Source of the DNA: an uncultured bacterium
GTDB taxonomy: Bacteria; Armatimonadota; Hebobacteria; CAYNSX01
NCBI GenBank assembly: GCA_964400165.1
Contig: CAYNSX010000003.1
Coordinates: forward strand, 1-62,519
Length of the DNA stretch: 62,519 bases
Direction: 5' to 3'
Shown here: positions 1 to 62,519 of the stretch, one piece after another
Position numbering within the stretch: the first letter of the stretch is position 1
Layout of the letters: each line of letters opens with the position of its first letter
Notes under the pieces: generated by a model
The model's input: the letters and a program-made list of their open reading frames with translations, nothing else
Databases searched by the model: none
What the model was told of the DNA's origin: nothing
Made by a program: the position numbers and the translations under genes

Positions 1-23
1 GTGCCGAGAATCATCAGCGCCAT
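1..23 (-). CDS. 5' fragment of a gene continuing beyond the left edge (MALMILG...), product unknown
   Basis: ATG at 23 on the minus strand, with a GAGGAG Shine-Dalgarno just upstream that overlaps the ALDH stop region; only 7 codons visible. Confidence 0.45.
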
Positions 24-35
24 GTCATCGCCTCC

Positions 36-1514
36 TCAAATGCCGAATGGGTTGATCGGCCGGCTGCCGTGATAGATGAGCACATTCTTCGTCTCGGTGT
101 ACGAACGAATCGTCTCGAGCGCATGTTCGCGCCCGAAGCCGGAGTGTTTGTAGCCGCCGAAGGGCATGCCCGGCATCGTGGTGAACGGGGTGTTGAGACC
201 GATGGTGCCCGCCTGAAGCGCGGCGGCGACGCGGTGGCCGCGGCGCAGGTCGTTCGTCCAGACGCTGGCGGCGAGGCCGTAGCGCGAGTCATTGGCGAGC
301 GCGATGGCTTCATCCTCGGACTCGAAGCGCTGGAAGACGGCGACCGGACCGAAGATTTCTTCCTGCGCCACCGTCATCTTGGGGTTGACGCCGTCGAGGG
401 CTGTCGGCGCGTAAAAATTGCCCTTGCCCGGGAGCGCCATTCCGCCGCAGGCGACGCGTGCGCCCTCCTTCACGCCGGCCTTCACATAGCCGTCGACCCG
501 CTCGAGGTGACCAGGGGAGATGAGTGCGCCGACATGCGTGCTCTCGTCGAGGGGGTCGCCGACTTTGAGCGCCTGTGCCCGCTCGATGAACAGGGTGACC
601 ACTTGATCGTAGACGCTCGCCTCGATGAGCACGCGGGAGCGCGCCTCGCACGATTGCCCCGCCGAGTAATAGATGCTCCACACCGCGGCCGAGACGGCCT
701 CGTCCAGACTCGCGTCGGCGAAAATGAGGTTCGGCGACTTGCCGCCGAGTTCGAGCGTGACGCGCTTGATGGTGCCGGCGGCGTGCTGCATCACGCGCTG
801 GCCGGTGGTCGTCTCGCCGGTGAAACTGACCTTGTTCACATCGGGGTGCGCGACGAGATAGTCCCCCACGACGCCGCCGGAGCCAGTGATGACATTGACA
901 ACGCCCGCGGGAATGCCGGCTTCGAGCGTCAATTCACCGAGCACCAGTGCGGTGAGCGGCGTGAGCGAGGCGGGCTTGAGCACGACCGTGTTGCCCGCGG
1001 CGAGGGCGGGAGCAAGTTTCCACGAGGCGAGCATCAGCGGGTAGTTCCAGGGGATGATGAGCGCGCAGACTCCGACGGGCTCACGCAGCGTGTAATCGAG
1101 GAAGCCCTTGGGCGCCGGGATGGTAGCGCCGGACAATTCACTCATGGCGCCGGCGTAGAGTTCGAAATCTTCGATGGACTGGTTGAGTTCGAGTTTGACA
1201 GATGAGATGGCCTTGCCGTTGTTGAGCGTTTCGAGGCGGGCGAGGTCGTTGAACCGGTCGCGCATCAACCCGGCGAGTTTGAACAGCGCCCGGCTGCGGG
1301 CGAGCGGCGCGAAGCGCGCCCACTTGCCGGTCAGCGCGGCCTTGGCGCTGGAGACCGCATGCTCGGCGTCTTCGGCGACCGCCCGCGAGACGCGCGCCAG
1401 CGGCTCGTTGGTAGCGGGATTGTGCACCTCATAGGTCTCGCCGGCGGCGCTGGGCTTCGATTCGCCGTTGATGAACAGGTGGTAGTCGGTGCGTTCGAGC
1501 GATGCGGCGGCCAT
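36..1514 (-). CDS. NAD(P)+-dependent aldehyde dehydrogenase in the paa cluster
   Basis: 492 aa; IIPWNYP, KPASLTP, FTGETTTG, catalytic Glu in LELGGKSP, catalytic Cys in GQSCEA, EEIFGPV, PFGGYKHSGFGRE. Confidence 0.93.
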   Translation of the reverse strand: MAAASLERTDYHLFINGESKPSAAGETYEVHNPATNEPLARVSRAVAEDAEHAVSSAKAALTGKWARFAPLARSRALFKLAGLMRDRFNDLARLETLNNGKAISSVKLELNQSIEDFELYAGAMSELSGATIPAPKGFLDYTLREPVGVCALIIPWNYPLMLASWKLAPALAAGNTVVLKPASLTPLTALVLGELTLEAGIPAGVVNVITGSGGVVGDYLVAHPDVNKVSFTGETTTGQRVMQHAAGTIKRVTLELGGKSPNLIFADASLDEAVSAAVWSIYYSAGQSCEARSRVLIEASVYDQVVTLFIERAQALKVGDPLDESTHVGALISPGHLERVDGYVKAGVKEGARVACGGMALPGKGNFYAPTALDGVNPKMTVAQEEIFGPVAVFQRFESEDEAIALANDSRYGLAASVWTNDLRRGHRVAAALQAGTIGLNTPFTTMPGMPFGGYKHSGFGREHALETIRSYTETKNVLIYHGSRPINPFGI

Positions 1515-1580
1515 CCCGGTCTCCGATGCTTGATGGTATTACGACGCGCGGTCGGTGAGTCCTGTCCGGGACTGCCCGAA

Positions 1581-1706
1581 CCGTCCTCACCCGGCCCCGG
1601 CGTTGCCGGGGCCACCCTCTCCCGAACTGGGAGAGGGAACTGATGCGACTATCTCTGTTGGTTCCCCCTCTCCCAGTTCGGGAGGGGGGTCAGGGGGTGA
1701 GGACGG
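1581..1706. repeat. Palindromic REP-like element, family B, copy 1
   Basis: Terminal inverted repeat CCGTCCTCACCC...GGGGTGAGGACGG; internal hairpins CCCTCTCCC-GAACT-GGGAGAGGG and CCCCCTCTCCC-AGTTC-GGGAGGGGGG; near-identical to 5511-5635. Confidence 0.85.
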
Positions 1707-1712
1707 ACAGAA

Positions 1713-2921
1713 TCACGGCCCCGCCAGGTTCTCGAACACCGCGGCGATGCCCTGGCCGACGCCGATGCACATGGTGACGAGGCCGTAGCGGCCCTGGCGG
1801 CGGCGCAGTTCGTGCAGCAGCGTCGTCGTCAGGCGGGCGCCGGTGCTGCCGAGCGGGTGGCCAAGCGCGATGGCGCCGCCGCTGACATTCAGGCGCGCCC
1901 GGTCGAGGTCGAGTTCCTGCACGCACGCCAGCACCTGCACCGCAAAGGCCTCGTTGAGTTCGATGAGGTCCATGTCTTCGATTTTCAGTCCGGCGCGCCG
2001 GAGCGCCTTGCGTGTCGCGGGCACGGGGCCGATGCCCATGCACGCCGGATCGACACCGGCGACCGCGGAGGCGACTACGCGCGCCAGCGGCTGCATTCCG
2101 AGCGCCTTGGCCTTCTCCGCGCTCATCAGCAAGAGCGCGGCGGCGCCGTCGTTCAGGCCGGCGGAGTTGCCGGCGGTGACGGAGCCGCTCTCGCGGAAGA
2201 CCGGCTTCAGTTTCGCCAGTTTCTCAAGCGAGGTGTCGCGGCGCGGGCCCTCGTCGGCGGTGACGGTGGTCTTCTCGCCGCGGGCGTCCTTTACTTCGAC
2301 GGGCACGATCTCGTCCGCGAAGCGGCCCGCGTCCTGCGCGGCGACGGCGCGTCGGTGGCTTTCGAGCGCGTACTCGTCCTGCGCCTCGCGCGCAATCTTC
2401 CAGCGCTCCGCCACATTCTCCGCGGTCTCGCCCATCGAATACGGGTAGTACTGCGCCGCCAGCGCCGGGTTGGTGAAGCGCCAGCCGAGCGCGGTGTCAT
2501 ATACGGGCACCTGCCCGCGGGGGAACGGCGTCTCTGCCTTCGGCATCGCCCACGGCGCCCTGGTCATGCTCTCGGTGCCGCCGGCGATGAAGCAGTCGCC
2601 GTTGCCGGTCTGGATGGCCTGCGCCGCCCGGATGACGGCGTCGAGACCGCTGCCGCACAGGCGGTTGACCGTCAGCCCGGCGACTTCGACGGGCAGCCCG
2701 GCGAGCAGAATGCACATCCGGGCGACATTGCGGTTGTCTTCGCCCGCCTGATTGGCGCAGCCGAGGATGACATCCTCGATGTCGGCGGGCGGAACCTTCG
2801 TGCGGGCGACAAGTTCCCGAATGACAAGGGCGCCAAGGTCGTCGGGGCGCACATCCTTGAGTACGCCGCCGTATTTTCCCACCGGCGTGCGCACGGCCCC
2901 CACGATGACGGCATCGGGCAT
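1713..2921 (-). CDS. paaJ: 3-oxoadipyl-CoA/3-oxo-5,6-dehydrosuberyl-CoA thiolase (PaaJ/PcaF type)
   Basis: 402 aa; [16 protein letters not shown], catalytic Cys in NRLCGSG, NEAFA, GHPLG, CIGVGQG; located in the paa cluster. Confidence 0.88.
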
Positions 2922-2931
2922 ACGGGGCAGT

Positions 2932-3894
2932 CTAGCCGCCGCGGGCGGGGCTCGCCAGCGCGGGCTCGGCCACGGGCGTGAAACGCACCGCCTGTTCGTC
3001 GCCGAAGCGGCGCGGGAAGACTTCGGGGTGGAGGATTTGCGCGAGAAGTTCGAGCCCGTCGACGAGCCGCGGGCCCGGTCGTGAGAAATAGGCGGAGCCG
3101 TGCGTCACCCAGATGTCGCCGCGCTGGACCGCGGGTAGTCCTTTCCACTCTGGTCTTTGCGCGAGTTGGCGCACATCGTCGAGCGAGCGCGGCACATCGA
3201 AGCCGCAAAACATACACACGAGGACTTCCGGCTGCGCGGCGACGACCTGCTCCCACTTGACGCGCCGCGAATCGACGCCGGGTGCGCCGAGCGCTTCGAC
3301 GCCGCCCGCCATTTCGACCATCCCCGGCACCCAGTGACCGGCGCAGAAGGGCGGGTCAGCCCACTCGAGGCAGACGACCCCCGGGCGGTGAGTGCCGCCC
3401 CAGGCGCCGACGCGCACCGCCTCGATGCGCGCTTGCAACGCGGCGACGACCGGCTCGGCGCGCTCCGGCGCGCCGACCGCCTGCGCCACTTGTTCGATGG
3501 ATGAGACGACATCTTCGAGCGAAGTCGGTTCCAGGTTGACGACGAGCGGCCGGGGGTTCAGGCGCTCGGCGACGGCGGCCACTTCGTCGTAGGGCACCGC
3601 GCAGACATCACACAGGCGCTGCGTCAAAATGACGGTCGGCTTCAGTTCGGCGAGCGCGGCCTCGTCGATGGCGTAGAGGCGGCCCTGGTGCTCGCTGACC
3701 AGATGGTCGATGGTGGCGCTGTCGCTGCCGTCGGGGATGTAACTCTTCGTGACCGCCCGCTTGCTGCGCGCCGCGGGCGGGAAGTCGCATTCGTGCGTGA
3801 CGCCGACCAACGCCTCGCCCAGCCCGAGCGCGAACACGATTTCGGTGGCGGAGGGGAGGAGGGAGACGATGCGCGAAGTTGACATCGTCCGCAT
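2932..3894 (-). CDS. BtuF-like / class III ABC substrate-binding ('cobalamin-binding') protein with no signal peptide
   Basis: [36 protein letters not shown]; start placed at ATG 3894 (or 3885) because the longer ORF start lies inside a repeat. Confidence 0.8.
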
Positions 3895-3899
3895 TGTAT

Positions 3900-4044
3900 C
3901 CCGGCGCTGAAAGCGCCGGGCTACAAGAACATCGCCCCATGAATGGGGCGGCACCGCGGATTAGTTGCAAGAACGGGATCGCATCAAGTGTTGAGCCGGC
4001 TTCAGCCGGCGTTGTTTTGTTAGCCCGGCCCTTTCAGGGCCGGG
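3900..4044. repeat. REP/REPIN-like element, family A, copy 1 (145 bp)
   Basis: Four hairpins: CCCGGCGCT-GAA-AGCGCCGGG, GCCCCAT-GA-ATGGGGC, GCCGGCT-TC-AGCCGGC, CCCGGCCCT-TTC-AGGGCCGGG; GTAG precedes the outer hairpin on the minus strand. Confidence 0.9.
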
Positions 4045-4066
4045 TCGGACGATGCGCCGATTCATC

Positions 4067-4211
4067 CCCGGCGCTGAAAGCGCCGGGCTACAAGAACATC
4101 GCCCCATGAATGGGGCGGCACCGCGGATTAGTTGCAAGAACGGGATCGCATCAAGTGTTGAGCCGGCTTCAGCCGGCGTTGTTTTGTTAGCCCGGCCCTT
4201 TCAGGGCCGGG
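4067..4211. repeat. REP/REPIN-like element, family A, copy 2 (exact tandem copy of 3900-4044)
   Basis: Base-for-base identical to 3900-4044 at an offset of 167, with a 22-bp gap. Confidence 0.92.
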
Positions 4212-4229
4212 ACACTGCGCGTCAACTGA

Positions 4230-5297
4230 TTACGCCTCCCACTCCCAAGGGCTCTCCGGCCAGTTGGCGCCGAGGCGCATCGCGGTGGCGATGTCGTCGC
4301 GGGTGGCGATGCCTTCGTCGGCGACGCGGGTCGCTTCGGCGACCAGTGCGGCGCGGATGCGCTGCTGGATGTGGCGGGCGTCGAGCGATGTGCTCCCCTC
4401 CCCCACCAGCCCAGGCGGCAGCGGCGCGGGGCCGATCGGCTTCTCGCTCTGGTCGTATTGATAGAAGCCGATGCGCGTCTTGCGGCCCAGCCGGCTCTCC
4501 GCAACGAGGCGCCGCTGGATGGGGTGCGGCGCAAAATCGGCGCGGCCGGTGGCGTCGTTGACGGTCTTCGTCACCGCCAAATTGACATCGAGGCCGATCA
4601 GGTCCATCAATTCGAACGGGCCCATCTTGAAGCCGAGGGCGCGCACCGCGGCGTCAATCTCCGCGATGCCGGCGCCGCCCTCGGCGAGGATGCGCATTGC
4701 TTCGAGGTAGAACGGGCGCATCACCCGGTTGACGATGAAGCCGGGCGTGTCCTTGACCACCACCGGCGTCTTCTGCAGCGCCCGCACGACGGCGAGCGCG
4801 GCGGCGATGCTCTCATCGCTCGTCTGCGGCGCCCGCACCACTTCGACGAGCGGCATCAGGGCGGGCGGGTTGAAGAAGTGCAGGCCGAGTACGCGCTGCG
4901 GCTTCTTGCAGACACCCGCGATCTTCGTCACCGAGAGCGCCGAAGTGTTCGTGGCGAGCAGGCCGGCGGCGTTGACGCTATCGAGTTCGCGGAAGACCGC
5001 CCGCTTTAGTTCCAGGTCTTCGAAGACGGCCTCGATGACGACCGCGCATTCCGCCAGGTCTTTGACTTCAAGCGCGGGCTGCAGCCGCCCGTAGGCGGCG
5101 TCGGCGTCCTCTTGCGTCAACATCCCCCGCTCCACCAACCGCGCCAAGCGGGCGCGGATGTGCTCGACGCCCTGCGCGGCGAGCGTCGGGTTGGCATCGC
5201 GCACCAGCACATCGAAGCCGCACTGCGCCGCCCACTGGGCGATGCCGCCGCCCATCGTGCCGGTGCCGATGACGGCGATGGGATGAGTTTCGATCAT
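4230..5297 (-). CDS. paaH: 3-hydroxyacyl-CoA dehydrogenase (PaaH type)
   Basis: 355 aa; GTGTMGGGIA Rossmann motif, EAVFEDLELK, ATNTSALS, GLHFFNP, PGFIVNR, MGPFELMDLIGLD. Confidence 0.85.
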   Translation of the reverse strand: MIETHPIAVIGTGTMGGGIAQWAAQCGFDVLVRDANPTLAAQGVEHIRARLARLVERGMLTQEDADAAYGRLQPALEVKDLAECAVVIEAVFEDLELKRAVFRELDSVNAAGLLATNTSALSVTKIAGVCKKPQRVLGLHFFNPPALMPLVEVVRAPQTSDESIAAALAVVRALQKTPVVVKDTPGFIVNRVMRPFYLEAMRILAEGGAGIAEIDAAVRALGFKMGPFELMDLIGLDVNLAVTKTVNDATGRADFAPHPIQRRLVAESRLGRKTRIGFYQYDQSEKPIGPAPLPPGLVGEGSTSLDARHIQQRIRAALVAEATRVADEGIATRDDIATAMRLGANWPESPWEWEA

Positions 5298-5358
5298 GGC
5301 GAGGTGAGTCTAGCAGAGGGCGATGAATGATGATTGATGAATGATGATTCACGAGCGA

Positions 5359-5500
5359 CCCGGCGCTGAAAGCGCCGGGCTAGGAAAACACCGCCCCATG
5401 AATGGGGCGGAACTGAACCACCTTATGTGACCCGCTCTGTGAGTCGTCACGCCGGCTTCAGCCGGCGTTGTTCTGTTAGCCTGGCCACTTCATGGCCGGG
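5359..5500. repeat. REP/REPIN-like element, family A, copy 3 (diverged)
   Basis: Same left hairpins CCCGGCGCTGAAAGCGCCGGG and GCCCCATGAATGGGGC; right hairpins GCCGGCTTCAGCCGGC and CCTGGCCACTTCATGGCCGGG; different central spacer. Confidence 0.88.
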
Positions 5501-5510
5501 TTGCTCGTTT

Positions 5511-5635
5511 CGTCCTCACCCGCCCTGCGCTGCGCTCCGGGCACCCTCTCCCGAACTGGGAGAGGGAACAGATGTCTTTGCCTCCGTTGGTTCCCCCTCT
5601 CCCTGTTCGGGAGAGGGGGTCAGGGGGTGAGGACG
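5511..5635. repeat. Palindromic REP-like element, family B, copy 2
   Basis: CGTCCTCACCC...CACCCTCTCCCGAACTGGGAGAGGGAAC...GTTGGTTCCCCCTCTCCC...GGGAGAGGGGGTCAGGGGGTGAGGACG; matches 1581-1706. Confidence 0.85.
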
Positions 5636-5642
5636 GAGGCAT

Positions 5643-5782
5643 CCGGCGCTGAAAGCGCCGGGCTAGGAAAACACCGCCCCATGAATGGGGCGAAACTGCA
5701 CTCCCCTACGCGACACGCGGTTTGAGTCGTCGAGCCGGCTTCAGCCAGCGTTGTCTTACTAGCCCGGCACTTCAGGGCCGGG
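5643..5782. repeat. REP/REPIN-like element, family A, copy 4 (diverged)
   Basis: CCGGCGCTGAAAGCGCCGGGCTAGGAAAACACCGCCCCATGAATGGGGCG ... GAGCCGGCTTCAGCCAGCG ... TAGCCCGGCACTTCAGGGCCGGG. Confidence 0.88.
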
Positions 5783-5783
5783 C

Positions 5784-6566
5784 TCATTCGCCCCGAAACT
5801 TCGGCTCTCGCTTTTCGAAGAAGGCCTGCACGCCTTCGTGGTGGTCGTGCGAGCGGCCGGCGATCTCCTGCAGGTAGGCCTCGTATTCGAGTTGGGCGGC
5901 GAGGTCGTTGGCGAAGGCAGCGTTCATCGCCCGCTTGACGAGGCCGAAGGCCTTGGTGGGGCCTCTCGCCAGCGTCGCGGCCATCTGCTGCGCGGCGGGC
6001 AGCACTTCGGCGGCGGGCACGACTTTATTGACGAACCCCCAGGCCAGCGCCTGCTCGGCGCTGATGCGCCCGCCGAAGAAAGCGACTTCGAGCGCCCGCG
6101 ACAGCCCCAGTTGCCGCAGCCAATGGAAGGTGCTGCCCGAATCGGGGACGAGCGCGACTTTGTCGAAGGCGGGCACGAGCGACGCTTCGGCGGCCATCAC
6201 CTTCAGGTCGCAGGCGAGCGCGGTGGCGAAGCCGGCGCCTGCGGCGACGCCGTTGATGGCGGCGATGACGGGCTTCTCCATCGTGCGGAGGCCGAGAATC
6301 ATCGGGTGATAGCGGCCGCGCAGGGCGGCGCCGAGCGTCAGTTCCGCTTCGCCGGCGTGCGAGGAGAGGTCCTCGCCGGCGCTGAAGGCGCGCCCGGCGC
6401 CGGTGAGTACCAAGCAGCGCACGGCGCGGTCCTTGGCGGCGTCGCGCAGGGCGGCGTTCACCTCACCGCCCATCTGGTCGTTGAAGGAATTGAGTTTGTC
6501 GGGGCGGTTGAGCGTCAGCGTGGCGACGCCGTCGGTGACTTCATAGAGGATCACTTCGAATTTCAT
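5784..6566 (-). CDS. paaG: Enoyl-CoA hydratase/isomerase, PaaG (1,2-epoxyphenylacetyl-CoA isomerase) type
   Basis: 260 aa crotonase; TLNRPDKLNSF, GRAFSAGEDL, NGVAAGAG, LVPDSGS (PaaG-type Asp), QLEYEAYLQEIAGRSHDHHEGVQAF. Confidence 0.8.
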   Translation of the reverse strand: MKFEVILYEVTDGVATLTLNRPDKLNSFNDQMGGEVNAALRDAAKDRAVRCLVLTGAGRAFSAGEDLSSHAGEAELTLGAALRGRYHPMILGLRTMEKPVIAAINGVAAGAGFATALACDLKVMAAEASLVPAFDKVALVPDSGSTFHWLRQLGLSRALEVAFFGGRISAEQALAWGFVNKVVPAAEVLPAAQQMAATLARGPTKAFGLVKRAMNAAFANDLAAQLEYEAYLQEIAGRSHDHHEGVQAFFEKREPKFRGE

Positions 6567-7030
6567 TTCTTTCCCGCCTTTTCAATGAACTTTCGGAGAC
6601 TCGAAAGTCGATAGTGTCCCTTTCGTTGCAATTCTTTCTTCGCCGCAACCGTCAAGTTCAGGTCTCCCCATTTTTTAATTGCGGCACCGAACCGCTCTAG
6701 AGCCTCCACTCCACCGATCCACAGAATCCGTGGCGCAGATGAGATGCGGCCGAAGCGCTCCACGCAGACCAGGATCCATTCTTCGGGACATTCACTGATG
6801 CGTTTGTAGTTGAAGCCCGTTGGATAGTGTCCCTTTCCTCCTACGAGCCCTTTCACCTGAACCTGGTAATAGCGGCGAGACCTCCCGCTGCTCACTGAAA
6901 TCAAGAAATCGACTCCCTCGTCATCGACCATCGGGCGAAACACCCGAAGCCCCGCGTCCAAGAGTGCCGCGGCGACATAACTCTCCGCCAAAGCACCCTT
7001 CCACTGTGAACTCGGTTCCGGCTTGCGCAT
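6563..7030 (-). CDS. Small PD-(D/E)XK endonuclease-like protein, about 155 aa
   Basis: KGALAESYVAAAL (helix Glu), VDDEGVDFLI (PD motif), YQVQVKG (QxK); AT-richer than flanks (28/60 GC in line 6601); stop overlaps paaG start (ATGA). Confidence 0.75.
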   Translation of the reverse strand: MRKPEPSSQWKGALAESYVAAALLDAGLRVFRPMVDDEGVDFLISVSSGRSRRYYQVQVKGLVGGKGHYPTGFNYKRISECPEEWILVCVERFGRISSAPRILWIGGVEALERFGAAIKKWGDLNLTVAAKKELQRKGHYRLSSLRKFIEKAGKK

Positions 7031-7043
7031 GGTCACCAAAGGC

Positions 7044-8216
7044 TCAGAACACCCTTTGCAGCCAGCCGCGCTCCCACCAGTCGGCGGCGGCGAGCAGGTG
7101 CGGCGTCGGCTCGAGGAGTTGCACCGCCGGGCCGCCGTCGGCGAAGAAATCGCCCGCGACGGCGCCCGCGTCGCGCCAGCTGGTCTGGACATAACACAGC
7201 CCACTGGCGTCGAAACGCGCTTCGGGCTGCTTGCCGGTGATTTCGGCGGCGATGTTCTCGGCGACGGTTGTGCCGGCAGCCGCGGCGAAGACCGCCGACT
7301 TCGGCAGCGGCTTCGGGCCGCTGGTTGGGATGCTGGTGCAGTCGCCGATGGCGTAGACGCGTTCGAAGTCGGTCGCCAGCGTGCGCTGCTGCACCTTGAT
7401 CCAGCCGCCCTCGCAGCCGAAGGCGTCGCGCACGACCGGCGGCGCGGCGTGCGGCGGGATGAGCAGCAAGAAGTGAAACTTGAACGACGCGCCGTTCTCG
7501 AAGTTCACATACTTGCGGGTGATGTCGATGTCCTTGATGGCGTGGCCGGGATGGAAGGCGATGCCAACCTCGCTCAACATCGCCTGCATGCGCTCGCTCC
7601 CCGCATCGGGCAGCGTCGGGAGCGCCCGCGCTTCTGGCGTGAACAGGTGCATCCGCACGCGCACGCGATGGTCGCGCCACTTGAACAGCCAGTGCAGCAT
7701 CATCCCGATTTCGTACGGCGCGGGCGGGCACTGGTAGGGCGTGCCGGCGATGATGATGAGTAGTTCGCCGCCATCGAAGGTGTCGAGGAACGCGCCGGTG
7801 GCGATGGCGCCGTCGAGCGAATACGGCGTGTGAATGGGCAGCGGGTCGCCGCCTTCTTTGTGCACATCGAGGCCGGGGATGCGCTGCGGCTCCAGCGCTG
7901 CGCCGAGCGACACGACCAGGTAATCGGCGCGCAGTTCCTCGTCGCCGAGGCGGATGGCGCGCGCCTTCGGGTCGATCGCCGTCACCTCGGCCTGGCGGAA
8001 GTCGATGTTGCGCTTCGCCAGGTCATTGAGATCGCGCACGATGTCGGCGGGGCGCTTGGTGCCGAGCATCACGCCCACCTTTGAGTGGCCGAGGTTGTGG
8101 CGCTTGTCCTTAGCGACGAGCGTGATGTTGTGTTCCGCGCCGAGGAGCGCTCGCAGGCGCGTCGCCGCGGTGACGCCGCCCGGTCCGCCGCCGAGCACGA
8201 GGATGTTGGCGCCCAT
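7044..8216 (-). CDS. FAD-dependent oxidoreductase, sulfide:quinone oxidoreductase/FCSD-like family
   Basis: 390 aa; ILVLGGGPGG, YQCPPAPYE, VYAIGDC, LPKSAVFA, GLCYVQ; start overlaps paaF stop. Confidence 0.85.
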   Translation of the reverse strand: MGANILVLGGGPGGVTAATRLRALLGAEHNITLVAKDKRHNLGHSKVGVMLGTKRPADIVRDLNDLAKRNIDFRQAEVTAIDPKARAIRLGDEELRADYLVVSLGAALEPQRIPGLDVHKEGGDPLPIHTPYSLDGAIATGAFLDTFDGGELLIIIAGTPYQCPPAPYEIGMMLHWLFKWRDHRVRVRMHLFTPEARALPTLPDAGSERMQAMLSEVGIAFHPGHAIKDIDITRKYVNFENGASFKFHFLLLIPPHAAPPVVRDAFGCEGGWIKVQQRTLATDFERVYAIGDCTSIPTSGPKPLPKSAVFAAAAGTTVAENIAAEITGKQPEARFDASGLCYVQTSWRDAGAVAGDFFADGGPAVQLLEPTPHLLAAADWWERGWLQRVF

Positions 8217-9004
8217 CAGTCCCCCGTGAACTCCGGCTTGCGCTTCTCGAAGAAGGCGTCCATGCCCTCTTTCTGGTCGCTCGTCGAGAAGAGGAGATAG
8301 AACATCCGGCGCTCGTAGTCGAGGCCCGCTTCGAGACTGGTATCGAAGGCCTTGAGCACCGACTCTTTCGCCGCCCGGATGGCGACGGGCGACTTGGCCG
8401 CAATCTCCTCCGCCAGTTTGCGCGCCTCCAGCATCAGCACTTCTTTCGGCACGACGCGCGTCACCAGCCCGCGCGCCCAGGCCTCTTTCGCCGGCAGGCG
8501 GACGCCGGTCATCACCATCTCCATCGCCTTTGCCTTGCCGATGGCGCGGGTCAGGCGCTGCGTCCCGCCGGCGCCGGGGATAACGCCGATGTTGATCTCC
8601 GGCTGGGCGAAGAAGGCGTCCTCGGCGGCGACTATGAGGTCGCAGGCCATCGCCAGTTCGCAGCCGCCGCCCACCGCATAGCCGGCGACTGCGGCGATGA
8701 TGGGCTTGCCGATCTTGCGCAGCCGCTCCCAGCGCATCCCGAACGGCCCGCGCAGGAACTCGGCGGGCGTGTGGTGGTGCATCTCCTTGATGTCGGCGCC
8801 GGCGGAAAAGAAGTCGGGCCCGCCGGTGACGATCATCACGCGGATAGCCGGGTCCCGGTCGAAGCGTTCGAGCGCCGCCACCAGCGCCTCCATCGTCTCG
8901 CCGTTGATGGCGTTGCGCACCTGCGGGCGGTTGATGGTGACGAGGCCGAGGCGGCCCTCGGCGGCGGTCAGGATGACATCAGCGGGTGCGGCGGCGGCGG
9001 GCAT
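8216..9004 (-). CDS. paaF: Enoyl-CoA hydratase (PaaF type)
   Basis: 262 aa; FSAGADIKE, both catalytic Glu (GGGCELA, QPEINIG), PGAGGTQRL, DQKEGMDAFFEKRKP. Confidence 0.83.
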   Translation of the reverse strand: MPAAAAPADVILTAAEGRLGLVTINRPQVRNAINGETMEALVAALERFDRDPAIRVMIVTGGPDFFSAGADIKEMHHHTPAEFLRGPFGMRWERLRKIGKPIIAAVAGYAVGGGCELAMACDLIVAAEDAFFAQPEINIGVIPGAGGTQRLTRAIGKAKAMEMVMTGVRLPAKEAWARGLVTRVVPKEVLMLEARKLAEEIAAKSPVAIRAAKESVLKAFDTSLEAGLDYERRMFYLLFSTSDQKEGMDAFFEKRKPEFTGD

Positions 9005-9101
9005 AGGCGCTCCTTCGCTATCGAAGGCAGATTCCGTAGAGGCTGGCAGATTCCTGCGAATCGGGGAGATGAGCGAGGAGAGATGAGAGAGAAAAGCGGG
9101 G

Positions 9102-9359
9102 CTAGTCGGTCTCGATCACAGCGACTTTGGTGGAAGGCCGGGGAATCGGTTGTCCGTCCTCTTTGAGCCCATCGATGTGCATCGCAAGAGCCGACCGAAT
9201 GCGACGCAGGACATCGGCCTTGGTGGGTGCGGTTGCGACGCACCCAGGTACATCGGGCAGGTAGGCCGAGAAATTTCGTTCGGCTCTCTCAATGACGACG
9301 GCGTATTTGGTTTTCCTGCCTCCCCGCCTCCCTGCCTTCCTTTGTCCCTTCCCTTTCAC
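9102..9359 (-). CDS. HicB-family antitoxin domain (solo, no DNA-binding domain)
   Basis: YAVVIERAERNFSAYLPDVPGCVATAPT...ALAMHIDGLKEDGQPIP; GTG start overlaps paaD stop (GTGA). Confidence 0.8.
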   Translation of the reverse strand: MKGKGQRKAGRRGGRKTKYAVVIERAERNFSAYLPDVPGCVATAPTKADVLRRIRSALAMHIDGLKEDGQPIPRPSTKVAVIETD

Positions 9360-9856
9360 AGCGGCTTCATCGCCTCGAAGGGCTGGCGGCAGGCGTCGCA
9401 GATGGCAATCATCCGGCAGAGCGTCGGGCCGAAGGGCGTGTCGAGGCGGGTCTGCTGCGAGCCGCAGTGCGGGCAGGTGAGCGGCTGCGCCAGCGCTTCC
9501 TGCGCGGTCGGCGCGGCGGGGTTGGGCGGGGCGATGCCGATGTCGCGCAGTTTGCGGCGTGCGGGTTCCTCGAGCCAATCCGACGACCAGGGCGGCGAGT
9601 AAGTCACCTCGATGGTCACTTCGCGGAAGCCGGCGCGCTCGAGCGCGACGCGCGTGTCGCGCTGCATCATCTCGAACGCCGGACAACCGATGAAGGTGGG
9701 CGTCAGCACGACGCGCACACTGTCACCCGTCACCTCGACTTCGCGCACCACCTTCAACTCAACAAGCGTCAGGACGGGGATTTCGGGGTCGACGACCCCG
9801 CCCAGCGCCGCCCAGGCGGCGCCTTCGTCGGGGATGGTCTGCAGCGTGGCGCTCAC
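9356..9856 (-). CDS. paaD: Phenylacetyl-CoA epoxidase subunit PaaD (SufT/DUF59-like)
   Basis: VVDPEIPVL, TPTFIGCPA, PPWSSDW, CPHCGS...FGPTLC...CDACRQPFEAMKPL. Confidence 0.92.
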   Translation of the reverse strand: MSATLQTIPDEGAAWAALGGVVDPEIPVLTLVELKVVREVEVTGDSVRVVLTPTFIGCPAFEMMQRDTRVALERAGFREVTIEVTYSPPWSSDWLEEPARRKLRDIGIAPPNPAAPTAQEALAQPLTCPHCGSQQTRLDTPFGPTLCRMIAICDACRQPFEAMKPL

Positions 9857-9872
9857 GCCGTCAGTGTAACCC

Positions 9873-10625
9873 CTACCAGGCGGCCTGGGGGATGAGCCGG
9901 CGCACCTGCTGCAGGTCGGTGAGGGCCTGCGTGAGTGCGGGCGTGTGCTGCCCGCGGCGGCCGCCGCAGCCGCTCTGCGGCTTCGGCGCCGGCGGCTGCA
10001 AGCCGGACTGCGTGAGCACCGGCACAACCAGAGCGAGCCACTGCGCGTGCAGCGCGGCGTTGCCGGCGAAGACGCCGTCGCGCACCAGGTCGCCCTCGTG
10101 TTCGAGCGGCTCGAAGATGCCGAAGGCGAGCGGGAACGCGGTGTCGAGCGCGGCGGTCATCCGCTGGTGGCTCTCCGCGGTAGCATCGCCGAGGCGCTCC
10201 ACCCAACTGTGCAGGTGCATCCAGTGGTAGGACTCCTCGGGGCGCACCTTGCCCGCCGCCTCGGCGAGCGGCGTGTAACTCGAATGCACCAGCGACGCGA
10301 GGCGCACCTGCTCGGCGGCGTCGAACAGAAACTGGCGCACGATGGTGAACGCCCAGTCGCCTTTCGGCTGTTCGACGAGGTGACAGCAGCGAAACGCCTC
10401 GGGGCCGCGCAGGAATGCCAGGTGATCGGGATCCTCGCCGCCGAGGTCCTGCCGCAGTTGATACCAGAGGAGCGCGTGGCCGATTTCATCCTGCGCCAGG
10501 TTCGAGAAGGCGATGTCCTCCTCGATGATGGGGGCATGGCCGGTCCACTCGCCGTCGCGGTGGCCGAGGAGCAGTTCGTCGTCCGCCATCGCCAGCAGCA
10601 ATTCCTTCAGGGCGTCATTCGCCAC
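9873..10625 (-). CDS. paaC: Phenylacetyl-CoA epoxidase subunit PaaC
   Basis: LLAMADDELLLGHRDGEWTGHAPIIEEDIAFSNLAQDEIGHA, KVRPEESYH; GTG start at 10625. Confidence 0.92.
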   Translation of the reverse strand: MANDALKELLLAMADDELLLGHRDGEWTGHAPIIEEDIAFSNLAQDEIGHALLWYQLRQDLGGEDPDHLAFLRGPEAFRCCHLVEQPKGDWAFTIVRQFLFDAAEQVRLASLVHSSYTPLAEAAGKVRPEESYHWMHLHSWVERLGDATAESHQRMTAALDTAFPLAFGIFEPLEHEGDLVRDGVFAGNAALHAQWLALVVPVLTQSGLQPPAPKPQSGCGGRRGQHTPALTQALTDLQQVRRLIPQAAW

Positions 10626-10917
10626 GCTTGGCCTTCTCGGTGCGCTTGAGCGGCGACAGGAAGCCCTGCGGTTCACGAAAACTCTTGTCCATCGAGCGGG
10701 CAAAGAACGGCTCGGACTGCGCCTGCGTGCTCGTCACGACATGGTCGGCGCGCACCACCCAGAGGCCGGTGCAGGGCTGGCGGCGGGTGAACTGGTCGCG
10801 AGCCATCTGCAGCGCCATCTCGGCGTCGGGGGCGTGCACCGCGCCGACATGGACATACGCTTCGCCGGTGCCGGGCTGATGAAAGACTTCCCACGCGGGC
10901 CACTGCGTGTCGGTCAC
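10615..10917 (-). CDS. paaB: Phenylacetyl-CoA epoxidase subunit PaaB
   Basis: WEVF...HVGAVHAPDAEMALQMARDQFTRR...LWVV...DKSFR. Confidence 0.93.
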   Translation of the reverse strand: MTDTQWPAWEVFHQPGTGEAYVHVGAVHAPDAEMALQMARDQFTRRQPCTGLWVVRADHVVTSTQAQSEPFFARSMDKSFREPQGFLSPLKRTEKAKRGE

Positions 10918-10944
10918 GAGGTCTTCACCGCGCGGCGAAAGGCA

Positions 10945-11034
10945 ACCCCTCCCCCAACCCCTCCCCGTTTACGGAGAGGGGCAGCAACAACTGCCACCCC
11001 ATCCCCAGCCCTTCCCCGTGCACGGGGAAGGGTG
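10945..11034. repeat. Two tandem palindromic units related to family B, between paaA and paaB
   Basis: CCCCTCCCCGT-TT-ACGGAGAGGGG and CCCTTCCCCGT-GC-ACGGGGAAGGG, each preceded by a C-rich tract. Confidence 0.7.
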
Positions 11035-11050
11035 ACGAAAACAGAGGTCG

Positions 11051-12028
11051 TCATCGGGCGCCGTTGGATTGCGCGTGCTTCGCGGCGTGGGCGGTCAGGG
11101 CTTCGCGCACCCACTCGCCGTCGGTGTGCGCCTTGCGGCGGGCGGCCATGCGTTCGGCGTTGAGCGGGCCGTCGCCCTTCACCACCCGCCAGAACTCATC
11201 CCAATCGGGCTGGGTGTAGCGCCACTTCCCGGTGGATTCGTCGTAGCCACAGTCCGGGTCGGGAATCGTGAGGCCGATGGAGCGGATTTGCGGGACAATC
11301 TTCTCGACGAACTCGTCGCGCAACTCGTCGTTGGTGCGCGTCTTCACTTTCCACTTCATCAGCGAGGCGGTGTGCACCGACGCCTTGTCGGGCGGGCCGA
11401 AGAGCATCAGCGCCGGATACCACCAGCGGTCGATCGAGCGCTGCGCCATTGCCTTTTGGTCGGGCGTGCCGGTCGCCAGCACATAAATGAGGTCGGCGCC
11501 CTGCTTCACATGGAAGGCCTCTTCGTAGCAGATGCGTTTCATCGCCCGCGAGTACGGGCCGTAGGAGCCCTGCGCCAGCATCGTCTGATTGAGGATGGCG
11601 GCCTCGTCGATGAGCCAGCCGATGGCGCCGACATCCGCCCACTCCGCAGCGGGGTAGTTGAAGACGCACGAATACTTCGCCTTGCCGGAGAGGAATTCGT
11701 CGAGCATCTCTTCGCGTGACCGCCCCAGCGTCTCGGCGGCGCGGTAGAGGAGCTGGCCGTGGCCGGCCTCGTCCTGCACTTTGGAGATGAGCGTCAGTTT
11801 CCGTCGCAGCGACGGCGCGTACGGAATCCAACCGCCTTCCGGCAGTTCGCCGACGATTTCGCTGTGGGCGTGCTGGCTGATGATGCGCAGCAGGCCGAGG
11901 CGGTATTCGTCGGGCATCCAGTCGGTGGGCTCGATCTTCTCGCCCGCGTCGATGCGGGCCTCAAACGCGGCAAGTTTGGCGTCGTACTCCGGGTCGCGTG
12001 TCTGGTCGTCGGTAGTCTGCGTGCTCAT
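11051..12028 (-). CDS. paaA: Phenylacetyl-CoA epoxidase catalytic subunit PaaA
   Basis: [56 protein letters not shown] di-iron ligands; start at ATG 12028. Confidence 0.95.
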
Positions 12029-12059
12029 GCCGCCTGATGATAGCAACTTTGCATCAGTT

Positions 12060-12087
12060 CCCACACTCTACACCCCACACCCGACAC
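12060..12087. repeat. Short tandem heptamer repeat (NNNACAC x4)
   Basis: CCCACAC TCTACAC CCCACAC CCGACAC in the intergenic gap. Confidence 0.6.
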
Positions 12088-12088
12088 C

Positions 12089-13054
12089 CTATTCCAGTTT
12101 CGCTCCGCATTTCCCGCAATGGGTGAACGACTCGGGCAGCGCGTCGGCGCCGCACTGCGCGCAGGTGCGCGTGTACGGCCCCCAGGGCAGCAGGTCGCGG
12201 CCCGCAGTGACGGCGTCGTGCATCTTGGCGTAATCGGGCTGGCGCTTTTCGAGGAACGCCGACATCCCTTCGGCGGTCTCGGGCATCGCGGAGTTGAGCG
12301 TCAGCCACTCGCGGGCGTGGCCGATGGTCAGCCCCCAGGCCAGGTGGCGCCAGAAGTTCATCTGTTCCTTCGTGTAGCGGATGGCGTTGGGCAGTTTCGC
12401 GTACACCATCTCGGCCATCTGCTGCACGGCGGCGTCGAGGTCTTTGCGGGGCACGACCTCATTGACCAGCCCCCACTCGAGCGCCTTCTGCGCCGGGATT
12501 TCCTCGCACAGGAAGAGAATCTCGCGCGCCCGGCGGTCGCCGACGATGAGCGGCAGGAACTGCGTCGCCCCCGCCGCGGCGACGGAGCCGCGGGCGGCGC
12601 CGATTTGGCGGATGTAAGTGTCGTCGGCCATCACGGCCAGGTCGCAGCCGATGTTGAATTCGTTGCCGCCGCCGACGACGATGCCGTTGATGCGGGCGAT
12701 GGTGGGCTTGCCGATGTTGCGCAGGCGGTCTTGCGCATCGAAGAACGCGCCAACCCACTTCCAGTAATCGTGCGGGTGGCGGGTCAGGCCCTCCATATCG
12801 TCCACATCGCCGCCGGTGGAAAATGCCTGGTCACCGGCGCCCGTCATCACCACGACCGCGACGGCATCATCCCAGGCGGCGTCGAGATAGGCGCGTTCGA
12901 GTTCGCGCAGCGTCTGATAGGCGAGCGCGTTGTGCTTCTCGGGCCGGTTGATGGTGACGCGCGCCAGCCAGCCCGACTTCTCGTAGCGGATGTGCGTAAA
13001 GCCGAACGACTCCGGCGCCTGCGCGGCGAAGCCGGTGCGGAAGGCGTCGGTCAT
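12089..13054 (-). CDS. Crotonase of the ring-cleaving hydrolase (BamA/Oah, BadI/MenB-like) type with a C-terminal zinc ribbon
   Basis: 321 aa; TGAGDQAFSTGGD, RINGIVVGGGNEFNIGCDL, QIGAARGSVAAAGATQFLP; C-terminal CAQC...HCGKC. Confidence 0.8.
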   Translation of the reverse strand: MTDAFRTGFAAQAPESFGFTHIRYEKSGWLARVTINRPEKHNALAYQTLRELERAYLDAAWDDAVAVVVMTGAGDQAFSTGGDVDDMEGLTRHPHDYWKWVGAFFDAQDRLRNIGKPTIARINGIVVGGGNEFNIGCDLAVMADDTYIRQIGAARGSVAAAGATQFLPLIVGDRRAREILFLCEEIPAQKALEWGLVNEVVPRKDLDAAVQQMAEMVYAKLPNAIRYTKEQMNFWRHLAWGLTIGHAREWLTLNSAMPETAEGMSAFLEKRQPDYAKMHDAVTAGRDLLPWGPYTRTCAQCGADALPESFTHCGKCGAKLE

Positions 13055-13069
13055 CGGCGGCGCACTCGC

Positions 13070-13975
13070 CTACTTCGCGTCGGGGCTGACGCGCTGGTAG
13101 ACCTCGATGGCGAAATCGAACGCGGACGCCACGGCCGGATCGGCCTTCTCGCCCGCGGCCAGCAGCCAGTCGGCGGCGGCCCGGTGCGGGGCGCTGCCAT
13201 AGAAACTCATCAGCGCCCGGCGGTCCTGCCAAAAGGCGATGAGATATTGCCTGGTGGTGTCGCCGACTTGCGCGCTCACCGCGTCGAGGTGCAGCAGCCC
13301 CGGGTCTTTCACCAGCCCTTGCAGGAACGGCTGGATTACCGAGTTGAGTTCGGCGAGGCCGGGGGGCGGTCCGGCAGCGCTCATGCCGCCGCCACCGCCG
13401 CCCATCTTGATTTGCAGTTTGGCGATGGTCATCACCGGGTTGGTGGCGAGCGGAATGCGGAACTGGTCGGAGCCGACATAACTGGGCAGGCCGTCGGCGC
13501 CAATTTCAATGCCGCCGGAGACGCGCTGGTATTGCTGCACCGCGTGACCGATCTTGAGGCCCGAATCTTTGAGCGCCTTCTCGACGGTCGTGTGCGCGGC
13601 GCCCTTCTCGTAGGCCTCGAGCGCGGCCTCGCTCTCCCAAGTCGAGATGAGCAGAACATAGTAGGCGGAGGGCGGCAGTTGGCCAAGGATGCGCGCCTTC
13701 TCAAGATCGACCGTGATGCCGGTGAAGAGGTCGGCGCTCGAGCAGCCCTTCTGTGACTTGAGCGCATCGGCCGCCTGTTTGCCGAGGTCGCCGACGCGGC
13801 CGAGGTCCTGCGGGCCGCTCTCGGCGGTCAGCCACACCAGCACGACAATTGGCTGCTTCTTTTCGATGGGCACCGTCTGGTCGGGAATCTTGGCGCTGCT
13901 CACTGTGACACACAGCGCCGTCAGCGCCGCGGCAACCGCCGCGCGACCGACATGGTGCGTGCGCACTCGAATCAT
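13070..13975 (-). CDS. Putative secreted protein with two ABM/dimeric alpha-beta barrel-like domains
   Basis: Signal-peptide-like N-terminus; two monooxygenase-like segments, LISTWESEAALEAYEKGAAH and LIAFWQDRRALMSFYGSAPH, joined by a Gly-rich linker. Confidence 0.6.
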   Translation of the reverse strand: MIRVRTHHVGRAAVAAALTALCVTVSSAKIPDQTVPIEKKQPIVVLVWLTAESGPQDLGRVGDLGKQAADALKSQKGCSSADLFTGITVDLEKARILGQLPPSAYYVLLISTWESEAALEAYEKGAAHTTVEKALKDSGLKIGHAVQQYQRVSGGIEIGADGLPSYVGSDQFRIPLATNPVMTIAKLQIKMGGGGGGMSAAGPPPGLAELNSVIQPFLQGLVKDPGLLHLDAVSAQVGDTTRQYLIAFWQDRRALMSFYGSAPHRAAADWLLAAGEKADPAVASAFDFAIEVYQRVSPDAK

Positions 13976-14277
13976 CCCTGCACCTCCGCGAAGACGAATG
14001 TGACCAGCCCTTTGGCGAAGCCCATCAGGTTGGCGCCCGCCGCCTTGCCTTCCTCGGACACCATCGCCGCCTGCATCTCCTGCGCCGACTCGAAATACAG
14101 TTCCGCCATCCGATAATACGGCGCCGGGTGGCCGGTGGGCGTGCCGGTGAAGCGCGTCGTCTCCAGCCGCACCAGGCCGGGCATCAGCCGCGCCAGGGGC
14201 ACATGCGTCTCGGTGTACTGGCGGTCGAAGCCGGCGGGGTCGTCGGGGCGGGTGAAGAGGGCGACGAGTTTGACCAT
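13972..14277 (-). CDS. EthD-family reductase
   Basis: MVKLVALFTRPDDPAGFDRQYTETHVPLARLMPGL...YYRMAELYFES; 101 aa. Confidence 0.88.
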   Translation of the reverse strand: MVKLVALFTRPDDPAGFDRQYTETHVPLARLMPGLVRLETTRFTGTPTGHPAPYYRMAELYFESAQEMQAAMVSEEGKAAGANLMGFAKGLVTFVFAEVQG

Positions 14278-14352
14278 GCGCGTGCCTGTGGAGTTCGCCC
14301 TGCGTCCATCACTTCCTGTGGACGAGCCGCGCGGCAAACGATGGTGCGACAA

Positions 14353-16155
14353 TTACAGCGCGCCAGCAGCAATTTTGGGATTTGCCCACTTGAACCGGGG
14401 CAAGGGATACCGATAGGTCTCGTCCAGTTGTGGGACGCCGTTCGCATCAAAGATGGTCAGGCGAAGTCGGTCGCGAGCCTCAGGCAGCAACACCAGGCCA
14501 ATTCCGACAAGGTTTGCCCGACGCGCCACTTCGTCAGGAGCCGACTGAAAACGCGTGTCAATCGGCTTGAGACGCTTCGGCGCGCCCTTGGACCCAGCAG
14601 CAAACACCCCGTCCGCGTCGTATTCCGCTTCATACAACAGCAGGGACGATGCGCCTTCGCCCACGACGCCAAACACGTCGTCCGGCAACCCTACCTCCGG
14701 GTCAAACCGTCCATGTTCCAACCAGAAGAGAAATACTGGGCCAGCACCGGGTGGCTCCCCGTCAACACGAGTGGGCTTGCACCCCCCAAAGTGAATCCCG
14801 CCGGACTCTTGGAGGATGATGGGGCCGGAATGCCCGATACCCCGCTTCTCGTCATCATCCCACTCCCAAAAGTGGGCAAGTCCGGCGTCTCCCCACGGCA
14901 GTTCCGGCAACTGCCATGTGCGGTCCCATTGATAGATGGTTCCTGTGCGCTTTCCGATCATGACGCTGTCGGCGAGGCGCCCATCTAGGAAGTGCGACAG
15001 TGCGCGCAGATCTTCGCCACCGCCCTGGTCGGTTGATCCCTGCATGCCAAGATTCTCCGACCAGAACTCCATTCCAGGCAGATCGTGCTCATTCACACTG
15101 CCGAGCGTGGCTCTGCCGGTCGACTCGTCCAACATTACCGACCGAAAGATTCGAATCTCACCGGCATCCCGCTCGCGGGCAATGTCTCGTTGCCGAGCTT
15201 CACCCGCGGGGTCCAAGGAATCGACCAACTCCGGTGTCCCGGGCGGGACTTCCGCGCGGAGTGCATCTAGTTCTTCTGACGAGAATTGCAGCCAACGGCT
15301 TTGCCGCAACTGTCCTGCATCAGAGTACTCACCCACCCAGACTGTCGAGTCGCCGTAGAGCTGCACCAGATACACGGTCCGCAGCGCAGAGGACGCAAAC
15401 CAGTCTCCCACAGGAATCGAATTGGTGCCGGAACGCAGGAACTCGCCAGAGACTCTCCTCGGGACCTTCAGTCCAGGGATGTCGTTCGACGCGAACGCGA
15501 CGCCGCGCGCGTCGAACGTTGCACTCGCAAAGCCGTAGTACTCGTCCACCGCAGGAACGGCCACGAGGATCGTCAGACTGGCAGCTCGAGTTCCTGCAAC
15601 CTGACTCGGCGGCGGGATTATGTTGCCGATGGCGCCCAGCGCTCCATCATTCTGTGTCCCAATCTGCACCCACGCCTCCGTGCGTCGAATGGGGTCGAAC
15701 CACTCCGTGAGGCAGAGTTCCTCGCCACCAGGGGCGGAAAGGGAACGAAAGCGCACCCACGAGAAGATGGAAGTCGCACTCGTTGCGTCGACCGAACCTA
15801 CCGTCACATCACTCGTTACGCGCCCGTCTGCCACTCGGCGAAATCCTTCCTGACTTGGCAGTCCTGGGAATGGCTGGTAACGGTAGTGGTACCAAAAAAT
15901 GCCGGTCGCGGGTCGCTGTGCGAATGGATCCTCAAAGCTAATTCGGCGATCATGGGAAGCGACAGAAGCCTTCGCAAAGTATTGCCGCAGGTCTTCCGTC
16001 TGGCCGACCCCAATTGGCGGCTCGGCTGCTCCGCCGACCGGGAAAAGTGTGCTCTGTCCCCCGCTGGTGCTGCAGCCAAGCACGATAACAGCGCCGACTG
16101 GGACGAAGCGCCATTGCTTCCGCAGGCAACACGGCTGAAATTGCTTGACCCTCAT
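14353..16155 (-). CDS. Hypothetical lipoprotein, about 600 aa, beta-rich, atypical composition
   Basis: Long open frame filling the gap; from ATG 16155 a basic-hydrophobic N-terminus ends in lipobox-like VLGC; no family recognised. Confidence 0.6.
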   Translation of the reverse strand: MRVKQFQPCCLRKQWRFVPVGAVIVLGCSTSGGQSTLFPVGGAAEPPIGVGQTEDLRQYFAKASVASHDRRISFEDPFAQRPATGIFWYHYRYQPFPGLPSQEGFRRVADGRVTSDVTVGSVDATSATSIFSWVRFRSLSAPGGEELCLTEWFDPIRRTEAWVQIGTQNDGALGAIGNIIPPPSQVAGTRAASLTILVAVPAVDEYYGFASATFDARGVAFASNDIPGLKVPRRVSGEFLRSGTNSIPVGDWFASSALRTVYLVQLYGDSTVWVGEYSDAGQLRQSRWLQFSSEELDALRAEVPPGTPELVDSLDPAGEARQRDIARERDAGEIRIFRSVMLDESTGRATLGSVNEHDLPGMEFWSENLGMQGSTDQGGGEDLRALSHFLDGRLADSVMIGKRTGTIYQWDRTWQLPELPWGDAGLAHFWEWDDDEKRGIGHSGPIILQESGGIHFGGCKPTRVDGEPPGAGPVFLFWLEHGRFDPEVGLPDDVFGVVGEGASSLLLYEAEYDADGVFAAGSKGAPKRLKPIDTRFQSAPDEVARRANLVGIGLVLLPEARDRLRLTIFDANGVPQLDETYRYPLPRFKWANPKIAAGAL

Positions 16156-16294
16156 AGAAATCTCCACGGCCACTATACTCCGACATGAGGCGGGGGCGAC
16201 TTGCGCTTGTGTCCCGCGCAGCAAGGGATTTCCCCGCGGCGTCGAATGAAGAGGCGACGCCCCGCCGACGGGGCGACGCCCTGGGAGGGTGGTC

Positions 16295-18142
16295 ATGCGT
16301 CGTGTTATCGCCTTGCTGGTCTTCGCCGTCGTTGCGCGGGTGGTGGTCGCCGCGCCGGCGCCGAACCCGTTCATCTACACCGTGCGCCCGCTGGCGCCGA
16401 ACACGCACCTGTTGAGTGTCACCATCGAGGTGCCCGATGTGCGTGGCGACACGCTCGAATTCGCCATGCCGGCGTGGACGCCCGGCGCGTATGACATTCA
16501 GGATTTCGGCCGCAATGTCGAGGGCTTCGCCGCGTATGACGGCCGCGGACACACCATCCCCTCCCGGCGTCTCGACAAGCAGACTTGGCGCGTCTGGTCG
16601 CGCGGCGTGGACAAAGTCGTCGCCACCTACCGGGTGTATGTGAACCAGATGGGCATCATCACCAGTCAGTACAACGATGTGCACTGCTGGATCAACGGCG
16701 CGTCGGTATACCTGTATGTCGTCGGCCAGGTGCTGCACCCGATCGAATTGCGTCTTGAAGGGTTCCCGCCGGCCTGGCGGACCTCGACCGCGCTCGACCC
16801 CGGGCCCGGCGCGTGGAAGTTCACCGCGCCCGATTACGACTACCTGGTGGACTGCCCGATCGACATTGCGAACCACACCACGATGCAGTTCGTCGCCGAC
16901 GGCAAGCAGCACTATATCGTCACGCACTCCGACGCGAAGTATGACCCCGCCGAACTGACGAACTTGATCAAGCGCATCGTGGACCAGCAGATTGCCCTCT
17001 TCGGCAGCGCCCCGTATCCCCGCTATGTCTTTTTCATCCATGTCGGCGGCGGGGGTGGCGGCCTCGAGCACCTCTCCTCCACCGCGCTGGGCACCAATCC
17101 CGAATTCGCGCGCACGGAGGAGACCCGGCGGCGCTTCGGCGGGCTGGTGTCGCACGAGTTCTTCCACCTGTGGAATGTGAAGCGCATCCGGCCGCTGCCC
17201 CTGGGCCCGTTCGACTACTCGCGTGAAGTCTACACGCAGTACCTGTGGGAGAGCGAGGGCTGGACGAGTTACTTTGGCGACATCTCGCTGCGCCGCGCCG
17301 GCATCACCAGCAAGCAGCAGTATTACGAGGCGATGGCGCGGCTGATGCAGTCGTACGACGAGAACCCGGCGGCGAAGACCGTCTCGGCCGCCGACGCCTC
17401 GATGATGACTTGGGTGAACCCGGACAAACCGTTCTCGTCCATCTCGTATTACGGCAAGGGGCAACTGCTGGCGTTCTGCCTCGACCTCGAAATGCGCGGG
17501 CGGACACAAAACGCCAAGTCGCTCGACGACCTGATGCGCTACCTCTACGCCGAATACGCGGCGAAGGGTGTCGGCTATCCCGACGGCGCCGTGCAGAAAG
17601 CGGCGGAAGTGCTGACCGGCACCAGCTTCCAGGACTTCTTCGATACCTATGTCTTCGCGCCGACGCGCCCGCCGTATGACGACTTCCTCAAGCATGCCGG
17701 CCTGCGCCTCGACATCCGTTCGTCGGAGACCGGGCCGACGCTCGGCATTCGCACCGGCGCCGGTGGCGGCGGGGGTGGTGGATTCGCGGCAGCGGCCGCG
17801 GCGGCGGCCGCAGCCGCAACAGCAGCGGCGAGCGTGGACTTGGTGACAGTGCAGTCGTGCCTGCCAGGCGGCGCCGGCGACAAGGCCGGCCTCGACCAGG
17901 GCGACATTCTGGTGGCGATGGATGGCCGGCGGCTGCGCGCCTCGACGCTTGACCAGACGCTGCGCGACTACTTCGCCGCCGGGCAGGAAGTGACGCTGAC
18001 GGTGCTGCGCGGCGACCGCCTGCTGTCCGTGAAGGCGACGCTGGACGCCAACAAGGCGTCGCAGTACGCGCTCGTGGAGATCGAGAGCCCGACCGAGTTG
18101 CAGGTGCGCATCCGCGACACTTACCTCGGCATCGCGCAGTAA
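16295..18142 (+). CDS. M61 glycyl aminopeptidase-family metallopeptidase with a C-terminal PDZ domain
   Basis: Signal peptide; MPAWTPGAY, GGGLEH, SHEFFHLWNVKRIRP (HExxH), EGWTSY, YYGKG; PDZ GLDQGDILVAMDG; GGGAGG SD before ATG 16295. Confidence 0.92.
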   Translation: MRRVIALLVFAVVARVVVAAPAPNPFIYTVRPLAPNTHLLSVTIEVPDVRGDTLEFAMPAWTPGAYDIQDFGRNVEGFAAYDGRGHTIPSRRLDKQTWRVWSRGVDKVVATYRVYVNQMGIITSQYNDVHCWINGASVYLYVVGQVLHPIELRLEGFPPAWRTSTALDPGPGAWKFTAPDYDYLVDCPIDIANHTTMQFVADGKQHYIVTHSDAKYDPAELTNLIKRIVDQQIALFGSAPYPRYVFFIHVGGGGGGLEHLSSTALGTNPEFARTEETRRRFGGLVSHEFFHLWNVKRIRPLPLGPFDYSREVYTQYLWESEGWTSYFGDISLRRAGITSKQQYYEAMARLMQSYDENPAAKTVSAADASMMTWVNPDKPFSSISYYGKGQLLAFCLDLEMRGRTQNAKSLDDLMRYLYAEYAAKGVGYPDGAVQKAAEVLTGTSFQDFFDTYVFAPTRPPYDDFLKHAGLRLDIRSSETGPTLGIRTGAGGGGGGGFAAAAAAAAAAATAAASVDLVTVQSCLPGGAGDKAGLDQGDILVAMDGRRLRASTLDQTLRDYFAAGQEVTLTVLRGDRLLSVKATLDANKASQYALVEIESPTELQVRIRDTYLGIAQ

Positions 18143-18152
18143 CGACGACGCG

Positions 18153-19298
18153 CTAGGCGAACAGTTCCGGGTGCTTTAGCCCGGTGCCCGTGTTGAGCAG
18201 CACGACCGAGGCATCGGCGCCGACCCAGCCGTTAGCCCGCAGGGCGCGCAGCGCCGCCAGCGTCGCGGCGCCTTCCGGGCAGACCAGCAGCCCTTCGCTC
18301 GCGGCGAGGTCGCGGGCGGCGGTGCGGATGTCGTCATCGGCGACGGCGATGGCCGTGCCATTCGACTCGCGCAGGATGCGCAAGAGCAGGAAATCGCCGG
18401 CGCTGCGCGGGACGCGCAGGCCGGGCGCGATGGTGTCCGGCTGTTCTACCGCTATGCACTCGCTTGCGCCCGCCTCGAAGGCACGCACCAGCGGCGCGCA
18501 CCCGACCGGCTGCACCGCCACCATCCGCGGCGGCACATCGCTCACCCACCCGGCCGCGCGCAGTTCCTCGAACGCCTTCCACAGTCCGATCAGTCCGGTG
18601 CCCCCACCAGTGGGATAGATGATGACATCGGGCACCTGCCAGCCGAGTTGCTCGGCCAGTTCCAGGCCCATCGTCTTCTTGCCCTCGACGCGGTAGGGCT
18701 CCAGCAGCGTGGACAAGCCGAACCACTTCTCTGCCGCGGCGCCCTCGCGGGTCTTGGCGCCGCCGTCGGGCAGCGAGGCGCACTCGCGGATCTCCGCGCC
18801 CGCGGCGCGGGCTTCTGCGATGGTGACAGCAGGCACATCGGGCGGGAAGAACACCGTTGCCGGCAGCCCGGCGCGACGGGCATACGCGGCGAGCGCGGCG
18901 CCGGCGTTCCCCGCCGACGGCGCGGCCAGCGCCCGGGCGCCCAGCCGCTTTGCCATGTTCACCGCCATTGCCATCCCGCGCGCCTTGAAGGTGCCGGTTG
19001 GCAAGCGGCCTTCGTCCTTCAACCACAGCGAGTCCATGCCGAGCGTCCGACCGAGCGTGGGCAGAAGAATCAGCGGCGTCATCATCTCGCCGAGCGTGAC
19101 GGGGCCGCCCGGCATCGGCGGCAGGTACTCGCCATAGCGCCACATCGTCGGCGCACGGTCGCGCAGCGCGTCACTGTCAAATGGCGCGTCCTCCAGGTCA
19201 TAGCGCGCCAGCAGCATCTTCCCGCACGCCGGGCAGACATTGATGAGTTGCCGCCACTCGGCACGCGCGCCGCAGGCAGCGCATTCGAGGTGGGTCAT
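18153..19298 (-). CDS. thrC: Threonine synthase (fold-type II PLP enzyme, short type with an N-terminal zinc ribbon)
   Basis: CAAC...CPAC; LKDEGRLPTGTFKARG (PLP Lys), PSAGNAG, YPTGGGTG, CPEGAA, NTGTGLK. Confidence 0.85.
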   Translation of the reverse strand: MTHLECAACGARAEWRQLINVCPACGKMLLARYDLEDAPFDSDALRDRAPTMWRYGEYLPPMPGGPVTLGEMMTPLILLPTLGRTLGMDSLWLKDEGRLPTGTFKARGMAMAVNMAKRLGARALAAPSAGNAGAALAAYARRAGLPATVFFPPDVPAVTIAEARAAGAEIRECASLPDGGAKTREGAAAEKWFGLSTLLEPYRVEGKKTMGLELAEQLGWQVPDVIIYPTGGGTGLIGLWKAFEELRAAGWVSDVPPRMVAVQPVGCAPLVRAFEAGASECIAVEQPDTIAPGLRVPRSAGDFLLLRILRESNGTAIAVADDDIRTAARDLAASEGLLVCPEGAATLAALRALRANGWVGADASVVLLNTGTGLKHPELFA

Positions 19299-19395
19299 TC
19301 GGCTGTCGGCAGGCACGGTCTTTCCGACTACGCCGCGCCCGATGCCGGTTCCTGTGTGAGCAGGAGCGGCGCGCCCGTCGCCGAACCCGAAGAGT

Positions 19396-22050
19396 ATGCC
19401 CCGGCGTCTCGCATTCGGTGCGCTGCTGCTCGTCTGCGCGGTCTCCGCGCTGCCCGCCCGCGCCGACGAGACGCCGTCCCGGCCCGAGGGCATCGTGACG
19501 CTCCCCGACGGGCGCATCCTGGTCTCCGACACCGGGCACGACCGCCTGCTGATGTACGACGCGGTCTTCGCCAATCCCCGCGAGTTCACATTCCCCGGCC
19601 TGTCGGTGAAGGACCCCGCCGGACTGTCGCTCGCCGGCGACACCGTGCTGCTCGCCGATCGCGGTAATCACCGCATCCTGCGCATCAACCCGAACAAGCG
19701 CACGGTCGAGGTTTTGGGCGAATCGGATCTGACTACACCGTCCAAGGCGCTGGCGCTTCCCAGCGGTGACATCATCGTCAGTGACACCGCGAAGGGCGAG
19801 TTCGTCGTATTCAATTCCAAAGGGAAGTGGCTGATCTTCGGCGGCAAGGGGGACCGACCGGGTCTCTTCATTGACCCTCGCGGGATGGCGGTCGTGGGGG
19901 ATTTGCTCTTCGTCGCCGATTCCGGCAACGGTCGGATACAGGCATTCCGCATTGCTCCCATTCGCGACATCGCGCTCGTAACGGAGCGCACCATCGGCGA
20001 CTTGAACGACCCGCGCGATGTCGTGGCGGTCGGCGACCGCCTCGCTGTGCTCGACAGCGGGAATGGGCGCATCCGCCTCTACTCGGCGACTGGCGACCTC
20101 ATCACCGAAACGACGCTGCCGGTCCTCGATGCGCTGCGCAATCCGTCAGCAATTGCCATCGGGGCGCGCGATACGCTGCTCATCGCCGACACCGGCAACG
20201 ACCGCCTGCTGCAACTCCCGGCGACCCTCGAAGTGCCGGCGCGGCCCGCGGTGCTCGAAGTCCACGACACCGGCGCACACATCCGCTGGGACAGCCCCCG
20301 TGCCGGCAAGGCGGAACTTCGCCATCACCTCGCCGACGCCGGCACCCCCTATCCGACCGACAGCGAGGACGATGTGCCCGTCTCCAGCGGCGGGCAGAGG
20401 CACGAAGTCACCATCAACGGCCTCGAGCCGGGCACGCGCTACCTGTTCCGCGTCACCTTTCCGGGACTGACGGTCGTGCCGGGGCCGGCGCGCTCGCGGC
20501 TCTACGCGTTCACGACACTGCCGGTGCCGCGGCTGAAAACCTTTGTCCGCCTGCCGGTGGCGGTGCTGGTGTATCTGAATGTCGTGAACACGAGCAGCGT
20601 CACGCCCGACGCGCCGCCGCAGCCCCTCGAAGGCGACCCGCGCTTGCAGTACTACAAAGACCAGGTCGCCCGCGGCGTCTTTTTCTATTGGCTCAATTCA
20701 CGGATGAACCTGTGGCTCGATTGCGAGTTCTTCGTCGTCCCGGAGAAGCGCGAGGTGCCCGATTCCGAATTCGTGTACTGGCCCCTGCCTTTTGACTCGG
20801 ACTGGGACAAGGCGCTCGCCGCAAAGGGAAAGAAGCGCGGCGATTACGCGATGCTGGTGGAAATCGTCGGCGAGCGCCGCTGGAACAAAGACACCAAGCA
20901 GTACACCTACAAGACGACGGGCGGGGGCACTTGGGGCATCGACTTCCCGGCGCCCGGCGACCCGGCGCGCTCACGCTTCGGCGGCGGCGGCGACACGGCC
21001 TGGCTCTTCACGCACGAGACGCACCACGCCGTCGATTCCATCTTCGAGCACAGCGGCTACGAGGAGTACTTGTTCAATCACCCGTCGCCGAGCATCGACT
21101 CGGCGCGCAAAACGGGCGAGCACTGGGATTGCAACGCCTACATCCTGCGCCACTGGAGCGCGCGGCAGTACCAGTCCTGCGCGTACGGCGACATTCAGAC
21201 CGTGGTGGACGGCGACCAGGACGGCATCCCCGATGACGAGAACTGGCTGCCGCTCGACGAGGCGCGCTTCGGCTCGACGCCGCTCGCCGTCGAGAGTTGT
21301 GGTTGCGGGATGAGTGACATGGAGGCGGCGCTCACGCGCATTTGGGTGAATGACACGCTGCCGGCGCCGCCGGATGTGCACGCCCGCTACCTCGACCCAG
21401 ACCCGATGAACCCCGACATGGACGGCGACGGCCTGCCGAACGCGCTCGACCCCTACCCGCTGTACGCCGCCAACACGCGCATTCGTCGCGTGACACCGGG
21501 CATCGACGGACACATCAGCGGGGGCGAGTGGGAGGCGTGGCACACGGTCGCGGGCGCCGACGCGGCGGCGGGCTTCGATGCGAAAGTGTACGCGCATTGG
21601 GACGCGGACGCCCTCTACTTCGCCTTTGATCTCTCCCGCCCGATCGCGCAACTGTACGCGCAGATGGACGCCGGCGACGACGGCTGGTATGTGGGCGGCG
21701 ACAACTATTACATTCCCATCCGCATCGCCGACGGCAAGGCGGCGCTCGACGCCGCCGGCCTGCATATCGTGGATGCCTCCGACCCCGACCAATGGCCGCA
21801 CGATGTCCGTGAAAAACTCGGCCCAGCCGAGTTCACTGTCGCCGGCAGCGCGGCCGGACCGCGCTATCACATCGAAGTGCGCATCCCGCGCCAAGACAAC
21901 ACAGGGCTGACTTTGCACCCGGGACAGCGGGTCGGCGTCGGCTTCTATTTCCTGGTGCACGAGCCGGATGGATGGATTTCCGCTTTCGAGCCGTATGCAT
22001 TGTTCGAGATGGAACTGGTCGCCGAGCGCTGGAAGGGACTTCCCCGATGA
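19396..22050 (+). CDS. Secreted mosaic protein: NHL beta-propeller, FN3-like, HExxH metallopeptidase-like, Ca-binding DxDxDG motifs, CBM9/DOMON-like C-terminus
   Basis: 884 aa; signal peptide; about 7 NHL repeats (VSDTGHDR, ADRGNHRI, ADSGNGRI, ADTGNDRL); LEPGTRYLFRV; FTHETHHAVD; DGDQDGIPD, DMDGDGLPN; GHISGGEW...WDADALYFAF. Confidence 0.75.
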   Translation: MPRRLAFGALLLVCAVSALPARADETPSRPEGIVTLPDGRILVSDTGHDRLLMYDAVFANPREFTFPGLSVKDPAGLSLAGDTVLLADRGNHRILRINPNKRTVEVLGESDLTTPSKALALPSGDIIVSDTAKGEFVVFNSKGKWLIFGGKGDRPGLFIDPRGMAVVGDLLFVADSGNGRIQAFRIAPIRDIALVTERTIGDLNDPRDVVAVGDRLAVLDSGNGRIRLYSATGDLITETTLPVLDALRNPSAIAIGARDTLLIADTGNDRLLQLPATLEVPARPAVLEVHDTGAHIRWDSPRAGKAELRHHLADAGTPYPTDSEDDVPVSSGGQRHEVTINGLEPGTRYLFRVTFPGLTVVPGPARSRLYAFTTLPVPRLKTFVRLPVAVLVYLNVVNTSSVTPDAPPQPLEGDPRLQYYKDQVARGVFFYWLNSRMNLWLDCEFFVVPEKREVPDSEFVYWPLPFDSDWDKALAAKGKKRGDYAMLVEIVGERRWNKDTKQYTYKTTGGGTWGIDFPAPGDPARSRFGGGGDTAWLFTHETHHAVDSIFEHSGYEEYLFNHPSPSIDSARKTGEHWDCNAYILRHWSARQYQSCAYGDIQTVVDGDQDGIPDDENWLPLDEARFGSTPLAVESCGCGMSDMEAALTRIWVNDTLPAPPDVHARYLDPDPMNPDMDGDGLPNALDPYPLYAANTRIRRVTPGIDGHISGGEWEAWHTVAGADAAAGFDAKVYAHWDADALYFAFDLSRPIAQLYAQMDAGDDGWYVGGDNYYIPIRIADGKAALDAAGLHIVDASDPDQWPHDVREKLGPAEFTVAGSAAGPRYHIEVRIPRQDNTGLTLHPGQRVGVGFYFLVHEPDGWISAFEPYALFEMELVAERWKGLPR

Positions 22051-22550
22051 GCATCTTCGGCCCCGATCCAGTAACCATCACGCTGCGCATCAACGGGCGC
22101 GAGCAGCACGTCGCCGCCGGTCCGACGACCTCGCTCCTCTCGGTGCTGCGCGACCAGTTGCTGCTGACCGGCGCCAAGGAGGCCTGCGGACAGGGTGAGT
22201 GTGGCGCCTGCACGGTGCTGGTGGACGGCAAGGCCGTGTATGCGTGTCTGCTCTTCGCATTGCAGGCGCAGGGTCGTGCAATCACGACGGTGGAGGGCTT
22301 GAGCACGAACGGCACGCTGCACCCGGTGCAGCAGGCGTTCATCGAAGAGGACGCGCTGCAGTGCGGCTTCTGCATCCCCGGGCAAGTGGTGTCGGCGGTG
22401 GCGCTGTTGCAAGAGAACCCGGCACCGACGCTGGATGAGATCAAGTCGGCGCTGACCGGCAACATTTGCCGGTGCAGCGCCTATCCGCACATCTTCACCG
22501 CAGTGCAGACCGCGGCGGCACGGATGCGAGAGGGAAAGCGCAATGGCTGA
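22047..22550 (+). CDS. Xanthine/aldehyde oxidoreductase family 2x[2Fe-2S] subunit
   Basis: KEACGQGECGACTV, QCGFCIPG, GNICRCSAY; ATG overlaps the upstream stop (ATGA). Confidence 0.93.
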   Translation: MSIFGPDPVTITLRINGREQHVAAGPTTSLLSVLRDQLLLTGAKEACGQGECGACTVLVDGKAVYACLLFALQAQGRAITTVEGLSTNGTLHPVQQAFIEEDALQCGFCIPGQVVSAVALLQENPAPTLDEIKSALTGNICRCSAYPHIFTAVQTAAARMREGKRNG

Positions 22551-24714
22551 CCGCCGCGTGACCCGCGTCGAGGCCGCCGACAAGGTCTCCGGCCGCGCCC
22601 AGTACACCGCCGACCTGCACTTGCCGGGAATGCTGTACGGGCGTTTCGTCCGCTCGCCGCACGCGCACGCCCGCGTCACGAAAGTCGACCTGCGCCCGGC
22701 GCTCGCCATCCCCGGCGTAGTCGCCGTCCTCAGCGCTGCGGATGTCCCCGAGGTGAAGTTCTACGGCGGCAAGAGTCTGCTGTTCGAGCAGACAGTGCGC
22801 TACGAGGGCGACGAGGTCGCTGCGGTCGCCGCCGAGACCCCGGAGGCCGCGCGGCGCGCCGCAGCGGTCGTGCGCGTCGAATATGAGCCGCTCCCGTTCA
22901 CCAGCGCGCTCGACGGCGCGCTGGCGCCCGACGCGCCGCGCCTGCACGATGGCGAGCCGTTCTGGACGCCGTCCTGGGCGACGCGCGAGCGCGGCGATGT
23001 CGCGCGCGGCTTCAAAGACGCGGCGCTCACGCACGAGGCCACATACCACACGGGCACCGAAGTGCACGCCTGCATGGAGACGCACGGCTCCGTCGTCCAG
23101 TGGGAGCGCGACCTGGTCACGGTCTGGGTGTCGACGCAATCCGTGCACGAAACGCGCGCCGCGATGGCGGAACGAATGGGCATCCCGCTCAACCGCCTGC
23201 GCGTCATCTGCGAACACATGGGCGGCGGTTTCGGCTCGAAACTGGAACTGGGCAAGGACACCGTTGCCGCGGCGCTGCTCTCGAAAGCGACGGGCAAGCC
23301 GGTGCGGATGATGCTCGACCGCTACGAAGATTTCATCGCCACCGGCAACCGCTGCGAGAGCATTCAAAACTACCGCGCCGCGCTGACGAAGGACGGACGC
23401 CTGACCGCCATCACGCTCGACGGCTTCGCCGCCAGCGGCGCCTATCCGGCCAACGACAGTCTCATCGGCCCTGCCTGGCACTATTACGCTTGCCCGAATG
23501 TGCGGGCGCAGTCGCAGATGGCGTATGTGAACGCCGGCCGCGCCCGCGCCACCCGCGGCGTCGGGATGGTGATGGGCACCGCGGGGTTCGAGGGGTTTGT
23601 CGATGAATTCGCCGCGCTGGCCGGCCTCGATCCCATCGAGTTCCGCCTCCGAAACTACGCCGAGCAGGGCGCCAGCGGCAAACAGTATTCCGTGAAGCAC
23701 CTGCGCCAATGCTATGAGCAGGGCGCCGCGGCCATCGGCTGGGAACGGCGGCGCGAAGGCGGCATTGCCGAGGGGCACCTGCGCCGCGGCTTCGGCATGA
23801 ACACGGTGATGTGGTGGGGCAACGGCTGGCCGCCCTGTCACGCCGAGGTGCAAATCAACACTGACGGCACCGCCCAGGTCAGTTGCGGCGTGCAGGACAT
23901 TGGCACCGGCACGCGCACGGTCATCGCCCTGGTCGCATCCGAGACGCTTGGCATCGCACCCGAGGCGGTGCGCGTCATCATCGGCGACACCGAAAAGACG
24001 CCCTACGGCCCCGGCAGCCACGGCAGCGGTACGCTCGCCGGCGCCGGCCCGGCGGTGCGCCAGGCGGCGGAAGCGGCGCTGGCGCAGGTGCTGGCTGCCG
24101 CGGCCAAGTCGCTGGAAGCGAAGCCCGCCGACCTCGAACGGCACAACGGCGCCTTTGCGCACCGGGACGGGCGCACGGTGGAGTGGAAGGCCGCGTGTAC
24201 TGCGCTGCCCGGCGTCGCGGTCGGGACCGGCGCGGTGTTGGCGACAAACGAAGAAGTCGAAGTCGCGCAGTTCGGTGCGCACTTCGCGGAAGTGACCGTG
24301 GACACGGAGACCGGCCTGATCGAGGTGCAGAAGGTCGTTGCCGTGCACGACTTCGGGCGCGTGCTCAACCCGATGGCGGCGCGCAATCAGATTTACGGCG
24401 GCGTCATCCAAGCGGTGGGCTGGGCGCTGCGCGAGGAGCGGCTGATCGACCGCACCACCGGCCGCGTGCTGAACGCCCGCCTCGGCGACTACAAGGTGAT
24501 GACCGCCGGCGATGTCTTCCCGATCGAAGTGATTATGCTCGACATCCCCGACTTGCAAGCGAACACCCTCGGCGCCAAGGGGCTGGGCGAGCCGCCGCGC
24601 ATCGGCGCCGCGGCGGCGATGCTCAACGCGGTGTCGAACGCCCTGGGACGCCGCGTCCGCTTCCTGCCGATGACGCCCGACCGGATTCTGGCGCTGCTGG
24701 AACAGCCGCAGTGA
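22543..24714 (+). CDS. Xanthine/aldehyde oxidoreductase family molybdopterin-binding subunit
   Basis: 723 aa; KVSGRAQYTADL, HMGGGFGSK, QDIGTGTRT, GSHGSGT, catalytic Glu in AKGLGEPP. Confidence 0.93.
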   Translation: MADRRVTRVEAADKVSGRAQYTADLHLPGMLYGRFVRSPHAHARVTKVDLRPALAIPGVVAVLSAADVPEVKFYGGKSLLFEQTVRYEGDEVAAVAAETPEAARRAAAVVRVEYEPLPFTSALDGALAPDAPRLHDGEPFWTPSWATRERGDVARGFKDAALTHEATYHTGTEVHACMETHGSVVQWERDLVTVWVSTQSVHETRAAMAERMGIPLNRLRVICEHMGGGFGSKLELGKDTVAAALLSKATGKPVRMMLDRYEDFIATGNRCESIQNYRAALTKDGRLTAITLDGFAASGAYPANDSLIGPAWHYYACPNVRAQSQMAYVNAGRARATRGVGMVMGTAGFEGFVDEFAALAGLDPIEFRLRNYAEQGASGKQYSVKHLRQCYEQGAAAIGWERRREGGIAEGHLRRGFGMNTVMWWGNGWPPCHAEVQINTDGTAQVSCGVQDIGTGTRTVIALVASETLGIAPEAVRVIIGDTEKTPYGPGSHGSGTLAGAGPAVRQAAEAALAQVLAAAAKSLEAKPADLERHNGAFAHRDGRTVEWKAACTALPGVAVGTGAVLATNEEVEVAQFGAHFAEVTVDTETGLIEVQKVVAVHDFGRVLNPMAARNQIYGGVIQAVGWALREERLIDRTTGRVLNARLGDYKVMTAGDVFPIEVIMLDIPDLQANTLGAKGLGEPPRIGAAAAMLNAVSNALGRRVRFLPMTPDRILALLEQPQ

Positions 24715-25691
24715 CCGGCAACGGCTGCCGCTATCTGCGCCCCGGTTCGCTCACAGAAGCCATCGCCGCGCTCGCCGAGATGCCCGACGCCCGCCCCTTC
24801 GCCGGGGGCACCGACCTGATGAGCGAGATAGCCGAGGGCATCATCCACCCGCCGCTGGTGGTGGACTTGGGCGGCGTCGCCGACTTGCGCGGCGTCGAGA
24901 CCACGCGTGACGGCACGCTGTCGCTCGGCGCGGGGATGACGCTTTCGGAATTGCACCGCCTGCCGGAAGTGCGCACGCACTACCGCGCGCTCGCCGACGC
25001 GGCGCGTTCCGTCGGCACCGCGCAACTGCGCAACCAGGGCACGCTGGGCGGCAACCTCTGCCAGCGGCCGCGCTGCCCGTATTACCGCAACCCGCTGTTC
25101 AAGTGTCTCAAGCGCGGCGGCGATGCCTGTTATGCGGCGACGGGCGAGAACCGCTACAACGCCATCCTCGGCGGAGAGCCGAGTTTCATCGTGCATCCGA
25201 GCGATTGCGCGCCGGCGCTCGTCGCGCTCGACGCGCAACTGCTCGTCACCGGCCCCGAGGGGGAAGTGGAAGTCGGGATCGCGGACTTCTTCATCCTGCC
25301 GCGGCACTTGGTGGAGCGCGAGAACCGCCTGCAGCCCGGCGAACTCGTCACGCGCATTCTCCTCCCGCCGCCCGATGCGACGAAACGGACGATGTATCTC
25401 AAGTTCACCGAGCGCGCTTGGGACTTCGCGCTCGTCAGCGTGGCGGCATCCCTCACCATCACCGGCGGCGTCTGCGCCGACTCTCGTGTCGTCCTGGGGG
25501 GCGTGGCCCCCTCGCCTTGGCGGGCTTACACCGCCGAACAGGCCCTCAACGGCCAGCGCCTGACGCCCGCCGCTATCGCCGAAGCCGCCCAGCGGGCCAC
25601 TGACGGCGCCGTCCCACTTGAGCACAACGCCTACAAGGTCCGCCTCGCTCAAACCGCCGTCCGGCGCTGCCTGACGGCACTCGCCAACTAG
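24711..25691 (+). CDS. Xanthine/aldehyde oxidoreductase FAD subunit with a PaoB-type [4Fe-4S] insertion
   Basis: AGGTDL, QLRNQGTLGGNLCQRPRCPYYR...CLKRGGDAC, HPSDCAPAL; GTG at 24711 overlaps the upstream stop. Confidence 0.92.
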   Translation: MTGNGCRYLRPGSLTEAIAALAEMPDARPFAGGTDLMSEIAEGIIHPPLVVDLGGVADLRGVETTRDGTLSLGAGMTLSELHRLPEVRTHYRALADAARSVGTAQLRNQGTLGGNLCQRPRCPYYRNPLFKCLKRGGDACYAATGENRYNAILGGEPSFIVHPSDCAPALVALDAQLLVTGPEGEVEVGIADFFILPRHLVERENRLQPGELVTRILLPPPDATKRTMYLKFTERAWDFALVSVAASLTITGGVCADSRVVLGGVAPSPWRAYTAEQALNGQRLTPAAIAEAAQRATDGAVPLEHNAYKVRLAQTAVRRCLTALAN

Positions 25692-25838
25692 CCAATTCCG
25701 GCGATTTCTATGGAATAAGCGAGTAGCGCGGGTATCCCCATTCTCTGCCTGCGCCCGCCGGATTTCGGCGCTGACCCACCCGACACTCTGAAAAAGGACT
25801 GCGGCCATCCGCCCATTGCTCTTGGGCACGGTCGAAAC

Positions 25839-28373
25839 ATGGTGATCAAGAACACGGAGACTCGGCGGCTGATGGAGGCGCGCAGCCGGCCCGGGCCGCG
25901 GCAGCGCACCCTGGCCGGGCTGGCGCATCGCCTCATCTACTCGCCGCGGGACGGCAAGGCCGTCGCACCGCGGGCGCAGCCGCTCATCCCCGAGCCGGAC
26001 CACCTGCAACCGATTCGCCCCACTTCGCTCTACCTCTCCACGGCGCTTGAACTGTATGTGTTTGTCGTCATCGTCGTCGGGTTCCTGACCCTGGCGGTGT
26101 TGTGGTGGAATGAGATGGCGGTGCAGCCGCTGATGTTGTCGGCGTTGGTGCTGGTGGCGTTGAGCGTCGCGGTGTGCGGCGCGCAATTCTCGCCGCGGCT
26201 CGGCACGCTGCCGCTGAACTTCGCCTTCGCCACGCTGGGGCTGCTGACACTGGGCATCCCTGAAGCGATGCTCATCGGCGCGGTCACCGGCGCCGCCGGT
26301 CACTTCCGGCCGCGTGAGTTGGTGTACCCGGGTCTCTTCAAGGCCGCGGTCTTCGCCGTCTCTATGGCCGTCACCGGCGCTCTGTATATGTGGATGGGGA
26401 GTACTGCCGGTGTGTTCCGCGCCCCACACGACATTGCCGCGCTGGCGGTGGCGCTGGGCGGCGGCTTCGCGGTACACACGGTGGCCGTCTCGACTTCCTT
26501 CGCCTTGTCGGGGGAAGGCAGTCTCCTCAATGTTTGGCGCCGGCATTTCTTGTGGACCCTGCCGGGACTGGCGCTGGCCGGCGTCTCCGTGGTGGCCTAC
26601 ATCATGATGGCGAAGCAGCTGTCGCCGCCGGCTTCGATCGCGCTGATTGTGCCGTTCCTGCTCCTGTTCTTCTACGGTGTGCAGAACCACGACCGGCACC
26701 TGCGGCGGCACATTCACCGTGTCACCGAAGCGCACGAGCAGGTCCACGCGCTCTATTGGAACACGCTCGACTCCCTGGCGGGCGCCATCGACGCCAAAGA
26801 CCCCGACAGCCACGGCCCGCGGCTCTCCCGCCTGGTCCGGTACGCACAGGAAATCGGCCACGAACTCGGCCTGTCCAACGATTCCAACCAGGGCGTGCGG
26901 GTCGCCGCCCTGTTGCATGACATCGGCAAGCTCGGCGTCCCCGACCACTTGCTGCACAAGACTTCGGCCCTGACCGACGAAGAGGAGAAGCGCGTGCGCG
27001 AACATGCCGACATCGGCGCGCGCATCCTCGAAGCCGTGGAATTCCCCTGGCCGGTCGCGGAATTGGTGCGAGCGCACCATGAGCAATATGACGGCAGCGG
27101 CTATCCACAGGGCTTGCAAGGCGAGGCCATCCCCATCGGCGCGCGCATTCTGGCGGTCGCCGACGCGTACAGCGACATGACCGACCCGCGCCCGGACCGC
27201 CCGCCCCTGGGCGCCGAACAGGCGCGCGCCGTCATTCTGGAACGCAGCGGCAAGCAGTTCGACCCGGTCGTGGTGGCGGCATTCAACCGCGTTTGGCCGA
27301 CACTTGAGACGGAGTTGCAGCGCGCCGAAGGCATGCGCAATGTCTCCGACGGCGCGGTGCGGCCGCTCTCGGCTGGGTTCCGCGACATCGCCGAAGCCAA
27401 CCGCGAACTCCTGGCACTTTACGAATTGGCGCAGACCATCGGCAGTTCGCTGACCACCGACGAAACGGTCTCGGTGGTGCTGGGCAAACTGAAGCGCATC
27501 CTCGACTTCACCACCGCCGTCCTCTACATCGATGATGGCAAGGGCGGCTTGGTGGCTCGCGGCGCGGAGGGCGAATTCGCCGAGGTCTTCAAGGACCGGC
27601 GCCTCGGCCCCGAGTCCGGTGTGTCGTTCCAAGTGTTCAAGTCCGGCGAGGGGCAACTCGTGGACGACCCGGGGACCGAAGGCGAATTCAACCCCCAAAC
27701 CGGCACGCGCTTCTCGGCGGCGCTGGCGGCGCCCGTCATCGGCAACGATGGGCGGCCCGTCGGGACGCTGACGCTCTACGACCGGCATGCCGGCTATTTC
27801 ACGCTGGACTATCTGCGCCTGCTGAACATCATCGCCCACCAGGCCGCGGTGGCACTGGAGAACTCGCGCCTCTTCGAAGAGACGCGCACCTCGGCGCTGA
27901 CCGACCCGCTGACCGGCTTGCCGAATGCGCGCTACCTGGCGACGCACCTCGACCAGGAACTGGTGATGTGCCGGCGCACCAACCGGCCGTTCGCCGTCCT
28001 CTATCTCGACCTCGACCATTTCAAGCCGATCAACGACACTTTCGGCCACACCACCGGCGACCTCGTCCTGCAACGCGTGGCGCACCTGCTCAAGAGCCAG
28101 ATGCGCGAATACGACATTTGCACGCGCTACGCGGGCGACGAATTCATCGCCGTGCTTCGGGAAACCGGCCGGGCAGCCGCCGAAGATGCGGCCTATCGCA
28201 TCAAGACTGCCATCCGGCAACTCGACCTCGGCTTGCCGCAGCCGCTCAAACTGGGCATCAGCGTCGGCATCGCCTACTTCCCGCAAGACGGCAACTCGCT
28301 GCGCGAGTTGATTGACGCCGCCGACGCCTCGATGTACCGCGACAAGCGCGAGCGGCACGCCGGCCGCACCTAG
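25839..28373 (+). CDS. Membrane-bound c-di-GMP enzyme: multi-TM region, HD-GYP, GAF, GGDEF
   Basis: 844 aa; about 6 TM segments; LHDIGK and HHEQYDGSGYP; GAF-like segment; DPLTGLPN, DLDHFKPINDTFGH, REYD I-site, YAGDEF. Confidence 0.9.
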   Translation: MVIKNTETRRLMEARSRPGPRQRTLAGLAHRLIYSPRDGKAVAPRAQPLIPEPDHLQPIRPTSLYLSTALELYVFVVIVVGFLTLAVLWWNEMAVQPLMLSALVLVALSVAVCGAQFSPRLGTLPLNFAFATLGLLTLGIPEAMLIGAVTGAAGHFRPRELVYPGLFKAAVFAVSMAVTGALYMWMGSTAGVFRAPHDIAALAVALGGGFAVHTVAVSTSFALSGEGSLLNVWRRHFLWTLPGLALAGVSVVAYIMMAKQLSPPASIALIVPFLLLFFYGVQNHDRHLRRHIHRVTEAHEQVHALYWNTLDSLAGAIDAKDPDSHGPRLSRLVRYAQEIGHELGLSNDSNQGVRVAALLHDIGKLGVPDHLLHKTSALTDEEEKRVREHADIGARILEAVEFPWPVAELVRAHHEQYDGSGYPQGLQGEAIPIGARILAVADAYSDMTDPRPDRPPLGAEQARAVILERSGKQFDPVVVAAFNRVWPTLETELQRAEGMRNVSDGAVRPLSAGFRDIAEANRELLALYELAQTIGSSLTTDETVSVVLGKLKRILDFTTAVLYIDDGKGGLVARGAEGEFAEVFKDRRLGPESGVSFQVFKSGEGQLVDDPGTEGEFNPQTGTRFSAALAAPVIGNDGRPVGTLTLYDRHAGYFTLDYLRLLNIIAHQAAVALENSRLFEETRTSALTDPLTGLPNARYLATHLDQELVMCRRTNRPFAVLYLDLDHFKPINDTFGHTTGDLVLQRVAHLLKSQMREYDICTRYAGDEFIAVLRETGRAAAEDAAYRIKTAIRQLDLGLPQPLKLGISVGIAYFPQDGNSLRELIDAADASMYRDKRERHAGRT

Positions 28374-28419
28374 TCCGTCGACTCGCGGTCCCCGTTCCGG
28401 ACGCCTGGCTTGATTCCAG

Positions 28420-28484
28420 GCCCCTCTCCGCGGAGCGGAGAGGGCTGGCGACTTGTCCTTCGTAGCCCAATGGGCGAAGGAGGA
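28420..28484. repeat. Intergenic palindromes (terminator- or REP-like)
   Basis: GCCCCTCTCCG...CGGAGAGGGC hairpin related to family B, then TCCTTCG-TAGCCCAATGGG-CGAAGGA. Confidence 0.45.
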
Positions 28485-28576
28485 AGCCGGGGTAAGGTTG
28501 TCCCCACGCTTCGCACAGGACAGCCCCCGCGCGCAGGCGAACCCCCTCTGCATCCCGCAGTTCGTCCGGAGGGTGT

Positions 28577-30949
28577 ATGCGCCGTCTGGTCGCGCTCGTT
28601 GCAGTGTGCTGGCCGGTGTTCCTCGCGGTGCAGGTGCAGGCCGCGCCTGCGCTGTCCCCGCCGTTGCGGCTGCCCTACGGCGGCGGACGCGCGCTTCTCT
28701 TCCGTGACGACTACGGCGTGCCGCACCTCCTCGCCGACACCGACGGCGCCCTCTACTTCGGCGACGGGTATGCCATCGCCGAAGACCGGCTCATCCAAAT
28801 GGCACAGTTTCGGGCGATGGCGCTCGGGGAACTCGCCGCCGCGCTCGGCGCCGAGTACATCGAAGACGACATCCGCACGCGGACGGTGGGCTACACCGCG
28901 GAGGAACTCGCCGATGCCGTCGCCGCCTTGCCGGCGGAAGTCCGTGAATCGCTGACCGCCTACGCGGCGGGCGTCAACCACTATGTCGAAACACTGCAGG
29001 GAGCCGGCGGACTCGCCGCGCGACTCGGGCCGTTCGCCGCCACCTGGCGGGCGTGGACGCCGACCGATTCCGCCGCGGTCGACATTGCGATGTCTCGGCG
29101 TTTCGGCCTCGGCGGCACCGAAGAACTGCCGCAACTCCGCTTCTATCAGACGCTGCACGCCGCGCTCGGCGACGGCGCCGCCGCCGTGTTCGATGATTTC
29201 GTTTGGTGGGATGACCCCGCAGCGCCGACCACCATTCGGCGCCGTGACGACAACGGACGCCTCCCCGCCCCACCCGCGGTTGCGGCCAACCGCGACGCGC
29301 TGCTGACGCTGCCGGCCACGCTGCTGTCGGGCGCGCAAGACGCGCTCCAGATGCCGATGCCGGGCAGCCCGCAGCGTCTGGCGCGGCTCGGCGACTTGCG
29401 CGCCAGTTACGCGATTCTGCTGGCGCCCGAGCGCACCGCCAGCCGGGCGCCGATCCTGCTCGGCGGACCGCAGATGGGATTCGAGTCGCCGGCGGTGGCG
29501 CACGAAGTGCACCTGATGGGGCCGGGCGTCAATGTCATCGGGATGTCGTTCGCCGGCGTGCCAGGCGTGCTGCTCGGACACAACGACCACCTCGCCTGGA
29601 CCGCGACCTCGGGCGTCGGCAACCTGGTGGACTTCTTCATCGAGACGCTCGACCGCAACGACCCGTCGCGCTACCGCTTCCGCGGGTCTGTGCAGCCCAT
29701 GCTCCAGCGCACCGAAACGATTGCCGTCGCGGGTGGGCGGCCGGTGACGGTGACTGTACGCCGCAGCGTCCACGGGCCGATCATCAATGCCGATGCGGCC
29801 GCCGGACTTGCCACCGCGCTCGCCTTCCCCGCCTGGGGCAAAGAACTCGACACCCTCACCGCGCTCTACCGTTCGAATCGTGCGCGCTCGCTGACCGAAC
29901 TGGGCGACCTGCTCCCGCTCATCGGCTACTCGTTCAACTTCTTCGCCGCGTCGACGACGGGCGACATCGCGTATTGGTATGTCGGCCAGTACCCGGTGCG
30001 CGCGGACAATGTCGACCCGCGCTTCCCCGTCCCCGGCACCGGCGAATTCGAATGGCGCGGCGTGATGCCGTCCAGAGACTTGCCGCACTTGGTCAACCCC
30101 CGCGACGGCTATCTGGTCAACTGGAACAACCGCCCCTCTCCGTCGTGGCCGAGTTCGGTGTGGGGCGCGTCGCACCACATGCGCTCCATCGAGCGTGCGG
30201 CGCAGAGCCGCGACATCTGGACCCCCGAACAACTCGCCGACCTGCAGCGCACCTTCGGGCTGACCGATCCGCTCGCGGTGACCTTCCGGCCCGCGCTGCT
30301 CGATGCGGTCAAGAGCCGCCACCTCGACCGCAATCCCGAGTTCGCCGGCGTCATCCGGGCGCTCGAGGCCTGGGACGAACGCGTGCTCGAAGGCAGTTTG
30401 GGCCCGACCGCGATGCGCTACTGGCTCCGGCAGGCGCTCGACGACACTTTCGGCGACGACCTGGCCGGGCTGGCGACCGCCTGGCGCTTTGATGTCCGCA
30501 CGATGGACTTCCCCGACCCCTTCACCGATGTCCTGGCGCACGCGCTCAACGCGCCCGTCGATCGGGCGCGCAAGTTATCGTGGGACTACTTGAACGCGGC
30601 GAAGTGGCAGGATGTGATGGCGGGTTCGTTCGAGCGCGGGATGCACCGGATGCTCGAAGAGACCGGCAGCACACTCGACGCCGTCCGCCAGCCCCGCCGG
30701 ATGATCAATTTCGAAGGCCTGGCGCCCATTCCGTACACGAGCCGCGGCACCTTCATTCAAGTGGTGGAATTGCGCCCCGATGGACCGCACGGCATGAGCG
30801 TGCTGCCGCCCGGGCAGTCGGAACTCCCCGGCCATCCGCACCAGGCCGACCAGCGTGACCTCGCCGGATTCTGGCAATACAAACCGATGCGGCTCGGGCG
30901 CGCCGAATGGGAGCGCCGCGCGACGGACTTGCCCCCATCACCGAATTGA
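28577..30949 (+). CDS. Penicillin acylase family (Ntn hydrolase, S45)
   Basis: 790 aa; signal peptide; RDDYGVPHL, GYAIAEDRL, nucleophile Ser at the predicted beta-chain start (S277, SYAILL), GGPQMGF, RSVHGP, VNWNNRP, PPGQS. Confidence 0.9.
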   Translation: MRRLVALVAVCWPVFLAVQVQAAPALSPPLRLPYGGGRALLFRDDYGVPHLLADTDGALYFGDGYAIAEDRLIQMAQFRAMALGELAAALGAEYIEDDIRTRTVGYTAEELADAVAALPAEVRESLTAYAAGVNHYVETLQGAGGLAARLGPFAATWRAWTPTDSAAVDIAMSRRFGLGGTEELPQLRFYQTLHAALGDGAAAVFDDFVWWDDPAAPTTIRRRDDNGRLPAPPAVAANRDALLTLPATLLSGAQDALQMPMPGSPQRLARLGDLRASYAILLAPERTASRAPILLGGPQMGFESPAVAHEVHLMGPGVNVIGMSFAGVPGVLLGHNDHLAWTATSGVGNLVDFFIETLDRNDPSRYRFRGSVQPMLQRTETIAVAGGRPVTVTVRRSVHGPIINADAAAGLATALAFPAWGKELDTLTALYRSNRARSLTELGDLLPLIGYSFNFFAASTTGDIAYWYVGQYPVRADNVDPRFPVPGTGEFEWRGVMPSRDLPHLVNPRDGYLVNWNNRPSPSWPSSVWGASHHMRSIERAAQSRDIWTPEQLADLQRTFGLTDPLAVTFRPALLDAVKSRHLDRNPEFAGVIRALEAWDERVLEGSLGPTAMRYWLRQALDDTFGDDLAGLATAWRFDVRTMDFPDPFTDVLAHALNAPVDRARKLSWDYLNAAKWQDVMAGSFERGMHRMLEETGSTLDAVRQPRRMINFEGLAPIPYTSRGTFIQVVELRPDGPHGMSVLPPGQSELPGHPHQADQRDLAGFWQYKPMRLGRAEWERRATDLPPSPN

Positions 30950-31002
30950 CCGTTGGTAGCGCCCCCGCGACGGCGCGACTACAATGGCCGCCGGAGACGC
31001 TG

Positions 31003-32220
31003 ATGATTTCGGTGGATGAGGCGCTCGACCGCATCCTGCAGGACGCAATTGCTCTGCCGGCGGAACGCGTCGCGCTGCCGGACGCGCAGTGGCGCGTCCT
31101 GGCCGAAGACATCACAGCCGCCGAGCCCCTGCCCCACTTCGACAACGCCGCCATGGATGGCTTCGCCGTCCGCGCCGCTGACACGCTGCCCGCATCCCCC
31201 GAGTCGCCTGTTTCGCTGACCGTCGCCGGCACGGCGCCGGTGGGCCGCCCGACGGCGGCGGCGCTCGGGTCCGGACAGTGCGTGCGCGTCTTCACGGGAG
31301 GCCCGCTGCCGACGGGCGCCGACGCGGTCCTGATTCAGGAACTCGCCCACACGAAACAGAACGGCACGATTTCGCTGACCCGGCCGGTTGAGCGCGGCGC
31401 CAACATTCGGCGTGCCGGCGACGACTTGGCCGCCGGCGCCGCCGCCTTGTCGAAGGGCGCGCTGCTCACCGCGCCGCGCATCGGCCTGCTCGCCGCCCTT
31501 GGCCGCACCGATGTCGCCGTGACGCAGCGCCCGCGCGCCGCGCTCCTGACCACGGGGAGCGAGGTGATCGAACCGGACCAGCCGCTCACGCCCGGCACGA
31601 TTCGCAACAGCAACCGCTTCACGCTCACCGGACTGTTGCAGGATGCCGGCGCGGACCTGGCAATAGTCCGGCACCTGCCTGACGACCGCGCCGCCACCGA
31701 GCGCGCGCTGCGAGAGGCGCTCGCCTGCGATGTCGTCGTCACGACGGGCGGCGTCTCCGTCGGCCAGGCCGACTGGGTGCGGCCCACCATCGAAGCGCTG
31801 GGCACGCTCGAATTCTCGCAGGTCAATGTGCGCCCGGGGCGCCCGGTCACTTTCGGGCGCGTCGGCGCGACGCGCCTGTTCGGGCTGCCGGGCAACCCGG
31901 TGTCGGCGTTGGTGTGTTTTGTGGTGTTCGTGCGCCCGTACTTGCACGCGCTGCTCGGCCTGCCGACCGCGCAACAGGTCTTCCCCGCGACGCTGACCGC
32001 CGCGGTGCCGCACACCCCCGGCCGCCGCGAATATGTGCGCGGGCGCGTCGCGCCCAGCGGCGACGGCTTCGCCGTCACGCCGAGCGCGAAGCGCGGCTCG
32101 CATATGCTCGGCGCGTTCGCCGACGCCAATTCGCTGATTGTCATTCCCGATAGTGCGGAAGGGCTGGCGGCTGGGGCCCGCGTCGAGGTCATCGCCCTCG
32201 CCCCGTGGTGGGCGCCGTGA
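31003..32220 (+). CDS. moeA: Molybdopterin molybdotransferase
   Basis: PHFDNAAMDGFAVR, FTGGPLPTGADAV, TTGSEV, TTGGVSVG, PGRP, LPGNPVS; GGAG SD before ATG 31003. Confidence 0.93.
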   Translation: MISVDEALDRILQDAIALPAERVALPDAQWRVLAEDITAAEPLPHFDNAAMDGFAVRAADTLPASPESPVSLTVAGTAPVGRPTAAALGSGQCVRVFTGGPLPTGADAVLIQELAHTKQNGTISLTRPVERGANIRRAGDDLAAGAAALSKGALLTAPRIGLLAALGRTDVAVTQRPRAALLTTGSEVIEPDQPLTPGTIRNSNRFTLTGLLQDAGADLAIVRHLPDDRAATERALREALACDVVVTTGGVSVGQADWVRPTIEALGTLEFSQVNVRPGRPVTFGRVGATRLFGLPGNPVSALVCFVVFVRPYLHALLGLPTAQQVFPATLTAAVPHTPGRREYVRGRVAPSGDGFAVTPSAKRGSHMLGAFADANSLIVIPDSAEGLAAGARVEVIALAPWWAP

Positions 32221-32678
32221 GCGACGACACCACTCGCATTGCGATGGTGGACATCTCCGGCAAGCCCGCGACCGCCCGGCGAGCGGTCGCCGAGGCCCGC
32301 GTCACGCTGAACGCCGACACCGCCGCACGCATCCGGGCGGGCACGGTGCCGAAGGGCGATGTCCTCGCCGTCGCCCGCCTCGCCGGCATTCTGGCGGCGA
32401 AGCGCACCGCCGAATTGCTGCCGCTTTGCCACCCGCTGCCGATCGACCACATCGCCGTCGACGCGGCGCTGGATGATGATTCCGTCATCCTCACTGCCAC
32501 CGTGACCACCCGCGCCGCCACCGGCCCCGAAATGGAAGCGCTGACCGCCGCCGCCTGCGCGGCGCTGACCGTATACGACCTGTGCAAGGGCCTGCAACCC
32601 GGCATCGTGATTGGCCCCGTCCGCCTGCTGGAAAAGGATGGCGGCAAGAGCGGCCACTGGACGCGCGATGGCCATTAG
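32217..32678 (+). CDS. moaC: Cyclic pyranopterin monophosphate synthase
   Basis: MVDISGK, KGDVLAVARLAGILAAKRT, LLPLCHPL, EMEALT, VYDLCK, KDGGKSG. Confidence 0.95.
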   Translation: MSDDTTRIAMVDISGKPATARRAVAEARVTLNADTAARIRAGTVPKGDVLAVARLAGILAAKRTAELLPLCHPLPIDHIAVDAALDDDSVILTATVTTRAATGPEMEALTAAACAALTVYDLCKGLQPGIVIGPVRLLEKDGGKSGHWTRDGH

Positions 32679-33240
32679 CGTCGCCATCCTCACCATCAGC
32701 GACCGCTGCGCCCGCGGGGAACAGGAAGACCGCTCCGGCGCGGCGCTGCGCGCCGCGGTCGAGGGGCGCGGCTGGGCGGTCGCCGCCGCAGCGATAGTCC
32801 CCGACGAAGTGCCCGCCATCGAGGCCGCGTTGCGCGCCTGGGTGAGCGCGGGGCATCAGGTCATCCTGACGACCGGCGGCACCGGCCTCACCGCGCGGGA
32901 TGTCACGCCGGAAGCGACGCGCGCGGTCGTCACGCGCGAAGTGCCCGGGCTCGCCGAGACGATGCGCGCGGTCAGCCGCGCCGCAACGCCGGGCGCACTG
33001 CTCTCGCGCGCACTCGCCGGCACCGCGGGTGAAACCCTTATCATCAATCTGCCCGGCAGCCCCGTCGGCGCCATCGAATGTCTCGATGCCATTGCCGACG
33101 CCATCCCGCACGCCGTCGCGCTGCTCATCGACCCGCACCATGCCCCGCATCCCGCCGCGGCGCCGCCCGCCGCTCGCCTTGCCCCGGCGCGGGGCCGGGA
33201 CTATAATCCCCCGCCGTCCACCGGGCGGCCTCCACAATGA
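32668..33240 (+). CDS. mog: Molybdopterin adenylyltransferase (Mog/MoaB)
   Basis: ILTISDR, EDRSG, TTGGTGLTARDVTPEAT, LSRALAG, INLPGSP. Confidence 0.85.
   Translation: MAISVAILTISDRCARGEQEDRSGAALRAAVEGRGWAVAAAAIVPDEVPAIEAALRAWVSAGHQVILTTGGTGLTARDVTPEATRAVVTREVPGLAETMRAVSRAATPGALLSRALAGTAGETLIINLPGSPVGAIECLDAIADAIPHAVALLIDPHHAPHPAAAPPAARLAPARGRDYNPPPSTGRPPQ
33179..33207 (+). promoter_or_regulatory. Putative sigma70 promoter inside the 3' end of mog, upstream of trkA
   Basis: TTGCCC-N17-TATAAT; a perfect -10 box in GC-rich context, about 30 bp before the trkA ATG. Confidence 0.55.
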
Positions 33241-33725
33241 AAATCCTCATCCTCGGTTGCGGGCGCGTCGGCTCCACGCTGGCCGGCCTGTTGAGCGAAG
33301 ACGGCCACGAGGTCACGGTGCTCGACCGAGACCCCGAAGCGTTTCGCCGCCTGCCCAAGGGCTTCACCGGCCGCAAGGTGCTCGGCATCGGGATCGATGA
33401 GGACATTTTGCGCAAGGCGGGCGTGACGGAAGCGGACTGCTTCATCGCCGTCACCAACGGCGACAACACCAACCTGATGGCGACCCAGATCGCGCGCCGC
33501 CATTTCAACATCAAGCGCACCATCACCCGCGTCTACGACCCGATCCGCGCCGAAGTGTACGAAGAGGAATTCGGCCTCGAAACCCTCTGCCCGACCACCA
33601 TCAGCGCCGGCATCATCCGCGACCTGATCGCCGAACGCGCGCTCGGCTCGCTCGAACGCTACCGGGAACTGCGCAACCTCGTCGCGCAGGAATGGCTGGC
33701 GGCGGCGGCGTCCGGGAAGGAATAG
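33237..33725 (+). CDS. trkA: TrkA/KTN RCK_N-only potassium uptake regulatory subunit
   Basis: 162 aa; KILILGCGRVG, IAVTNGDNTN, ITRVYDP. Confidence 0.85.
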   Translation: MKILILGCGRVGSTLAGLLSEDGHEVTVLDRDPEAFRRLPKGFTGRKVLGIGIDEDILRKAGVTEADCFIAVTNGDNTNLMATQIARRHFNIKRTITRVYDPIRAEVYEEEFGLETLCPTTISAGIIRDLIAERALGSLERYRELRNLVAQEWLAAAASGKE

Positions 33726-33726
33726 C

Positions 33727-34404
33727 GTGTACATCCTCATCGCCGGCGGCGGCAAAGTCGGCTATCACCTCACCCGCCATTTCCTCGACCTGGGCACGCA
33801 CGAAGTGCTGCTGCTCGAAAAGAACGCCAACCGCGTCCGGCGTCTCACAGATGATCTGGGCGACATGGTGATGCTCGGCGACGCCTCCGAAGTGCGCACC
33901 CTGGCACGGGCGGGCGTGGCGCGCGCCGACGCCGTCGTCGCCGTCACCGGCGACGATGAGGACAACCTCATCATCTGCCAGCTCGCGCATCGCCGCTTCA
34001 ATGTCCCGCGCACGCTGGCCCGCGTGAACAACCCGAAGAACGAGCAGATTTTCAAGGACCTCGGCATCGGCGAAACTTTGAGCAGCACCCGCCTCATTCA
34101 CAGTCTGCTCGAGCAGGAGGTCGAGGTCGGAGAAATCCTGCCCATCGCCACGCTCGACCGCGGCAATGTCGAAGTCATCGCCGCGGAACTGACGCCCGAC
34201 ACGCCCGTGGTCGGCCGGAAACTGAAAGACCTCGCCATCCCCGGCTCCTGCGTCATCTCGGCCATTGTCCGTGACGGCGTCATTCTCGACCCGAGCGGCA
34301 CCACCGAACTCCTCGCCGGCGACACCTTGGTCGCTCTCGTTCGCACAGCGGACGCGCCGCAACTGCGCTCTCTGCTGGCGCCGCCGGTCGCCGCGCCGAC
34401 CTAG
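33727..34404 (+). CDS. trkA: TrkA/KtrA potassium uptake regulatory subunit (RCK_N + RCK_C)
   Basis: 225 aa; ILIAGGGKVG, VAVTGDDEDN, ARVNNPKN; C-terminal RCK_C (VGRKLKDL, AIVRDG). Confidence 0.9.
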   Translation: MYILIAGGGKVGYHLTRHFLDLGTHEVLLLEKNANRVRRLTDDLGDMVMLGDASEVRTLARAGVARADAVVAVTGDDEDNLIICQLAHRRFNVPRTLARVNNPKNEQIFKDLGIGETLSSTRLIHSLLEQEVEVGEILPIATLDRGNVEVIAAELTPDTPVVGRKLKDLAIPGSCVISAIVRDGVILDPSGTTELLAGDTLVALVRTADAPQLRSLLAPPVAAPT

Positions 34405-34442
34405 CCCCGCGTGCCCCGGTCCCGGCGGAACACAGCGCACGC

Positions 34443-35405
34443 ATGAATCGCATTGCGGTTGTCACCAGCGGCGGCGACGCGCCCGGCATGAACGCCGCAG
34501 TGCGGGCGGTGACGCGCATCGCGCTCGGCGCCAGCGTCGAGGTCCTCGGCGTGCATCACGGCTACCAGGGCTTGATCGAGGGGCACTTCGAACACCTCTC
34601 CTCTCTCTCGGTCAGCGACATCATTCATCGCGGCGGCACCATTCTCGGCACGGCGCGCTCGGAGAACTTCAAGACCCCCGAAGGGCTGCGGCGCGCCGCC
34701 GGCAACTTGAAGGCGCGCAATGTGGACGGGCTGGTTGTCATCGGTGGCGACGGCAGTCTCGCCGGCAGCCACGACCTGCATGTGCACGGGCCCTTCCCCG
34801 TCAATCATGTCCCCAGTTCGATTGACGGCGATGTGCCGGGCACCGACCACAGCATCGGGTTCGACTCGGCGGTCAACACCGCCATCGAGGCCATCGACCG
34901 CATCCGCGACACCGCCGAATCGCTCGACCGCGTCTTCGTCGTCGAGGTAATGGGCCGCGACCACGGCTTCCTCGCCCTCCAGACTGGCCTCGCCGCTGGC
35001 GCCGAGGAAATCCTGGTGCCCGAGATTCCCTGGGACCTCCAGGCCATCGCCCGCGACCTGCTCGCCTCGGCCGAGCGCGGCAAGCGCTCCTTCATCATCG
35101 TCGTCGCCGAAGGCGCCGCCTCGGCCGCCGAGATTGCGCCCGCCATTCAAGGGCTGACGCAGTTCGAGACGCGCCACACGGTCCTCGGCCACATCCAGCG
35201 CGGCGGCTCGCCGTCGGCCTTCGACCGCATCCTCGCCACGCGGCTCGGCGCCGCCGCCTGCCACCTGCTTCTGGCGGGCACTGCCGGCGTGATGACCGGC
35301 GATTCGGCGGACGCCATCCTCCACACGCCCATCGCCGAAGTGGTGAGCCGTCCGAAGCCCTTCGATGTCGAGCGCCACCGCCTCGCCCGCCAGGTCTCCC
35401 GTTAG
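34443..35405 (+). CDS. pfkA: 6-phosphofructokinase (ATP-type signature)
   Basis: TSGGDAPGMNAAVRA, GGTILGTAR, GGDGS, EVMGR, GHIQRGG; 320 aa. Confidence 0.9.
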   Translation: MNRIAVVTSGGDAPGMNAAVRAVTRIALGASVEVLGVHHGYQGLIEGHFEHLSSLSVSDIIHRGGTILGTARSENFKTPEGLRRAAGNLKARNVDGLVVIGGDGSLAGSHDLHVHGPFPVNHVPSSIDGDVPGTDHSIGFDSAVNTAIEAIDRIRDTAESLDRVFVVEVMGRDHGFLALQTGLAAGAEEILVPEIPWDLQAIARDLLASAERGKRSFIIVVAEGAASAAEIAPAIQGLTQFETRHTVLGHIQRGGSPSAFDRILATRLGAAACHLLLAGTAGVMTGDSADAILHTPIAEVVSRPKPFDVERHRLARQVSR

Positions 35406-35411
35406 GGCGCG

Positions 35412-35441
35412 TTGACTCCGCCGCGGGCGCTCGGCTATGCT
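35412..35441 (+). promoter_or_regulatory. Putative sigma70 promoter for hppA
   Basis: TTGACT-N18-TATGCT in the pfkA-hppA gap. Confidence 0.5.
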
Positions 35442-35594
35442 CTCGCCGACCGGCCCCGCGGCGACCGTGTGGGGCGTTCCGGGCGGCGAGGGCGGTACCT
35501 TGCCCGCGCCCGCCCGCCGACAAGACTGCATGAGGAGGGCACTCCCATTCTTCGGACTGCGCGCCCGCGTCGCGTGCCGTTTGCATCATCGCTC

Positions 35595-37973
35595 ATGGCA
35601 ATTCCTTTGTTGAGCACATCGGCGGGCTTTGGCGGCCACTCGATTGCACTCCCCCCGTTCGGCCCCACCGAATTGCTCCTGCTCTACTTGGTGCTGGGGG
35701 CGTCGGTGCTGGCCCTGCTCTATGGCGTCTACCTGACGCTGAAGGTGAAAGCCGCCTCGCCCGGCTCGGCGGGAATGCAGGCGGTGCAGTCCGCCATCCG
35801 CGAGGGCGCGACGGCGTATCTGAACAAGCAGTTCGGCACGCTGGTTTGGTTCATCCTGGCGCTCGCCACCGGGCTGTATTCGCTCTACTTCTTCTCGCTC
35901 CACCGCAGCGATCCCGACCGTACTTTCCTCTCCATAGGTATCGCCGTCGCCTTCCTGGCGGGGTCACTGCTCTCCTACGCCGCCGGGCGCGTCGGGATGT
36001 CGGTGGCGATTATGGCCAACGCCCGCGTCGCCAACGCCGCGCTCTCGTCCTTCAAGCGCGCGTTGGAAATCGCCTTCTGGGCAGGCACGGTGTCGGGGAT
36101 GTTCGTCGTCGGATTCGGGTTGATCGGGGCCACGGTCATCTTCCTGGTCTACCGCGAACAGGCGATGCTGGTGTTGGTCGGGTTCGGGTTCGGCGGGTCA
36201 CTGGCGGCGCTGTTTATGCGCGTCGGCGGCGGCATCTACACGAAGGCCGCCGACATCGGCGCCGACCTGGTCGGCAAAGTCGAACTCGGCATCCCGGAGG
36301 ACGACCCGCGCAACGCCGCCGTCATCGCCGACAATGTCGGCGACAATGTCGGCGACTGCGCCGGCATGGCGGCGGATGTCTTCGAGTCGTATGAGGTGAC
36401 GCTGGTCGCCGCCATCATCCTCGGCGCGTTCGCGACGCTCGACCCCGGCTTTGTCGCCCTCTACGGCGGCGCCGAGGGCGCCAGCGCCTTCGCCGTCAAA
36501 CTCATCATTTTCGCCATTTTGGTGCGCGCCGTCGGCATCGTCTCGTCCATCATCGGGACCATGAGCGTGCGCGGCAAGGACGACCCGAATCTCGACCCGA
36601 TGAAGCCGATCAACACCGGCTTCTACACTGCGTCGCTGGTCTCGGTCATTGGGTTTGGCATTGTCGCCGCGGTCTATCTGCGGCCGCCCGCCAACGCGCC
36701 CGGCGCTCCGGCGTGGTGGCAATTCTTCCTCGCCTGCAGTTTGGGCATCGTGCTGGCGCTGGTGATTGGACGGCTGACGGAATACTTCACCTCCACCGAA
36801 AGGCCGCCCGTTGTCGAGATCGCCGATCAGGCGCCAATGGGCCCAGCGCCGATGCTCATCACCGGCCTGTCCTTCGGCATGGAAAGCAGCGTCTGGGCGA
36901 TCGTGGCGATTATGCTCACCATCGCCGGGGCGATGGCGATTTTCGCCGGCAACCTGGCGTTGAGTTTCTACGGCGTCGCCCTCGCCGGCCTCGGGCTGCT
37001 CACCACCACCGGCTTCATTCTGGCGATGGACACTTATGGCCCCATCACCGACAACGCCAACGGCATCTTCGAAATGTCGGGCGTGCTGCGAGAAAAAGAT
37101 GAAAAGGGCGAGAAGGCGCAAGCGCACCTCTTCATCGCCCGCCTCGACGCGGTCGGCAACACGACGAAAGCGCTTACCAAGGGCTTCGCCATCGCCACCG
37201 CGGTCATTGCCGCCGTGTCGCTCTTCCGTTCGTTCGTCGATTCGGCGGGGTTGTCCGGTCACGGCGACACCGGCCAGACGCTCGTCGGCATTCAGGTGGA
37301 TGTGCCCGAAGTCTTCATCGGCCTGATGGCGGGCGGCGCCGTAATTATGCTGTTCGCGGCATTCCTCATCCGCGCCGTCGGGCGCGCCGGCTCGCTGCTC
37401 GTCGAGGAAGTGCGGCGGCAGTTCCGCGAAATCCCGGGCCTAATGGAGGGCACGGCGAAGCCCGACTACGCCCGCTGCGTCAGCATCAGCACCGCCGCGG
37501 CCCAGAAGGAATTGCTCGGCCCCGGCCTGCTGGCGGTGTTTAGCCCGGTGCTGGTGACTTTCGCGCTCGGCTTCGTCAATCCGCTGGCCGGCGCCGCCGC
37601 GCTCGGAGGCTTCCTGGCGGGCGCCATCGTCGTCGGGCAACTGATGGCGGTCTTCATGGCCAATACCGGCGGCGCCTGGGACAACGCCAAGAAGAAGATT
37701 GAGGACGGCTACCTCGGCGGCAAAGGCACCGACGCCCACAAGGCGGGCGTCATCGGCGACACCGTCGGCGACCCGCTCAAAGACACTGCCGGCCCGGCGC
37801 TCAACCCGATGATCAAGGTCATCAACCTGGTTGCCATCCTGGTGATGCCGCTGGCCATCTCACCGGACCTGACCACCACGACCCGGGCCGCGGTCGTCAT
37901 CGGCTGCCTGGTGGTGCTGATAGCGGCGGTGAGTTTCAGCCGCCGGCCGATGAAGCGGGCGACGGCCAAATAA
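35595..37973 (+). CDS. hppA: Membrane-integral H+-translocating pyrophosphatase, K+-independent type
   Basis: GGGIYTKAADIGADLVGKVE, EDDPRN, DNVGDNVGDCAGMAADVFESY, DTYGPITDNA, GNTTKA (Lys = K+-independent signature), GGAWDNAKK, GDTVGDPLKDTAGP; start at ATG 35595 approximate. Confidence 0.93.
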   Translation: MAIPLLSTSAGFGGHSIALPPFGPTELLLLYLVLGASVLALLYGVYLTLKVKAASPGSAGMQAVQSAIREGATAYLNKQFGTLVWFILALATGLYSLYFFSLHRSDPDRTFLSIGIAVAFLAGSLLSYAAGRVGMSVAIMANARVANAALSSFKRALEIAFWAGTVSGMFVVGFGLIGATVIFLVYREQAMLVLVGFGFGGSLAALFMRVGGGIYTKAADIGADLVGKVELGIPEDDPRNAAVIADNVGDNVGDCAGMAADVFESYEVTLVAAIILGAFATLDPGFVALYGGAEGASAFAVKLIIFAILVRAVGIVSSIIGTMSVRGKDDPNLDPMKPINTGFYTASLVSVIGFGIVAAVYLRPPANAPGAPAWWQFFLACSLGIVLALVIGRLTEYFTSTERPPVVEIADQAPMGPAPMLITGLSFGMESSVWAIVAIMLTIAGAMAIFAGNLALSFYGVALAGLGLLTTTGFILAMDTYGPITDNANGIFEMSGVLREKDEKGEKAQAHLFIARLDAVGNTTKALTKGFAIATAVIAAVSLFRSFVDSAGLSGHGDTGQTLVGIQVDVPEVFIGLMAGGAVIMLFAAFLIRAVGRAGSLLVEEVRRQFREIPGLMEGTAKPDYARCVSISTAAAQKELLGPGLLAVFSPVLVTFALGFVNPLAGAAALGGFLAGAIVVGQLMAVFMANTGGAWDNAKKKIEDGYLGGKGTDAHKAGVIGDTVGDPLKDTAGPALNPMIKVINLVAILVMPLAISPDLTTTTRAAVVIGCLVVLIAAVSFSRRPMKRATAK

Positions 37974-38037
37974 TCGCAGCGGGAACCCTTCGCGCCGCGG
38001 CGAATAAGACACAGACTCTGCATCTCGGAGGCGAACG

Positions 38038-38280
38038 ATGCCCGATGTCGAGGCGTTCATCCTGATTGAAGCGAAGCCGGGCCAGGCGCTGGAACTGGTG
38101 CGGAGCGTCCGCGGCTTCCCCGGCGTCAAGGCCGTCTACGCCGTCACGGGGCCGTTCGACCTCATCGCCCATGTCGGCGCGCCGTCGGTGCCGGAACTCG
38201 GGCGGATGGTGGTGGCGAAAATCCAGTCGGCCGCGGCAGTGAACCGCACGCTCACCTGCCTGGTGGTGGAAGAGAGCTAA
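38038..38280 (+). CDS. Lrp/AsnC ligand-binding (RAM) domain protein
   Basis: 80 aa; VEAFILIEA, VYAVTGPFDLIAHV, RTLTC. Confidence 0.85.
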   Translation: MPDVEAFILIEAKPGQALELVRSVRGFPGVKAVYAVTGPFDLIAHVGAPSVPELGRMVVAKIQSAAAVNRTLTCLVVEES

Positions 38281-38359
38281 CCGGCGAAGCGCAGAAGCGC
38301 GGGGTGAACGAGACTGTTTTCCTGCCTCCCTGCGTTCCCGCCTCCCTGTTTTCCTGTTT

Positions 38360-39739
38360 TCACATCCCCATCACCCACATCGCCAGCGAGAAGTAAATCA
38401 CCAGGCCGACGGCATCGATGAAGGTTGCCATCAACGGGCCGGAGACCAGCGCCGGGTCCAAACCGAGACGCTTTGCCGCCAGCGGCATGAGGCCGCCCAG
38501 GCCCGTCGCCCACACCAGCACACACGCCTGTCCGACGCCGACCGCCACCCCCATCCGCGGCGTCTGCGTGAGCACCAGCCCCCATAACGCGCCGACGCCG
38601 CCGAGTAACACCGCCACGATCAACCCGATGGCCAGTTCCTTGCTCAAGACCTTGAGCGTGTCGGTCACTTCCACTTCACCGACTGCCATCGCCCGCACGA
38701 CCGTCGTCACCGCTTGGGTCGCCGCGTTCCCGCCGGTCCCCAGCACCAGGGGCACGAACCACACCAACTGCGTCAGTTGCTGAATGACCGGATCGAAGTG
38801 ACGCACCACCCCACCGGTGAAGAAGTTGGCCACAAAGAGAAACAGCAACCACGGCCACCGTTTCCACACGATTTGCATCACGCCGGCGCGCAGGTAGGGG
38901 TACTCGAGCGGCTGCGCCCCGCCCAACCGCTCGACATCTTCTGTCGCCTCCTCTTCGAGGACATCGGCAACATCGTCAATGGTGATGATGCCGAGCAGGC
39001 GATGTTGGTCATCCACCACCGGCAGGGCCAAGAGATTGGCATCGAGTACGGAGCGCGCGGCGGCTTCCTGGTCGGTGGTGGCGGACAAACTCTTCACCTC
39101 GCGCCGCATCACCTCGGCGACCTTCGTCGCCGGCAACGATTTCACTAGGGCGTACAGCGGAAGGACACCGACCAACCGGCCGCCCGGGTCGAGCACATAG
39201 ATGTATGAGGAGGTGGCGGTGTCAGGCGTCAGGGCCCGCAGGTGCTGTAACGCGTCCTCGATGGTGGCGTCCTCGCGGACCGCGATAAACTCGGGCGTCA
39301 TCAGCCCGCCGGCGGTCTCGGGCGGATAGGTCAGCAGATGGCGGACATCCTTCGCTTCGTCCGGCTCCATCGCCGTGAGGATGCGCTCCGCTGCTTCGTG
39401 CGTGAGTTCGCCGACGACATCCGCGGCGTCGTCGGGGTTCATTTCTTCGATGATGTCGGCGCCGTGCGCGTGCGAGAGGCGCAGCACAATGCGGGCGGTC
39501 TCGACATCGTCGAGGCGCGACAGCATCACGGCGACGCGGTCGTCGCCGACGGCCTCGAGGTAGCGCGCCAGCGCCGCGTCCGACACCCGGTTGAGCGCGT
39601 CGCCGAGCGCGTCGTGGTCGAGCGCCTCGGTGAGCGCCGCGGCGCGGTCCCAGCGGCCGCCCTCGACGGCCGCGACCAGCGCCTCCGCCGCCGCGGCCGG
39701 CGGTGCGCCGTGGCCGGTGTAGCCGGGGCTGTCGGTCAT
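38360..39739 (-). CDS. mgtE: Magnesium transporter MgtE
   Basis: MgtE N-domain, YPPETAGGLMTPEF, CBS pair, GIITIDDVAD, KRWPWL, GTGGNAATQ, GPLMATFID. Confidence 0.95.
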   Translation of the reverse strand: MTDSPGYTGHGAPPAAAAEALVAAVEGGRWDRAAALTEALDHDALGDALNRVSDAALARYLEAVGDDRVAVMLSRLDDVETARIVLRLSHAHGADIIEEMNPDDAADVVGELTHEAAERILTAMEPDEAKDVRHLLTYPPETAGGLMTPEFIAVREDATIEDALQHLRALTPDTATSSYIYVLDPGGRLVGVLPLYALVKSLPATKVAEVMRREVKSLSATTDQEAAARSVLDANLLALPVVDDQHRLLGIITIDDVADVLEEEATEDVERLGGAQPLEYPYLRAGVMQIVWKRWPWLLFLFVANFFTGGVVRHFDPVIQQLTQLVWFVPLVLGTGGNAATQAVTTVVRAMAVGEVEVTDTLKVLSKELAIGLIVAVLLGGVGALWGLVLTQTPRMGVAVGVGQACVLVWATGLGGLMPLAAKRLGLDPALVSGPLMATFIDAVGLVIYFSLAMWVMGM

Positions 39740-39743
39740 CGCG

Positions 39744-40556
39744 CTACCTCGCCCAGTAGATCAGTCCCGCCCCGCCAACGAGAAAGCAGTATACGGCGAA
39801 CACCCAGAGCCGTCCCCGCACCACGGTCCGAATCGCCAGTCCAACCGCCAGATAGCCGGTCACCGCAGCCGCGACAAACGCCGCCAGCCATGCCACATTC
39901 GGCGACGCCACTTCGGGGTGGCGCACGAGAGAAACCAATTCGAAGAGGGCCGAGCCGGCGATGATGGGAATGCTCAACAGGAACGAGAACCGCGCCGCGT
40001 CCTCGCGGCGCACCCCGAAGATGAGGGCCGCGGCAATCGTGCCGCCGGAGCGCGAGACGCCCGGAATGATGCCGGCGGCCTGGCCAATGCCGACGGCGAT
40101 CGCCGTTCCCGGCTTCATGCCGGACAGCGTGACCCGCCCGCTCGACAGCGCCTGCCCGACCAGGAGCAGCGCTCCCGTCGCAATCAACTGCCACGACACC
40201 GCCACCGGGTCACTCATCTCCCCTTCAAGGGACTTGTGCAGGAATACGCCGGCCACGGCGCCCGGGATGGTGGCGAGGACCAGCAGCCACGCCAGCCGCG
40301 CGTCGGAATTGCGCACCACCAGCGTCGGCTGCCGCAGACTGTGCAGGAACGCCCGCACCAGGCGCGTCACCTCCGCCTTGAAATAGGCGAGCACCGCCAG
40401 GAGAGTCCCGACATGCACCCAGACATCAAAGGCCAGCCCGGGGTCCCGCCACCCCAGCACCGCAGGCACCAGAATCAAATGGCCGGTGCTGCTGACCGGC
40501 AGGAATTCCGTCAGCCCTTGCACCATGCCCAACACCAGCGCTTCGACCCACCCCAT
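39744..40556 (-). CDS. uppP: Undecaprenyl-diphosphate phosphatase
   Basis: QGLTEFLPVSSTGHL, PGVSRSGGTI, ARFSFLLSIP. Confidence 0.95.
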   Translation of the reverse strand: MGWVEALVLGMVQGLTEFLPVSSTGHLILVPAVLGWRDPGLAFDVWVHVGTLLAVLAYFKAEVTRLVRAFLHSLRQPTLVVRNSDARLAWLLVLATIPGAVAGVFLHKSLEGEMSDPVAVSWQLIATGALLLVGQALSSGRVTLSGMKPGTAIAVGIGQAAGIIPGVSRSGGTIAAALIFGVRREDAARFSFLLSIPIIAGSALFELVSLVRHPEVASPNVAWLAAFVAAAVTGYLAVGLAIRTVVRGRLWVFAVYCFLVGGAGLIYWAR

Positions 40557-40561
40557 CGCGG

Positions 40562-41704
40562 TTAGGCCGCGGGCGCGGGCTTCGGCTGCGCCGCCTCTGC
40601 TTGTTTGCCTTCCCGGTAATACTCAATGAGCAGCCGCGCCACGGCAAGCGTCGGCGGGCCCATAAACATCCCGACCACACCGAGCAACTGCAGCCCGACC
40701 AGCAGCGACAGCACGATCAACACCGGGTGCATCCGCAGCTGGTAGCCGATGACCATCGGCATCAGGTACTTGCTTTCGATGACATGCAGCGCCGTCAGCG
40801 CGATGCTCAACCCGACGCCGAGACCGAAGTTCTGAAAGACCGCGATAAGCACAATCGGCAGACTGCCGAAGAGCGGACCGACCACGGGGATCAGTCGCGT
40901 CAGGCCCGCCCAGATACCCAGCGTCAGCCAAAACGGCATGTCATAACTGGAAAACTGGTCAATCCCCCACAGGCCGAGCGCCACAATCAGGAAGGCAATG
41001 ACGCCGAGCGTGACCTGCCCCTGAATGTATTTCTCCACGATGAACCCGACATCGCGCCCGACGCGCAGCGCAAACGCGCGCTTGGGCGGCGGCACAAAGA
41101 ACAGGAACGCTTCTTGCACCCGGGTCGGTTCCGACAAGAGATAGAAGACCAGCATCGGCAGCAAGAGCAGTTCGACAATCAACTCCAGCGCCTGCAAGAC
41201 GCGCTGCGTGAAGCGTCCCAGCCAGGCGGTCGCCAATTGCCCCAGCTTCTCGGTGTCCACCTGCGCTTCCTGGAACCAGCGCTCGATCCCGTTGGCGATC
41301 GGCGCCGGCACATAGCGCCGATAGTAGTCCCAGTGCCCCTGCCACTCCGCCTGCAGCGCCGGCAGGTCGCTCTCCTGGAACACAGCGAACTTTTCCATCA
41401 TGCCGGCGAGTTCCACGCGGATCGGCTTCGACAGCGCCAAGATGATGAGGCCGAATACTATGAGCGCGGCCAGCATCACCACGATGGCGCTCGACAGGCG
41501 TGTCAGCGTCGCCTTGCGCCCGGTCAGTTTCAGTTGTGACAGGCGGTCGACCCACGGCTTGAGCAGATAGGTGACCATCAGCGCCAGCAGGAACAGCCAG
41601 AGCACCGACCGCACCCGCCAGATGACGAAGGCGGTGATGGTGAAGACCAGCGCCAGAACGACGAACCGCGGCCAGAAGTGCCGCGCTTCCCAAATCCGCT
41701 GCAT
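40562..41704 (-). CDS. AI-2E family transporter
   Basis: Multi-TM; YLLKPWVDRL, IPVVGP, ESKYLMPMVIG, HPVLIVLSLLVG; start at ATG 41704 overlaps the wecB stop. Confidence 0.88.
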   Translation of the reverse strand: MQRIWEARHFWPRFVVLALVFTITAFVIWRVRSVLWLFLLALMVTYLLKPWVDRLSQLKLTGRKATLTRLSSAIVVMLAALIVFGLIILALSKPIRVELAGMMEKFAVFQESDLPALQAEWQGHWDYYRRYVPAPIANGIERWFQEAQVDTEKLGQLATAWLGRFTQRVLQALELIVELLLLPMLVFYLLSEPTRVQEAFLFFVPPPKRAFALRVGRDVGFIVEKYIQGQVTLGVIAFLIVALGLWGIDQFSSYDMPFWLTLGIWAGLTRLIPVVGPLFGSLPIVLIAVFQNFGLGVGLSIALTALHVIESKYLMPMVIGYQLRMHPVLIVLSLLVGLQLLGVVGMFMGPPTLAVARLLIEYYREGKQAEAAQPKPAPAA

Positions 41705-42870
41705 CAGCGCGCCCCCGCCGCGGGCGGCGCGAACGGCGCCGGCGGCCGCGGCGTCATTCCGAAGAAGTGCCGGAGCGCCTCGCGGATGCGCTCGGCCGCG
41801 TGCCCGTCGCCGTAAGGCGACACGCCGGGCCGCATCCGCTGCCACTCGGCGCGGTCATCGAGGATGCGCAGCGCTTCGGCCACAATCCGCTCCCGCCCGA
41901 CACCCACCAAGCGGGCGGCGCCGGCGGCAATGACCTCGGGGCGCTCCGTCACCTCACGCGTCACCAGCACCGGCACCTGCACCGCCGGCGCTTCTTCTTG
42001 AATGCCACCGGAGTCTGTGATGATGAGGTGGCTGCGCTCCATCAGTCGCACAAAGGTCGCATACTCGGGAGGCGGAATCAAACGCACCCGCACCTGCTTG
42101 CCGAGGATTCGCTCTATCCCCTCGCGCACCACCGGGTTCGGGTGCACAGCGAATACCACGACGACATCGGCGCGCGCCGTCACGATGTCGGCGAGCGCAT
42201 GGCAAATGTTGTCCAGGTCGCCGCCCCAACTCTCGCGCCGGTGCGCCGTCACCAGAATGACCCGCTGCGGGTCGTCCGCCAGGCCGGCCAGATCGGCGGG
42301 GAGCGCTGTCGGCGCGTGCGCCTGCACATAGCGCAGCGCATCAATCACCGTGTTGCCGGTGAGCAGGATGTGTGCCTCGCCAACGCCCTCACGGCGCAGG
42401 ACATCCACCGCCACCTGGGTGGGCGCGAAGTGCAGTTCCGCGACTGTGCTGACGACCCGGCGATTCACCTCTTCGGGAAACGGGCGGAAGCGGTCGCCGC
42501 TGCGCAGCCCCGCCTCGACATGCCCGACCGGCACCTTGTGATAGAAGCCGACCAGCCCCGCCGCCATCACGGTGGTCGTGTCGCCCTGCACCAGCAGGAA
42601 GTCGGGGCGCTCCGCGGCGAGCAGCCGCTCCATCCCCTCCAGCGCCCGCACGGTGATGTCGGTCAGCGTCTGCGTGCGCTGCATGATTTCTAGGTCGGCG
42701 TCGGGGGCGAGATCGAAGGCCTTGAGCGCGCCGGTCACCAACTCGCGGTGCTGGCCGGTCGAAACGAGACGGGTCTCGAAATTAGGTTCGTTTCGCAAAG
42801 CATGCACGACCGGGGCGAGTTTGATGGCTTCGGGCCGAGTCCCGAGGGCGACGACGATGCGGCGGGCCAT
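41704..42870 (-). CDS. wecB: UDP-N-acetylglucosamine 2-epimerase (non-hydrolysing)
   Basis: GTRPEAIKLAP, TGQHRE, VQGDTTT, GHVEAGLRS, PFPEEVNR, TGNTVIDAL, TAHRRE, TDSGGIQEEAP, SPYGDGHA. Confidence 0.96.
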   Translation of the reverse strand: MARRIVVALGTRPEAIKLAPVVHALRNEPNFETRLVSTGQHRELVTGALKAFDLAPDADLEIMQRTQTLTDITVRALEGMERLLAAERPDFLLVQGDTTTVMAAGLVGFYHKVPVGHVEAGLRSGDRFRPFPEEVNRRVVSTVAELHFAPTQVAVDVLRREGVGEAHILLTGNTVIDALRYVQAHAPTALPADLAGLADDPQRVILVTAHRRESWGGDLDNICHALADIVTARADVVVVFAVHPNPVVREGIERILGKQVRVRLIPPPEYATFVRLMERSHLIITDSGGIQEEAPAVQVPVLVTREVTERPEVIAAGAARLVGVGRERIVAEALRILDDRAEWQRMRPGVSPYGDGHAAERIREALRHFFGMTPRPPAPFAPPAAGAR

Positions 42871-42873
42871 CGG

Positions 42874-43926
42874 TTAGCCGAGCCGGGCGACCAGCGCGGC
42901 CAGCACGGTGCACACGCCGCAGACCAGGTACAGAAACAGCACGGTCGCCCGTTGCGACCAGCCCAGCCCGAGCAGCCGGTGATGCACATGGCCGCGGTCG
43001 GCGCTGAAAATCGGCCGGCGGCGGATGAGCCGCCGCACCACCGCAAAAGTGACATCGAGCAGCGGCAACAGCAGCACAATGAACGGCACCACCAACGCGA
43101 AAGCCGTAGCGGTCTTGAAGCCGCCGAGAATGGAGGCGGTGGCGATCCAGTAGCCGAGGAACATACTGCCCAAGTCGCCCATAATCACCCGGGCCGGATT
43201 GAAGTTGTAAGGCAGGAAGCCGAGACACCCGCCCGCCAGCGCCGCCGACAGGACCGCCGCCGCCGCCGCCGCGCTGCCGCCGCGCGAGAGCGCCAAATAG
43301 ACAAAGCCGGCGGCGAAAATCGCCCCCGCGCCCGCGGCCAGTCCGTCGAGGCCGTCGAGCAGGTTCATCGCGTTCATCACCAGCACTACCCACAACACCG
43401 TCACCACGGCGCTGGCGCCGGCGCCGAGGAGGATGAAGTCGGGGTTGAAACTCACGCCCAGCGGCGCCAGCGCGTGCAGGATGGGATGCCCGTGCGGGAA
43501 TGGATTCGAGACCGCGTCGATGCGCACGCCCCACAACGGCAGCAGCATCGCAACGCCGACCTGTCCGGCGAGTTTTGCCAGCGGACGCAGTTTGTAACGG
43601 TCATCCACCGCGCCGACGATGGCGATGAGCACGCCGCCGCCCAGGAGCGCGTAGACGATCGGGCGCGTCGTCGCGGGCAGCGTGCCCGCCACGGCCAACA
43701 CCGCGGTCGCCACGCCGGCCACGACCGCCAGCCCGCCCCAGGTCGGCAAAGGCTTGGTGTGGACGCCGCGGGCAGTTGGCTGCGCGATGGCGCCGACGCG
43801 AGTCGCCAGCGCGATCGCGGCAGGCGTCAGCGCCGCCGTCATTCCGGCGGCCACCAGCAGCGACACGATCACCGTCAGCAGCATCGTGTCCCAGAGCGGC
43901 GCATCGATGCCGATGGCGGCGAACAT
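42874..43926 (-). CDS. Undecaprenyl-phosphate GlcNAc-1-phosphate transferase (WecA/TagO, GT4 family)
   Basis: RGVHTKPLPTWGG, VDD, NAMNLLDGLDGLA, FNPARVIMGDLGS, ADRGHVHHRL. Confidence 0.9.
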   Translation of the reverse strand: MFAAIGIDAPLWDTMLLTVIVSLLVAAGMTAALTPAAIALATRVGAIAQPTARGVHTKPLPTWGGLAVVAGVATAVLAVAGTLPATTRPIVYALLGGGVLIAIVGAVDDRYKLRPLAKLAGQVGVAMLLPLWGVRIDAVSNPFPHGHPILHALAPLGVSFNPDFILLGAGASAVVTVLWVVLVMNAMNLLDGLDGLAAGAGAIFAAGFVYLALSRGGSAAAAAAVLSAALAGGCLGFLPYNFNPARVIMGDLGSMFLGYWIATASILGGFKTATAFALVVPFIVLLLPLLDVTFAVVRRLIRRRPIFSADRGHVHHRLLGLGWSQRATVLFLYLVCGVCTVLAALVARLG

Positions 43927-44402
43927 CAGCGGGCTGTCCCGTCGGCGCCGAGTTGGTGCAAGGCCACACCGGCTTCTTCCAGCATCCGGCGGCCGAGTTC
44001 ATCGGGATACTCCCCGGCGAAGACGATGCGGTTGACGCCGGAATTGATGATGAGTTTGGCGCAGTTGCTGCACGGGCTGTCCGTGCAATACACCGTCGAA
44101 ACGTTCGTGGAAACGCCGTGGAGCGCGGCTTGGGCGATGGCATTGGCTTCGGCGTGGGCAGCGCGCTGGCAGCTCTCCCGTGCCGGCTGGTCGCCGAGTT
44201 TGAGGGTCATCAGCAGACAGCCCTCATCCGTGCAGTGCGGCAGGCCGCTGGGGGCGCCGTTGTAGCCACTGGAAAGGAGCCGCTTGTTGCGCACGATGAC
44301 GGCGCCGACATTGCGCCGCGGGCAGGTGGAGCGTTCGGCGACCACGCGGGCGATCTTCATGAAGTACTCGTCCCAGGAGGGACGGTCTTTCGGGACGCTC
44401 AA
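43926..44402 (-). CDS. dCMP/cytidine deaminase (ComEB-like)
   Basis: RPSWDEYFMKIA, RSTC, GYNGAP, HAEANA, PCSNC; TTG start inferred. Confidence 0.9.
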   Translation of the reverse strand: MSVPKDRPSWDEYFMKIARVVAERSTCPRRNVGAVIVRNKRLLSSGYNGAPSGLPHCTDEGCLLMTLKLGDQPARESCQRAAHAEANAIAQAALHGVSTNVSTVYCTDSPCSNCAKLIINSGVNRIVFAGEYPDELGRRMLEEAGVALHQLGADGTAR

Positions 44403-44535
44403 GCCCGGCCCCCGGAGGGACGCCCGGCCCCGCGCGCGCCACGGCGCGCACACGGTCTCGCGGAGCGATTCGAGCGGATGTCGTGCGCCATCGACGACCT
44501 CGCGTGCAGTGTAGCACGCCCCTGCGGGCGTGCCG

Positions 44536-46269
44536 TTACGCCGGCGCGGCCGCCGGCGCCTTCTTCGGCAGTTCGACGCGGAAGGCGGACCCCTGACCCA
44601 GTTTGCTCTGCACGGTGATGTCGCCGCCGTGCGCCTTCACCAGCGCCTGCACCAGGTACAGGCCGATGCCGGCGCCGCCCGCCCGCATCGTCATGTGGTC
44701 TTCAACGCGGTGGAACTGCAAGAAAATCTTGTCGAGGTGCTCCTCGGGAATGCCGATGCCCTGGTCGGATACCCAGAAAGCGATCCGGTCGGCGGACTCT
44801 TCCAGCCCGACGCTGATCGTGCCGCCGTCGGGGCTGTACTTGACCGCGTTGCTCAACAGGTTGTTGATGACCTGCTCGATCTTGTCGGCGTCGCAGTCGA
44901 TTTTCACCGCGTGGTCGGGCAGTTTCTTGACGAACACATGCCGCTGCGTCGTGGATTGATAGACCTGCGTGATGCGGCCCAGCGTGGCGGTCAGATCCAC
45001 TTCGCTGTAATCCACCTGCAGCGCCCGGCCCGACTCGATGCGCGCCACATTGAGCAGGTCGCCGATGAGCCGCACCAGGCGGTCACACTCGCTGTCGATG
45101 ACCTGGTAGAACTCCCGCTGCGTCTCGCGGTCGTAATAGCCCTCTTCGTCTTCGAGCAGCGTGCGGATGAACCCCTTGATCGAGGTCAGCGGCGTGCGCA
45201 GTTCGTGCGAGACGCTGGAGACGAATTCGGTCTTCATCCGCTCGACATTGCGCAATTCGGTGATGTCCATCAGCGTGGCGACGACGCCGACGAGCGCCCC
45301 GTCGTTGCCCTTCACCGGGCCGGTCTGCACCTGATAGATGCGCTGCTGCGGGTGGAAGAGCGTCACTTCGGCGCGCTGCTCTTCGCGCTGTTGCAGCGTC
45401 TGCGTGAGCAACTGCGCCACTTCGTGCTCTTGCACGACCTCGGCCACGGTGCGCCCTTCGTAGCCGTCGGCCGACAGCCCGAACATCCCCCGGGCCGAAT
45501 GGTTGATGAGCATAATTTTGCCGTCGGCGTCGAGCACGACGACGCCCGCCATCATGCTGTGCAGCGTCTCTTCGAGGCGCCGCTTCTCCTCCGACACCCG
45601 AATCATCAGGCGCGCGTTGGAGATAACCGCGGCGGCGCTGCGCGCCAGCACCGTCAGCAGGCGGATGTCGTCCTCGTTGAACGCCTCGTTGCGGCGCTTG
45701 TTGAACGCGTGCAGGACGCCGATGCGCTTGCGGATGGTCGCCGATTCATCGGCGCCGCGCCGTTCGAGCACCAGCGGCACCGACACCGCGTTGTGCAACT
45801 TCAGCAGCGCCACCGGCTCGGTGACGATCGGGTCCGCAATGCAATCCGCCACGATGCGCGCCTTGCCCGACTGGAAGACCTCGCCCGACAGCCCCTCGGC
45901 GGATGGGATGCGGAGTTGGCGCGCTTCGTCGTCGGTGATGCCGTGCGCGGGCGTCTCGGCGACGAGTTCGCCCCGCTCCTCGTTGATGAGCATGATGACG
46001 CACTTGTCGGCCTGCAGAATCATCGCCACCTTCTTGACGAAGGTGCGCAGCGTCGCTTCGAGCTCGGCGGGGGTGCTGATGGGCGGCGGTGGCTCTGACG
46101 CCGAAGAGAGCCGGTCCTCGAGCTGGCGCCGGTGCCGTTCCAAACGGCTGATCTCCGCCCGCAAACGGCGGAGTTCGGCTTCTACGCGGTCGCGTTCCGG
46201 CGTTGAACCGGCCAATTCAGGCACGATGCGCCCCCCTGGCGGCGCGCTTGGCACCGCCCGGAGGAACAT
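44536..46269 (-). CDS. Cytoplasmic sensor histidine kinase (coiled coil, GAF, PAS, HisKA, HATPase)
   Basis: SHELRTPLTSI H-box, NLLSNAVKY, DQGIGI, GAGIGL; no TM; true start could be GTG 46224. Confidence 0.92.
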   Translation of the reverse strand: MFLRAVPSAPPGGRIVPELAGSTPERDRVEAELRRLRAEISRLERHRRQLEDRLSSASEPPPPISTPAELEATLRTFVKKVAMILQADKCVIMLINEERGELVAETPAHGITDDEARQLRIPSAEGLSGEVFQSGKARIVADCIADPIVTEPVALLKLHNAVSVPLVLERRGADESATIRKRIGVLHAFNKRRNEAFNEDDIRLLTVLARSAAAVISNARLMIRVSEEKRRLEETLHSMMAGVVVLDADGKIMLINHSARGMFGLSADGYEGRTVAEVVQEHEVAQLLTQTLQQREEQRAEVTLFHPQQRIYQVQTGPVKGNDGALVGVVATLMDITELRNVERMKTEFVSSVSHELRTPLTSIKGFIRTLLEDEEGYYDRETQREFYQVIDSECDRLVRLIGDLLNVARIESGRALQVDYSEVDLTATLGRITQVYQSTTQRHVFVKKLPDHAVKIDCDADKIEQVINNLLSNAVKYSPDGGTISVGLEESADRIAFWVSDQGIGIPEEHLDKIFLQFHRVEDHMTMRAGGAGIGLYLVQALVKAHGGDITVQSKLGQGSAFRVELPKKAPAAAPA

Positions 46270-46290
46270 CCGGCCTGGCGGTGGCTGCGC

Positions 46291-47826
46291 TTAGTACCCG
46301 GTGCTGCCGGCGCGGACGGACGAGGCGTCGGTCGGTTGCTGCACGACGCGCTCGATCGCCCAGCGCACGGAACCCCCGATATTGTACCGTCCGAGCACAT
46401 AGGTTACACGCACCGCCTGTCGATAGCCCTGGTTGTCTGTAAAGACATGCAGGGCGTCGGCCTCGACGACCCCATCCGAGACGCTCGGCCGGACCGAGAC
46501 ATACTCGAAGTATTCGGTCTGCATCCAGGCCAGCCCGTCCTCGGTCATCCGGATGAAGGCGGCGGCGGAAATCCGCTCCTCACGGCCATCGGCGTCGGTG
46601 AGCGTGACACCCCGGGTGGGGTGCAGATGGGGCGCCAGATAACTGGCGTCGCTCTGCAGCCAAGCCGAGCGGATGTCGTCCAGGACGGCGTCATACGGCA
46701 CCGGCCGGGCGCTGGTGTAGGCGGCCCCGCCACCATAGTGGTTCGCCGAGCTGATGGAGATGACCAATGGCCGGAAGATGAAGGCGACTCCATAGCTATA
46801 ACCCCAGGGGGTGGCGCAGTAGGGCGCGTAGCCCCAGTAGTCCCACGGAGAATAGGCACCGTAGGATGGCGGGTAATAGCCGCTGCTCCACCAGAACGGG
46901 TCATACCAGCAGTTGAGGCGGGTGAACCAGACCACCCGCGGGTTGTAGGGATAGACGCAGTAGTTCTGCGGCCACCAAGTCGGCGGGCACGAGGGCACAA
47001 AGAAGGCCGTGCAGAACCGTCCCGGCGTGCTGTGGTTCCAGCCGTGGTGGAATGGATCGGTAAGCGAGCCCTGAATGGCGATGCCTGAACGCTCGCCGAG
47101 ACTGCCGCGCGGCAATTGCGGCCGCACCATTTCCGGCGCTGCCGGCCTGCCGACGCGGGGGTCGACCTTCTGCTCCGGCTGCCCGCGGATGAAATAGAAT
47201 CCGCTGCCCTGCTGCCCGCCCGGGTTCGGCTTGCCCAGGTCGGGGCGCGTCTGTCCCGGTCCCGTGATCGGTTTCCCATCGGGGCCTCGGGGGTCAACCC
47301 AAATCATTCCGCGGCTCTCCGGCGCGCGGGGCTGCACACCCAGGCGCGGGTCGCCTTGCGGCGCGCGCGCTTGCGGCGGCTGATACGGCCCGTAGCGCAC
47401 ATCGCCGCGCAGCGGCTCGCGTGCCTCGGGCAGCGACGGCGTTGGGCGGCCGTAAACGCTGCCGGGCGCGGTGCGCTGGTCGCCGAGGCGCGGGTCGGTC
47501 ACGCGCGGGGCGGTGGCGACGGAGCGCCCGTCGCTGATTCGTGGGGAGCGCGGGTCAGCGCCGCGCGACGGCGGAGCGACTGCGGTGCGACCGCTGCTTC
47601 GAACCGGGCCGACGGTCGTCGCGCCGCGCGCGGGCGCTCGCGGCGCAGGCGCGCTGCGCGCTTCGACCTTCTTGGGCGGTGCCGGCGGGCTGGACTTCTC
47701 GGAACTCTTGGAGTCGTCCTTCGCGCGCGCCATCGTGGAGAGGAGGACGAGGGCCAGGAACGCCGCGCACGCAGTCAGCCACGCGGACTTGCGGTACCGC
47801 GGTCGGGCCACTGAAATCGCTCGCAT
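46291..47826 (-). CDS. Hypothetical secreted protein: Pro/Arg-rich disordered region, Tyr/Trp-rich segment, folded C-terminal domain
   Basis: GGAGGTG SD; signal peptide ending MARA; 511 aa. Confidence 0.75.
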   Translation of the reverse strand: MRAISVARPRYRKSAWLTACAAFLALVLLSTMARAKDDSKSSEKSSPPAPPKKVEARSAPAPRAPARGATTVGPVRSSGRTAVAPPSRGADPRSPRISDGRSVATAPRVTDPRLGDQRTAPGSVYGRPTPSLPEAREPLRGDVRYGPYQPPQARAPQGDPRLGVQPRAPESRGMIWVDPRGPDGKPITGPGQTRPDLGKPNPGGQQGSGFYFIRGQPEQKVDPRVGRPAAPEMVRPQLPRGSLGERSGIAIQGSLTDPFHHGWNHSTPGRFCTAFFVPSCPPTWWPQNYCVYPYNPRVVWFTRLNCWYDPFWWSSGYYPPSYGAYSPWDYWGYAPYCATPWGYSYGVAFIFRPLVISISSANHYGGGAAYTSARPVPYDAVLDDIRSAWLQSDASYLAPHLHPTRGVTLTDADGREERISAAAFIRMTEDGLAWMQTEYFEYVSVRPSVSDGVVEADALHVFTDNQGYRQAVRVTYVLGRYNIGGSVRWAIERVVQQPTDASSVRAGSTGY

Positions 47827-47937
47827 CGTTCACCTCCCGCTCCCCGTGGGGAGCCGGATTGCCATGCTGTGCTGCTATTACATTAGACACATCCTACAGG
47901 AAAGTGTTTCCCGTAATCGGCGGCCTATAACCAGCCG

Positions 47938-49017
47938 TCAGGCGTGGAAGCGCACTATTACGACATCCCCGTCGTGGATGGCGTAACCGGCGCCCTCGGA
48001 ACGCACCTGGCCGTGGTCGTGCGCCGCCTTCCACGACCCGGCGGCGACGAGCGTATCGAACGGCAGCACTTCCGCCCGGACGAACCCCGCCGCCATATCC
48101 GTGTGGATGCGCGCCGCCGCGTCCTTGGCCGTTGTGCCGGCGGCGACGCTCCACGCCCGAGCTTCGCGGCCGACGATGGTGTAGAAAGTGACCCGCCCCA
48201 GCGCCCGCCCGCACGCCGCCAGCACCGCGCCGACGGCGTCGCCGGTGTCGCCGCCCTCGCTTTCGAAGGCGACGCGCTCGTCGGGTGAAAGGTCAGCCAA
48301 GTCCGCCACCAGCCGGGCGCGCAGCGGGATGACTTCCGCCGGCGTCACACACTCGCGCAGTGCGGCAAGCCAGGCGTCCTCTTGTGGGTCGCCGGCATCA
48401 CCCAGGTTGGCGAGATAGAGCAGCGGCGGGCGCGTCACCAGCGCCACCGTGTCACGCGGTATGTCGGCGATGCCTGTCCAGGTGCGCGCCGCGTGTCCGG
48501 CGTCCAGATGCGCTCGCAAAGAGTTCAGCCCGTCGGCGTGCCCGGCCTGCGCCTGCTGCCCGATGCGCTCCAGGTGCTTCACTTTCTTCAGTGCTCGATC
48601 GATGGCTGCCAGATCGGCGAGCAGCATCTCCGTCTCGATGACGCCAACATCGCGCGCCGGGTCGACGGCATCGAGCGGGTGCGCCACCTGCTCGTTCGCA
48701 AAACAGCGCACCACATGCAGCACGGCATCGACATCACGCAGATGCCCGAGGAATTCCGACCCCAGCCCGGCGCCGGTGCTGGCGCCCGGCACCAGTCCCG
48801 CCAGGTCCACGATCTCCAGCGAGTCGGGGACGATGCGCTCCTGGCCGGCGAGCGCGGCAAGCCGCTCCAGGCGCGGGTCCGCGATGCGGACGATGCCGCG
48901 CGCGGCGTCCACCGTCGTGAACGCATACGGCCCGACGCGCCCACCGGCGTGCGTCAGCGCGTTGAAAACGGTGGTCTTGCCCGCGTTCGGCAGTCCGACC
49001 AACCCGACCGACAGCAC
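47938..49017 (-). CDS. ychF: Obg-family ribosome-associated ATPase YchF (divergent)
   Basis: GLVGLPNAGKT, YAFTT, VDLAGLVPGASTGAGLGSEFL, HVVRCF, TFYT...EARAW, IHTDMAAGFVRAEV, TGS domain EGAGYAIHDGDV. Confidence 0.88.
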   Translation of the reverse strand: MLSVGLVGLPNAGKTTVFNALTHAGGRVGPYAFTTVDAARGIVRIADPRLERLAALAGQERIVPDSLEIVDLAGLVPGASTGAGLGSEFLGHLRDVDAVLHVVRCFANEQVAHPLDAVDPARDVGVIETEMLLADLAAIDRALKKVKHLERIGQQAQAGHADGLNSLRAHLDAGHAARTWTGIADIPRDTVALVTRPPLLYLANLGDAGDPQEDAWLAALRECVTPAEVIPLRARLVADLADLSPDERVAFESEGGDTGDAVGAVLAACGRALGRVTFYTIVGREARAWSVAAGTTAKDAAARIHTDMAAGFVRAEVLPFDTLVAAGSWKAAHDHGQVRSEGAGYAIHDGDVVIVRFHA

Positions 49018-49019
49018 CC

Positions 49020-49505
49020 CTATGCTCCGAGCCGATAGCCGATGTGGCGGACGGTCTGCAGGAACGCGCCGTATTCCGCGCCGAGTTTCCGGCGTAAACG
49101 GTAGATGTGCACATCCACCGTCTTCGTGCTGCCGAAATAGTCGCGCCCCCAGACTTCCTGCAACAGGCGCTCACGGCTGATGGCGCGCCCGGGCCGCTCG
49201 ACGAAATGCCGCAGCAGTTCGAATTCGCGGTGCGACATCGGCACCGCCGTCCCACTGATTTCAACGCGGCGCGCATCGAGGTCGAGACGCAGGTCGCGCC
49301 ATTGCAGGAATCCGATCGGCCCGAGTTCGCTCAAGATGCGGTGGAGCGCGGCCCGGCCGGCGTCGGAGAGTCCCAGACTCGCCGGGTTCTGGTCAATCGT
49401 CTGCGCCAGTTGGGCGCGCTCGGTCGGCGACAGCGCTCGCAGCGCCGTCACCACCTGCTCGGCGAGCGCAGCGATGCCCTCCGGGGTGCCCGGCGCATCA
49501 GCCAT
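49020..49505 (-). CDS. OmpR/PhoB-type winged-helix DNA-binding protein without a receiver domain
   Basis: 161 aa; SHREFELL, SRERLLQEVWG, KTVDVHIYRLRRKL, IQ/LQTVRHIGY; helical N-terminus with no DD/D/K receiver motifs. Confidence 0.85.
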   Translation of the reverse strand: MADAPGTPEGIAALAEQVVTALRALSPTERAQLAQTIDQNPASLGLSDAGRAALHRILSELGPIGFLQWRDLRLDLDARRVEISGTAVPMSHREFELLRHFVERPGRAISRERLLQEVWGRDYFGSTKTVDVHIYRLRRKLGAEYGAFLQTVRHIGYRLGA

Positions 49506-51186
49506 TACGCCCGTCGCTCTCCAGCAAGCGGCGCACCCACGCCTCCTCGTCGGCGCGGGTGCTCACTTCGCTGTCGAGTTTCGCCGCACGCAACGCGCGC
49601 AGCGCCTCGCCCAGGCGCGGGCCGCGTTCGATGCCGAGGCGCTGCAAATCGTCGCCGGTCAGTTCCGGCTTCACATGCCGCCACACGCGCAAGTACCGTT
49701 CCGCTGTAGGCCGCGCAGTCTCATTGGTCATAGCGCCCGCCAGCAGCACCACTTCCGGCGGCAGGCGGTCGACGCGCGCTGCGATTTCGCTCGGGCGCTT
49801 GTCCGCGGTCAACAACACGGAGACCTCATCTACCTGTGAGAGCGCCTCGAACACCGCCCGCGTCTCGCGTTCCAGTCCCCAGCCCGAGCCGAGGGCCGCC
49901 CGCTTCTCCGGTGGCAATCCCGCGACCAGCGCCGCGAGGCGAAAGCGCACCACATTCACTTCCGCCATCGCCTCCGACGCCTCCGCGGCGCGCAGCCAAC
50001 TGACGGGCTCCGCGCCGCCCGCCCATCCCACTGCCTGCCACACCCCGAGGTCATCGAGCCGCTCGACGACAGTCGCGCCGCCCTCTCCCAGCACGCGCAG
50101 AACAGCGGCGCCGAGGCGCTCGCCGGACAGCGTCGCCAGCGCCCCGCGTGCGATGGCGTCCTTCGCCTGCGCCTCGGTTTCGGCGTCCATCCGAAAGCCG
50201 AGGCGGACTTCCAATTGCACGGCGCGGAAGATGCGGGTCGGGTCGTCATCGAAACTGGCCCCGTGCAGGATGCGAATGGTGCGCGCCGCCAAGTCGGCGG
50301 CGCCGCCGAACGGGTCGGCGATGGCGCCGAGGCCGTCGGGCGCTAAACGCGCCGCCATTGCGTTGATGGAGAAGTCGCGCCGGCGCAGGTCTTCGTCCAG
50401 CGCCGCCGGTTCGACGACCGGCAGCGCGCCGGGCCGCGGGTAGCGTTCACGCCGCGCCGTCGCCAGGTCGATTTCGAGCGCGCCCGCTGAATTGGTGAGA
50501 GTGACTGTCACGGTGCCGAACGCCTCGTGAATGCGTCGCGGTGTGCCCGACGCAGCCAGCCGCTCGGCGACCGCCAACGCATCGCCCTCGATCACGCAGT
50601 CCAGTTCCGCGGGCGCGCGGCCGAGCAACAGGTCGCGCACCGGCCCGCCCACCAGATGCGCCGGCATCCCGAGCGCGGCTGCGGCGTCGGCGACCTGGCG
50701 CAGCGCTTCGCGCTGCGCCTCGGTGAGCAAAGCCGCGGCGCCGTTCAGCGACTGTGCCGATTGGGCTGGTGCAGGCGCCCGATGCGTGGCCAAATACGAA
50801 TCGAGCAGCAGCGCCGCCGCCACCGCGTGTTCGCGTTCGCGCCGCTCATCGCCCGACACGCCGACTGCCGCCAGTTGCCGCGTCGCCTCCTGGCTGGTGT
50901 GGCGCTCGTCCCACAGGTCCACCGGCAGCCCGGCGATGCGCTCCAACCCCTTGGCGAACGCCGCAATCGACTCCGCTTGCTTCGTCCGGGTGCCGTCCTT
51001 CATAAGCGGCACACCCACCACAATCCGCTCGGCGCCGCGCTCGCGGGCCAGCGCCGCCACCTCCTCGAAGTCCTCGCGCCCGCCGCGGCGCGTGATCGTG
51101 AAGAGCGGCTGCGCCATCGCCGCCGGGCCGTCGCAGGCGGCGAGCCCGAGGTAGCGGTCGCCGACATCCACGGCGAGCACCTTCAT
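49498..51186 (-). CDS. ruvX: In-frame fusion: YqgF/RuvX RNase H-fold nuclease + class II CCA/A-adding tRNA nucleotidyltransferase (562 aa)
   Basis: ATG 51186 overlaps the MBL stop; YqgF motifs LAVDVGDRYLGLA, IVVGVP, WDERHTS; about 20-aa A/P/Q/S linker with no stop; NTase motifs LVGGPVRD, DLATARRERY..PGALP, DLRRRDFSINAMA, DDPTRIFRA. Confidence 0.88.
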   Translation of the reverse strand: MKVLAVDVGDRYLGLAACDGPAAMAQPLFTITRRGGREDFEEVAALARERGAERIVVGVPLMKDGTRTKQAESIAAFAKGLERIAGLPVDLWDERHTSQEATRQLAAVGVSGDERREREHAVAAALLLDSYLATHRAPAPAQSAQSLNGAAALLTEAQREALRQVADAAAALGMPAHLVGGPVRDLLLGRAPAELDCVIEGDALAVAERLAASGTPRRIHEAFGTVTVTLTNSAGALEIDLATARRERYPRPGALPVVEPAALDEDLRRRDFSINAMAARLAPDGLGAIADPFGGAADLAARTIRILHGASFDDDPTRIFRAVQLEVRLGFRMDAETEAQAKDAIARGALATLSGERLGAAVLRVLGEGGATVVERLDDLGVWQAVGWAGGAEPVSWLRAAEASEAMAEVNVVRFRLAALVAGLPPEKRAALGSGWGLERETRAVFEALSQVDEVSVLLTADKRPSEIAARVDRLPPEVVLLAGAMTNETARPTAERYLRVWRHVKPELTGDDLQRLGIERGPRLGEALRALRAAKLDSEVSTRADEEAWVRRLLESDGRNG

Positions 51187-52016
51187 GCCGCCGTCCGCCG
51201 GCGCTGCTTCACGGGCTCGCGCGCCGCGACATCGAACACCATCCCGTCCCGCGCCGCGGTGACGGGCAGCCCGAGCCGCTCGCTCATCTGCGCGGCAAGC
51301 AGCGACGGCTTGGCGCGCCAGACGGTCAGGCCGAAGTGTGTTAGGACGGCGGCCTCGGGCCGCACTGCGCGCAAAATCTCCTCCGCTTCCGGGATCGCCA
51401 AGTGCTGGATGTGGTCGCGCGGCTCGAGCAGGACGACATTGATGACCAGCACCGCGCACCCGCGGTACTGGTCGGCGAGTCCGTCGAACGCCGCCGTGTC
51501 GGTGAGCAGCCCGACGGTCCCGTCGCGCGTGTGAAATCGCACACCGTAAGTCTCGACGCCGTGTTTGTGCGCGGCCGTCGTGCTGAAGCGCAGCGCGCCG
51601 AGCGCATAGTCGGACGCCGCTTCCAGCGTCACGACTTGCGCCGGGTGCTCGCGCAAGTAGTGCAGCACCGCGCCGTCGGGCGCCAGCGCGTCGCCCGGAC
51701 AGAAGAGCGCCCCGCGCTTGCGCGAGCCGCCAAGTGTCATCGCCTCGATGAGCGCATTGACATCGGCGGAGTGGTCGAGGTGCTGGTGCGTGAGCAGGAT
51801 GCCGTCGAGCAGCGTCGGGTCGAGGCGCCGCCGGACGGCATGCACCAGCGCACCCGGGCCCGGGTCGATGCTCAATCGTTGACCTTCGAGTTCCGCCCAC
51901 AGGCCGGCGGTGGCGAGGTGCTGATAGGCGAGCATAAAGCGGGCGCCGCCGGTTCCAAGGAAAACCAGGCGGTTGGCGGACGGCGTGGGCGGCGGTTGGT
52001 CGGACAGGGAACCCAT
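51183..52016 (-). CDS. Metallo-beta-lactamase-fold hydrolase (RNase Z/PhnP/YycJ-like)
   Basis: FLGTGG, IDPGPG, THQHLDH (HxHxDH), HKH, LTDT, HLAIPEA, LTHFG. Confidence 0.88.
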   Translation of the reverse strand: MGSLSDQPPPTPSANRLVFLGTGGARFMLAYQHLATAGLWAELEGQRLSIDPGPGALVHAVRRRLDPTLLDGILLTHQHLDHSADVNALIEAMTLGGSRKRGALFCPGDALAPDGAVLHYLREHPAQVVTLEAASDYALGALRFSTTAAHKHGVETYGVRFHTRDGTVGLLTDTAAFDGLADQYRGCAVLVINVVLLEPRDHIQHLAIPEAEEILRAVRPEAAVLTHFGLTVWRAKPSLLAAQMSERLGLPVTAARDGMVFDVAAREPVKQRRRTAA

Positions 52017-52060
52017 CGGGCGGCCTGCGCGTCAGAGGGAGTGACCGGCGCCCGGTCGCG

Positions 52061-52089
52061 TTGACCCGTCGCCCCGGCGCACCTATGAT
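52061..52089 (+). promoter_or_regulatory. Putative sigma70 promoter for the tlpA-iscS pair
   Basis: TTGACC-N17-TATGAT in the divergent intergenic region. Confidence 0.65.
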
Positions 52090-52140
52090 ACCCGACGGAC
52101 GCGCGCCGAACGGGCGCAGCGTGCCTCGCGGAAGGACGAA

Positions 52141-52728
52141 ATGGCAGACGAACAGCCGCAAATCCCCGCCCCGCGCACCACCGGCCCGATGACCTTCTTG
52201 TGGGTGGTGTTTGCGGTCGTCGGCCTCGGCCTCGTCGGCTATTACGGCTTCCGCCCGAGCGCCGGCAGCGGTGGCAAGCCGGTTCCCCGGCAGACCGCGC
52301 CGGACTTCACGCTGCCGGCGGCGGACGGCTCGACGGTCACGCTCGCCACATTCAAGGGCAAGCCGGTGTTCATCAATTTCTGGGCGACTTGGTGCGGGCC
52401 GTGCCTGCAGGAACTGCCGATGCTGGCGAAGATGCAGCAGGCGCACAAAGGCGACATGCAATTCCTCTTCATCTCCATCGACAACAATTGGGATGTGGTG
52501 AACCGGTATTTGAAAGCATCCAAGTTGCAAATCCCCGTCGTGCTCGACAAGGGCTCCAAAGTGGCGATGGCCTTCGGCGCCAACGCCTGGCCGACCACCA
52601 TCACGCTCGACAAGGATTTGGGCATCATCCGCAAAGTCGAGGGGTCGCTCGACGAGACGCTTGCCAAAGAAATCGTCGATGAAGCGCTCGGCACGACGCC
52701 CACGGATTCCTCCACCGCCCCGCGGTGA
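52141..52728 (+). CDS. TlpA/ResA-family membrane-anchored thiol-disulfide oxidoreductase
   Basis: N-terminal TM; APDFTL, NFWATWCGPC, AWPTT (cis-Pro). Confidence 0.92.
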   Translation: MADEQPQIPAPRTTGPMTFLWVVFAVVGLGLVGYYGFRPSAGSGGKPVPRQTAPDFTLPAADGSTVTLATFKGKPVFINFWATWCGPCLQELPMLAKMQQAHKGDMQFLFISIDNNWDVVNRYLKASKLQIPVVLDKGSKVAMAFGANAWPTTITLDKDLGIIRKVEGSLDETLAKEIVDEALGTTPTDSSTAPR

Positions 52729-53882
52729 CAGACCCGCTCTACCTCGACCACGCTGCCACCACCCCGCTCGACCCGCGTGTCGCCGCTGTCATGGCGGGCG
52801 TCATCGAGTCCGCGTTCGGCAACCCGTCCAGTCTGCACACCTGGGGCCGCGCCGCGAAGGCGTTGCGCGAAACAGCGCGTGCACAAGTCGCCGCGTTGCT
52901 CAACGCCGACCCCGAAGAGGTGTACTTCACCGCCAGCGGCTCCGAATCGTGCGCGCTCGCTATCCGTGGCATCGCGGAAGCGAATGCGCGCCGCGGCCGT
53001 CAACTCATCAGCACCCCGATCGAACACCACGCCGTCTTGCACACGCACCAGGCGCTCGAACGCGACGGCTGGCGCGTCACCTACCTGCCGGTGGACCGCT
53101 TCGGCCGCGTCGCTCCCGAACAACTGGCCGCGGCGCTGACCGACGACACCGCTCTCGTGTCCGTAATGCACGCCAATAATGAAATCGGCACGGTGCAGCC
53201 CATCGTGGAACTCGGCGCGCTGTGCCGCGCCCGCGGCGTACTTTTCTTCACGGATGCGGTGCAGACCGTCGGCCATCTGCCGGTGGATGTGCGGGCGCTG
53301 CCAGTCGACGCGGTCGCTTGCGCCGGCCACAAGTTTTATGGCCCGAAGGGGGGCGCCGGGCTGTGGGTGCGACGCGGTGTCCGCTGCGCGCCGCTGTTCC
53401 ACGGCGGCGGGCACGAACACGGGCTGCGCTCGGGCACGGAGAATGTGCCTGCCATCGCCGGCCTCGGCGCCGCCGCCGACATCGCGCGCACCGAGATGAC
53501 CGCTGATGCGGCGCGCCTGCTGCCGCTCCGCGACCGCCTGACTGCCGGCCTGTTGCGCAGCGTGCCGGGCACGCATCTGAACGGACACCCGACCGAGCGG
53601 CTTGCCAACAATGTGAATGTCTCATTCGAAGGTGTGGACGCCGAGTCGCTGCTCATCGCGCTCGACCTCGAAGGCATCGCCGCGTCCTCGGGGTCTGCAT
53701 GCACTTCGGGGTCGCTCGAACCGAGCCATGTGCTGCTCGCTTGCGGACAAGAGCGGGCGCTGGCGCGCGGATCGCTGCGGCTGACGCTTGGGCGCGTGAC
53801 GGCCGCCACCGACATCGACCGCGTCCTCGAGGTCGTCCCGCGACTGGTGGCGCGCGTCCGACGGATGCCGGCGCGCGTCTAG
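52725..53882 (+). CDS. iscS: Cysteine desulfurase (IscS/NifS class I)
   Basis: YLDHAATTP, FGNPSS, ANNEIG, HKFYGPKG (PLP Lys), RSGTEN, SSGSACTSG (catalytic Cys). Confidence 0.92.
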   Translation: MTDPLYLDHAATTPLDPRVAAVMAGVIESAFGNPSSLHTWGRAAKALRETARAQVAALLNADPEEVYFTASGSESCALAIRGIAEANARRGRQLISTPIEHHAVLHTHQALERDGWRVTYLPVDRFGRVAPEQLAAALTDDTALVSVMHANNEIGTVQPIVELGALCRARGVLFFTDAVQTVGHLPVDVRALPVDAVACAGHKFYGPKGGAGLWVRRGVRCAPLFHGGGHEHGLRSGTENVPAIAGLGAAADIARTEMTADAARLLPLRDRLTAGLLRSVPGTHLNGHPTERLANNVNVSFEGVDAESLLIALDLEGIAASSGSACTSGSLEPSHVLLACGQERALARGSLRLTLGRVTAATDIDRVLEVVPRLVARVRRMPARV

Positions 53883-56791
53883 GGGCCGGCGTCGGCGACG
53901 CCGACCGGCGGCTCCGCCAGCGCCTTCAGTGACTCCGCCACGCTGCGCAGCGCCACTGACTCCGCGGCGGACTCGGCCGCATCCCGCAAGTACCACCAGC
54001 AGCGCCGCTTGGCGTCGTCATCGGCGAACTTCTCGAAGAAGTGCGCGGCCGAGCCGGCGTAGAACAAACTCTTGAAGACATTGGCGGCGGCGAAGACCGT
54101 GCCGTCAATCTCCGGATCCTGATGCGCGGCGAGCAATTCGTCGATGGCGGCCGGGTCGAGGTCGGCTTCGGGCGAGTGCAGTAGCGTGGCGTAATCGATT
54201 TCGCGTGGGCCGAGCGTCGCCTGTTCGAAGTCCACGGCGTGGACGCCGTCGTCGTGGAACAGCAGATTGCGCGGGATGAACTCGTTGTGAATGAAGGTGC
54301 GCGGCGCTTGCGCCAGGATGTCGATCAGCGGCCCCGCCGCAGCAGTGAACTCGCCGAGCAGCGCGTCCTCCTCCCGCCCCTGGAAGCGCAGGACGCGGCG
54401 GGCGGCGATGCGGAGCGTGTCGCGGTAATACTGCGGCGTCAGGCGCTCCTTGTGCACCTTCTCGACTTCGCGGCTCAACTCCGAGAGGTGCGCGTTCGCC
54501 CGGCGATGCAGATCCACCAGCGCCGCCAGACACAAGTCCATCATGACGCGGCGCTCGGCGGGCGTCGCCTGCGCCAGGCGGTCCGACAGCGTGTCCTCGC
54601 CCAAGTCTTCGAGGAACAACAGCGACCGCTCGACGCCCTCAAGGCCGCCCAGCACTTTCGGCACCGGGGCGCTGAACCGCCCGAGTAATGTCAGAATGCC
54701 CTGCTCGCGGCGATAGCAGGCCGTCGAAAACTTGACCCGCTCTTCTTCGTATTGCTTGACCACCACGCCGACGGGCGGCTCATCGCCCCACCCCACCTGC
54801 AAGCGGAACAGCCGGTTGCGCGACGGCGTCGGCTCGATCGTCTGTTCGTAGACCAGCGGCTCCTGCCCTTTCTTGCGCCCGAGCGCCTGGCTCAATTCGT
54901 CGGGCGCGATGCCGAGGTCGCGGCACGCCTCGCGCGTGCGGACCACCAAATCGCGCGGCGCCGCCGCCAGCGACGCGGGCGTGCCGGGCAGCAGCGGATG
55001 CTCGCCGCCCCAGCGCCGCAGCGCGTCATCGAGGCGCGCCAAGCGCATCTTGATGTCGCGCTCCATCCGGTTGAGCGTCCCGCGCGCCTTCTCATAGTCC
55101 TCGCGTTGCACGGCATTGAAGGCCGCGGGCAGCCGCCGCCGCTCGATGGCGAGCAGGTCGAGCGCCTGTTCGTTCAGCCGGTAGGCCTCCTGCAAGCGGC
55201 GGTGGACATCGTTCGCCTGAATGGCGAAATCGGAGCGCCGCGCCTGCGTCTGGGCGGCGCGCAGCGCCTGTTGATGCGAGCGGCGCGCCAGCGACACCAG
55301 CCGCAGCTTCACATCGCCCAGCGTCTCGCGCAGGCCGGCGATGGCGTCGGCCTTGCTCTTCGGCACCCGCTCCCACAACTGGATGGCCTTGATCAGGTCG
55401 CCGCGGGCGACATACATCCGCCCCAGTTCCCATACCACCTGTTCGCGCAGCACCAGGTTGCGCAGCGGCACCGCCTCCCATTCGCGCAAGGCGGCGTCGA
55501 GGTTGCGCCGCTCGGCGTGAATCTTGCCGAGCAGCAGGCGCACCTCGAACTCGCCCAGCGCGCGCCACAGGAGCGATTCGCTCGCCATGTTGGTCAGGTC
55601 GGCGAGCGTCAGGTCGGTCTCACGCGCCGGCGCGTAGAGCGGCCGCCCCAGGACGCCGAGCGGCAGTCCCTGATACACCCAGATGCGGTCACTATCGTCG
55701 CCCGTGCCGAGGAAGTAGTAGACGCGCCGCGCCTTCGTCAGCCCCGCCCAGAACAGAAACGCCGCCATCACCACAACCCCGGTGATCCAGATGTCGTGGC
55801 TCAACAGCGACAGTCCCGCCAGCACCGAAAACGCCAACCCGCCGCCCAGGAACAACACCAGCACTTGCTCGTCGGGCCAGCCCATCCACTGGAAGTGATG
55901 ATGCACCGGTGCGACGAAGAACGGACGGAAGACCTCGCCAGTGCGGTGCCGCAGCACCTGCACCACCCGCCGCCCAGCGCGCACCATCCCCGTCTGAATG
56001 ATCACCGACAGCGTGTCGACGACGAACATCCCGCCGATGAGCACGAGCAGCCATTCAGTTTTGGTGAGCAGCGCCAGTATGGCCAGCGTCGCGCCCGCCC
56101 CCATGGCGCCGGTGTCACCCATCAGCAGCCGGGCGGGTGGCCGGTTGTAGAAGAGGAATCCGAGCGTGGCGCCGGCGAGACTGACGCCGATGGGCACAGA
56201 CAGTGACCCGGAATGGACGCCCGTCAGGACGGCGTAGGTGAGCGCGGCGAGCACCAGCAGACTGCCCGCCAGCCCATCCACGCCGTCGGTCAGGTTGACC
56301 GCGTTCGCCGTCCCGATCAGCACGAGCGCGGCGAAAATCACATAGCCATAACCGAGCGCGACTTCGACATCGAACACTGGGATATACACTGTCCCGACAT
56401 CGAAACGCAGGTACAGCAGCAGCCCGATCATCAGGCCGAGGACGGCCTGGCCGAGGAGTTTCTCGCGCTCCTGCAGGCCCTGTCCGCGCGTCTTGCCGAG
56501 ATCGTCGAGCAGCCCGAGCGCGCCGAACCCGCCAGCGACCAAGATCACCAGCAACGCGGTGGCGCCGTCGATGTCATCCCGTTGAAACGCCAGCACGATG
56601 CCGAGGCCCACCGCCAGCCCGGCGATGATGCCGACGCCGCCGCCGAGCGGCTTCTTGCGTCCGGTGCGCCCGGGGCGGTCCTTCCCCTCTTTCACTTCAC
56701 CGGACCGAAACGCACCCCAGCGAGTCAGGACGCCGCGGCACACCAGCAGCGAAACGAGTCCCGACCCGAGGAAGGCGAGGAACGCCGGCAC
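53879..56791 (-). CDS. MraY-like phospho-MurNAc-pentapeptide transferase fused to TPR/coiled-coil and an APH/AmgK-like kinase-fold domain (970 aa)
   Basis: N-terminal about 330 aa: GLLDD, KLLGQ, NAVNLTDGVDGLA, MGDTG, APVHHHF; TPR-like ELGRMYVARGDLIKAIQLW; C-terminal LEDLG, HNEFIPRNLL, VDFEQATLGP..IDYATLL; no internal stop. Confidence 0.82.
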   Translation of the reverse strand: MPAFLAFLGSGLVSLLVCRGVLTRWGAFRSGEVKEGKDRPGRTGRKKPLGGGVGIIAGLAVGLGIVLAFQRDDIDGATALLVILVAGGFGALGLLDDLGKTRGQGLQEREKLLGQAVLGLMIGLLLYLRFDVGTVYIPVFDVEVALGYGYVIFAALVLIGTANAVNLTDGVDGLAGSLLVLAALTYAVLTGVHSGSLSVPIGVSLAGATLGFLFYNRPPARLLMGDTGAMGAGATLAILALLTKTEWLLVLIGGMFVVDTLSVIIQTGMVRAGRRVVQVLRHRTGEVFRPFFVAPVHHHFQWMGWPDEQVLVLFLGGGLAFSVLAGLSLLSHDIWITGVVVMAAFLFWAGLTKARRVYYFLGTGDDSDRIWVYQGLPLGVLGRPLYAPARETDLTLADLTNMASESLLWRALGEFEVRLLLGKIHAERRNLDAALREWEAVPLRNLVLREQVVWELGRMYVARGDLIKAIQLWERVPKSKADAIAGLRETLGDVKLRLVSLARRSHQQALRAAQTQARRSDFAIQANDVHRRLQEAYRLNEQALDLLAIERRRLPAAFNAVQREDYEKARGTLNRMERDIKMRLARLDDALRRWGGEHPLLPGTPASLAAAPRDLVVRTREACRDLGIAPDELSQALGRKKGQEPLVYEQTIEPTPSRNRLFRLQVGWGDEPPVGVVVKQYEEERVKFSTACYRREQGILTLLGRFSAPVPKVLGGLEGVERSLLFLEDLGEDTLSDRLAQATPAERRVMMDLCLAALVDLHRRANAHLSELSREVEKVHKERLTPQYYRDTLRIAARRVLRFQGREEDALLGEFTAAAGPLIDILAQAPRTFIHNEFIPRNLLFHDDGVHAVDFEQATLGPREIDYATLLHSPEADLDPAAIDELLAAHQDPEIDGTVFAAANVFKSLFYAGSAAHFFEKFADDDAKRRCWWYLRDAAESAAESVALRSVAESLKALAEPPVGVADAGP

Positions 56792-56794
56792 CGG

Positions 56795-57244
56795 CTAAGT
56801 CACCCGGAAGATGAGCTTGTAGGTGCCGATGCAGATTTCATCGCGGTCTTGCAACGGCTCCTCTTTGATGAGCGGCTCGTCATTGAGGAGGGTGCCGTTG
56901 GTGCTGCCCTCATCGGCAATGAAGTAGCGGTCGCCCTCGCGGCGGATGCGGGCGTGCTGGCGCGAGACGGCGTTGTCGGGCAGGACGATGTGACAGCCCC
57001 GCCGCCGCCCAACGATCGTCAGGTCGCCGAGGTCCACGATGTTGTCCACCTGCTCGCCCTGCGGGTCGATGAGCCAGACACGCGCGGTCCCCGGCGGGGC
57101 GTGCGTCTCGGCGCTCAAGAAGCGGAGCAGCATCGTCTCCTCTTCGTCGGGCGGGGGCGGCGGGTCGCCGAGCGCCAGGCCGCACTGATGGCAAAAGCGG
57201 CTGTCGTCGGGGTTGTCGGAACCGCATCGGGGGCAGGGGCGCAT
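56795..57244 (-). CDS. Zinc-ribbon + FHA domain protein
   Basis: CPRCG...CHQCG; FHA VGRRRGC, VSRQHARI, GSTNGT; stop lies 3 bp before the MraY-fusion start. Confidence 0.9.
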   Translation of the reverse strand: MRPCPRCGSDNPDDSRFCHQCGLALGDPPPPPDEEETMLLRFLSAETHAPPGTARVWLIDPQGEQVDNIVDLGDLTIVGRRRGCHIVLPDNAVSRQHARIRREGDRYFIADEGSTNGTLLNDEPLIKEEPLQDRDEICIGTYKLIFRVT

Positions 57245-57399
57245 ACTTTCGTTCCTCGTCTCCCAGCAAGCGCGATTGTGGAATGCGGAACGGCCGGTGT
57301 CAACGCAACCTCCCCGAGCGGCCCGAGAGACCCAGTCGGATCCGCCCCATCTCTTGTCCACTAGGAATGCGAACGCTGTAAGTTGTATGCTGCTCTCAG

Positions 57400-58629
57400 A
57401 TGATCCACCGTCTGGAAATCGAGGGATTTAAGAGTTTCGGGACACCAGGAGTCAGTCTCCAATTCACTGACTTGAACTTTCTGGTTGGCGCGAACTCGTC
57501 CGGCAAATCGAATCTCATCTCCGCGCTCCGGTTTGTACAAGACTGCGTCAACCAGAATGTTGAATACGCAGTCAACGAGCTCGGTGGTGGCGCAGAAGTA
57601 AGGAATAAGATTCTTCGTCAGCGGACCGATCCAAAGCCCGTTCGATTCAAGATCATTGGCACCCCAAGCGGGACCTTAGGGCGCAGGTCGCGTTCTGTCC
57701 CCTTTGCTATCGGCCGCTGGCATTCGATGTCGTTCACATATGAAGTCAAACTTGATCTTCGATCAGAAGACGGCATCCCAGTGATCGAATCCGAAGTTTT
57801 CACCGCGGAGTCGAAAGATAAGAACACGAGCCGGAAGCAAGAGTATCTACTCGCGCGGGACGAAAAGTTTATTGAGATCAAAGATCCAACGCGACCGGAC
57901 TACTTTCCTGGGAAGATAGCCATTGATGAGCCTGAAAGCACAAGGCTCGCTCTTGGGAAAGGATTCTTTGGCACACCACCTACACTTTTGCGCAGAGAAA
58001 TTGAGAGTTGGCGATTCTACAATGTCAGCCCGTCTGTCGCGAGACAGCCATCGAAGGAAACGGGCGATGTGGAATTGGGACCAGCTGGAGAAAATCTGGC
58101 GGTAATTCTGCATCGAATTGAGAAAGAGAATTCCGTGCATCTCCAGGCCATCTTGCACGGTTTGAGAGGTGTAGTCCCGGGTTTCAAAGGGATTCGAACA
58201 AGACAACTGCCCGTGGAAACCAAATGGGCGTTTCAAGTTCTTGAAGATAAGATCCGTGGGGCAATCAATCCATCATCTGTTTCTGATGGCACAATCAGGC
58301 TCCTGACACTCCTAGTGATCACCACCTGGTCGTCGCGCTATTCAGCTTTGGTGGCAGTCGAAGAACCAGAAAACGGGCTGCATCCCCATCTCTATGATCA
58401 TGTTGTCAATCTTTTCAGGGAAGCAAGCCAACATAGGCAATTCATAGTGGCCACTCATAATCCCTCTTTTCTCGACCAATTATCTCCAGAAGAAGTATTC
58501 CTGTGCGACAAGCTCGAAGGTTTCACCCAGATTCGCGTTGCATCAAGCCTCAAAATGATTCAGAGTTTTAAGAAGCATTTTCAGTTGGGTGAACTGTGGA
58601 TCCAGGGGGTCCTCGGGGCCAACCCATGA
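57400..58629 (+). CDS. ABC-type AAA ATPase (AAA_15/AAA_21, OLD/AriA-like)
   Basis: IEGFKSF, Walker A GANSSGKS, signature VSDGT, Walker B/D-loop VEEPENGLHP, H-loop ATHNP; AT-richer (29/60 GC in line 58501). Confidence 0.9.
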   Translation: MIHRLEIEGFKSFGTPGVSLQFTDLNFLVGANSSGKSNLISALRFVQDCVNQNVEYAVNELGGGAEVRNKILRQRTDPKPVRFKIIGTPSGTLGRRSRSVPFAIGRWHSMSFTYEVKLDLRSEDGIPVIESEVFTAESKDKNTSRKQEYLLARDEKFIEIKDPTRPDYFPGKIAIDEPESTRLALGKGFFGTPPTLLRREIESWRFYNVSPSVARQPSKETGDVELGPAGENLAVILHRIEKENSVHLQAILHGLRGVVPGFKGIRTRQLPVETKWAFQVLEDKIRGAINPSSVSDGTIRLLTLLVITTWSSRYSALVAVEEPENGLHPHLYDHVVNLFREASQHRQFIVATHNPSFLDQLSPEEVFLCDKLEGFTQIRVASSLKMIQSFKKHFQLGELWIQGVLGANP

Positions 58630-59198
58630 CGATCGGCGTAGGCGTGGAAGGTCCGTCTGACAGGGATTTCTGGAACAAAGTGCTCCATAAACACTTCCGG
58701 CGATTTCAATTTGACATTCGCAACATGAAGAGTCGCGCAAAGTTAATCGAAAGCACTCCGACACTGTTGGAATCCTTCAAGAATCTTCATTACCGTGCTG
58801 GGTTCATTCTGGTCGACAGAAACGACAGTCGATGTCCAACCGAGGTGCTGGGAGAGTTTGACGCGCATGTTCAGCTGGAGGCCAAACGGCCGATCAATCA
58901 GAGATATTTGCACATCTGCATTGCGATTAGAGAATTGGAGGCTTGGTTTTTGGCCGACGAAGCTGGAATCAATGCCGTGTTGACGAAATCGGAATACGGC
59001 GCGTCGAGCGAGACGGGCTTGGTCAGCGCGGAAGGAATGCTCAAAACTCTTTGGCAGAAGAATTTCGGCAAGGGAGTCGCAATCAACAAGATTGAATTCG
59101 CGAGAATGATGGCGCCAAAGTTTGATCCTGGTTGCGCTTTGAACCGTTCGAGCTCATTCAAGCACTTCTGGGGCAGACTCAGAGCTGCATGCAGATAG
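58626..59198 (+). CDS. DUF4276/TOPRIM-like nuclease partner
   Basis: VGVEGPSD (TOPRIM ExxxD), ILVDRND, RELEAWFLAD; ATG overlaps the ATPase stop (ATGA); AT-richer. Confidence 0.75.
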   Translation: MTIGVGVEGPSDRDFWNKVLHKHFRRFQFDIRNMKSRAKLIESTPTLLESFKNLHYRAGFILVDRNDSRCPTEVLGEFDAHVQLEAKRPINQRYLHICIAIRELEAWFLADEAGINAVLTKSEYGASSETGLVSAEGMLKTLWQKNFGKGVAINKIEFARMMAPKFDPGCALNRSSSFKHFWGRLRAACR

Positions 59199-59279
59199 AG
59201 CGCTTAATGCCGGGTCGCCCTGGGTGCCCACATGGTAACAGCGCAGGAACAGCGGGCCCGCCCGCCGAACTCTGCGCCC

Positions 59280-59444
59280 ATGGCCGACGCGCAGACGACG
59301 GAACCCTCGGAACCGAAGGAGCGCACCTTTTGCTTCCGCTGCTCGATTGTCAGCAGCCAGCGGCTGCTGCTGCGCGCCGAATTCGAGGGCGAACTGGTCT
59401 GGATTTGCGTCACTTGTCTGCGGCAGATGCTGCAGTCGCGCTGA
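59280..59444 (+). CDS. Small C4 zinc-finger-like protein (54 aa)
   Basis: CFRC...WICVTC; high-GC host-like codons; start could be 59232. Confidence 0.55.
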   Translation: MADAQTTEPSEPKERTFCFRCSIVSSQRLLLRAEFEGELVWICVTCLRQMLQSR

Positions 59445-59476
59445 ACGCGCGCTGCGTCGCAACACACACGATTTCC

Positions 59477-59505
59477 TTGCCGCCCTGCGCGGGCGGTGCT
59501 ATGCT
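59477..59505 (+). promoter_or_regulatory. Putative extended -10 sigma70 promoter upstream of the GNAT gene
   Basis: TTGCCG-N17-TATGCT with TG at the extended -10 position. Confidence 0.55.
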
Positions 59506-59688
59506 CCGCGTGAGAGAGGCCGGCATGAGTGAGCCCCGCAGTCCGCAGCGCTTTGGCCGCCCGCGACCGCGGCGCCCTGACCCCCGCGGCAGCCAGCGCC
59601 CCCGCCTGTAATCCCCGCGGTCCCGTGCTCGGCTCTGTGTTTCTGAACACTTTCTGCCGTCTGCCTGCTGCCCACCGCCGGAGTCCCT

Positions 59689-62519
59689 ATGGCCATCCGC
59701 ATCCGCGACTATCACCCTGACGACGCTGGCGGCATCGCCGACCTGTGGCGCGCCAGTGATGCGGCTTGGCCCGGCGGGCTGACCGGCGGCGCGCCCGTCT
59801 CGGCCGACAAGGTGCGCGAGCGCGAAGGCCGCGAAACATATGAGGCCTTCATGGTCGCCGAAGACGATCACCAGATTGTCGGCTATTGGAAAGTGAAGGC
59901 CTCGCCCGACCGCAAGGCGCTCATCGGCGATTTCATCAATGTCCACCCGGCCTATCACGGCAAAGGCATCGGCAAAGCGTTTCAGATGAAGTTTCTCGAA
60001 ATCGCCCTCGCCCGCGGGTTCGAGCGCATGGAACTCGGCACCTGGGCAGGCAACCTGAAGGCGGTGCCGCTCTACAAACGCACCGGCTTCTTTTGGATTC
60101 CCGAGTCCAGCGTTGAGATGCGCAGTTACCTGCCGCAAGTGCTGCGGCTCTCGGGCGCGCAGGGATTCTTCAACCGGCACCCGTGGTATGACACTTTCGA
60201 CCGCTCCATCGAGGTCAAGCCCGACGACGAGAAGTGGGAGGGCGTGCCCGCTTTCCGCTATCGCTGGCATGCTGACGGCGAGGTCATCGAAGTCATCGCC
60301 GACCCGCGCTCCGACGGCCTGACCGCATACGAGGACAGCCGCATCGCCATCGCCTGCGTGCTCGGCAAAGAGGAACTCACCGGCGGCGTCGCACAGCGAT
60401 TCGAAGTGCGCTTGCGCAATGCGGGCCCGGCGCCGGTCCCCGTCACGCTGTTCATCGAGGGGGATGAAGGCGCGACCTTCAGCGCCGTCGAATCGTTCAC
60501 GCTCGGCGACACGCGGACACTCTCGTACGACATCACGCCGAATCCGGAGGCGCCCGCCACGCCGCCCGGCCGCCGCGGCTATGCGCTGACCACCCGCGCG
60601 GTCATCGGCGATCAGGCGCTCACCTTGCGCACCGGGTTCACCATTCAGCAGCCCGTCGACATCGAGTGGGCGCTGCCGCCGGCGCCGGCGCGTCCCGGCA
60701 CAACCGTGGAACGCGACCTGGTCATTCTGAATCACCTCGACGAGCCGCTTACTGGTGTCGTGGAGCTGCCCTCGTCGGAGTCGGTTCACCTCTCCCCGAC
60801 GCACACCAACATCACGCTGCCGCCGCGCGGCCGGGTGAGTGTGCGGGTCACGCTGCGCGCCGAGGCGCCGGGCGGCTATGTGCTGCGGCCGCGGCTGCGC
60901 TGGCAGCGGCCGGCGGGCGAGGTCTCCACGCGGCGCTTCCCGCTCCCATTCCACTCTTCGCTGCCCGACCAGCCGACGGTCTCGCTCGACGAAGAGCGCG
61001 CCTCGCTGCGCAATGACTGGCTGCACCTCGAGAATCACCACGCCGGCGGGCGCTGGGAACGCTCCGGCTTCCGGCTCGAGGACGCCGTGACCGGCGAAGC
61101 GGCGCTCTTCTTCCCCTTCCCCGCCGCCGGGCCGCCGTTCGACGATCCGGAAAACCTGCCGGCGCCGGTCGTCCGCGTCGGCACGGACGACCGCACCGCG
61201 TGGGCCGAGTTCGACATCGCCGGTCGCAGCCGACCCGAGACACGGCTCGTCTGCCGCTACACCCTCGGCGCCGAGCCGTTCGTGCGCATTGATTGCACCG
61301 TCCTCGGCGCCGCGCCGGGTGAAGAAGTGCTGGTGCACCAGACGCTGCGGCGCGGGTGGGAATCCGCGCCGGGGCAGCGGGCGCTGTGGGCGCCGCTGCG
61401 CGAGGGCGTCGTCTCGCGGCGCGGCTCGCCCATCGTGGACTTCCCCGGCGGTGAGAGCGACTTGCCGCGCGAGCCGGATGCCTACGCGCAAGGATGGTTC
61501 GCATGGGGCGACCGGCGGGGCACGGTACTGGCCTGGCTTTTCGATGACGCCACCGAGTGCACGCCTGGGCGCGTGACGCTGCGCACGCCCGACCACCCGG
61601 AAGCGACCGTCGCGCGCACTCGCCCGCTCCACCTGGCGCTCTGCCCTGGCGACCACCGCGTGATCGCCCGCCTCCACGAACGCCTCTATGCATTGGGCGC
61701 TGCGCCCGACCCCGCGCCCGTCTTCGAAGTGACAACCGGCATGCCGGTGCCCGCCACCGCCACCAGCGAATGGCGGTTCCCGGTCGTCGTGCACAACCGC
61801 CGCGAGCAGCCGCTCGACGGGACGCTCGCCTTCACTCCGCCCGACGGCCTGCAATGCGATCCGCCGGTGGTGGCGCTGGCAGGCGTGACGCGCACCGCGC
61901 CGCACGAGACGGCGCTGCATGTCGAGGGGACTGGCGCGCCGGGCGTCGTGCTCTTGCCGGCGAGCGTCACCACTCCGCTGTTCACCGAAGACCTGGAACT
62001 CCCCGTCTGGCGAACGGGCGATGCTGCGCATCCGGTTCGCATTTCACACGACGGCGACTCGCATTGGCTCGATAGCGGCCGGGCGCGCGTCCGCGTGTCG
62101 CCCGGCTTTCAGGCGAGCGTCACCGCGTTTGAGGCGCTTGGAGCCAGTCACCTGGACACCGCATATCCCACGGGCCGCGCCTGGGGCTGGCGCAACCCGT
62201 GGTTCGGCGGCATCGCCGTGAACCTCGGCGAATGGGGCGATTGGCCGCTGCAAAACCAGGCATTCGACGCCGAAGAAGTCACGCGGCGCGGCGCGCAGGG
62301 CATCCCGTGGGGCGGGCTGTGTCTGGGAGCGGAGCTGGAGCATAAGTCCTGCCGCGGCCTGCGCGTCGAAGTGGAGTACTTGCTTCCGGCCGGCGGCGAG
62401 ACCTTGGCGCTCGTCTACCGGCTCATCAACCTGACAGATGGGCATTGGCCGGTGGTCGGGCCCATTGTGGAATGCTTCCCCGCCGTTGGCGGCACGATTG
62501 AAGGCACGCGCGCGTATGT
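59689..62519 (+). CDS. Very large GNAT-family N-acetyltransferase with Ig-like C-terminal domains (partial, runs off the right edge)
   Basis: GGAG SD and ATG 59689; I read the frame with no stop for 943 codons; VHPAYHGKGIGK acetyl-CoA motif A, TWAGNLKAVPLYKRTGFFW; absent from the ORF track because it has no stop in the window. Confidence 0.88.
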   Translation, partial: MAIRIRDYHPDDAGGIADLWRASDAAWPGGLTGGAPVSADKVREREGRETYEAFMVAEDDHQIVGYWKVKASPDRKALIGDFINVHPAYHGKGIGKAFQMKFLEIALARGFERMELGTWAGNLKAVPLYKRTGFFWIPESSVEMRSYLPQVLRLSGAQGFFNRHPWYDTFDRSIEVKPDDEKWEGVPAFRYRWHADGEVIEVIADPRSDGLTAYEDSRIAIACVLGKEELTGGVAQRFEVRLRNAGPAPVPVTLFIEGDEGATFSAVESFTLGDTRTLSYDITPNPEAPATPPGRRGYALTTRAVIGDQALTLRTGFTIQQPVDIEWALPPAPARPGTTVERDLVILNHLDEPLTGVVELPSSESVHLSPTHTNITLPPRGRVSVRVTLRAEAPGGYVLRPRLRWQRPAGEVSTRRFPLPFHSSLPDQPTVSLDEERASLRNDWLHLENHHAGGRWERSGFRLEDAVTGEAALFFPFPAAGPPFDDPENLPAPVVRVGTDDRTAWAEFDIAGRSRPETRLVCRYTLGAEPFVRIDCTVLGAAPGEEVLVHQTLRRGWESAPGQRALWAPLREGVVSRRGSPIVDFPGGESDLPREPDAYAQGWFAWGDRRGTVLAWLFDDATECTPGRVTLRTPDHPEATVARTRPLHLALCPGDHRVIARLHERLYALGAAPDPAPVFEVTTGMPVPATATSEWRFPVVVHNRREQPLDGTLAFTPPDGLQCDPPVVALAGVTRTAPHETALHVEGTGAPGVVLLPASVTTPLFTEDLELPVWRTGDAAHPVRISHDGDSHWLDSGRARVRVSPGFQASVTAFEALGASHLDTAYPTGRAWGWRNPWFGGIAVNLGEWGDWPLQNQAFDAEEVTRRGAQGIPWGGLCLGAELEHKSCRGLRVEVEYLLPAGGETLALVYRLINLTDGHWPVVGPIVECFPAVGGTIEGTRAY

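What the first reader, a model, noticed from the sequence alone, without database searches (positions are those of the whole stretch)
36..13054. paa cluster without paaZ: a crotonase-type ring hydrolase plus a stand-alone ALDH may replace the bifunctional PaaZ
Seen: the minus-strand run contains paaABCD, F, G, H and J but no PaaZ (ALDH-MaoC fusion) and no MaoC hydratase. The gene directly upstream of paaA (12089-13054) is a third crotonase, with motifs (TGAGDQAFSTGG, GGGNE, Q.G...GS...GATQFLP) that resemble ring-cleaving hydrolases of the BamA/Oah-BadI-MenB group, plus an unusual C-terminal CxxC...CxxC zinc ribbon. A separate ALDH (36-1514) lies at the far end. Known: oxepin-CoA ring opening in E. 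coli is done by the MaoC domain of PaaZ, followed by its ALDH domain. Inference: a non-orthologous crotonase + ALDH pair may do this step, or the cluster may process a different aryl-CoA.
Basis: partly seen in the sequence, partly recalled or inferred. Interest (0 to 1): 0.6.

Follow-up and report, generated by a model that had tools for sequence, protein, structure and literature searches.

The report
Crotonase-EthD pair replacing PaaZ hydrolase
An uncultured bacterium's phenylacetate-breakdown gene cluster lacks the usual ring-opening enzyme PaaZ and carries an unstudied crotonase family, nearly always encoded next to a small EthD protein, that is the best candidate to open the ring; the idea of such a replacement is already known, this family is not.

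Summary
The minus strand encodes EthD, a tandem-ABM protein, a 321-aa crotonase with a CxxC...CxxC tail, PaaABCD, PaaF, PaaG, a PaaH-like dehydrogenase, PaaJ and a stand-alone ALDH.

The 94%-complete genome has no PaaZ, no MaoC-type hydratase, no PaaE and only these three crotonases. PaaK lies on another contig.

The extra crotonase belongs to a compact family that is sister to MenB plus BadI. It lacks their Tyr/Asp/Tyr catalytic set and has instead the first catalytic Glu of enoyl-CoA hydratases (E132).

In related loci from about seven phyla:
- it follows an EthD gene in 28 of 32 loci;
- PaaF and PaaG lie in the same locus in 20 of 33;
- the same type of ALDH lies in the locus in 13 of 33.

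None of the 33 carrier genomes has PaaZ or the known alternative hydrolase NF046063.

Best reading (confidence 0.6): it is a non-orthologous oxepin-CoA hydrolase that works with the free ALDH.

A crotonase plus ALDH replacing PaaZ is a published idea (Teufel 2011 as cited by Price 2022; Price 2022). So this is a new variant, not a new kind.

Earlier first readers of this scan noted the same EthD/MenB-like crotonase module on other genomes. EthD's role is unexplained.

The parts
13972..14277 (-). EthD-family protein (101 aa), first gene of the cluster. Its stop overlaps the start of the next gene.
   Evidence: TIGR02118 86.7 bits against a cut-off of 30.5. PF07110. It is the only copy in the genome. 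A profile of the syntenic orthologs hits PDB 2FTR (BH0200) at 148 bits.
13070..13975 (-). 301-aa protein with an ABM-type domain. It is a passenger that splits the EthD-crotonase pair in this genome only.
   Evidence: PF03992 ABM 36.6 bits at residues 209-269. No homolog was found in the related loci at E 1e-10. Translation.
12089..13054 (-). Crotonase of the MenB/BadI-sister family (P0001, 321 aa). It is the candidate oxepin-CoA hydrolase.
   Evidence: PF00378 179 bits. It falls below every NCBIfam equivalog cut-off. The family is one clade with support 100/98. E132, G152 and S157 are invariant.
12107..12163 (-). C-terminal four-cysteine zinc-ribbon-like tail (C298, C301, C313, C316).
   Evidence: Translation. 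Weak PF24463 hit, 16.6 bits. Many homologs carry a precomputed PF24463 hit. The tail is present in the Armatimonadota, Vampirovibrionales and Chloroflexi members examined and absent in the Bacteroidota-, Calditrichaeota- and Actinomycetota-labelled ones. Modelled at pLDDT 77-85.
11051..12064 (-). PaaA, catalytic subunit of phenylacetyl-CoA epoxidase.
   Evidence: TIGR02156 463 bits against a cut-off of 280.
10615..10917 (-). PaaB.
   Evidence: TIGR02157 95.6 bits against a cut-off of 85.45.
9873..10703 (-). PaaC. The true start is probably later than the longest ORF.
   Evidence: TIGR02158 251 bits against a cut-off of 133.
9356..10027 (-). PaaD. The true start is probably later than the longest ORF.
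   Evidence: PF23451 Zn_ribbon_PaaD 65 bits and PF01883 58 bits.
8216..9004 (-). PaaF-type enoyl-CoA hydratase with both catalytic Glu.
   Evidence: PaaF model NF007239 301 bits. Glu at both hydratase positions. Groups with E. coli PaaF, support 97/91.
7044..8216 (-). FAD/NAD(P) pyridine-nucleotide-disulfide oxidoreductase inserted between paaF and paaG. It is a passenger or a possible electron donor; no PaaE exists in the genome.
   Evidence: PF07992 81.5 bits. Not found in the related loci. No PaaE in the genome.
5784..6566 (-). PaaG-type isomerase.
   Evidence: TIGR02280 is the best hit at 276 bits. Asp at the position of the E. coli PaaG Asp, and no hydratase Glu. Groups with E. coli PaaG, support 100/99.
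4230..5297 (-). 3-hydroxyacyl-CoA dehydrogenase (PaaH-like, short form).
   Evidence: PRK08268 388 bits and TIGR02279 326 bits. 43% identical to E. coli PaaH.
2932..3954 (-). Periplasmic binding protein (Peripla_BP_2), a passenger in the cluster.
   Evidence: PF01497 75.8 bits.
1713..2921 (-). PaaJ/PcaF-type 3-oxoadipyl-CoA thiolase.
   Evidence: NF006551 562 bits and TIGR02430 557 bits.
36..1514 (-). Stand-alone NAD(P)-aldehyde dehydrogenase. It is the candidate 3-oxo-5,6-dehydrosuberyl-CoA semialdehyde dehydrogenase.
   Evidence: PF00171 575 bits. It is not a PaaN type: 116 bits to TIGR02278 and 37 bits to TIGR02288. Homologs of 42-58% identity lie in 13 of the related crotonase loci.

Best explanation
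The cluster encodes an aerobic phenylacetyl-CoA pathway in which the bifunctional PaaZ is replaced by separate proteins. PaaK (on another contig) makes phenylacetyl-CoA. PaaABCD epoxidises the ring; the electron donor is unknown because there is no PaaE. PaaG isomerises the epoxide to oxepin-CoA. The 321-aa crotonase at 12089-13054 then adds water to the beta-carbon of oxepin-CoA. In this proposal its invariant Glu132 acts as the base and the crotonase oxyanion hole holds the thioester enolate, so the C-O ring opens. The free ALDH at 36-1514 oxidises the reactive semialdehyde to 3-oxo-5,6-dehydrosuberyl-CoA. PaaJ, PaaG, PaaF and PaaH finish the pathway. Shown here: the gene content, the absences, the family's phylogenetic position, its conserved residues and its conserved neighbours. 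Inferred: the substrate, the role of Glu132 and the pairing with the ALDH. The EthD protein encoded directly upstream in most carriers probably acts at the same step or on its unstable product, but its role is not resolved.
For: 1. Need. The genome has PaaA, PaaB and PaaC over cut-off, plus PaaD, PaaF, PaaG, PaaH, PaaJ and PaaK. It has no PaaZ, no MaoC or hot-dog hydratase and no NF046063 member. It has only three crotonases.

2. The other two crotonases are accounted for. One has both hydratase Glu and groups with E. coli PaaF. The other has the PaaG Asp and groups with E. coli PaaG.

3. Conserved neighbourhood. PaaF and PaaG homologs lie in the same locus as the crotonase, mostly directly after it, in 20 of 33 related loci from genomes labelled Vampirovibrionales, Chloroflexi, Bacteroidota/Kapaibacteria, Calditrichaeota, Alphaproteobacteria and Actinomycetota, and also in an Armatimonadota MAG. 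An ALDH 42-58% identical to this one lies in 13 of those loci. PaaABCD lies in the Actinomycetota loci.

4. Complementary distribution. None of the 33 carrier genomes has PaaZ over cut-off, and none of the 150 listed matches (16 more were not shown) reaches the MaoC part of the model. None of the 33 has NF046063. 21 of 33 have PaaA over cut-off and 5 more have a divergent PaaA-like gene.

5. Chemistry. The family keeps the oxyanion-hole motifs and an invariant Glu at the position of the first catalytic Glu of hydratases. It has lost the Tyr/Asp/Tyr set that MenB and BadI share.

6. Precedent. Crotonase-type oxepin-CoA hydrolases have been reported. ECH-Aa has weak activity. H281DRAFT_04594 is required for growth on phenylacetate (PMC9007349).
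Against: - No activity data exist for any member.
- PaaF-type hydratases could in principle hydrate oxepin-CoA themselves. ECH-Aa, a general crotonase, does so weakly (PMC9007349). That would leave this enzyme free for another task.
- The second hydratase Glu is missing (Gly152), so the proton-transfer partner is unknown.
- In 6 of 33 carrier genomes no PaaA-like gene was found. These are MAGs of unknown completeness.
- In 12 of 33 loci the crotonase, in most of them still with EthD (8 of the 12), sits away from other paa genes.
- The tight EthD coupling is not explained by a simple hydrolase model.
- About 6% of the genome is unassembled.
Confidence: 0.6

Rival explanations
1. PaaF or PaaG opens oxepin-CoA, and the extra crotonase supplies another CoA-ester step of the lower pathway. 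That step could be, for example, a dedicated 3,4- to 2,3-dehydroadipyl-CoA isomerase, or a hydratase for an unsaturated C8 or C6 intermediate.
For: - A general crotonase (ECH-Aa) has measurable oxepin-CoA hydrolase activity (PMC9007349).
- The family keeps one hydratase-type Glu.
- It usually lies just before PaaF and PaaG.
Against: - In E. coli, PaaG and PaaF cover those steps without a third crotonase. The only activity missing here is the PaaZ hydrolase.
- All 33 carriers lack PaaZ, which is not expected for a mere extra lower-pathway enzyme.
Confidence: 0.15
2. The crotonase, with EthD, is a BadI-like retro-Claisen hydrolase. It would re-open a cyclic beta-oxoacyl-CoA, for instance the dead-end by-product 2-hydroxycyclohepta-1,4,6-triene-1-carboxyl-CoA. 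That by-product forms when the semialdehyde is not channelled. This would be a salvage role, in place of the PaaY thioesterase.
For: - The family is sister to the MenB/BadI clade.
- Systems without the channelling PaaZ fusion should make more of the by-product (PMC7497051).
- The genome has no 4HBT-type thioesterase.
Against: - The Tyr97/Asp163/Tyr258 residues shared by E. coli MenB and three PGAP-named BadI proteins are all replaced in the family: by Arg/Lys/Asn/His, by Pro/Ala, and by Ala/Asn/Met/Ser.
- The oxepin-CoA hydrolase step would still be unassigned.
- An ALDH is still conserved in the clusters.
Confidence: 0.1
3. The module acts on a different ring-CoA substrate than phenylacetyl-CoA. 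The paa-like genes would form a related but distinct pathway.
For: - Some carriers have only a divergent single PaaA-like gene or none.
- One locus couples the module to a 2-oxoacid dehydrogenase complex instead of PaaK.
Against: - In this genome PaaA, PaaB and PaaC pass their equivalog cut-offs, and a PaaK scoring 501 bits (truncated by the contig end) is present.
- A 2-oxoacid dehydrogenase could simply make phenylacetyl-CoA from phenylpyruvate.
Confidence: 0.1
4. The crotonase is a MenB, the DHNA-CoA synthase of menaquinone synthesis.
For: The best NCBIfam, PDB sequence and fold matches are MenB.
Against: - Scores are half the cut-offs: 180 against 380 and 172 against 343.
- The catalytic residues are replaced.
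- tblastn finds no MenC, MenD or MenH in the genome.
- The neighbours are paa genes.
Confidence: 0.01

Closest known systems
Split ring-opening step of PaaZ-less phenylacetate degraders: a stand-alone ALDH (PacL of Azoarcus evansii) plus a separate enoyl-CoA hydratase (ECH-Aa). Teufel et al. 2011, as described in PMC9007349 and PMC7497051.
   Same: There is no ALDH-MaoC fusion. A free ALDH and a separate hydratase-fold protein stand in for it. The pathway logic is the same.
   Different: ECH-Aa was about 1000-fold better on crotonyl-CoA than on oxepin-CoA, and its physiological role is doubted (PMC9007349). The present crotonase is a dedicated family that is syntenic with paa genes. The ALDH here is not of the PaaN type: 116 bits to TIGR02278 and 37 bits to TIGR02288.
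Alternative oxepin-CoA hydrolase H281DRAFT_04594 of Paraburkholderia bryophila (Price et al. 2022, PMC9007349; NCBIfam NF046063).
   Same: It has the crotonase fold, is the third crotonase of a PaaZ-less paa system and is proposed for the same reaction.
   Different: It belongs to a different subfamily. P0001 scores 118 bits against a cut-off of 300. That enzyme lacks both hydratase Glu (PMC9007349), whereas this family keeps the first one. No EthD partner or zinc ribbon is reported for it.
MenB (1,4-dihydroxy-2-naphthoyl-CoA synthase) and BadI (2-ketocyclohexanecarboxyl-CoA hydrolase).
   Same: They are the closest sequence and fold relatives: 35-42% identity and the sister clade with support 100/99. 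They share Ser161 and Gly156 (E. coli MenB numbering).
   Different: Tyr97, Asp163 and Tyr258 are replaced, and Val136 is replaced by an invariant Glu. The gene context is different. About half of the members examined carry a zinc-ribbon tail.
PaaZ of E. coli (ALDH fused to a MaoC hot-dog hydratase).
   Same: It is proposed to do the same two reactions.
   Different: It has an unrelated fold for the hydrolase half and is a single channelling polypeptide. It is absent here.
BH0200 of Bacillus halodurans (PDB 2FTR), an EthD/TIGR02118 protein.
   Same: It is a close homolog of the EthD partner (148 bits to the profile). A Bacillales paa cluster with the order paaABCD-EthD-hydratase-ALDH is described for Exiguobacterium (PMC9416434).
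   Different: The PDB entry is named only by its locus tag, and I found no paper on it. Whether the Bacillales hydratase belongs to the present crotonase family was not tested.

Membership tests
Crotonase / enoyl-CoA hydratase superfamily (PF00378) | Pfam score over the gathering cut-off and the crotonase fold. | tested here: met
   179 bits against 27. AF2 model with pLDDT 80.7. The best PDB matches are crotonases, E 1e-20.
MenB (TIGR01929 / NF005637) | Score over the equivalog cut-off. | tested here: not met
   172 against 342.7 and 180 against 380.
MenB (TIGR01929 / NF005637) | Catalytic Tyr97, Asp163 and Tyr258 (E. coli numbering; the residue roles are from my own knowledge of the MenB literature). 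| tested here: not met
   In the window protein these are His93, Ala159 and Ser255. Across the family they are Arg/Lys/Asn, Pro/Ala and Ala/Asn/Met.
MenB (TIGR01929 / NF005637) | Presence of the classical men pathway (MenC, MenD, MenH) in the genome. | tested here: not met
   tblastn with the E. coli proteins gives no hit at E 1e-5.
BadI (TIGR03210) | Score over the equivalog cut-off. | tested here: not met
   177 against 467.6.
BadI (TIGR03210) | The Tyr/Asp/Tyr set shared with MenB, and a BadH/AliB-type gene context. | tested here: not met
   Three PGAP-named BadI proteins keep Tyr, Asp and Tyr; the family does not. BadI genes sit beside BadH, AliB or SDR genes. Here the neighbours are paa genes.
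Oah/BamA 6-oxocyclohex-1-ene-1-carbonyl-CoA hydrolase (TIGR03200) | Score over the equivalog cut-off. | tested here: not met
   123 against 464, and only residues 31-203 are matched.
Alternative oxepin-CoA hydrolase (NF046063) | Score over the equivalog cut-off. | tested here: not met
   118 against 300 for P0001. The window's PaaG and PaaF score 195 and 191.
PaaZ (TIGR02278) | An ALDH fused to a MaoC hydratase domain. | tested here: not met
   The best genome match is 144 bits against 563 and covers the ALDH part only. No PF01575 or PF13452 match in the genome.
Split ECH plus ALDH ring-opening system (functional class) | A paa pathway without PaaZ, with a third crotonase and a free ALDH in the cluster. 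| tested here: met
Split ECH plus ALDH ring-opening system (functional class) | Oxepin-CoA hydrolase activity of the crotonase and semialdehyde dehydrogenase activity of the ALDH. | not testable with these tools
   Needs enzyme assays.
PaaABC(D)E phenylacetyl-CoA epoxidase | PaaA, PaaB and PaaC over their equivalog cut-offs. | tested here: met
   463 against 280, 95.6 against 85.45 and 251 against 133.
PaaABC(D)E phenylacetyl-CoA epoxidase | The PaaE reductase subunit. | tested here: not met
   No TIGR02160 match in the genome. No tblastn hit with E. coli PaaE.
EthD family (TIGR02118 / PF07110) | Score over the cut-off. | tested here: met
   86.7 against 30.5 and PF07110 42.7 against 22.
DUF7577 zinc ribbon (PF24463) | Score over the gathering cut-off and four Cys ligands. 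| tested here: inconclusive
   The window protein scores 16.6 against 28, but all four Cys are present. Many homologs carry a precomputed PF24463 hit.

The most novel reading that the evidence does not exclude
EthD and this crotonase together form an obligate two-protein ring-opening module. It would be the main PaaZ-independent way of opening oxepin-CoA in uncultured bacteria of many phyla. EthD would supply a new kind of accessory function, for example tautomerising or handing over the unstable enol/semialdehyde product so that it does not cyclise to the tropone precursor.
Probability: 0.25. Interest if true: 0.7.

Novelty: new variant of a known kind. Interest (0 to 1): 0.5.

Why it matters
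Price et al. (2022) wrote that the oxepin-CoA hydrolase of PaaZ-less phenylacetate degraders had not been identified. They proposed one crotonase family, for Burkholderia.

This work points to a second, unrelated crotonase family with clear genomic signatures:
- an EthD partner;
- PaaF-PaaG-ALDH synteny;
- one retained catalytic Glu;
- no PaaZ in any carrier examined.

The family would fill the same gap in members of seven or more phyla, most of them uncultured. It would improve pathway prediction for aromatic catabolism in metagenomes.

The ring-opening step is also the branch point to tropone natural products. A non-channelling two- or three-protein version may therefore behave differently from PaaZ.

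The concept itself is not new, so the gain is a testable candidate rather than a new principle.

Tried and rejected
- Complex prediction of the crotonase with EthD: no verdict (score 0.00, below the mark). It is not used as evidence either way.
- Sampling 200 genomes of the window's own phylum: none carries the family. Sampling 300 Actinomycetota around carrier G022: one other carrier. The family is therefore too patchy for a random-sample co-occurrence test. In one search only 7 crotonase candidates per genome were scored, so some may have been missed.
- Search of 1.84 billion representatives and cluster look-up: the family is compact, with 18 representatives scoring 290 bits or more. No cultured carrier was named. 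The only named cultured hit (Pseudonocardia, 224 bits) lies outside the family range.
- Plasmid collection: the best matches are 42% identical or less and are BadI-like or generic crotonases in alicyclic-acid contexts. None is a family member.
- Literature: I found no paper on this crotonase family, on EthD in the paa pathway beyond a passing mention (PMC9416434), or on BH0200. The primary Teufel 2011 paper could not be opened and is cited only through PMC9007349 and PMC7497051.
- Fold search of the AF2 model: it only re-finds MenB and crotonases. No coordinates were available to inspect the active site.
- EthD as a simple PaaE substitute: considered and weakened. 3 of 33 carriers keep the EthD-crotonase pair alongside a near-cut-off PaaE-like gene. 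Several carriers with no detectable PaaA still have the pair.
- The MenB reading: rejected.

Full report
WHAT IS THERE

The window is the whole contig C3 of a 2.1-Mb, 58-contig assembly that is 93.9% complete. Earlier notes of this scan place it in uncultured Armatimonadota.

On the minus strand, from 14277 down to 36, lie these genes:
- an EthD-family gene (13972-14277; TIGR02118 86.7 bits against 30.5);
- a 301-aa ABM-domain protein (13070-13975);
- a 321-aa crotonase (12089-13054);
- PaaA, PaaB and PaaC (all over their equivalog cut-offs) and PaaD;
- PaaF (8216-9004);
- an FAD oxidoreductase (7044-8216);
- PaaG (5784-6566);
- a short PaaH-like dehydrogenase (4230-5297);
- a periplasmic binding protein (2932-3954);
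- a PaaJ-type thiolase (1713-2921);
- a 492-aa ALDH (36-1514).

WHAT IS MISSING

The genome has:
- no PaaZ. The best TIGR02278 matches are two ordinary ALDHs at 144 and 116 bits against a cut-off of 563;
- no MaoC domain (PF01575) and no PF13452 hot-dog hydratase;
- no PaaN_2;
- no member of the curated alternative oxepin-CoA hydrolase family NF046063;
- no PaaE;
- no 4HBT thioesterase.

It has exactly three crotonase genes, all in this cluster. A PaaK scoring 501 bits, cut by a contig end, lies on contig C22. So the pathway is otherwise complete. Unless the missing 6% of the genome hides a hydrolase, ring opening has to be done by one of the three crotonases or by an unknown fold.

WHICH CROTONASE

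- The gene at 8216-9004 has both catalytic Glu of hydratases and groups with E. coli PaaF.
- The gene at 5784-6566 has neither Glu, has an Asp at the position where E. coli PaaG has one, and groups with E. coli PaaG.
- The third, P0001, is below every equivalog cut-off: MenB 180 against 380 and 172 against 343, BadI 177 against 468, Oah 123 against 464, NF046063 118 against 300.

In a maximum-likelihood tree, 41 members of the P0001 family form one group (support 100/98). That group is sister to E. coli MenB plus three PGAP-named BadI proteins (100/97). The two groups are separated together from PaaF and PaaG (100/99). Only one MenB was included, and no Oah, BoxC or NF046063 sequence, because I could not obtain them by reference.

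ACTIVE SITE

Aligned to E. coli MenB:
- MenB and BadI share Tyr97, Ser161, Asp163 and Tyr258.
- The family keeps only the Ser.
- At the other three positions it has Arg/Lys/Asn/His, Pro/Ala and Ala/Asn/Met/Ser.
- Where MenB and BadI have Val136, all 41 members have Glu (E132 in the window protein). This is the position of the first catalytic Glu in PaaF.
- The second hydratase Glu is Gly (G152), as in MenB.

Other invariant, family-specific residues are P94, K99, W100, N131, Q165, R174, R175, R177, W235, R248 and W250. Y97 and H246 are nearly invariant.

This pattern fits water addition to a beta-carbon, which is hydratase-like. It does not fit MenB/BadI-type Claisen or retro-Claisen chemistry.

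An AF2 model (pLDDT 80.7) is a crotonase whose nearest solved folds are MenB. The zinc-ribbon tail is modelled with pLDDT 77-85.

COMPARATIVE GENOMICS

A protein search finds more than a hundred homologs of 59-66% identity. All have generic annotations, and many carry the PF24463 ribbon.

In 33 family loci from reference genomes, plus two from MAGs:
- PaaF and PaaG homologs lie in the same locus as the crotonase, mostly directly after it, in 20 of 33 loci.
- An ALDH 42-58% identical to the window's lies in 13 loci.
- PaaH and/or PaaJ homologs lie in most of those loci.
- The Actinomycetota (Gaiellaceae-type) loci also hold PaaABCD.

The records are labelled Vampirovibrionales, Chloroflexi, Bacteroidota, Kapaibacteria, Ignavibacteria, Calditrichaeota, Alphaproteobacteria, Actinomycetota, Armatimonadota and Ardenticatenaceae. 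One Alphaproteobacteria label is doubtful, because that locus encodes Por_Secre_tail proteins.

The zinc ribbon is confined to the Armatimonadota, Vampirovibrionales and Chloroflexi members examined, so it is an accessory.

Across the 33 carrier genomes:
- none has PaaZ over cut-off, and none of the 150 listed matches (16 more were not shown) reaches the MaoC part of the model;
- none has NF046063;
- 21 have PaaA over cut-off, one has it split at contig ends, 5 have only a divergent PaaA-like gene inside the cluster, and 6 have none detected;
- only 3 have a near-cut-off PaaE-like gene.

THE EthD PARTNER

A profile built from three EthD genes finds an EthD gene on the same strand, ending 0-181 bases before the crotonase match, in 28 of the 32 reference-genome loci that have upstream sequence. 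It is also present in both MAG loci, one of them 919 bases away.

Some loci consist of little more than a hot-dog thioesterase, EthD and the crotonase.

In the window the pair is split by the ABM gene. EthD His25 and Leu28 are invariant.

The EthD profile hits PDB 2FTR (BH0200 of Bacillus halodurans) at 148 bits. The PDB entry is named only by its locus tag, and I found no paper on it. An Exiguobacterium paa cluster with the order paaK-ABCD-EthD-hydratase-ALDH is described in PMC9416434. TIGR02118 rings in Haloferax volcanii among the 14 control genomes.

What EthD does is open. It is not a simple stand-in for PaaE, because three carriers keep both.

COMPARISON WITH WHAT IS KNOWN

The principle is published.
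- Many bacteria encode separate ECH and ALDH proteins instead of PaaZ (PMC7497051).
- ECH-Aa has weak oxepin-CoA hydrolase activity (Teufel 2011, as cited in PMC9007349).
- Price et al. 2022 identified by fitness data a crotonase required for phenylacetate use in Paraburkholderia and proposed it as the hydrolase. They noted that the enzyme of PaaZ-less bacteria had otherwise not been identified (PMC9007349).

The present family is a different crotonase lineage, with a different residue pattern and a different constant partner.

I found no paper on this family in the library searched. That library lacks most subscription journals.

First readers of this scan have flagged the same module on many other genomes. 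In the entries shown to me, no follow-up had settled its function.

VERDICT

The extra crotonase with the free ALDH is the best candidate for the PaaZ function (confidence 0.6).
- The reasoning from ring-cleaving motifs does not hold at the catalytic-residue level.
- The concept is already known.
- The most informative new facts are the EthD coupling and the strict absence of PaaZ in all carriers examined.
- Classification: new variant of a known kind. Interest 0.5.

Noticed in passing
window 7044-8216 (-): An FAD/NAD(P) pyridine-nucleotide-disulfide oxidoreductase, most like type III sulfide:quinone reductases (192 bits, below cut-off), sits between paaF and paaG and overlaps the paaF stop. 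The genome has no PaaE. It may feed electrons to PaaABCD or may be a passenger. It is not found in the related loci.
   Followed up: partly
window 5298-5783: The 486-base gap between paaG and paaH is filled with nested inverted repeats, and a block of about 50 bases occurs twice (5359-5410 and 5643-5692). It looks like the REP/MITE-like hairpin elements noted elsewhere in this genome (e1-967006).
   Followed up: partly
window 9102-9340 (-): A small HicB-like antitoxin domain (PF15919, 36 bits) is encoded between paaD and paaF, in the tail of the 9102-9686 ORF. No HicA partner was looked for.
   Followed up: no
window 6563-7040 (-): A short ORF between the FAD oxidoreductase and paaG has its stop overlapping the paaG start and a weak DUF4365 hit (E 7e-4). 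It may be a real small gene of unknown role.
   Followed up: no
window 14353-16374 (-): A long ORF with no Pfam or NCBIfam hit lies in a lower-GC stretch (0.62). It has a probable lipoprotein-like signal around residues 95-104 and sits directly upstream of EthD. Its function is unknown.
   Followed up: no
L012:3551-4423 and loci of G001, G003, G005, G010, G021: Vampirovibrionales, a Chloroflexi and one other carrier have only a single divergent PaaA-like di-iron gene (100-135 bits to TIGR02156) inside the EthD-crotonase-PaaF-PaaG cluster, with no PaaB, PaaC or PaaD. This matches the 'solo di-iron oxygenase' variant reported earlier in this scan.
   Followed up: partly
L018:1061-17013: One carrier joins a 2-oxoacid dehydrogenase complex and a lipoate ligase to the series thioesterase-EthD-crotonase-PaaF-PaaG-ALDH-NmrA. 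This suggests phenylacetyl-CoA is made from phenylpyruvate without PaaK. No PaaA was detected in that genome.
   Followed up: partly
L053:4995-5780 (Rhodococcus jostii RHA1 plasmid pRHL3): A crotonase branching at the base of the MenB/BadI group has Glu at the MenB Val136 position and lacks MenB Tyr97, Asp163 and Tyr258. This is the same pattern as the family studied here. Its operon contains an acyl-CoA dehydrogenase, a thiolase and CoA-transferases.
   Followed up: no
G000 genome-wide: No 4HBT-type hot-dog thioesterase (PF03061) is detected in the whole 2.1-Mb genome, although this family rings in 12 of 14 control genomes.
   Followed up: no

Follow-up and report, generated by a model that had tools for sequence, protein, structure and literature searches.

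In a deep-branching, uncultured bacterium, a single open reading frame joins a RuvX/YqgF domain in frame to a class II tRNA nucleotidyltransferase (NTase) of full length, and this fusion is genuine and kept by selection. The domain architecture is new; both component families are already known. The gene occupies positions 49498-51186 on the minus strand of the 62.5-kb window (the whole stretch of DNA analyzed here) and comprises 562 codons and a TGA stop codon. Its ATG at 51186 overlaps the TGA of an upstream MBL-fold gene as ATGA, in agreement with the first-pass annotation, which had described one 562-aa frame from this coupled start. No internal promoter, terminator or SD-start was found within the gene, and a single protein of ~60 kDa is the predicted product.

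The N-terminal domain (aa 1-135; 50782-51186) was identified as an RNase H-fold RuvX/YqgF domain via Pfam, NCBIfam, PDB alignments, column counts and Foldseek. Pfam RuvX (PF03652) matches aa 1-133 (nt 50788-51186) with an E value of 8.7e-34 and 117.2 bits against a cut-off of 29.2, at nearly the same boundaries that had been drawn by eye (about 50790-51186), and TIGR00250 matches with 83.7 bits against a cut-off of 43.25. In the AlphaFold model, this half adopts the RNase H-like order β1-3, α1, β4, α2, β5, α3 with pLDDT values of 83-98 over residue blocks 1-130, and Foldseek places it with 7ESS and 1VHX at TMt 0.69-0.77. Column counts among relatives show that D7 (51166-51168), G9, G14, G58-P60 and D93-E94-R95 are retained. 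Fold, length, the β1 Asp, G-x-P and the β5 D-E-R motif are therefore shared with stand-alone RuvX/YqgF proteins (E. coli 1NMN/1OVQ, B. subtilis YrrK 1VHX, M. tuberculosis 7ESS and D. radiodurans), from which the domain differs in being joined to another enzyme and in carrying His for the α3 Asp and Tyr for Arg12.

The three-acid set of RuvX/YqgF is incomplete here, with D7 and E94 present and H120 (50827-50829) in the column that aligns with Asp in B. subtilis, M. tuberculosis and E. coli YqgF (1VHX, 7ESS and 1NMN). This replacement, reported before as a deviation of the active site, is real but a weak sign of a deviant one. Among 121 stand-alone RuvX relatives, column 120 is Asp in 116 and His in five, so that H120 falls within the natural range of the family. 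His at this position covaries with a residue other than Arg at position 12 in stand-alone relatives, position 12 of the fusion being Y12; the His/aromatic pair makes up ~4% of the RuvX relatives sampled. Stand-alone ruvX genes of the His type adjoin tsaB, rsmE and polA, ordinary housekeeping contexts. The genomes that harbor them look reduced.

The two domains are separated by a low-complexity, A/P/Q/S-rich linker (aa ~136-152; 50731-50781, minus strand). The stretch ATHRAPAPAQSAQSLNGAAA (aa ~133-152) spans about 17-20 aa without a stop codon, and pLDDT drops below 50 at aa 138-145. The structure model accordingly combines confident domains with an unconfident linker, and its pTM of 0.58 gives no evidence for a fixed inter-domain interface. 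The segment from aa 123 to 178 offers only three in-frame starts (TTG at codon 132, TTG at codon 153 and ATG at codon 174), and the SD match ahead of each is no better than 3/6. The earlier description of a stop-free linker of ~20 aa, with no good SD-start for the second domain, is hence confirmed.

Residues 153-562 (49501-50730) form a complete class II nucleotidyltransferase with head, neck, body and tail, as judged by PDB sequence search and Foldseek. The PolyA_pol head (PF01743) matches aa 177-305 (E 1.8e-22, 80.4 bits against a cut-off of 23), and over its full 410 aa the region aligns with stand-alone enzymes of 390-440 aa. Its best sequence and fold matches are the T. maritima CCA-adding enzyme TmCCA (PDB 3H37-3H3A, 5HC9; E 4e-44 for 3H37) and the A. 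aeolicus A-adding enzyme AaL (1VFG, 4WBY-4WC6; E 4e-44 to 1e-42 for 4WBY and 1VFG), with Foldseek TMt values of 0.64-0.72 over about 400-430 columns for matches that include structures of both. All three proteins have GGxVRD, the third carboxylate, the loop ARRExYPxPGxxPxVEP, RRD, (E/D)DxxR, body and tail in common. Residues were counted in 252 close relatives (251 for position 361). In the fusion, GGPVRD, D196 and the third carboxylate D240 are present, as are motif B (R269-R270-D271), motif C (DPFGGAADL, read from the translation) and D314-D315-P-T-R318 of motif D; EDxxR has a template role (PMC2532741). D266, H308, D315, R318, R321 and R328 are conserved in addition to RRD269-271. The flexible-loop region RRERYPRPGALPVVEPAA (aa 245-262; 50401-50454), whose presence had been noted, contains R245, E247, Y249 and P256, each invariant in 252/252 relatives. 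Its stretch RRERYPRPGALPVVEP is conserved across the subfamily and predicted to be disordered, pLDDT being low over aa 245-277. By these comparisons of sequence, the fusion protein has kept nearly every invariant residue for catalysis and templating.

Three positions depart from the family. The first carboxylate of motif A is Glu (E194-L195-D196, 50599-50607; ExD instead of DxD), position 194 being Asp in 246 and Glu in six of the 252 relatives. These six are stand-alone or CBS-fused enzymes, and class I CCA-adding enzymes normally carry ExD (Glu59/Asp61/Asp110; PMC3925840). In the segment comprising the motif D template and the next helix (50212-50247), Q324-L325 replaces R-(Y/F), with Arg in 243/252, Gln in 1/252 and L325 in 25/252 relatives. 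Both substitutions had been recorded in the first-pass annotation. It had missed a third, E361A, in the neck motif sR357xxxA361xxxhh (50089-50121), a position that is Glu in 239/251 relatives. R324Q is accompanied by E361A, and the coupled loss recurs in relatives P0173, P0145, P0146 and P0234; Q324 and A361 look as if a salt bridge had been lost on both sides. Among the relatives compared, E194, Q324 and A361 occur together only in the fusion lineage. As every deviant residue, H120 included, has counterparts in stand-alone relatives, and two pairs of changes seem coupled, these residues do not argue for dead domains. ELD, QL and the α3 His were correctly read, and the deviant-active-site argument is weaker than it was put.

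The specificity of the NTase half was approached through its loop, profiles and neck. CC-adding enzymes have lost the flexible loop that connects motif A with motif B (PMC2910056; bioRxiv 10.64898/2026.05.29.728689), and its presence here, where RRERYPRPGALPVVEP aligns with ARRETYPRPGAYPKVEP of AaL, sets the fusion apart from them and alongside CCA- and A-adding enzymes. The combination typical of A-adding enzymes, consisting of equivalog score, a DHH-DHHA1-CBS N-terminus and the neck motif, is not found. NF041569, the A-adding equivalog, gives 208 bits, its cut-off being 1440, a value that includes the DHH/CBS part, and Pfam/NCBIfam profile searches detected no DHH or CBS domains in the protein. 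The A-adding hallmark sRxxxExxxhh (bioRxiv 10.64898/2026.05.29.728689) takes the form ERLGAAVLRVL here, where Ala stands in for Glu. This motif is not exclusive to A-adding enzymes, because the CCA-adding enzyme of T. maritima fits it as well (PRLRQELEKIL). None of the NCBIfam equivalog cut-offs for A-adding or CCA-adding enzymes was reached, and PDB scores tie at 155.1 bits for TmCCA and 155.0 for AaL, Foldseek slightly but not decisively favoring TmCCA. The window and loci L001 and L082 contain no tRNA genes that could show CCA encoding, and Rfam yielded no match in the window. The protein does not score as a poly(A) polymerase, since the PcnB model TIGR01942 (cut-off 306 bits) gives it only 71 bits, far less than the tRNA NTase models do.

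The same fusion exists in a sister species. Locus L001 carries an orthologue at 9932-11623 (563 aa, GTG start) that shares 78% aa and 76% nt identity with the fusion at a dS of ~0.86, with identical linker length, gene order and in-frame junction. Conservation is highest in the RuvX half (85% identity, dN/dS 0.127), and dN/dS amounts to 0.153 in the NTase head and 0.120 in the body. The linker is 38% identical (dN/dS 0.34) and intact in this close relative, without the stop or frameshift that had been considered and without any indel. The fused frame of the sister species was recovered three times, from ENA, Logan and JGI. Its assemblies at L001 and at the JGI metagenome locus are 100% identical in DNA, so that only two species have been sampled independently.

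Beyond this pair, no fusion was encountered. A HMMER scan of 1.84 billion representatives returned no other protein covering both domains among the best 150 matches listed (at least ~206 bits), 185,579 GTDB species yielded NTase-only matches and none with two domains, and the best 120 of 5.8e9 clusters held no other two-domain match. A first JGI metagenome scan found no fusion and a second found only the sister species. A protein search with the RuvX domain gave stand-alone RuvX of 102-191 aa only; it is an unreliable negative for longer architectures, because the two fusion proteins themselves were not returned. The earlier statement that no such fusion is known holds except for the sister species, and, so far as sequences were searched, the fusion is seen in two related species only. 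No second copy of ruvX or of the NTase gene lies in the window or in the 21.6-kb sister locus. In the literature searched, we found no mention of YqgF alongside a CCA-adding enzyme or tRNA nucleotidyltransferase, and nothing useful on the DHH/CBS modules of these NTases.

N-terminal additions as such are common in this group. Members of the TmCCA/AaL subfamily (NF041569 type) usually carry extra N-terminal modules, and CBS, DHH-DHHA1 or DHH-DHHA1-CBS are frequent among relatives of the fusion NTase, so that RuvX fills a known N-terminal fusion slot. The fusion differs from the NF041569 type in bearing RuvX rather than DHH-DHHA1-CBS, in ExD rather than DxD, and in R324Q and E361A. Across 80 loci around related NTase genes, tblastn with the RuvX domain placed no ruvX beside the NTase gene, and an origin by fusion of conserved neighbors was rejected. 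The idea that the frame arose as an artefact of assembly, sequencing or annotation, or by a recent read-through that joined and inactivated two neighboring genes, has next to no probability and is effectively refuted. It could draw on the metagenomic origin of the sequence and on the ENA gene caller, which cut the sister protein to 540 aa. JGI, however, called the full 563 aa, two species share junction and linker length at the divergence given above, both domains are under purifying selection, and a non-adjacent ruvX and NTase gene in 80 related lineages leave no pair to read through.

The fusion is embedded in a tightly packed run of genes on the minus strand. Upstream and translationally coupled lies the gene for an MBL-fold hydrolase (Lactamase_B_2; 51183-52016) that is 83% identical in the sister species, where the overlap reads GTGA. 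The hydrolase weakly resembles PhnP, enzymes of the YhfI type and the N-terminal half of RNase Z, its best NCBIfam match being RNase Z with 47 bits against a cut-off of 293. Downstream, the ATG of an OmpR/PhoB-type winged-helix gene without receiver domain (49020-49505) overlaps the fusion stop by 8 nt, an arrangement repeated in L001, followed by the YchF ATPase gene (47938-49017). Compared with the 80 related NTase loci, the MBL, winged-helix and YchF neighbors are specific to the fusion lineage. PADLOC returned no match for the fusion or its neighbors, and a link to defence systems was rejected.

Taken as a whole, the locus probably encodes a selected fusion in which a short flexible linker connects a RuvX/YqgF nuclease with a complete NTase of the TmCCA/AaL subfamily. 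Both halves would be the lineage's own housekeeping enzymes, because their identity to nearest relatives (45-49%) about equals that of YchF outside the lineage (50%), which served as a taxonomic probe. Judged from conserved residues, both domains are probably active. The NTase half would add A76 or full CCA to tRNA 3' ends, and the RuvX half would be a metal-dependent nuclease of the minority His type, in which the α3 Asp is replaced by His and Arg12 by an aromatic residue. RuvX would occupy the N-terminal place of the CBS or DHH-DHHA1(-CBS) modules of relatives, and fusion would guarantee 1:1 co-expression and co-localization of an RNA nuclease with a tRNA-end polymerase. The gene would be the second of a translationally coupled run of MBL hydrolase, fusion, orphan winged-helix protein and YchF. 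Either domain may be less active or altered in what it does, because E194, Q324 and A361 are combined only here and the α3 Asp-to-Ala mutant of D. radiodurans YqgF is dead (PMC9601230).

A closer cooperation, with the HD phosphohydrolase domain of E. coli Cca as its analogue, would have RuvX, possibly together with the MBL hydrolase, trim or heal tRNA ends that the NTase then rebuilds. In this sense of cooperating halves, the bifunctional RNA-end enzyme proposed in the first-pass annotation is a candidate reading. We regard it as unlikely, although several observations point that way: a nuclease is physically joined to a tRNA 3'-end polymerase, the coupled hydrolase has RNase Z as best match, NTase relatives hold DHH-DHHA1 phosphoesterase modules at the equal position, and the YqgF of D. 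radiodurans acts on RNA as a 5'-3' exo/endonuclease (PMC9601230). The MBL protein, however, remains far under the RNase Z cut-off, its gene adjoins the NTase in 0/80 other lineages, ruvX is likewise not adjacent to the NTase gene there, no inter-domain interface is predicted, and the fusion is limited to two species. Somewhat more doubtful still is the extension by which RuvX/YqgF would act directly on tRNA precursors or damaged tRNAs, the fused NTase and coupled hydrolase completing a module dedicated to the maturation and repair of tRNA ends. If true, the cluster would be a natural 'Rosetta stone' tying YqgF to tRNA metabolism.

Equally improbable is a catalytically dead RuvX half that would serve the NTase as an RNA-binding or targeting module, much as the YqgF-like domain does in Tex/Spt6. 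Loss of the α3 carboxylate and of Arg12 speaks for it, since the corresponding D122A exchange kills D. radiodurans YqgF (PMC9601230), and Tex, which also lacks the equivalent carboxylate, has no shown nuclease activity (PMC3985635). Yet D7 and D93-E94-R95 are strictly kept in the domain that has changed least of the whole protein, and stand-alone ruvX genes with housekeeping neighbors show the identical His/aromatic pairing. His can bind metal or serve as a base and is native at the equivalent α3 site in RuvC of Thermus and Deinococcus (PMC9601230). Tex and Spt6 resemble the fusion in placing a YqgF-homologous domain within a larger RNA-associated protein (PMC3985635); their partner domains are S1, HhH and SH2, whereas the fused domain scores as bona fide RuvX (PF03652) and retains the other two acidic residues. 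That the NTase half has instead become a pseudo-enzyme or acquired a new specificity is very unlikely. Its three rare substitutions are combined only in the fusion lineage and all NCBIfam equivalog scores lie far under their cut-offs, but motifs A-D and the flexible loop otherwise keep all their invariant residues, dN/dS is 0.12-0.15, ExD functions in class I enzymes and is present in six relatives, and the Q324/A361 pair recurs elsewhere. A selected fusion of two working enzymes remains our preferred reading.

YqgF/RuvX is near-universal and often essential, and its cellular job is debated. For two decades its substrate has been disputed between Holliday junctions, the 5' end of pre-16S rRNA and antitermination. 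That selection maintains a natural fusion of this protein with a polymerase for tRNA 3' ends points circumstantially to a role on the RNA side, and the fusion provides one polypeptide in which coupling between nuclease and NTase can be tested. The TmCCA/AaL subfamily, with CBS, DHH-DHHA1 and DHH-DHHA1-CBS as its previous kinds of N-terminal accessory module, gains RuvX as a fourth. The His-type RuvX site, ExD and the loss of R324 and E361 constitute natural experiments on residues usually deemed invariant. Interest is tempered by the restriction of the fusion to one lineage, in an NTase subfamily that already has several alternative N-terminal fusions, and it may be mere stoichiometric tethering of two housekeeping enzymes in two species of one poorly sampled lineage.

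E. coli Cca is reportedly multifunctional, with an HD phosphohydrolase domain. In concept it may be compared with the fusion, as a class II CCA enzyme covalently linked to a hydrolase domain for RNA ends. Its hydrolase is a C-terminal HD domain within the body, unlike the N-terminal RNase H-fold nuclease of the fusion, and the accessory domains are non-homologous; NF008137 matches the NTase head of the fusion at 74 bits.

The fusion gene lies on the minus strand at 49498-51186 as one frame of 562 codons, running from an ATG at 51186 to a TGA at 49498-49500. The single RuvX–nucleotidyltransferase (NTase) frame proposed in the first-pass annotation was confirmed by Pfam matches to both halves, namely RuvX at residues 1-133 (E 8.7e-34) and the PolyA_pol head at residues 177-305 (E 1.8e-22). 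A longer frame reaching back to a TTG at 52530 was rejected as non-coding, the extension running over the upstream gene. Comparison with NCBIfam profiles placed RuvX (TIGR00250) at 83.7 bits, above its cut-off of 43.25. The top NTase model was NF041569 (“A-adding tRNA nucleotidyltransferase”) with 208 bits, far under its 1440-bit cut-off because this 880-aa DHH-CBS-NTase profile is matched at positions 461-688 only; no poly(A) polymerase PcnB model came near threshold. In line with the earlier reading, no start preceded by a Shine-Dalgarno (SD) sequence was found in or close to the linker, and neither promoter-like nor terminator-like sites were found within the gene.

An orthologue is encoded in the genome of a sister species (locus L001, 1.27-Mb contig, ENA ERZ27248239). 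Its annotated protein, P0002, has 540 aa and begins at an internal Met, yet the L001 DNA contains an in-frame GTG 23 codons 5' of this Met that overlaps the upstream stop (GTGA), whereby the N-terminal VKVLAVDVGDRYLG is recovered. The JGI gene call for the sister protein comprises the full 563 aa (contig Ga0334722_10000010); as this locus and L001 are 100% identical in DNA over 12.6 kb, they represent independent assemblers, not independent samples. Window and sister species share 76% DNA identity across 8 collinear kb, and their fusion proteins are 78% identical. Nei-Gojobori analysis of this pair (overall dS ~0.86) yielded dN/dS values of 0.127 for the RuvX domain (85% amino-acid identity), 0.34 for the linker (38% identity), 0.153 for the NTase head, 0.120 for the NTase body and 0.30 for the NTase tail. 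The linker of the sister species contains neither indel nor stop, the kind of disruption in a close relative that had been named as evidence against the fusion. Since the sister species shares the fusion, low dN/dS signals selection, and the gene lacks an internal SD-start, promoter or terminator, an assembly or annotation artefact and a recent read-through of two genes are both ruled out.

A phmmer search of all 1.84 billion 50%-identity representatives returned 39,224 matches to the fusion, and among the best 150 of these the sister cluster alone reaches residues before ~107; this best-150 list ends at 206 bits, so that a RuvX joined to an NTase of greater divergence would fall below it and be missed. 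A word-indexed search of 5.8 billion clusters likewise revealed, among its best 120, no two-domain protein beyond the sister cluster. When the 135-aa RuvX domain was used as query, word-indexed searching found stand-alone proteins only and also missed the window's 562-aa protein and its 540-aa relative, making its negatives for longer architectures unreliable. Scanning GTDB (one genome per species, 185,579 species) identified 80 loci, all matching only residues numbered at least 120; the lineage is therefore without a species representative there. None of the 80 carries ruvX within about 10 kb of the NTase gene, hence the fusion was not made from habitual neighbours. NTase relatives occur bare (~400-440 aa) or with one CBS domain, a CBS pair, DHH-DHHA1 or DHH-DHHA1-CBS at the N-terminus; the fusion carries RuvX in the same slot. 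In the literature searched, no paper connecting RuvX/YqgF with tRNA nucleotidyltransferase was found. Within the reach of these searches, the two textbook families are combined in a new architecture, as first supposed, with the sister species as the only other case.

The window has a G+C content of 67%. Its YchF (47938-49017, minus strand) matches two metagenomic proteins, from its own and the sister species, at 99% and 82% identity and the next best at 50%, which indicates a deep-branching lineage. The closest stand-alone RuvX to the N-domain (49% identical) and the closest NTases to the C-half among the best 150 phmmer matches (45-48%) are similarly distant, suggesting native genes and vertical inheritance for both halves in this barely sampled lineage. 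The fusion is the second gene of a tightly packed run whose order is common to both species: a metallo-beta-lactamase (MBL)-fold gene, the fusion, a winged-helix gene and ychF, all on the minus strand. The MBL-fold hydrolase (51183-52016, 277 aa, Pfam Lactamase_B_2) is coupled to the fusion start by an ATGA overlap, and in the sister species it is 83% conserved and also coupled (GTGA). Among NCBIfam models it scores best against RNase Z, over the N-terminal half (47 bits versus a cut-off of 293), and its PDB neighbours are PhnP/YhfI-like phosphodiesterases and RNase Z. Downstream, the ATG of an OmpR/PhoB-type winged-helix gene (49020-49505, 161 aa) overlaps the fusion stop by 8 nt; the product, having a ~65-aa non-receiver N-terminus, is an orphan output domain. 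None of these three neighbours was found beside the NTase in the other lineages examined, and neither defence-system signals at the fusion or its neighbours nor tRNA genes or Rfam RNAs nearby were found.

Among solved structures, the T. maritima CCA-adding and A. aeolicus A-adding enzymes were closest in sequence (both E ~1e-44). An AlphaFold model of the fusion (mean pLDDT 84.9, pTM 0.58) is of low confidence solely at the linker (138-145) and the flexible loop (245-277). Foldseek aligned it to the same two enzymes with TM 0.64-0.72 and its N-domain to RuvX structures with TM 0.69-0.77; no solved chain spanning both halves was found. Compared with 252 relatives, the NTase keeps GGxVRD, D196, D240, D266, RRD269-271, H308, the template residues D315/R318, R321 and R328. 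The flexible loop separates CCA- and A-adding from CC-adding enzymes (PMC2910056; bioRxiv 10.64898/2026.05.29.728689); its presence, noted before, with R245, E247, Y249 and P256 retained, argues against a CC-adding enzyme. The motif sRxxxExxxhh, used in the preprint as an A-adding hallmark (bioRxiv 10.64898/2026.05.29.728689), is partly present in the fusion (A361), and the T. maritima CCA-adding enzyme also carries it. The NTase may be A-adding or CCA-adding.

We consider it probable that selection maintains this fusion of a RuvX and a tRNA nucleotidyltransferase that are both native to the lineage, each half probably retaining its activity. An altered NTase is very improbable, even though three substitutions shared by both species, E194, Q324 and A361, occur together in the fusion lineage only. 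Across 252 relatives, position 194 is D in 246 and E in 6, and position 324 is R in 243 and Q in one, upholding the unusual ELD and QL first noticed; position 361, within sR357xxxE361xxxhh, is E in 239/251. However, each substitution is found singly in stand-alone or CBS-fused relatives, and ExD, as in this class II NTase, is what class I CCA-adding enzymes normally have (A. fulgidus Glu59/Asp61/Asp110; PMC3925840). As four of the five relatives with a non-basic residue at 324 have lost E361 too (Q/A, D/A, N/V, G/V), the pair suggests a lost inter-helix salt bridge rather than a catalytic change. The class II NTases P0173, P0145, P0146 and P0234 lack the equivalents both of R324, which lies in the helix following motif D, and of E361 in the neck motif.

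Alignment of the RuvX half with E. coli YqgF, 120 relatives that stand alone, and PDB 1VHX, 7ESS and 1NMN shows that it keeps D7, G9, G14, G58-x-P60 and D93-E94-R95. The previously remarked His in place of the conserved alpha3 Asp is present in both species (His120), but also in 5/121 relatives. All five lack the dominant Arg12, having W or H there where the window has Tyr12 (Fisher p = 2.6e-5, kinship ignored), and His-type RuvX may be an unrecognised active-site subtype. A non-catalytic RuvX domain is improbable but keeps some weight: the D122A exchange at the equivalent Asp abolishes RNase activity of D. radiodurans YqgF (PMC9601230), and because Tex offers the precedent of a lost carboxylate with nuclease activity not shown (PMC3985635), a binding module stays conceivable. 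Nevertheless, since RuvC, the sister family, natively has His at this site in Thermus and Deinococcus (PMC9601230), and since His-type ruvX genes occur in housekeeping contexts, we take H120/Y12 to be a naturally occurring variant of the active site, not an inactivation. Two such stand-alone genes, with W or H for Arg12 (L083 5001-5498; L084 4949-5350), adjoin tsaB, rsmE, polA and rpmA; the presence of TLC ATP/ADP translocase or ankyrin genes on their contigs suggests bacteria that live in association with a host. That the domains cooperate, trimming or repairing tRNA ends before CCA is rebuilt, perhaps with the MBL hydrolase taking part, is a rather doubtful proposal to which the covalent joining lends some appeal. 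The fusion provides a testable handle on the debate about YqgF function, but one confined to two species.

Other genes of the window include a TadA-like cytidine/deoxycytidylate deaminase, a candidate tRNA adenosine deaminase, five genes 3' of the fusion (43926-44453, minus strand; 91% identical in the sister). A 511-aa protein (46291-47826, minus strand; 65% conserved in the sister) without Pfam, NCBIfam or PADLOC match displays a signal-like N-terminal segment, an extended repeat-like stretch rich in Pro, Arg and Gly (DPR..., PRV...) and a part rich in W, Y and P. A 970-aa protein (53879-56791, minus strand) joins Glycos_transf_4 (MraY/WecA-type) to a C-terminal APH phosphotransferase, the same unusual architecture being encoded at L001 4321-7233. 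An 844-aa signalling protein (25839-28373, plus strand) with HD-GYP-type HD_5, GAF and GGDEF domains could make and break c-di-GMP. Finally, a phenylacetate/aromatic-CoA degradation cluster (1-14400, minus strand) comprises two PaaA/PaaC-family proteins, three enoyl-CoA hydratases, a 3-hydroxyacyl-CoA dehydrogenase, a thiolase and an aldehyde dehydrogenase.

Follow-up and report, generated by a model that had tools for sequence, protein, structure and literature searches.

Two overlapping genes carried by a GC-rich sediment bacterium probably form a horizontally acquired and self-contained defence module of the HEC-01 type, consisting of an ABC ATPase and a minimal OLD-type TOPRIM nuclease. 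The genes lie near the end of the stretch of DNA analysed here (62,519 nucleotides, hereafter the window), where gene A encodes the ATPase and gene B the predicted nuclease. Judged by its profile matches, the pair is a member of HEC-01, a catalogued candidate anti-phage family that is listed in PADLOC as 'Hma-embedded candidate 01' and was described as an ABC ATPase, HEC-01A, together with a TOPRIM protein, HEC-01B (Payne et al., bioRxiv 10.1101/2024.01.29.577857). The features of the locus are as follows.

57309..57399, plus strand: leader of the island, 91 bp upstream of A with a GC content of 0.60; presumed promoter/RBS region, with no counterpart in the syntenic relative L086
57400..58629, plus strand: gene A, ABC-type ATPase (AAA_21, HEC-01A-like), 409 aa, start ATG; from Pfam, PADLOC and AlphaFold2 (AF2)
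57487..57513, plus strand: Walker A / P-loop GANSSGKSN, aa 30-38; G30, N32, G35, K36 and N38 invariant in 60 homologues
58276..58299, plus strand: ABC signature region SVSDGTIR, aa 293-300 (SDGT 295-298); S295, D296, G297, T298 and R300 invariant in 60 homologues
58342..58377, plus strand: Walker B / D-loop SALVAVEEPENG, aa 315-326 (LVAVEEPE 317-324); E321, E322, P323, E324, N325 and G326 invariant in 60 homologues
58447..58467, plus strand: H-loop VATHNPS, aa 350-356 (ATH 351-353); T352 and H353 invariant in 60 homologues
58626..58629, plus strand: ATGA shared by the stop codon of A and the start codon of B (translationally coupled genes); a 4-bp ATGA or GTGA overlap also occurs in seven relatives
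58626..59198, plus strand: gene B, DUF4276 / OLD-type TOPRIM predicted nuclease (HEC-01B-like), 190 aa; from Pfam, PADLOC, AF2 and Foldseek
58644..58661, plus strand: TOPRIM glutamate motif VEGPSD, aa 7-12; E8 in 58/59 and D12 in 59/59 sequences
58812..58826, plus strand: DxD-type motif VDRND, aa 63-67 (D64, N66); D64 in 59/59, and at position 66 D in 52, N in 4 (including this copy), H in 2 and E in 1
58932..58958, plus strand: ELEAWFLAD, aa 103-111, start of the helical part; E105 and W107 in 59/59, D111 in 58/59

Foreign DNA between ordinary genes

The pair is foreign, AT-richer DNA that the GC-rich bacterium acquired horizontally. Its GC content is 0.501 as against a mean of 0.678 (sd 0.021, minimum 0.606) for all other 1.8-kb windows of the 62.5 kb (z = -8.3), and third-position GC falls to 0.53 in A and 0.60 in B while neighbouring genes have values of 0.80-0.88. 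The initial annotation had proposed horizontal acquisition from such composition, and its GC counts prove correct, at 29/60 for the line that begins at 58501 and 49/60 for the one at 60841. Beyond composition alone, the proposal is now borne out by a relative with conserved synteny in which the site is empty. This relative, L086, was reached via an 81%-identical homologue of the neighbouring NifS gene, and its DNA is about 80% identical with the same neighbours. Positions 7277-14591 of L086 align to 50001-57308 of the window at 79.5%, and positions 14604-17903 align to 59252-62519 at 82.5% (blastn), leaving just 12 bp between both aligned blocks, compared with 1,943 bp in the window. Since the same neighbours enclose an empty site in L086, the pair was inserted in the window, and the inserted segment covers 57309-59251 (1,943 bp), with borders placed to about ±8 bp. 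Thus, the extent first given as 57400-59198 stands for the genes, whereas the inserted DNA is slightly larger. In locus L087, the FHA gene is present and the adjoining pair is absent. Both junctions are covered by contigs of four independent metagenome runs from two studies, and none of the contigs omits the island, which argues that the island is not an assembly artefact.

The insertion lies between housekeeping-type genes, as had been proposed, and all of the neighbours are ordinary. One flank encodes a NifS-type cysteine desulfurase, a glycosyltransferase-4/APH fusion (GT4-APH) and an FHA protein, and the opposite flank encodes a small CxxC protein and a large GNAT protein. The pair is solitary here, with neither a defence island nor mobile-element genes nearby; no integrase, transposase or recombinase is found among the neighbour genes, and the whole window holds no tRNA gene. 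Flanking direct or inverted repeats around the insertion do not rise above chance, and terminal repeats are absent. No Rfam family was found at the locus and, hence, no retron ncRNA. As to the neighbours themselves, the named relatives of the NifS protein are at most 57% identical (Armatimonadota, Fervidibacter, Firmicutes), a protein search of genome contigs returned no relatives of the 970-aa GT4-APH protein, and a look-up of a 70-aa ORF gave matches solely from the same population. An exact look-up of the 188-aa FHA ORF gave no match; its start is mis-set, and relatives use a 149-aa form.

An HEC-01-type pair and its family

Both proteins find their best matches in the HEC-01A and HEC-01B profiles, and the genes are adjacent, on one strand and overlapping, as expected of the family. 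Protein A matches Pfam AAA_21 (E 2e-30) and, over residues 2-405 of 409, the PADLOC HEC-01A model PDLC04178 (3.4e-57, 192 bits), and its top seven matches are all HEC-01A. The full ABC motif set read from the sequence by the initial annotation is in place, as all nucleotide-binding motifs are present and invariant in 60 homologues. The AF2 model of A (pLDDT 88.8) displays an ABC head fold, for which the SMC head, PtuA and GajA are matches at about 1e-13. The model includes a beta-rich Insert 1 and lacks coiled-coil arms, as described for HEC-01A (bioRxiv 10.1101/2024.01.29.577857). PDB chains of AriA match A at E ~1e-3, over residues 294-358 only.

Protein B starts at the conserved ATG at 58626 and ends at the TAG at 59196-59198, while the ORF call from the GTG at 58596 is over-extended; the ATGA at 58626-58629 is therefore common to A and B, confirming the coupling that had been noted between them. 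B matches Pfam DUF4276 (PF14103) with 2.1e-12 and 48.1 bits, where the cut-off is 30.2 (residues 7-185 aligned to positions 1-191 of the 192 in the profile), and the PADLOC HEC-01B model PDLC04202 with 2.2e-15 and 55 bits (residues 1-187 of 190), and all 15 PADLOC matches are HEC-01 models. Searching PDB sequences with a B family profile gave chance matches only, so a fold search was needed. The AF2 model (pLDDT 95.3) shows a TOPRIM fold followed by a helical domain, and its top PDB match in Foldseek is 6nk8_A, the catalytic C-terminal region of BpOLD (prob 1.00, TM 0.52/0.50, identity ~15%). In this comparison with OLD and AriB, which the initial annotation had suggested, AriB comes second (chain 8ux9_A, E 1.7e-2) with a TM of only 0.33. 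Among viral proteins, the closest in structure is an RloB-like TOPRIM protein (TM 0.56), and B has no match in PHROG. The identification of the pair as ABC ATPase plus TOPRIM/DUF4276 protein accordingly holds in both Pfam domains, and the folds agree.

The three motifs singled out earlier in the partner, VEGPSD, VDRND and ELEAWFLAD, are all present. With them, B keeps the predicted nuclease metal ligands E8, D12, D64 and E105, which show little or no variation across the family and would give the partner the OLD-like metal site of an HEC-01 TOPRIM protein. By motif spacing and secondary structure, these residues pair with E400, E404, D455 and E508 of BpOLD, respectively, and N66 pairs with D457; E105 sits after strand 4, a position that matches E508 of BpOLD. 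The second Asp of the DxD motif is Asn in this copy, which differs in this position from HEC-01, yet the same Asn is seen in three further members of the family that are intact. In BpOLD, the residue at this position holds water ligands only, and mutating it alone had no visible effect.

Relatives at 45-60% identity invariably occur as neighbouring A-B pairs and come from about ten phyla, the nearest homologue being only ~60% identical. The adjacency of A and B is obligate, both genes co-evolve and the family is under purifying selection. A lies directly upstream of B in 41/41 genomic relatives, with a 4-bp overlap in all seven loci checked; pairwise identities of A and B correlate with r = 0.86, a value reached by none of 2,000 Mantel permutations; and dN/dS is 0.14-0.39 for both genes in six diverged Chloroflexota species, which carry the pair at one conserved site (miaA / pair / HpcH). 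The best 150 relatives in the B family range from 39 to 269 aa. The pair is AT-richer than its own flanks in 39 of the 41 genomes. About 8 of the 41 relatives look disrupted, which indicates that the module is dispensable.

Embedding in an Hma/restriction-type system, the family's discovery context and not required for calling it, is not found here. In this the pair differs from the original description and resembles some 33 of the 41 relatives, where it is likewise solitary among housekeeping genes. However, the family does occur in defence surroundings. In L011/L026 (50% identical), the pair sits inside a helicase/methylase/restriction cluster, between a DrmD/HmaA-like helicase and type III Mod/Res genes; the L024 pair is likewise embedded; and in five Verrucomicrobiota genomes, the pair is directly upstream of jetA (Wadjet). 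Of these five, two have a confirmed jetB and one has a jetC-like gene. The PADLOC best matches to HEC-01A/B and the relatives inside restriction-type clusters or beside Wadjet support the initial proposal of a candidate anti-phage system. The caveat attached to it, that the pair might match a described system, also applies, the match being to the candidate family HEC-01, and lowers the novelty.

Published tests of HEC-01 disagree. Payne et al. saw no protection by their HEC-01 representative against the phages in their panel (bioRxiv 10.1101/2024.01.29.577857), whereas an HEC-01 from cold seeps made E. coli B resistant to one or more of T7, T5 and T4, with no mechanism given (PMC12881386). As the former was negative, family-level proof rests on one positive report. 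HEC-01 also ranks with the commonest candidate types of cold-seep prokaryotes (PMC12881386), and HEC-04, which is related but fused, needs both ATPase and TOPRIM residues (bioRxiv 10.1101/2024.01.29.577857).

Alternative readings and related systems

The pair could instead be a selfish addiction cassette resembling a toxin-antitoxin module, in which a toxic nuclease B would be restrained by A, so that loss kills the cell with no anti-phage benefit. A solitary, coupled two-gene cassette that is transferred from phylum to phylum and inserts next to housekeeping genes would fit such a lifestyle, as would the missing defence island around the pair here and the tested HEC-01 that gave no protection. 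On the other hand, three relatives (L025, L034, L052) have a broken A and an apparently intact B, and although sequencing errors are possible, this combination is hard to reconcile with A as an essential antidote. The embedding of the family in, or its adjacency to, defence operons and the one HEC-01 that did protect also speak against addiction. Addiction modules thrive on plasmids, yet the family is absent from those sequenced; a tblastn search with B found nothing in 72,556 plasmids or in 50,697 phage genomes, and 2.9 million viral contigs held one weak 29% partial match only. An addiction cassette is thus considered unlikely.

Similarly improbable is an inert passenger, a copy acquired by chance that is unexpressed or inactive in this host and is decaying. 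The promoter/terminator scan found no consensus promoter upstream of A and nothing useful downstream of B, the runs holding the pair sequence are DNA metagenome runs only, and the GC content of the pair has not drifted toward that of the host, as would suit a recent acquisition. The D66N change in the DxD motif and the disruption of about a fifth of relatives point the same way. However, both frames are intact over 1.8 kb and keep all invariant family residues except position 66, where the same Asn is shared with intact members, and the identical sequence is found in the four runs of two studies, in which the empty-site variant is absent.

A housekeeping role in nucleic-acid metabolism, be it repair of the RecF/SbcCD/OLD kind or RNA maturation like that of the TOPRIM RNase M5, appears very unlikely. 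While the ABC head of A resembles SMC/RecF-type heads, and the six Chloroflexota species maintain the pair at a single site under purifying selection, the family is patchy over its ten or so phyla, absent from the nearest relatives of this genome and often disrupted, it has a foreign composition in nearly all genomes, and its best profile matches are all defence models.

Among the systems named by the initial annotation as possible kin, PARIS, AbiL and OLD, the relationship stands, while membership of any of them does not. The class 2 OLD proteins, BpOLD and Gabija GajA (PMC6755086, PMC10568477), are close in structure, as B is the counterpart of the entire BpOLD catalytic C-terminal region of 198 aa, with its TOPRIM and helical domains, and the head of A resembles GajA. 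However, ATPase and nuclease are separate proteins here, and a UvrD-type helicase partner like GajB is missing; a fused OLD nuclease of classes 1-3 is ruled out by the two separate ORFs and the lack of any fusion among the best 150 relatives. AbiL (AbiLi + AbiLii) and RloA/RloB also combine an ABC ATPase with a small TOPRIM-like partner, but B matches neither AbiLii nor RloB profiles. AbiL is ruled out by the missing AbiLii match and by an AbiLi score of A (1.9e-30, 104 bits) below the 192 bits for HEC-01A. A reading as a type IV toxin-antitoxin 'AbiEii toxin' is rejected as well, since this is only the name that Pfam gives to AAA_21, and the pair lacks an AbiEii domain. According to PMC12065111 and PMC11464382, Mad4 of MADS, the methylation-associated defence system, is a DUF4276 protein, so that, as far as described there, Mad3-Mad4 share the domain families of the pair, AAA_15/21 ABC ATPase and DUF4276 TOPRIM, and A aligns full-length to PADLOC mad3 (1.6e-22). 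Yet A reaches only 119.7 bits against the cut-off of 420 for the NCBIfam MAD3 equivalog NF047739, over its C-terminal half only, B has no NCBIfam match at all and no mad4 match in PADLOC, and the ±7 kb around the pair contain neither a methyltransferase nor any other mad gene; MADS is thus ruled out.

PARIS offers the best mechanistic analogy. It comprises the ABC ATPase AriA and the TOPRIM/DUF4435 protein AriB, and its ATPase complex senses a phage protein and then frees the nuclease (PMC11464382). That the pair is bona fide PARIS, with an effector that cleaves tRNA once an anti-restriction protein is sensed, is hardly credible, since the shared order of a split ABC ATPase and a TOPRIM partner, the AriB structural match of B and the matches of A to PADLOC AriA (2e-29) and, terminally, to PDLC02979 are outweighed by an AriA model that is simply the generic AAA_21 profile (same 1-304/304 match), a DUF4276 rather than DUF4435 partner (13.1 bits to DUF4435 against a cut-off of 27) with no AriB among its PADLOC matches and about half the size of AriB (190 aa against 35 kDa), the poor TM to AriB, the lack of coiled-coil arms in A and the near absence of the family from phage and satellite sequences.

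Proposed mode of action and significance

For the HEC-01-type module favoured here, the mode of action may be sketched from its better-known relatives. The pair is probably an ATPase-gated nuclease. Translational coupling would ensure that A and B are made together and form a complex, in which A could act as both sensor and gate, dimerising via its ATP sites. Upon an infection cue, A would let the two-metal TOPRIM nuclease B cut nucleic acid, and this cutting would stop phage replication, either directly or via killing or arrest of the cell. Complex formation, ATP-gated activation, the trigger and abortive infection are inferred by analogy with PARIS, OLD, Gabija and HEC-04. As the best structural match of B is a DNase core, DNA is slightly favoured as the substrate, and tRNA or other RNA would also be possible.

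It could further be speculated, although this is rather unlikely to hold as a whole, that solitary HEC-01-type pairs are autonomous, recombinase-free minimal defence cassettes that use illegitimate or homology-facilitated recombination to enter intergenic spacers as they hop between distant phyla, with a DUF4276 substrate or activation unlike that of PARIS (tRNA) or OLD/Gabija (DNA). Within this speculation, the novelty may lie in a new RNA target or in an ATP-gated DNase with a single canonical metal site, the latter hinted at by the tolerated D66N/H/E variation.

The pair leaves the current view of bacterial immunity unchanged and is a real but ordinary member of its family. HEC-01 is abundant in environmental genomes, and the locus provides a clean and well-bounded natural example of the type, with an empty site, exact borders and intact active-site residues. 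Its practical value is modest; the 1.9-kb fragment is small enough for cloning, and the comparative data provide a rational basis for constructs and mutants probing the HEC-01 branch of the ABC-ATPase/TOPRIM superfamily. Design inputs include the obligate pairing and co-evolution of the two genes, residues E8, D12, D64 and E105 with the tolerated second DxD position, and the existence of solitary copies as well as copies in restriction-type clusters or beside Wadjet.

Insertion and surroundings of the pair

The ABC-type ATPase gene (gene A) and the DUF4276/TOPRIM nuclease gene (gene B) form an inserted island, and their real neighbours were picked by GC3 and Pfam matches.

Genes in and around the island
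52141-52728: redoxin
52725-53882: NifS-type cysteine desulfurase
53879-56791, minus strand: glycosyltransferase-4/APH fusion, 970 aa
ending at 56795, minus strand: zinc-ribbon/FHA protein gene, next to the pair
57400-58629, same strand as gene B: gene A, 409 aa
58626-58629: ATGA overlap of the gene A stop and gene B start
58626 (ATG) to 59198, same strand as gene A: gene B, 190 aa
beyond the pair, before the GNAT gene: small CxxC...CxxC protein
from 59689: large protein with an N-terminal GNAT domain

The initial annotation described two ATGA-coupled genes richer in AT than their host, and both points hold. GC is 0.501 in the pair against a mean of 0.678 over the remaining 1.8-kb windows of the 62.5 kb (sd 0.021, minimum 0.606; z = -8.3), and GC3 is 0.53 in gene A and 0.60 in gene B against 0.80-0.88 in neighbouring genes; the GC counts it gave for a line inside and a line outside the pair, 29/60 and 49/60, are exact. 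Four independent metagenome runs (sediment and freshwater sediment, from two studies) yield contigs that cross both island borders, and no contig skips the island, so the arrangement is not an assembly chimera.

A 297-kb metagenome contig (L086), reached through an 81%-identical NifS homologue, has the gene order of the window without the pair. By blastn, window positions 50001-57308 align with L086 7277-14591 (79.5%) and 59252-62519 with 14604-17903 (82.5%), leaving a gap of 12 bp in L086 versus 1,943 bp in the window (57309-59251). In a more distant relative (L087, NifS 73% identical), the FHA gene likewise lacks an adjoining pair, and the right flank is non-syntenic. The empty site and the foreign composition are most simply explained by a gain of the pair in the window's lineage, in agreement with the horizontal acquisition first proposed. 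The window holds no tRNA gene, no recombinase lies near the pair, neither a target duplication nor terminal inverted repeats could be made out convincingly at the island borders, and no Rfam element was detected.

The same relatives help to define the flanking genes. The FHA/zinc-ribbon ORF (56795-57361, minus strand) probably encodes 149 aa from ATG 57244, a start matching L086 and L087, instead of 188 aa from GTG 57361; with this start, the divergent intergenic region measures 155 bp, and its 91 bp beside gene A are island-borne while the rest are not. It is co-oriented with the unusual adjoining fusion, kept in both relatives, which joins an MraY-like glycosyltransferase-4 membrane domain to a C-terminal APH-type kinase domain. 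On the other side, the first seven codons of a 70-aa ORF (59232-59444, plus strand) fall within inserted DNA, and its conserved form, as called in L086, is the 54-aa CxxC...CxxC protein from ATG 59280, which has no Pfam family and is a host gene outside the candidate system.

Two other stretches of the window are atypical. At 6566-7204 (minus strand), between enoyl-CoA hydratase and pyridine-nucleotide oxidoreductase genes, a 478-bp stretch has lower GC (0.55), and the ORF there gives a sub-threshold DUF4365 match (E 7e-4, 20 bits against 24.3) and a PADLOC PDC-M02A match (E 9e-6); this could be a further small gene, acquired or decayed. The 1.6 kb at 14672-16289 (GC 0.61) has no ORF of host-like GC3, and the overlapping 673-aa ORF (14356-16374, minus strand) matches no Pfam family and could likewise be a gene of atypical composition.

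The ATPase and the nuclease

Pfam AAA_21 is matched end to end by the gene A protein (2e-30), whose N-terminal part also matches SMC_N/AAA_15, and its AlphaFold model (pLDDT 88.8) comprises an ABC head with a beta-rich insert at about residues 81-174 and no coiled coil. Foldseek matched it to the SMC head, PtuA (Septu and retron effectors) and GajA, at ~1e-13. The full ABC motif set described initially is present (GANSSGKSN, SDGT, LVAVEEPE, ATH), and residues of each motif are invariant among 60 homologues: Walker A G30, G35 and K36, signature S295-T298, Walker B E321/E322 and H-loop H353.

The partner was called TOPRIM/DUF4276-like from VEGPSD, VDRND and ELEAWFLAD, each of which was found again, and Pfam DUF4276 covers its full length (48.1 bits, cut-off 30.2). 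A sequence search of the PDB with the gene B protein gave no match; by fold, its AlphaFold model (pLDDT 95.3) best matches the C-terminal catalytic region of the Burkholderia pseudomallei OLD nuclease (BpOLD, 6nk8; prob 1.00, TM 0.52). Of the Foldseek comparisons proposed, with AriA/AriB and OLD, OLD ranks first for B and the AriB chain of the PARIS complex second; the best viral structural match is an RloB-like protein.

BpOLD holds two Mg ions through E400, E404, D455, D457, T506 and E508 (PMC6755086). Mapped by motif spacing and predicted secondary structure, not superposed coordinates, E8 and D12 of the gene B protein repeat the +4 spacing where strand 1 ends and helix 1 begins, D64-x-N66 ends strand 3, and E105 starts the helix after strand 4. 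E8 is conserved in 58 of 59 sequences and D12, D64 and E105 in all 59, and position 66 varies: 52 sequences have D, four have N (the window copy among them), two H and one E. Since its equivalent in BpOLD, D457, contacts only water ligands and D457A alone has no visible effect (PMC6755086), the window copy is probably active despite N66.

The family and its genomic settings

Homologues of both genes number in the hundreds at 45-61% identity, with none closer. Searched by profile, 1.84 billion cluster representatives yielded 760 clusters at E <= 1e-3, of which 107 reached <= 1e-10 and 42 reached <= 1e-30; the best 150 are all <= 269 aa, so the DUF4276 domain is not fused to the ATPase. Close loci in species-representative genomes (n=41) come from Chloroflexota, Verrucomicrobiota, Spirochaetia, Latescibacterota, Bacteroidota, Phycisphaerae, Nitrosomonas, Actinomycetota, Omnitrophota and Ignavibacteria. 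An A homologue lies directly upstream of B in 41/41, an ATGA or GTGA overlap joins the genes in all seven encoding-contig loci checked, and pairwise identities of A and B correlate (r = 0.86, reached by 0 of 2,000 Mantel permutations). In 39 of the 41 genomes, AT content is higher in the pair than in its flanks, with a mean difference of 6.6 points. Sequenced plasmids and phages contain no member of the family, IMG/VR contigs contain almost none, and PHROG gives no match.

Most genes directly beside the pair are of housekeeping type, and three settings recur. In six Chloroflexota species the pair occupies one shared site, between miaA and HpcH, where dN/dS is 0.14-0.39 for both genes. Identities at this site are discordant in L019/L023 (A 92%, B 70%) and L015/L046 (A 92%, B 80%), which hints at partner exchange by recombination or at faster nuclease evolution. 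The second setting, directly upstream of jetA, is found in five loci of a divergent Verrucomicrobiota branch (B 34-40% identical), and this position before a Wadjet operon suggests recruitment as an accessory. In the third, the pair follows an SNF2 (DrmD/HmaA-like) helicase.

Relatives beside other defence genes
L040:528-2500: JetA and a JetC-like SbcC ATPase (the one jetC-like gene of the five)
L041:4461-6444: JetA
L044:7001-9045: JetA
L045:7001-9631: JetA and JetB/DUF4194
L047:4417-7114: JetA and JetB/DUF4194 (jetB confirmed in 2/5)
L011:3873-13336 (same region as L026): helicase; downstream of the pair, a type III methyltransferase, a PD-(D/E)xK (PDDEXK_3) protein and a type III restriction enzyme
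L024:2903-7570: helicase

[quoted passage not shown] The best PADLOC-DB matches of the window pair are HEC-01A for A (3.4e-57) and HEC-01B for B (2.2e-15), both full length, and 15 of 15 hits of B are HEC-01 models. Together with relatives beside Wadjet or restriction-type genes, these matches uphold the proposal of a candidate anti-phage system.

A candidate mechanism and its alternatives

An ATPase-gated nuclease is the best-supported model; the folds, conserved sites, obligate pairing, co-evolution, selection and defence associations are shown by the data above. By analogy with PARIS, OLD/Gabija and HEC-04, the two proteins would be co-translated and joined in a complex, the ABC head would sense an infection cue, and ATP binding or hydrolysis would license the two-metal TOPRIM nuclease; complex, trigger, substrate and outcome are all inferred from these systems. 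In PARIS, the ATPase scaffold releases AriB, a cutter of tRNA (PMC11464382), while OLD (PMC6755086) and Gabija cleave DNA. B has the size and fold of the BpOLD DNase core, which gives a weak preference for DNA as its substrate.

A pure addiction module, in which the ATPase would be the antidote, is unlikely. Of the 41 copies, eight appear to carry a frameshift, a truncation or an internal deletion, in A (L025, L034, L052) or in B (L038, L039, L048, L049, L050), and the three with a broken ATPase and an apparently intact nuclease argue against an indispensable antidote, yet several of the eight come from long-read MAGs and some breaks may be sequencing errors. That the window copy is an inert passenger is about equally improbable, and a housekeeping function for the pair is very doubtful. 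True membership of PARIS is scarcely credible, as B scores 13 bits with DUF4435, below the cut-off of 27, and hits no AriB model.

Kinship with PARIS, AbiL and OLD was initially suggested; the shared ABC-ATPase/TOPRIM type stands, but membership fails for all three, as B also has no AbiLii hit and, unlike in fused OLD classes, ATPase and nuclease are separate genes. Mad4 of MADS is another DUF4276 protein, and DUF4276 is counted as a TOPRIM member with conserved Glu and DxD (PMC12065111); MADS3-4 and AbiL are placed among ABC-ATPase/TOPRIM systems in the PARIS paper (PMC11464382). MADS was rejected (MAD3 equivalog 119.7 bits against a cut-off of 420, no Mad4 hit for B, no other mad genes in the flanks).

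The match to an already described system, which the initial annotation had allowed for, is thus to the HEC-01 candidate family. The window pair agrees with HEC-01 in every sequence criterion but is not embedded; embedding was how the family was discovered and not a calling rule. A HEC-01 representative gave no protection in E. coli, while its fused relative HEC-04 was protective and needed both active sites (bioRxiv 10.1101/2024.01.29.577857), and a 2026 study reports that E. coli B carrying a cold-seep HEC-01 was protected from one or more of the phages T7, T5 and T4 (PMC12881386). The initial finding is real and was in essence correctly interpreted: the pair is a solitary, rather divergent new member of a candidate defence family that was already known. 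This will not surprise a specialist; what is added here are the exact insertion borders with the empty site, a catalogue of the catalytic residues that are conserved and an overview of genomic contexts, for a pair that forms a compact and testable fragment.
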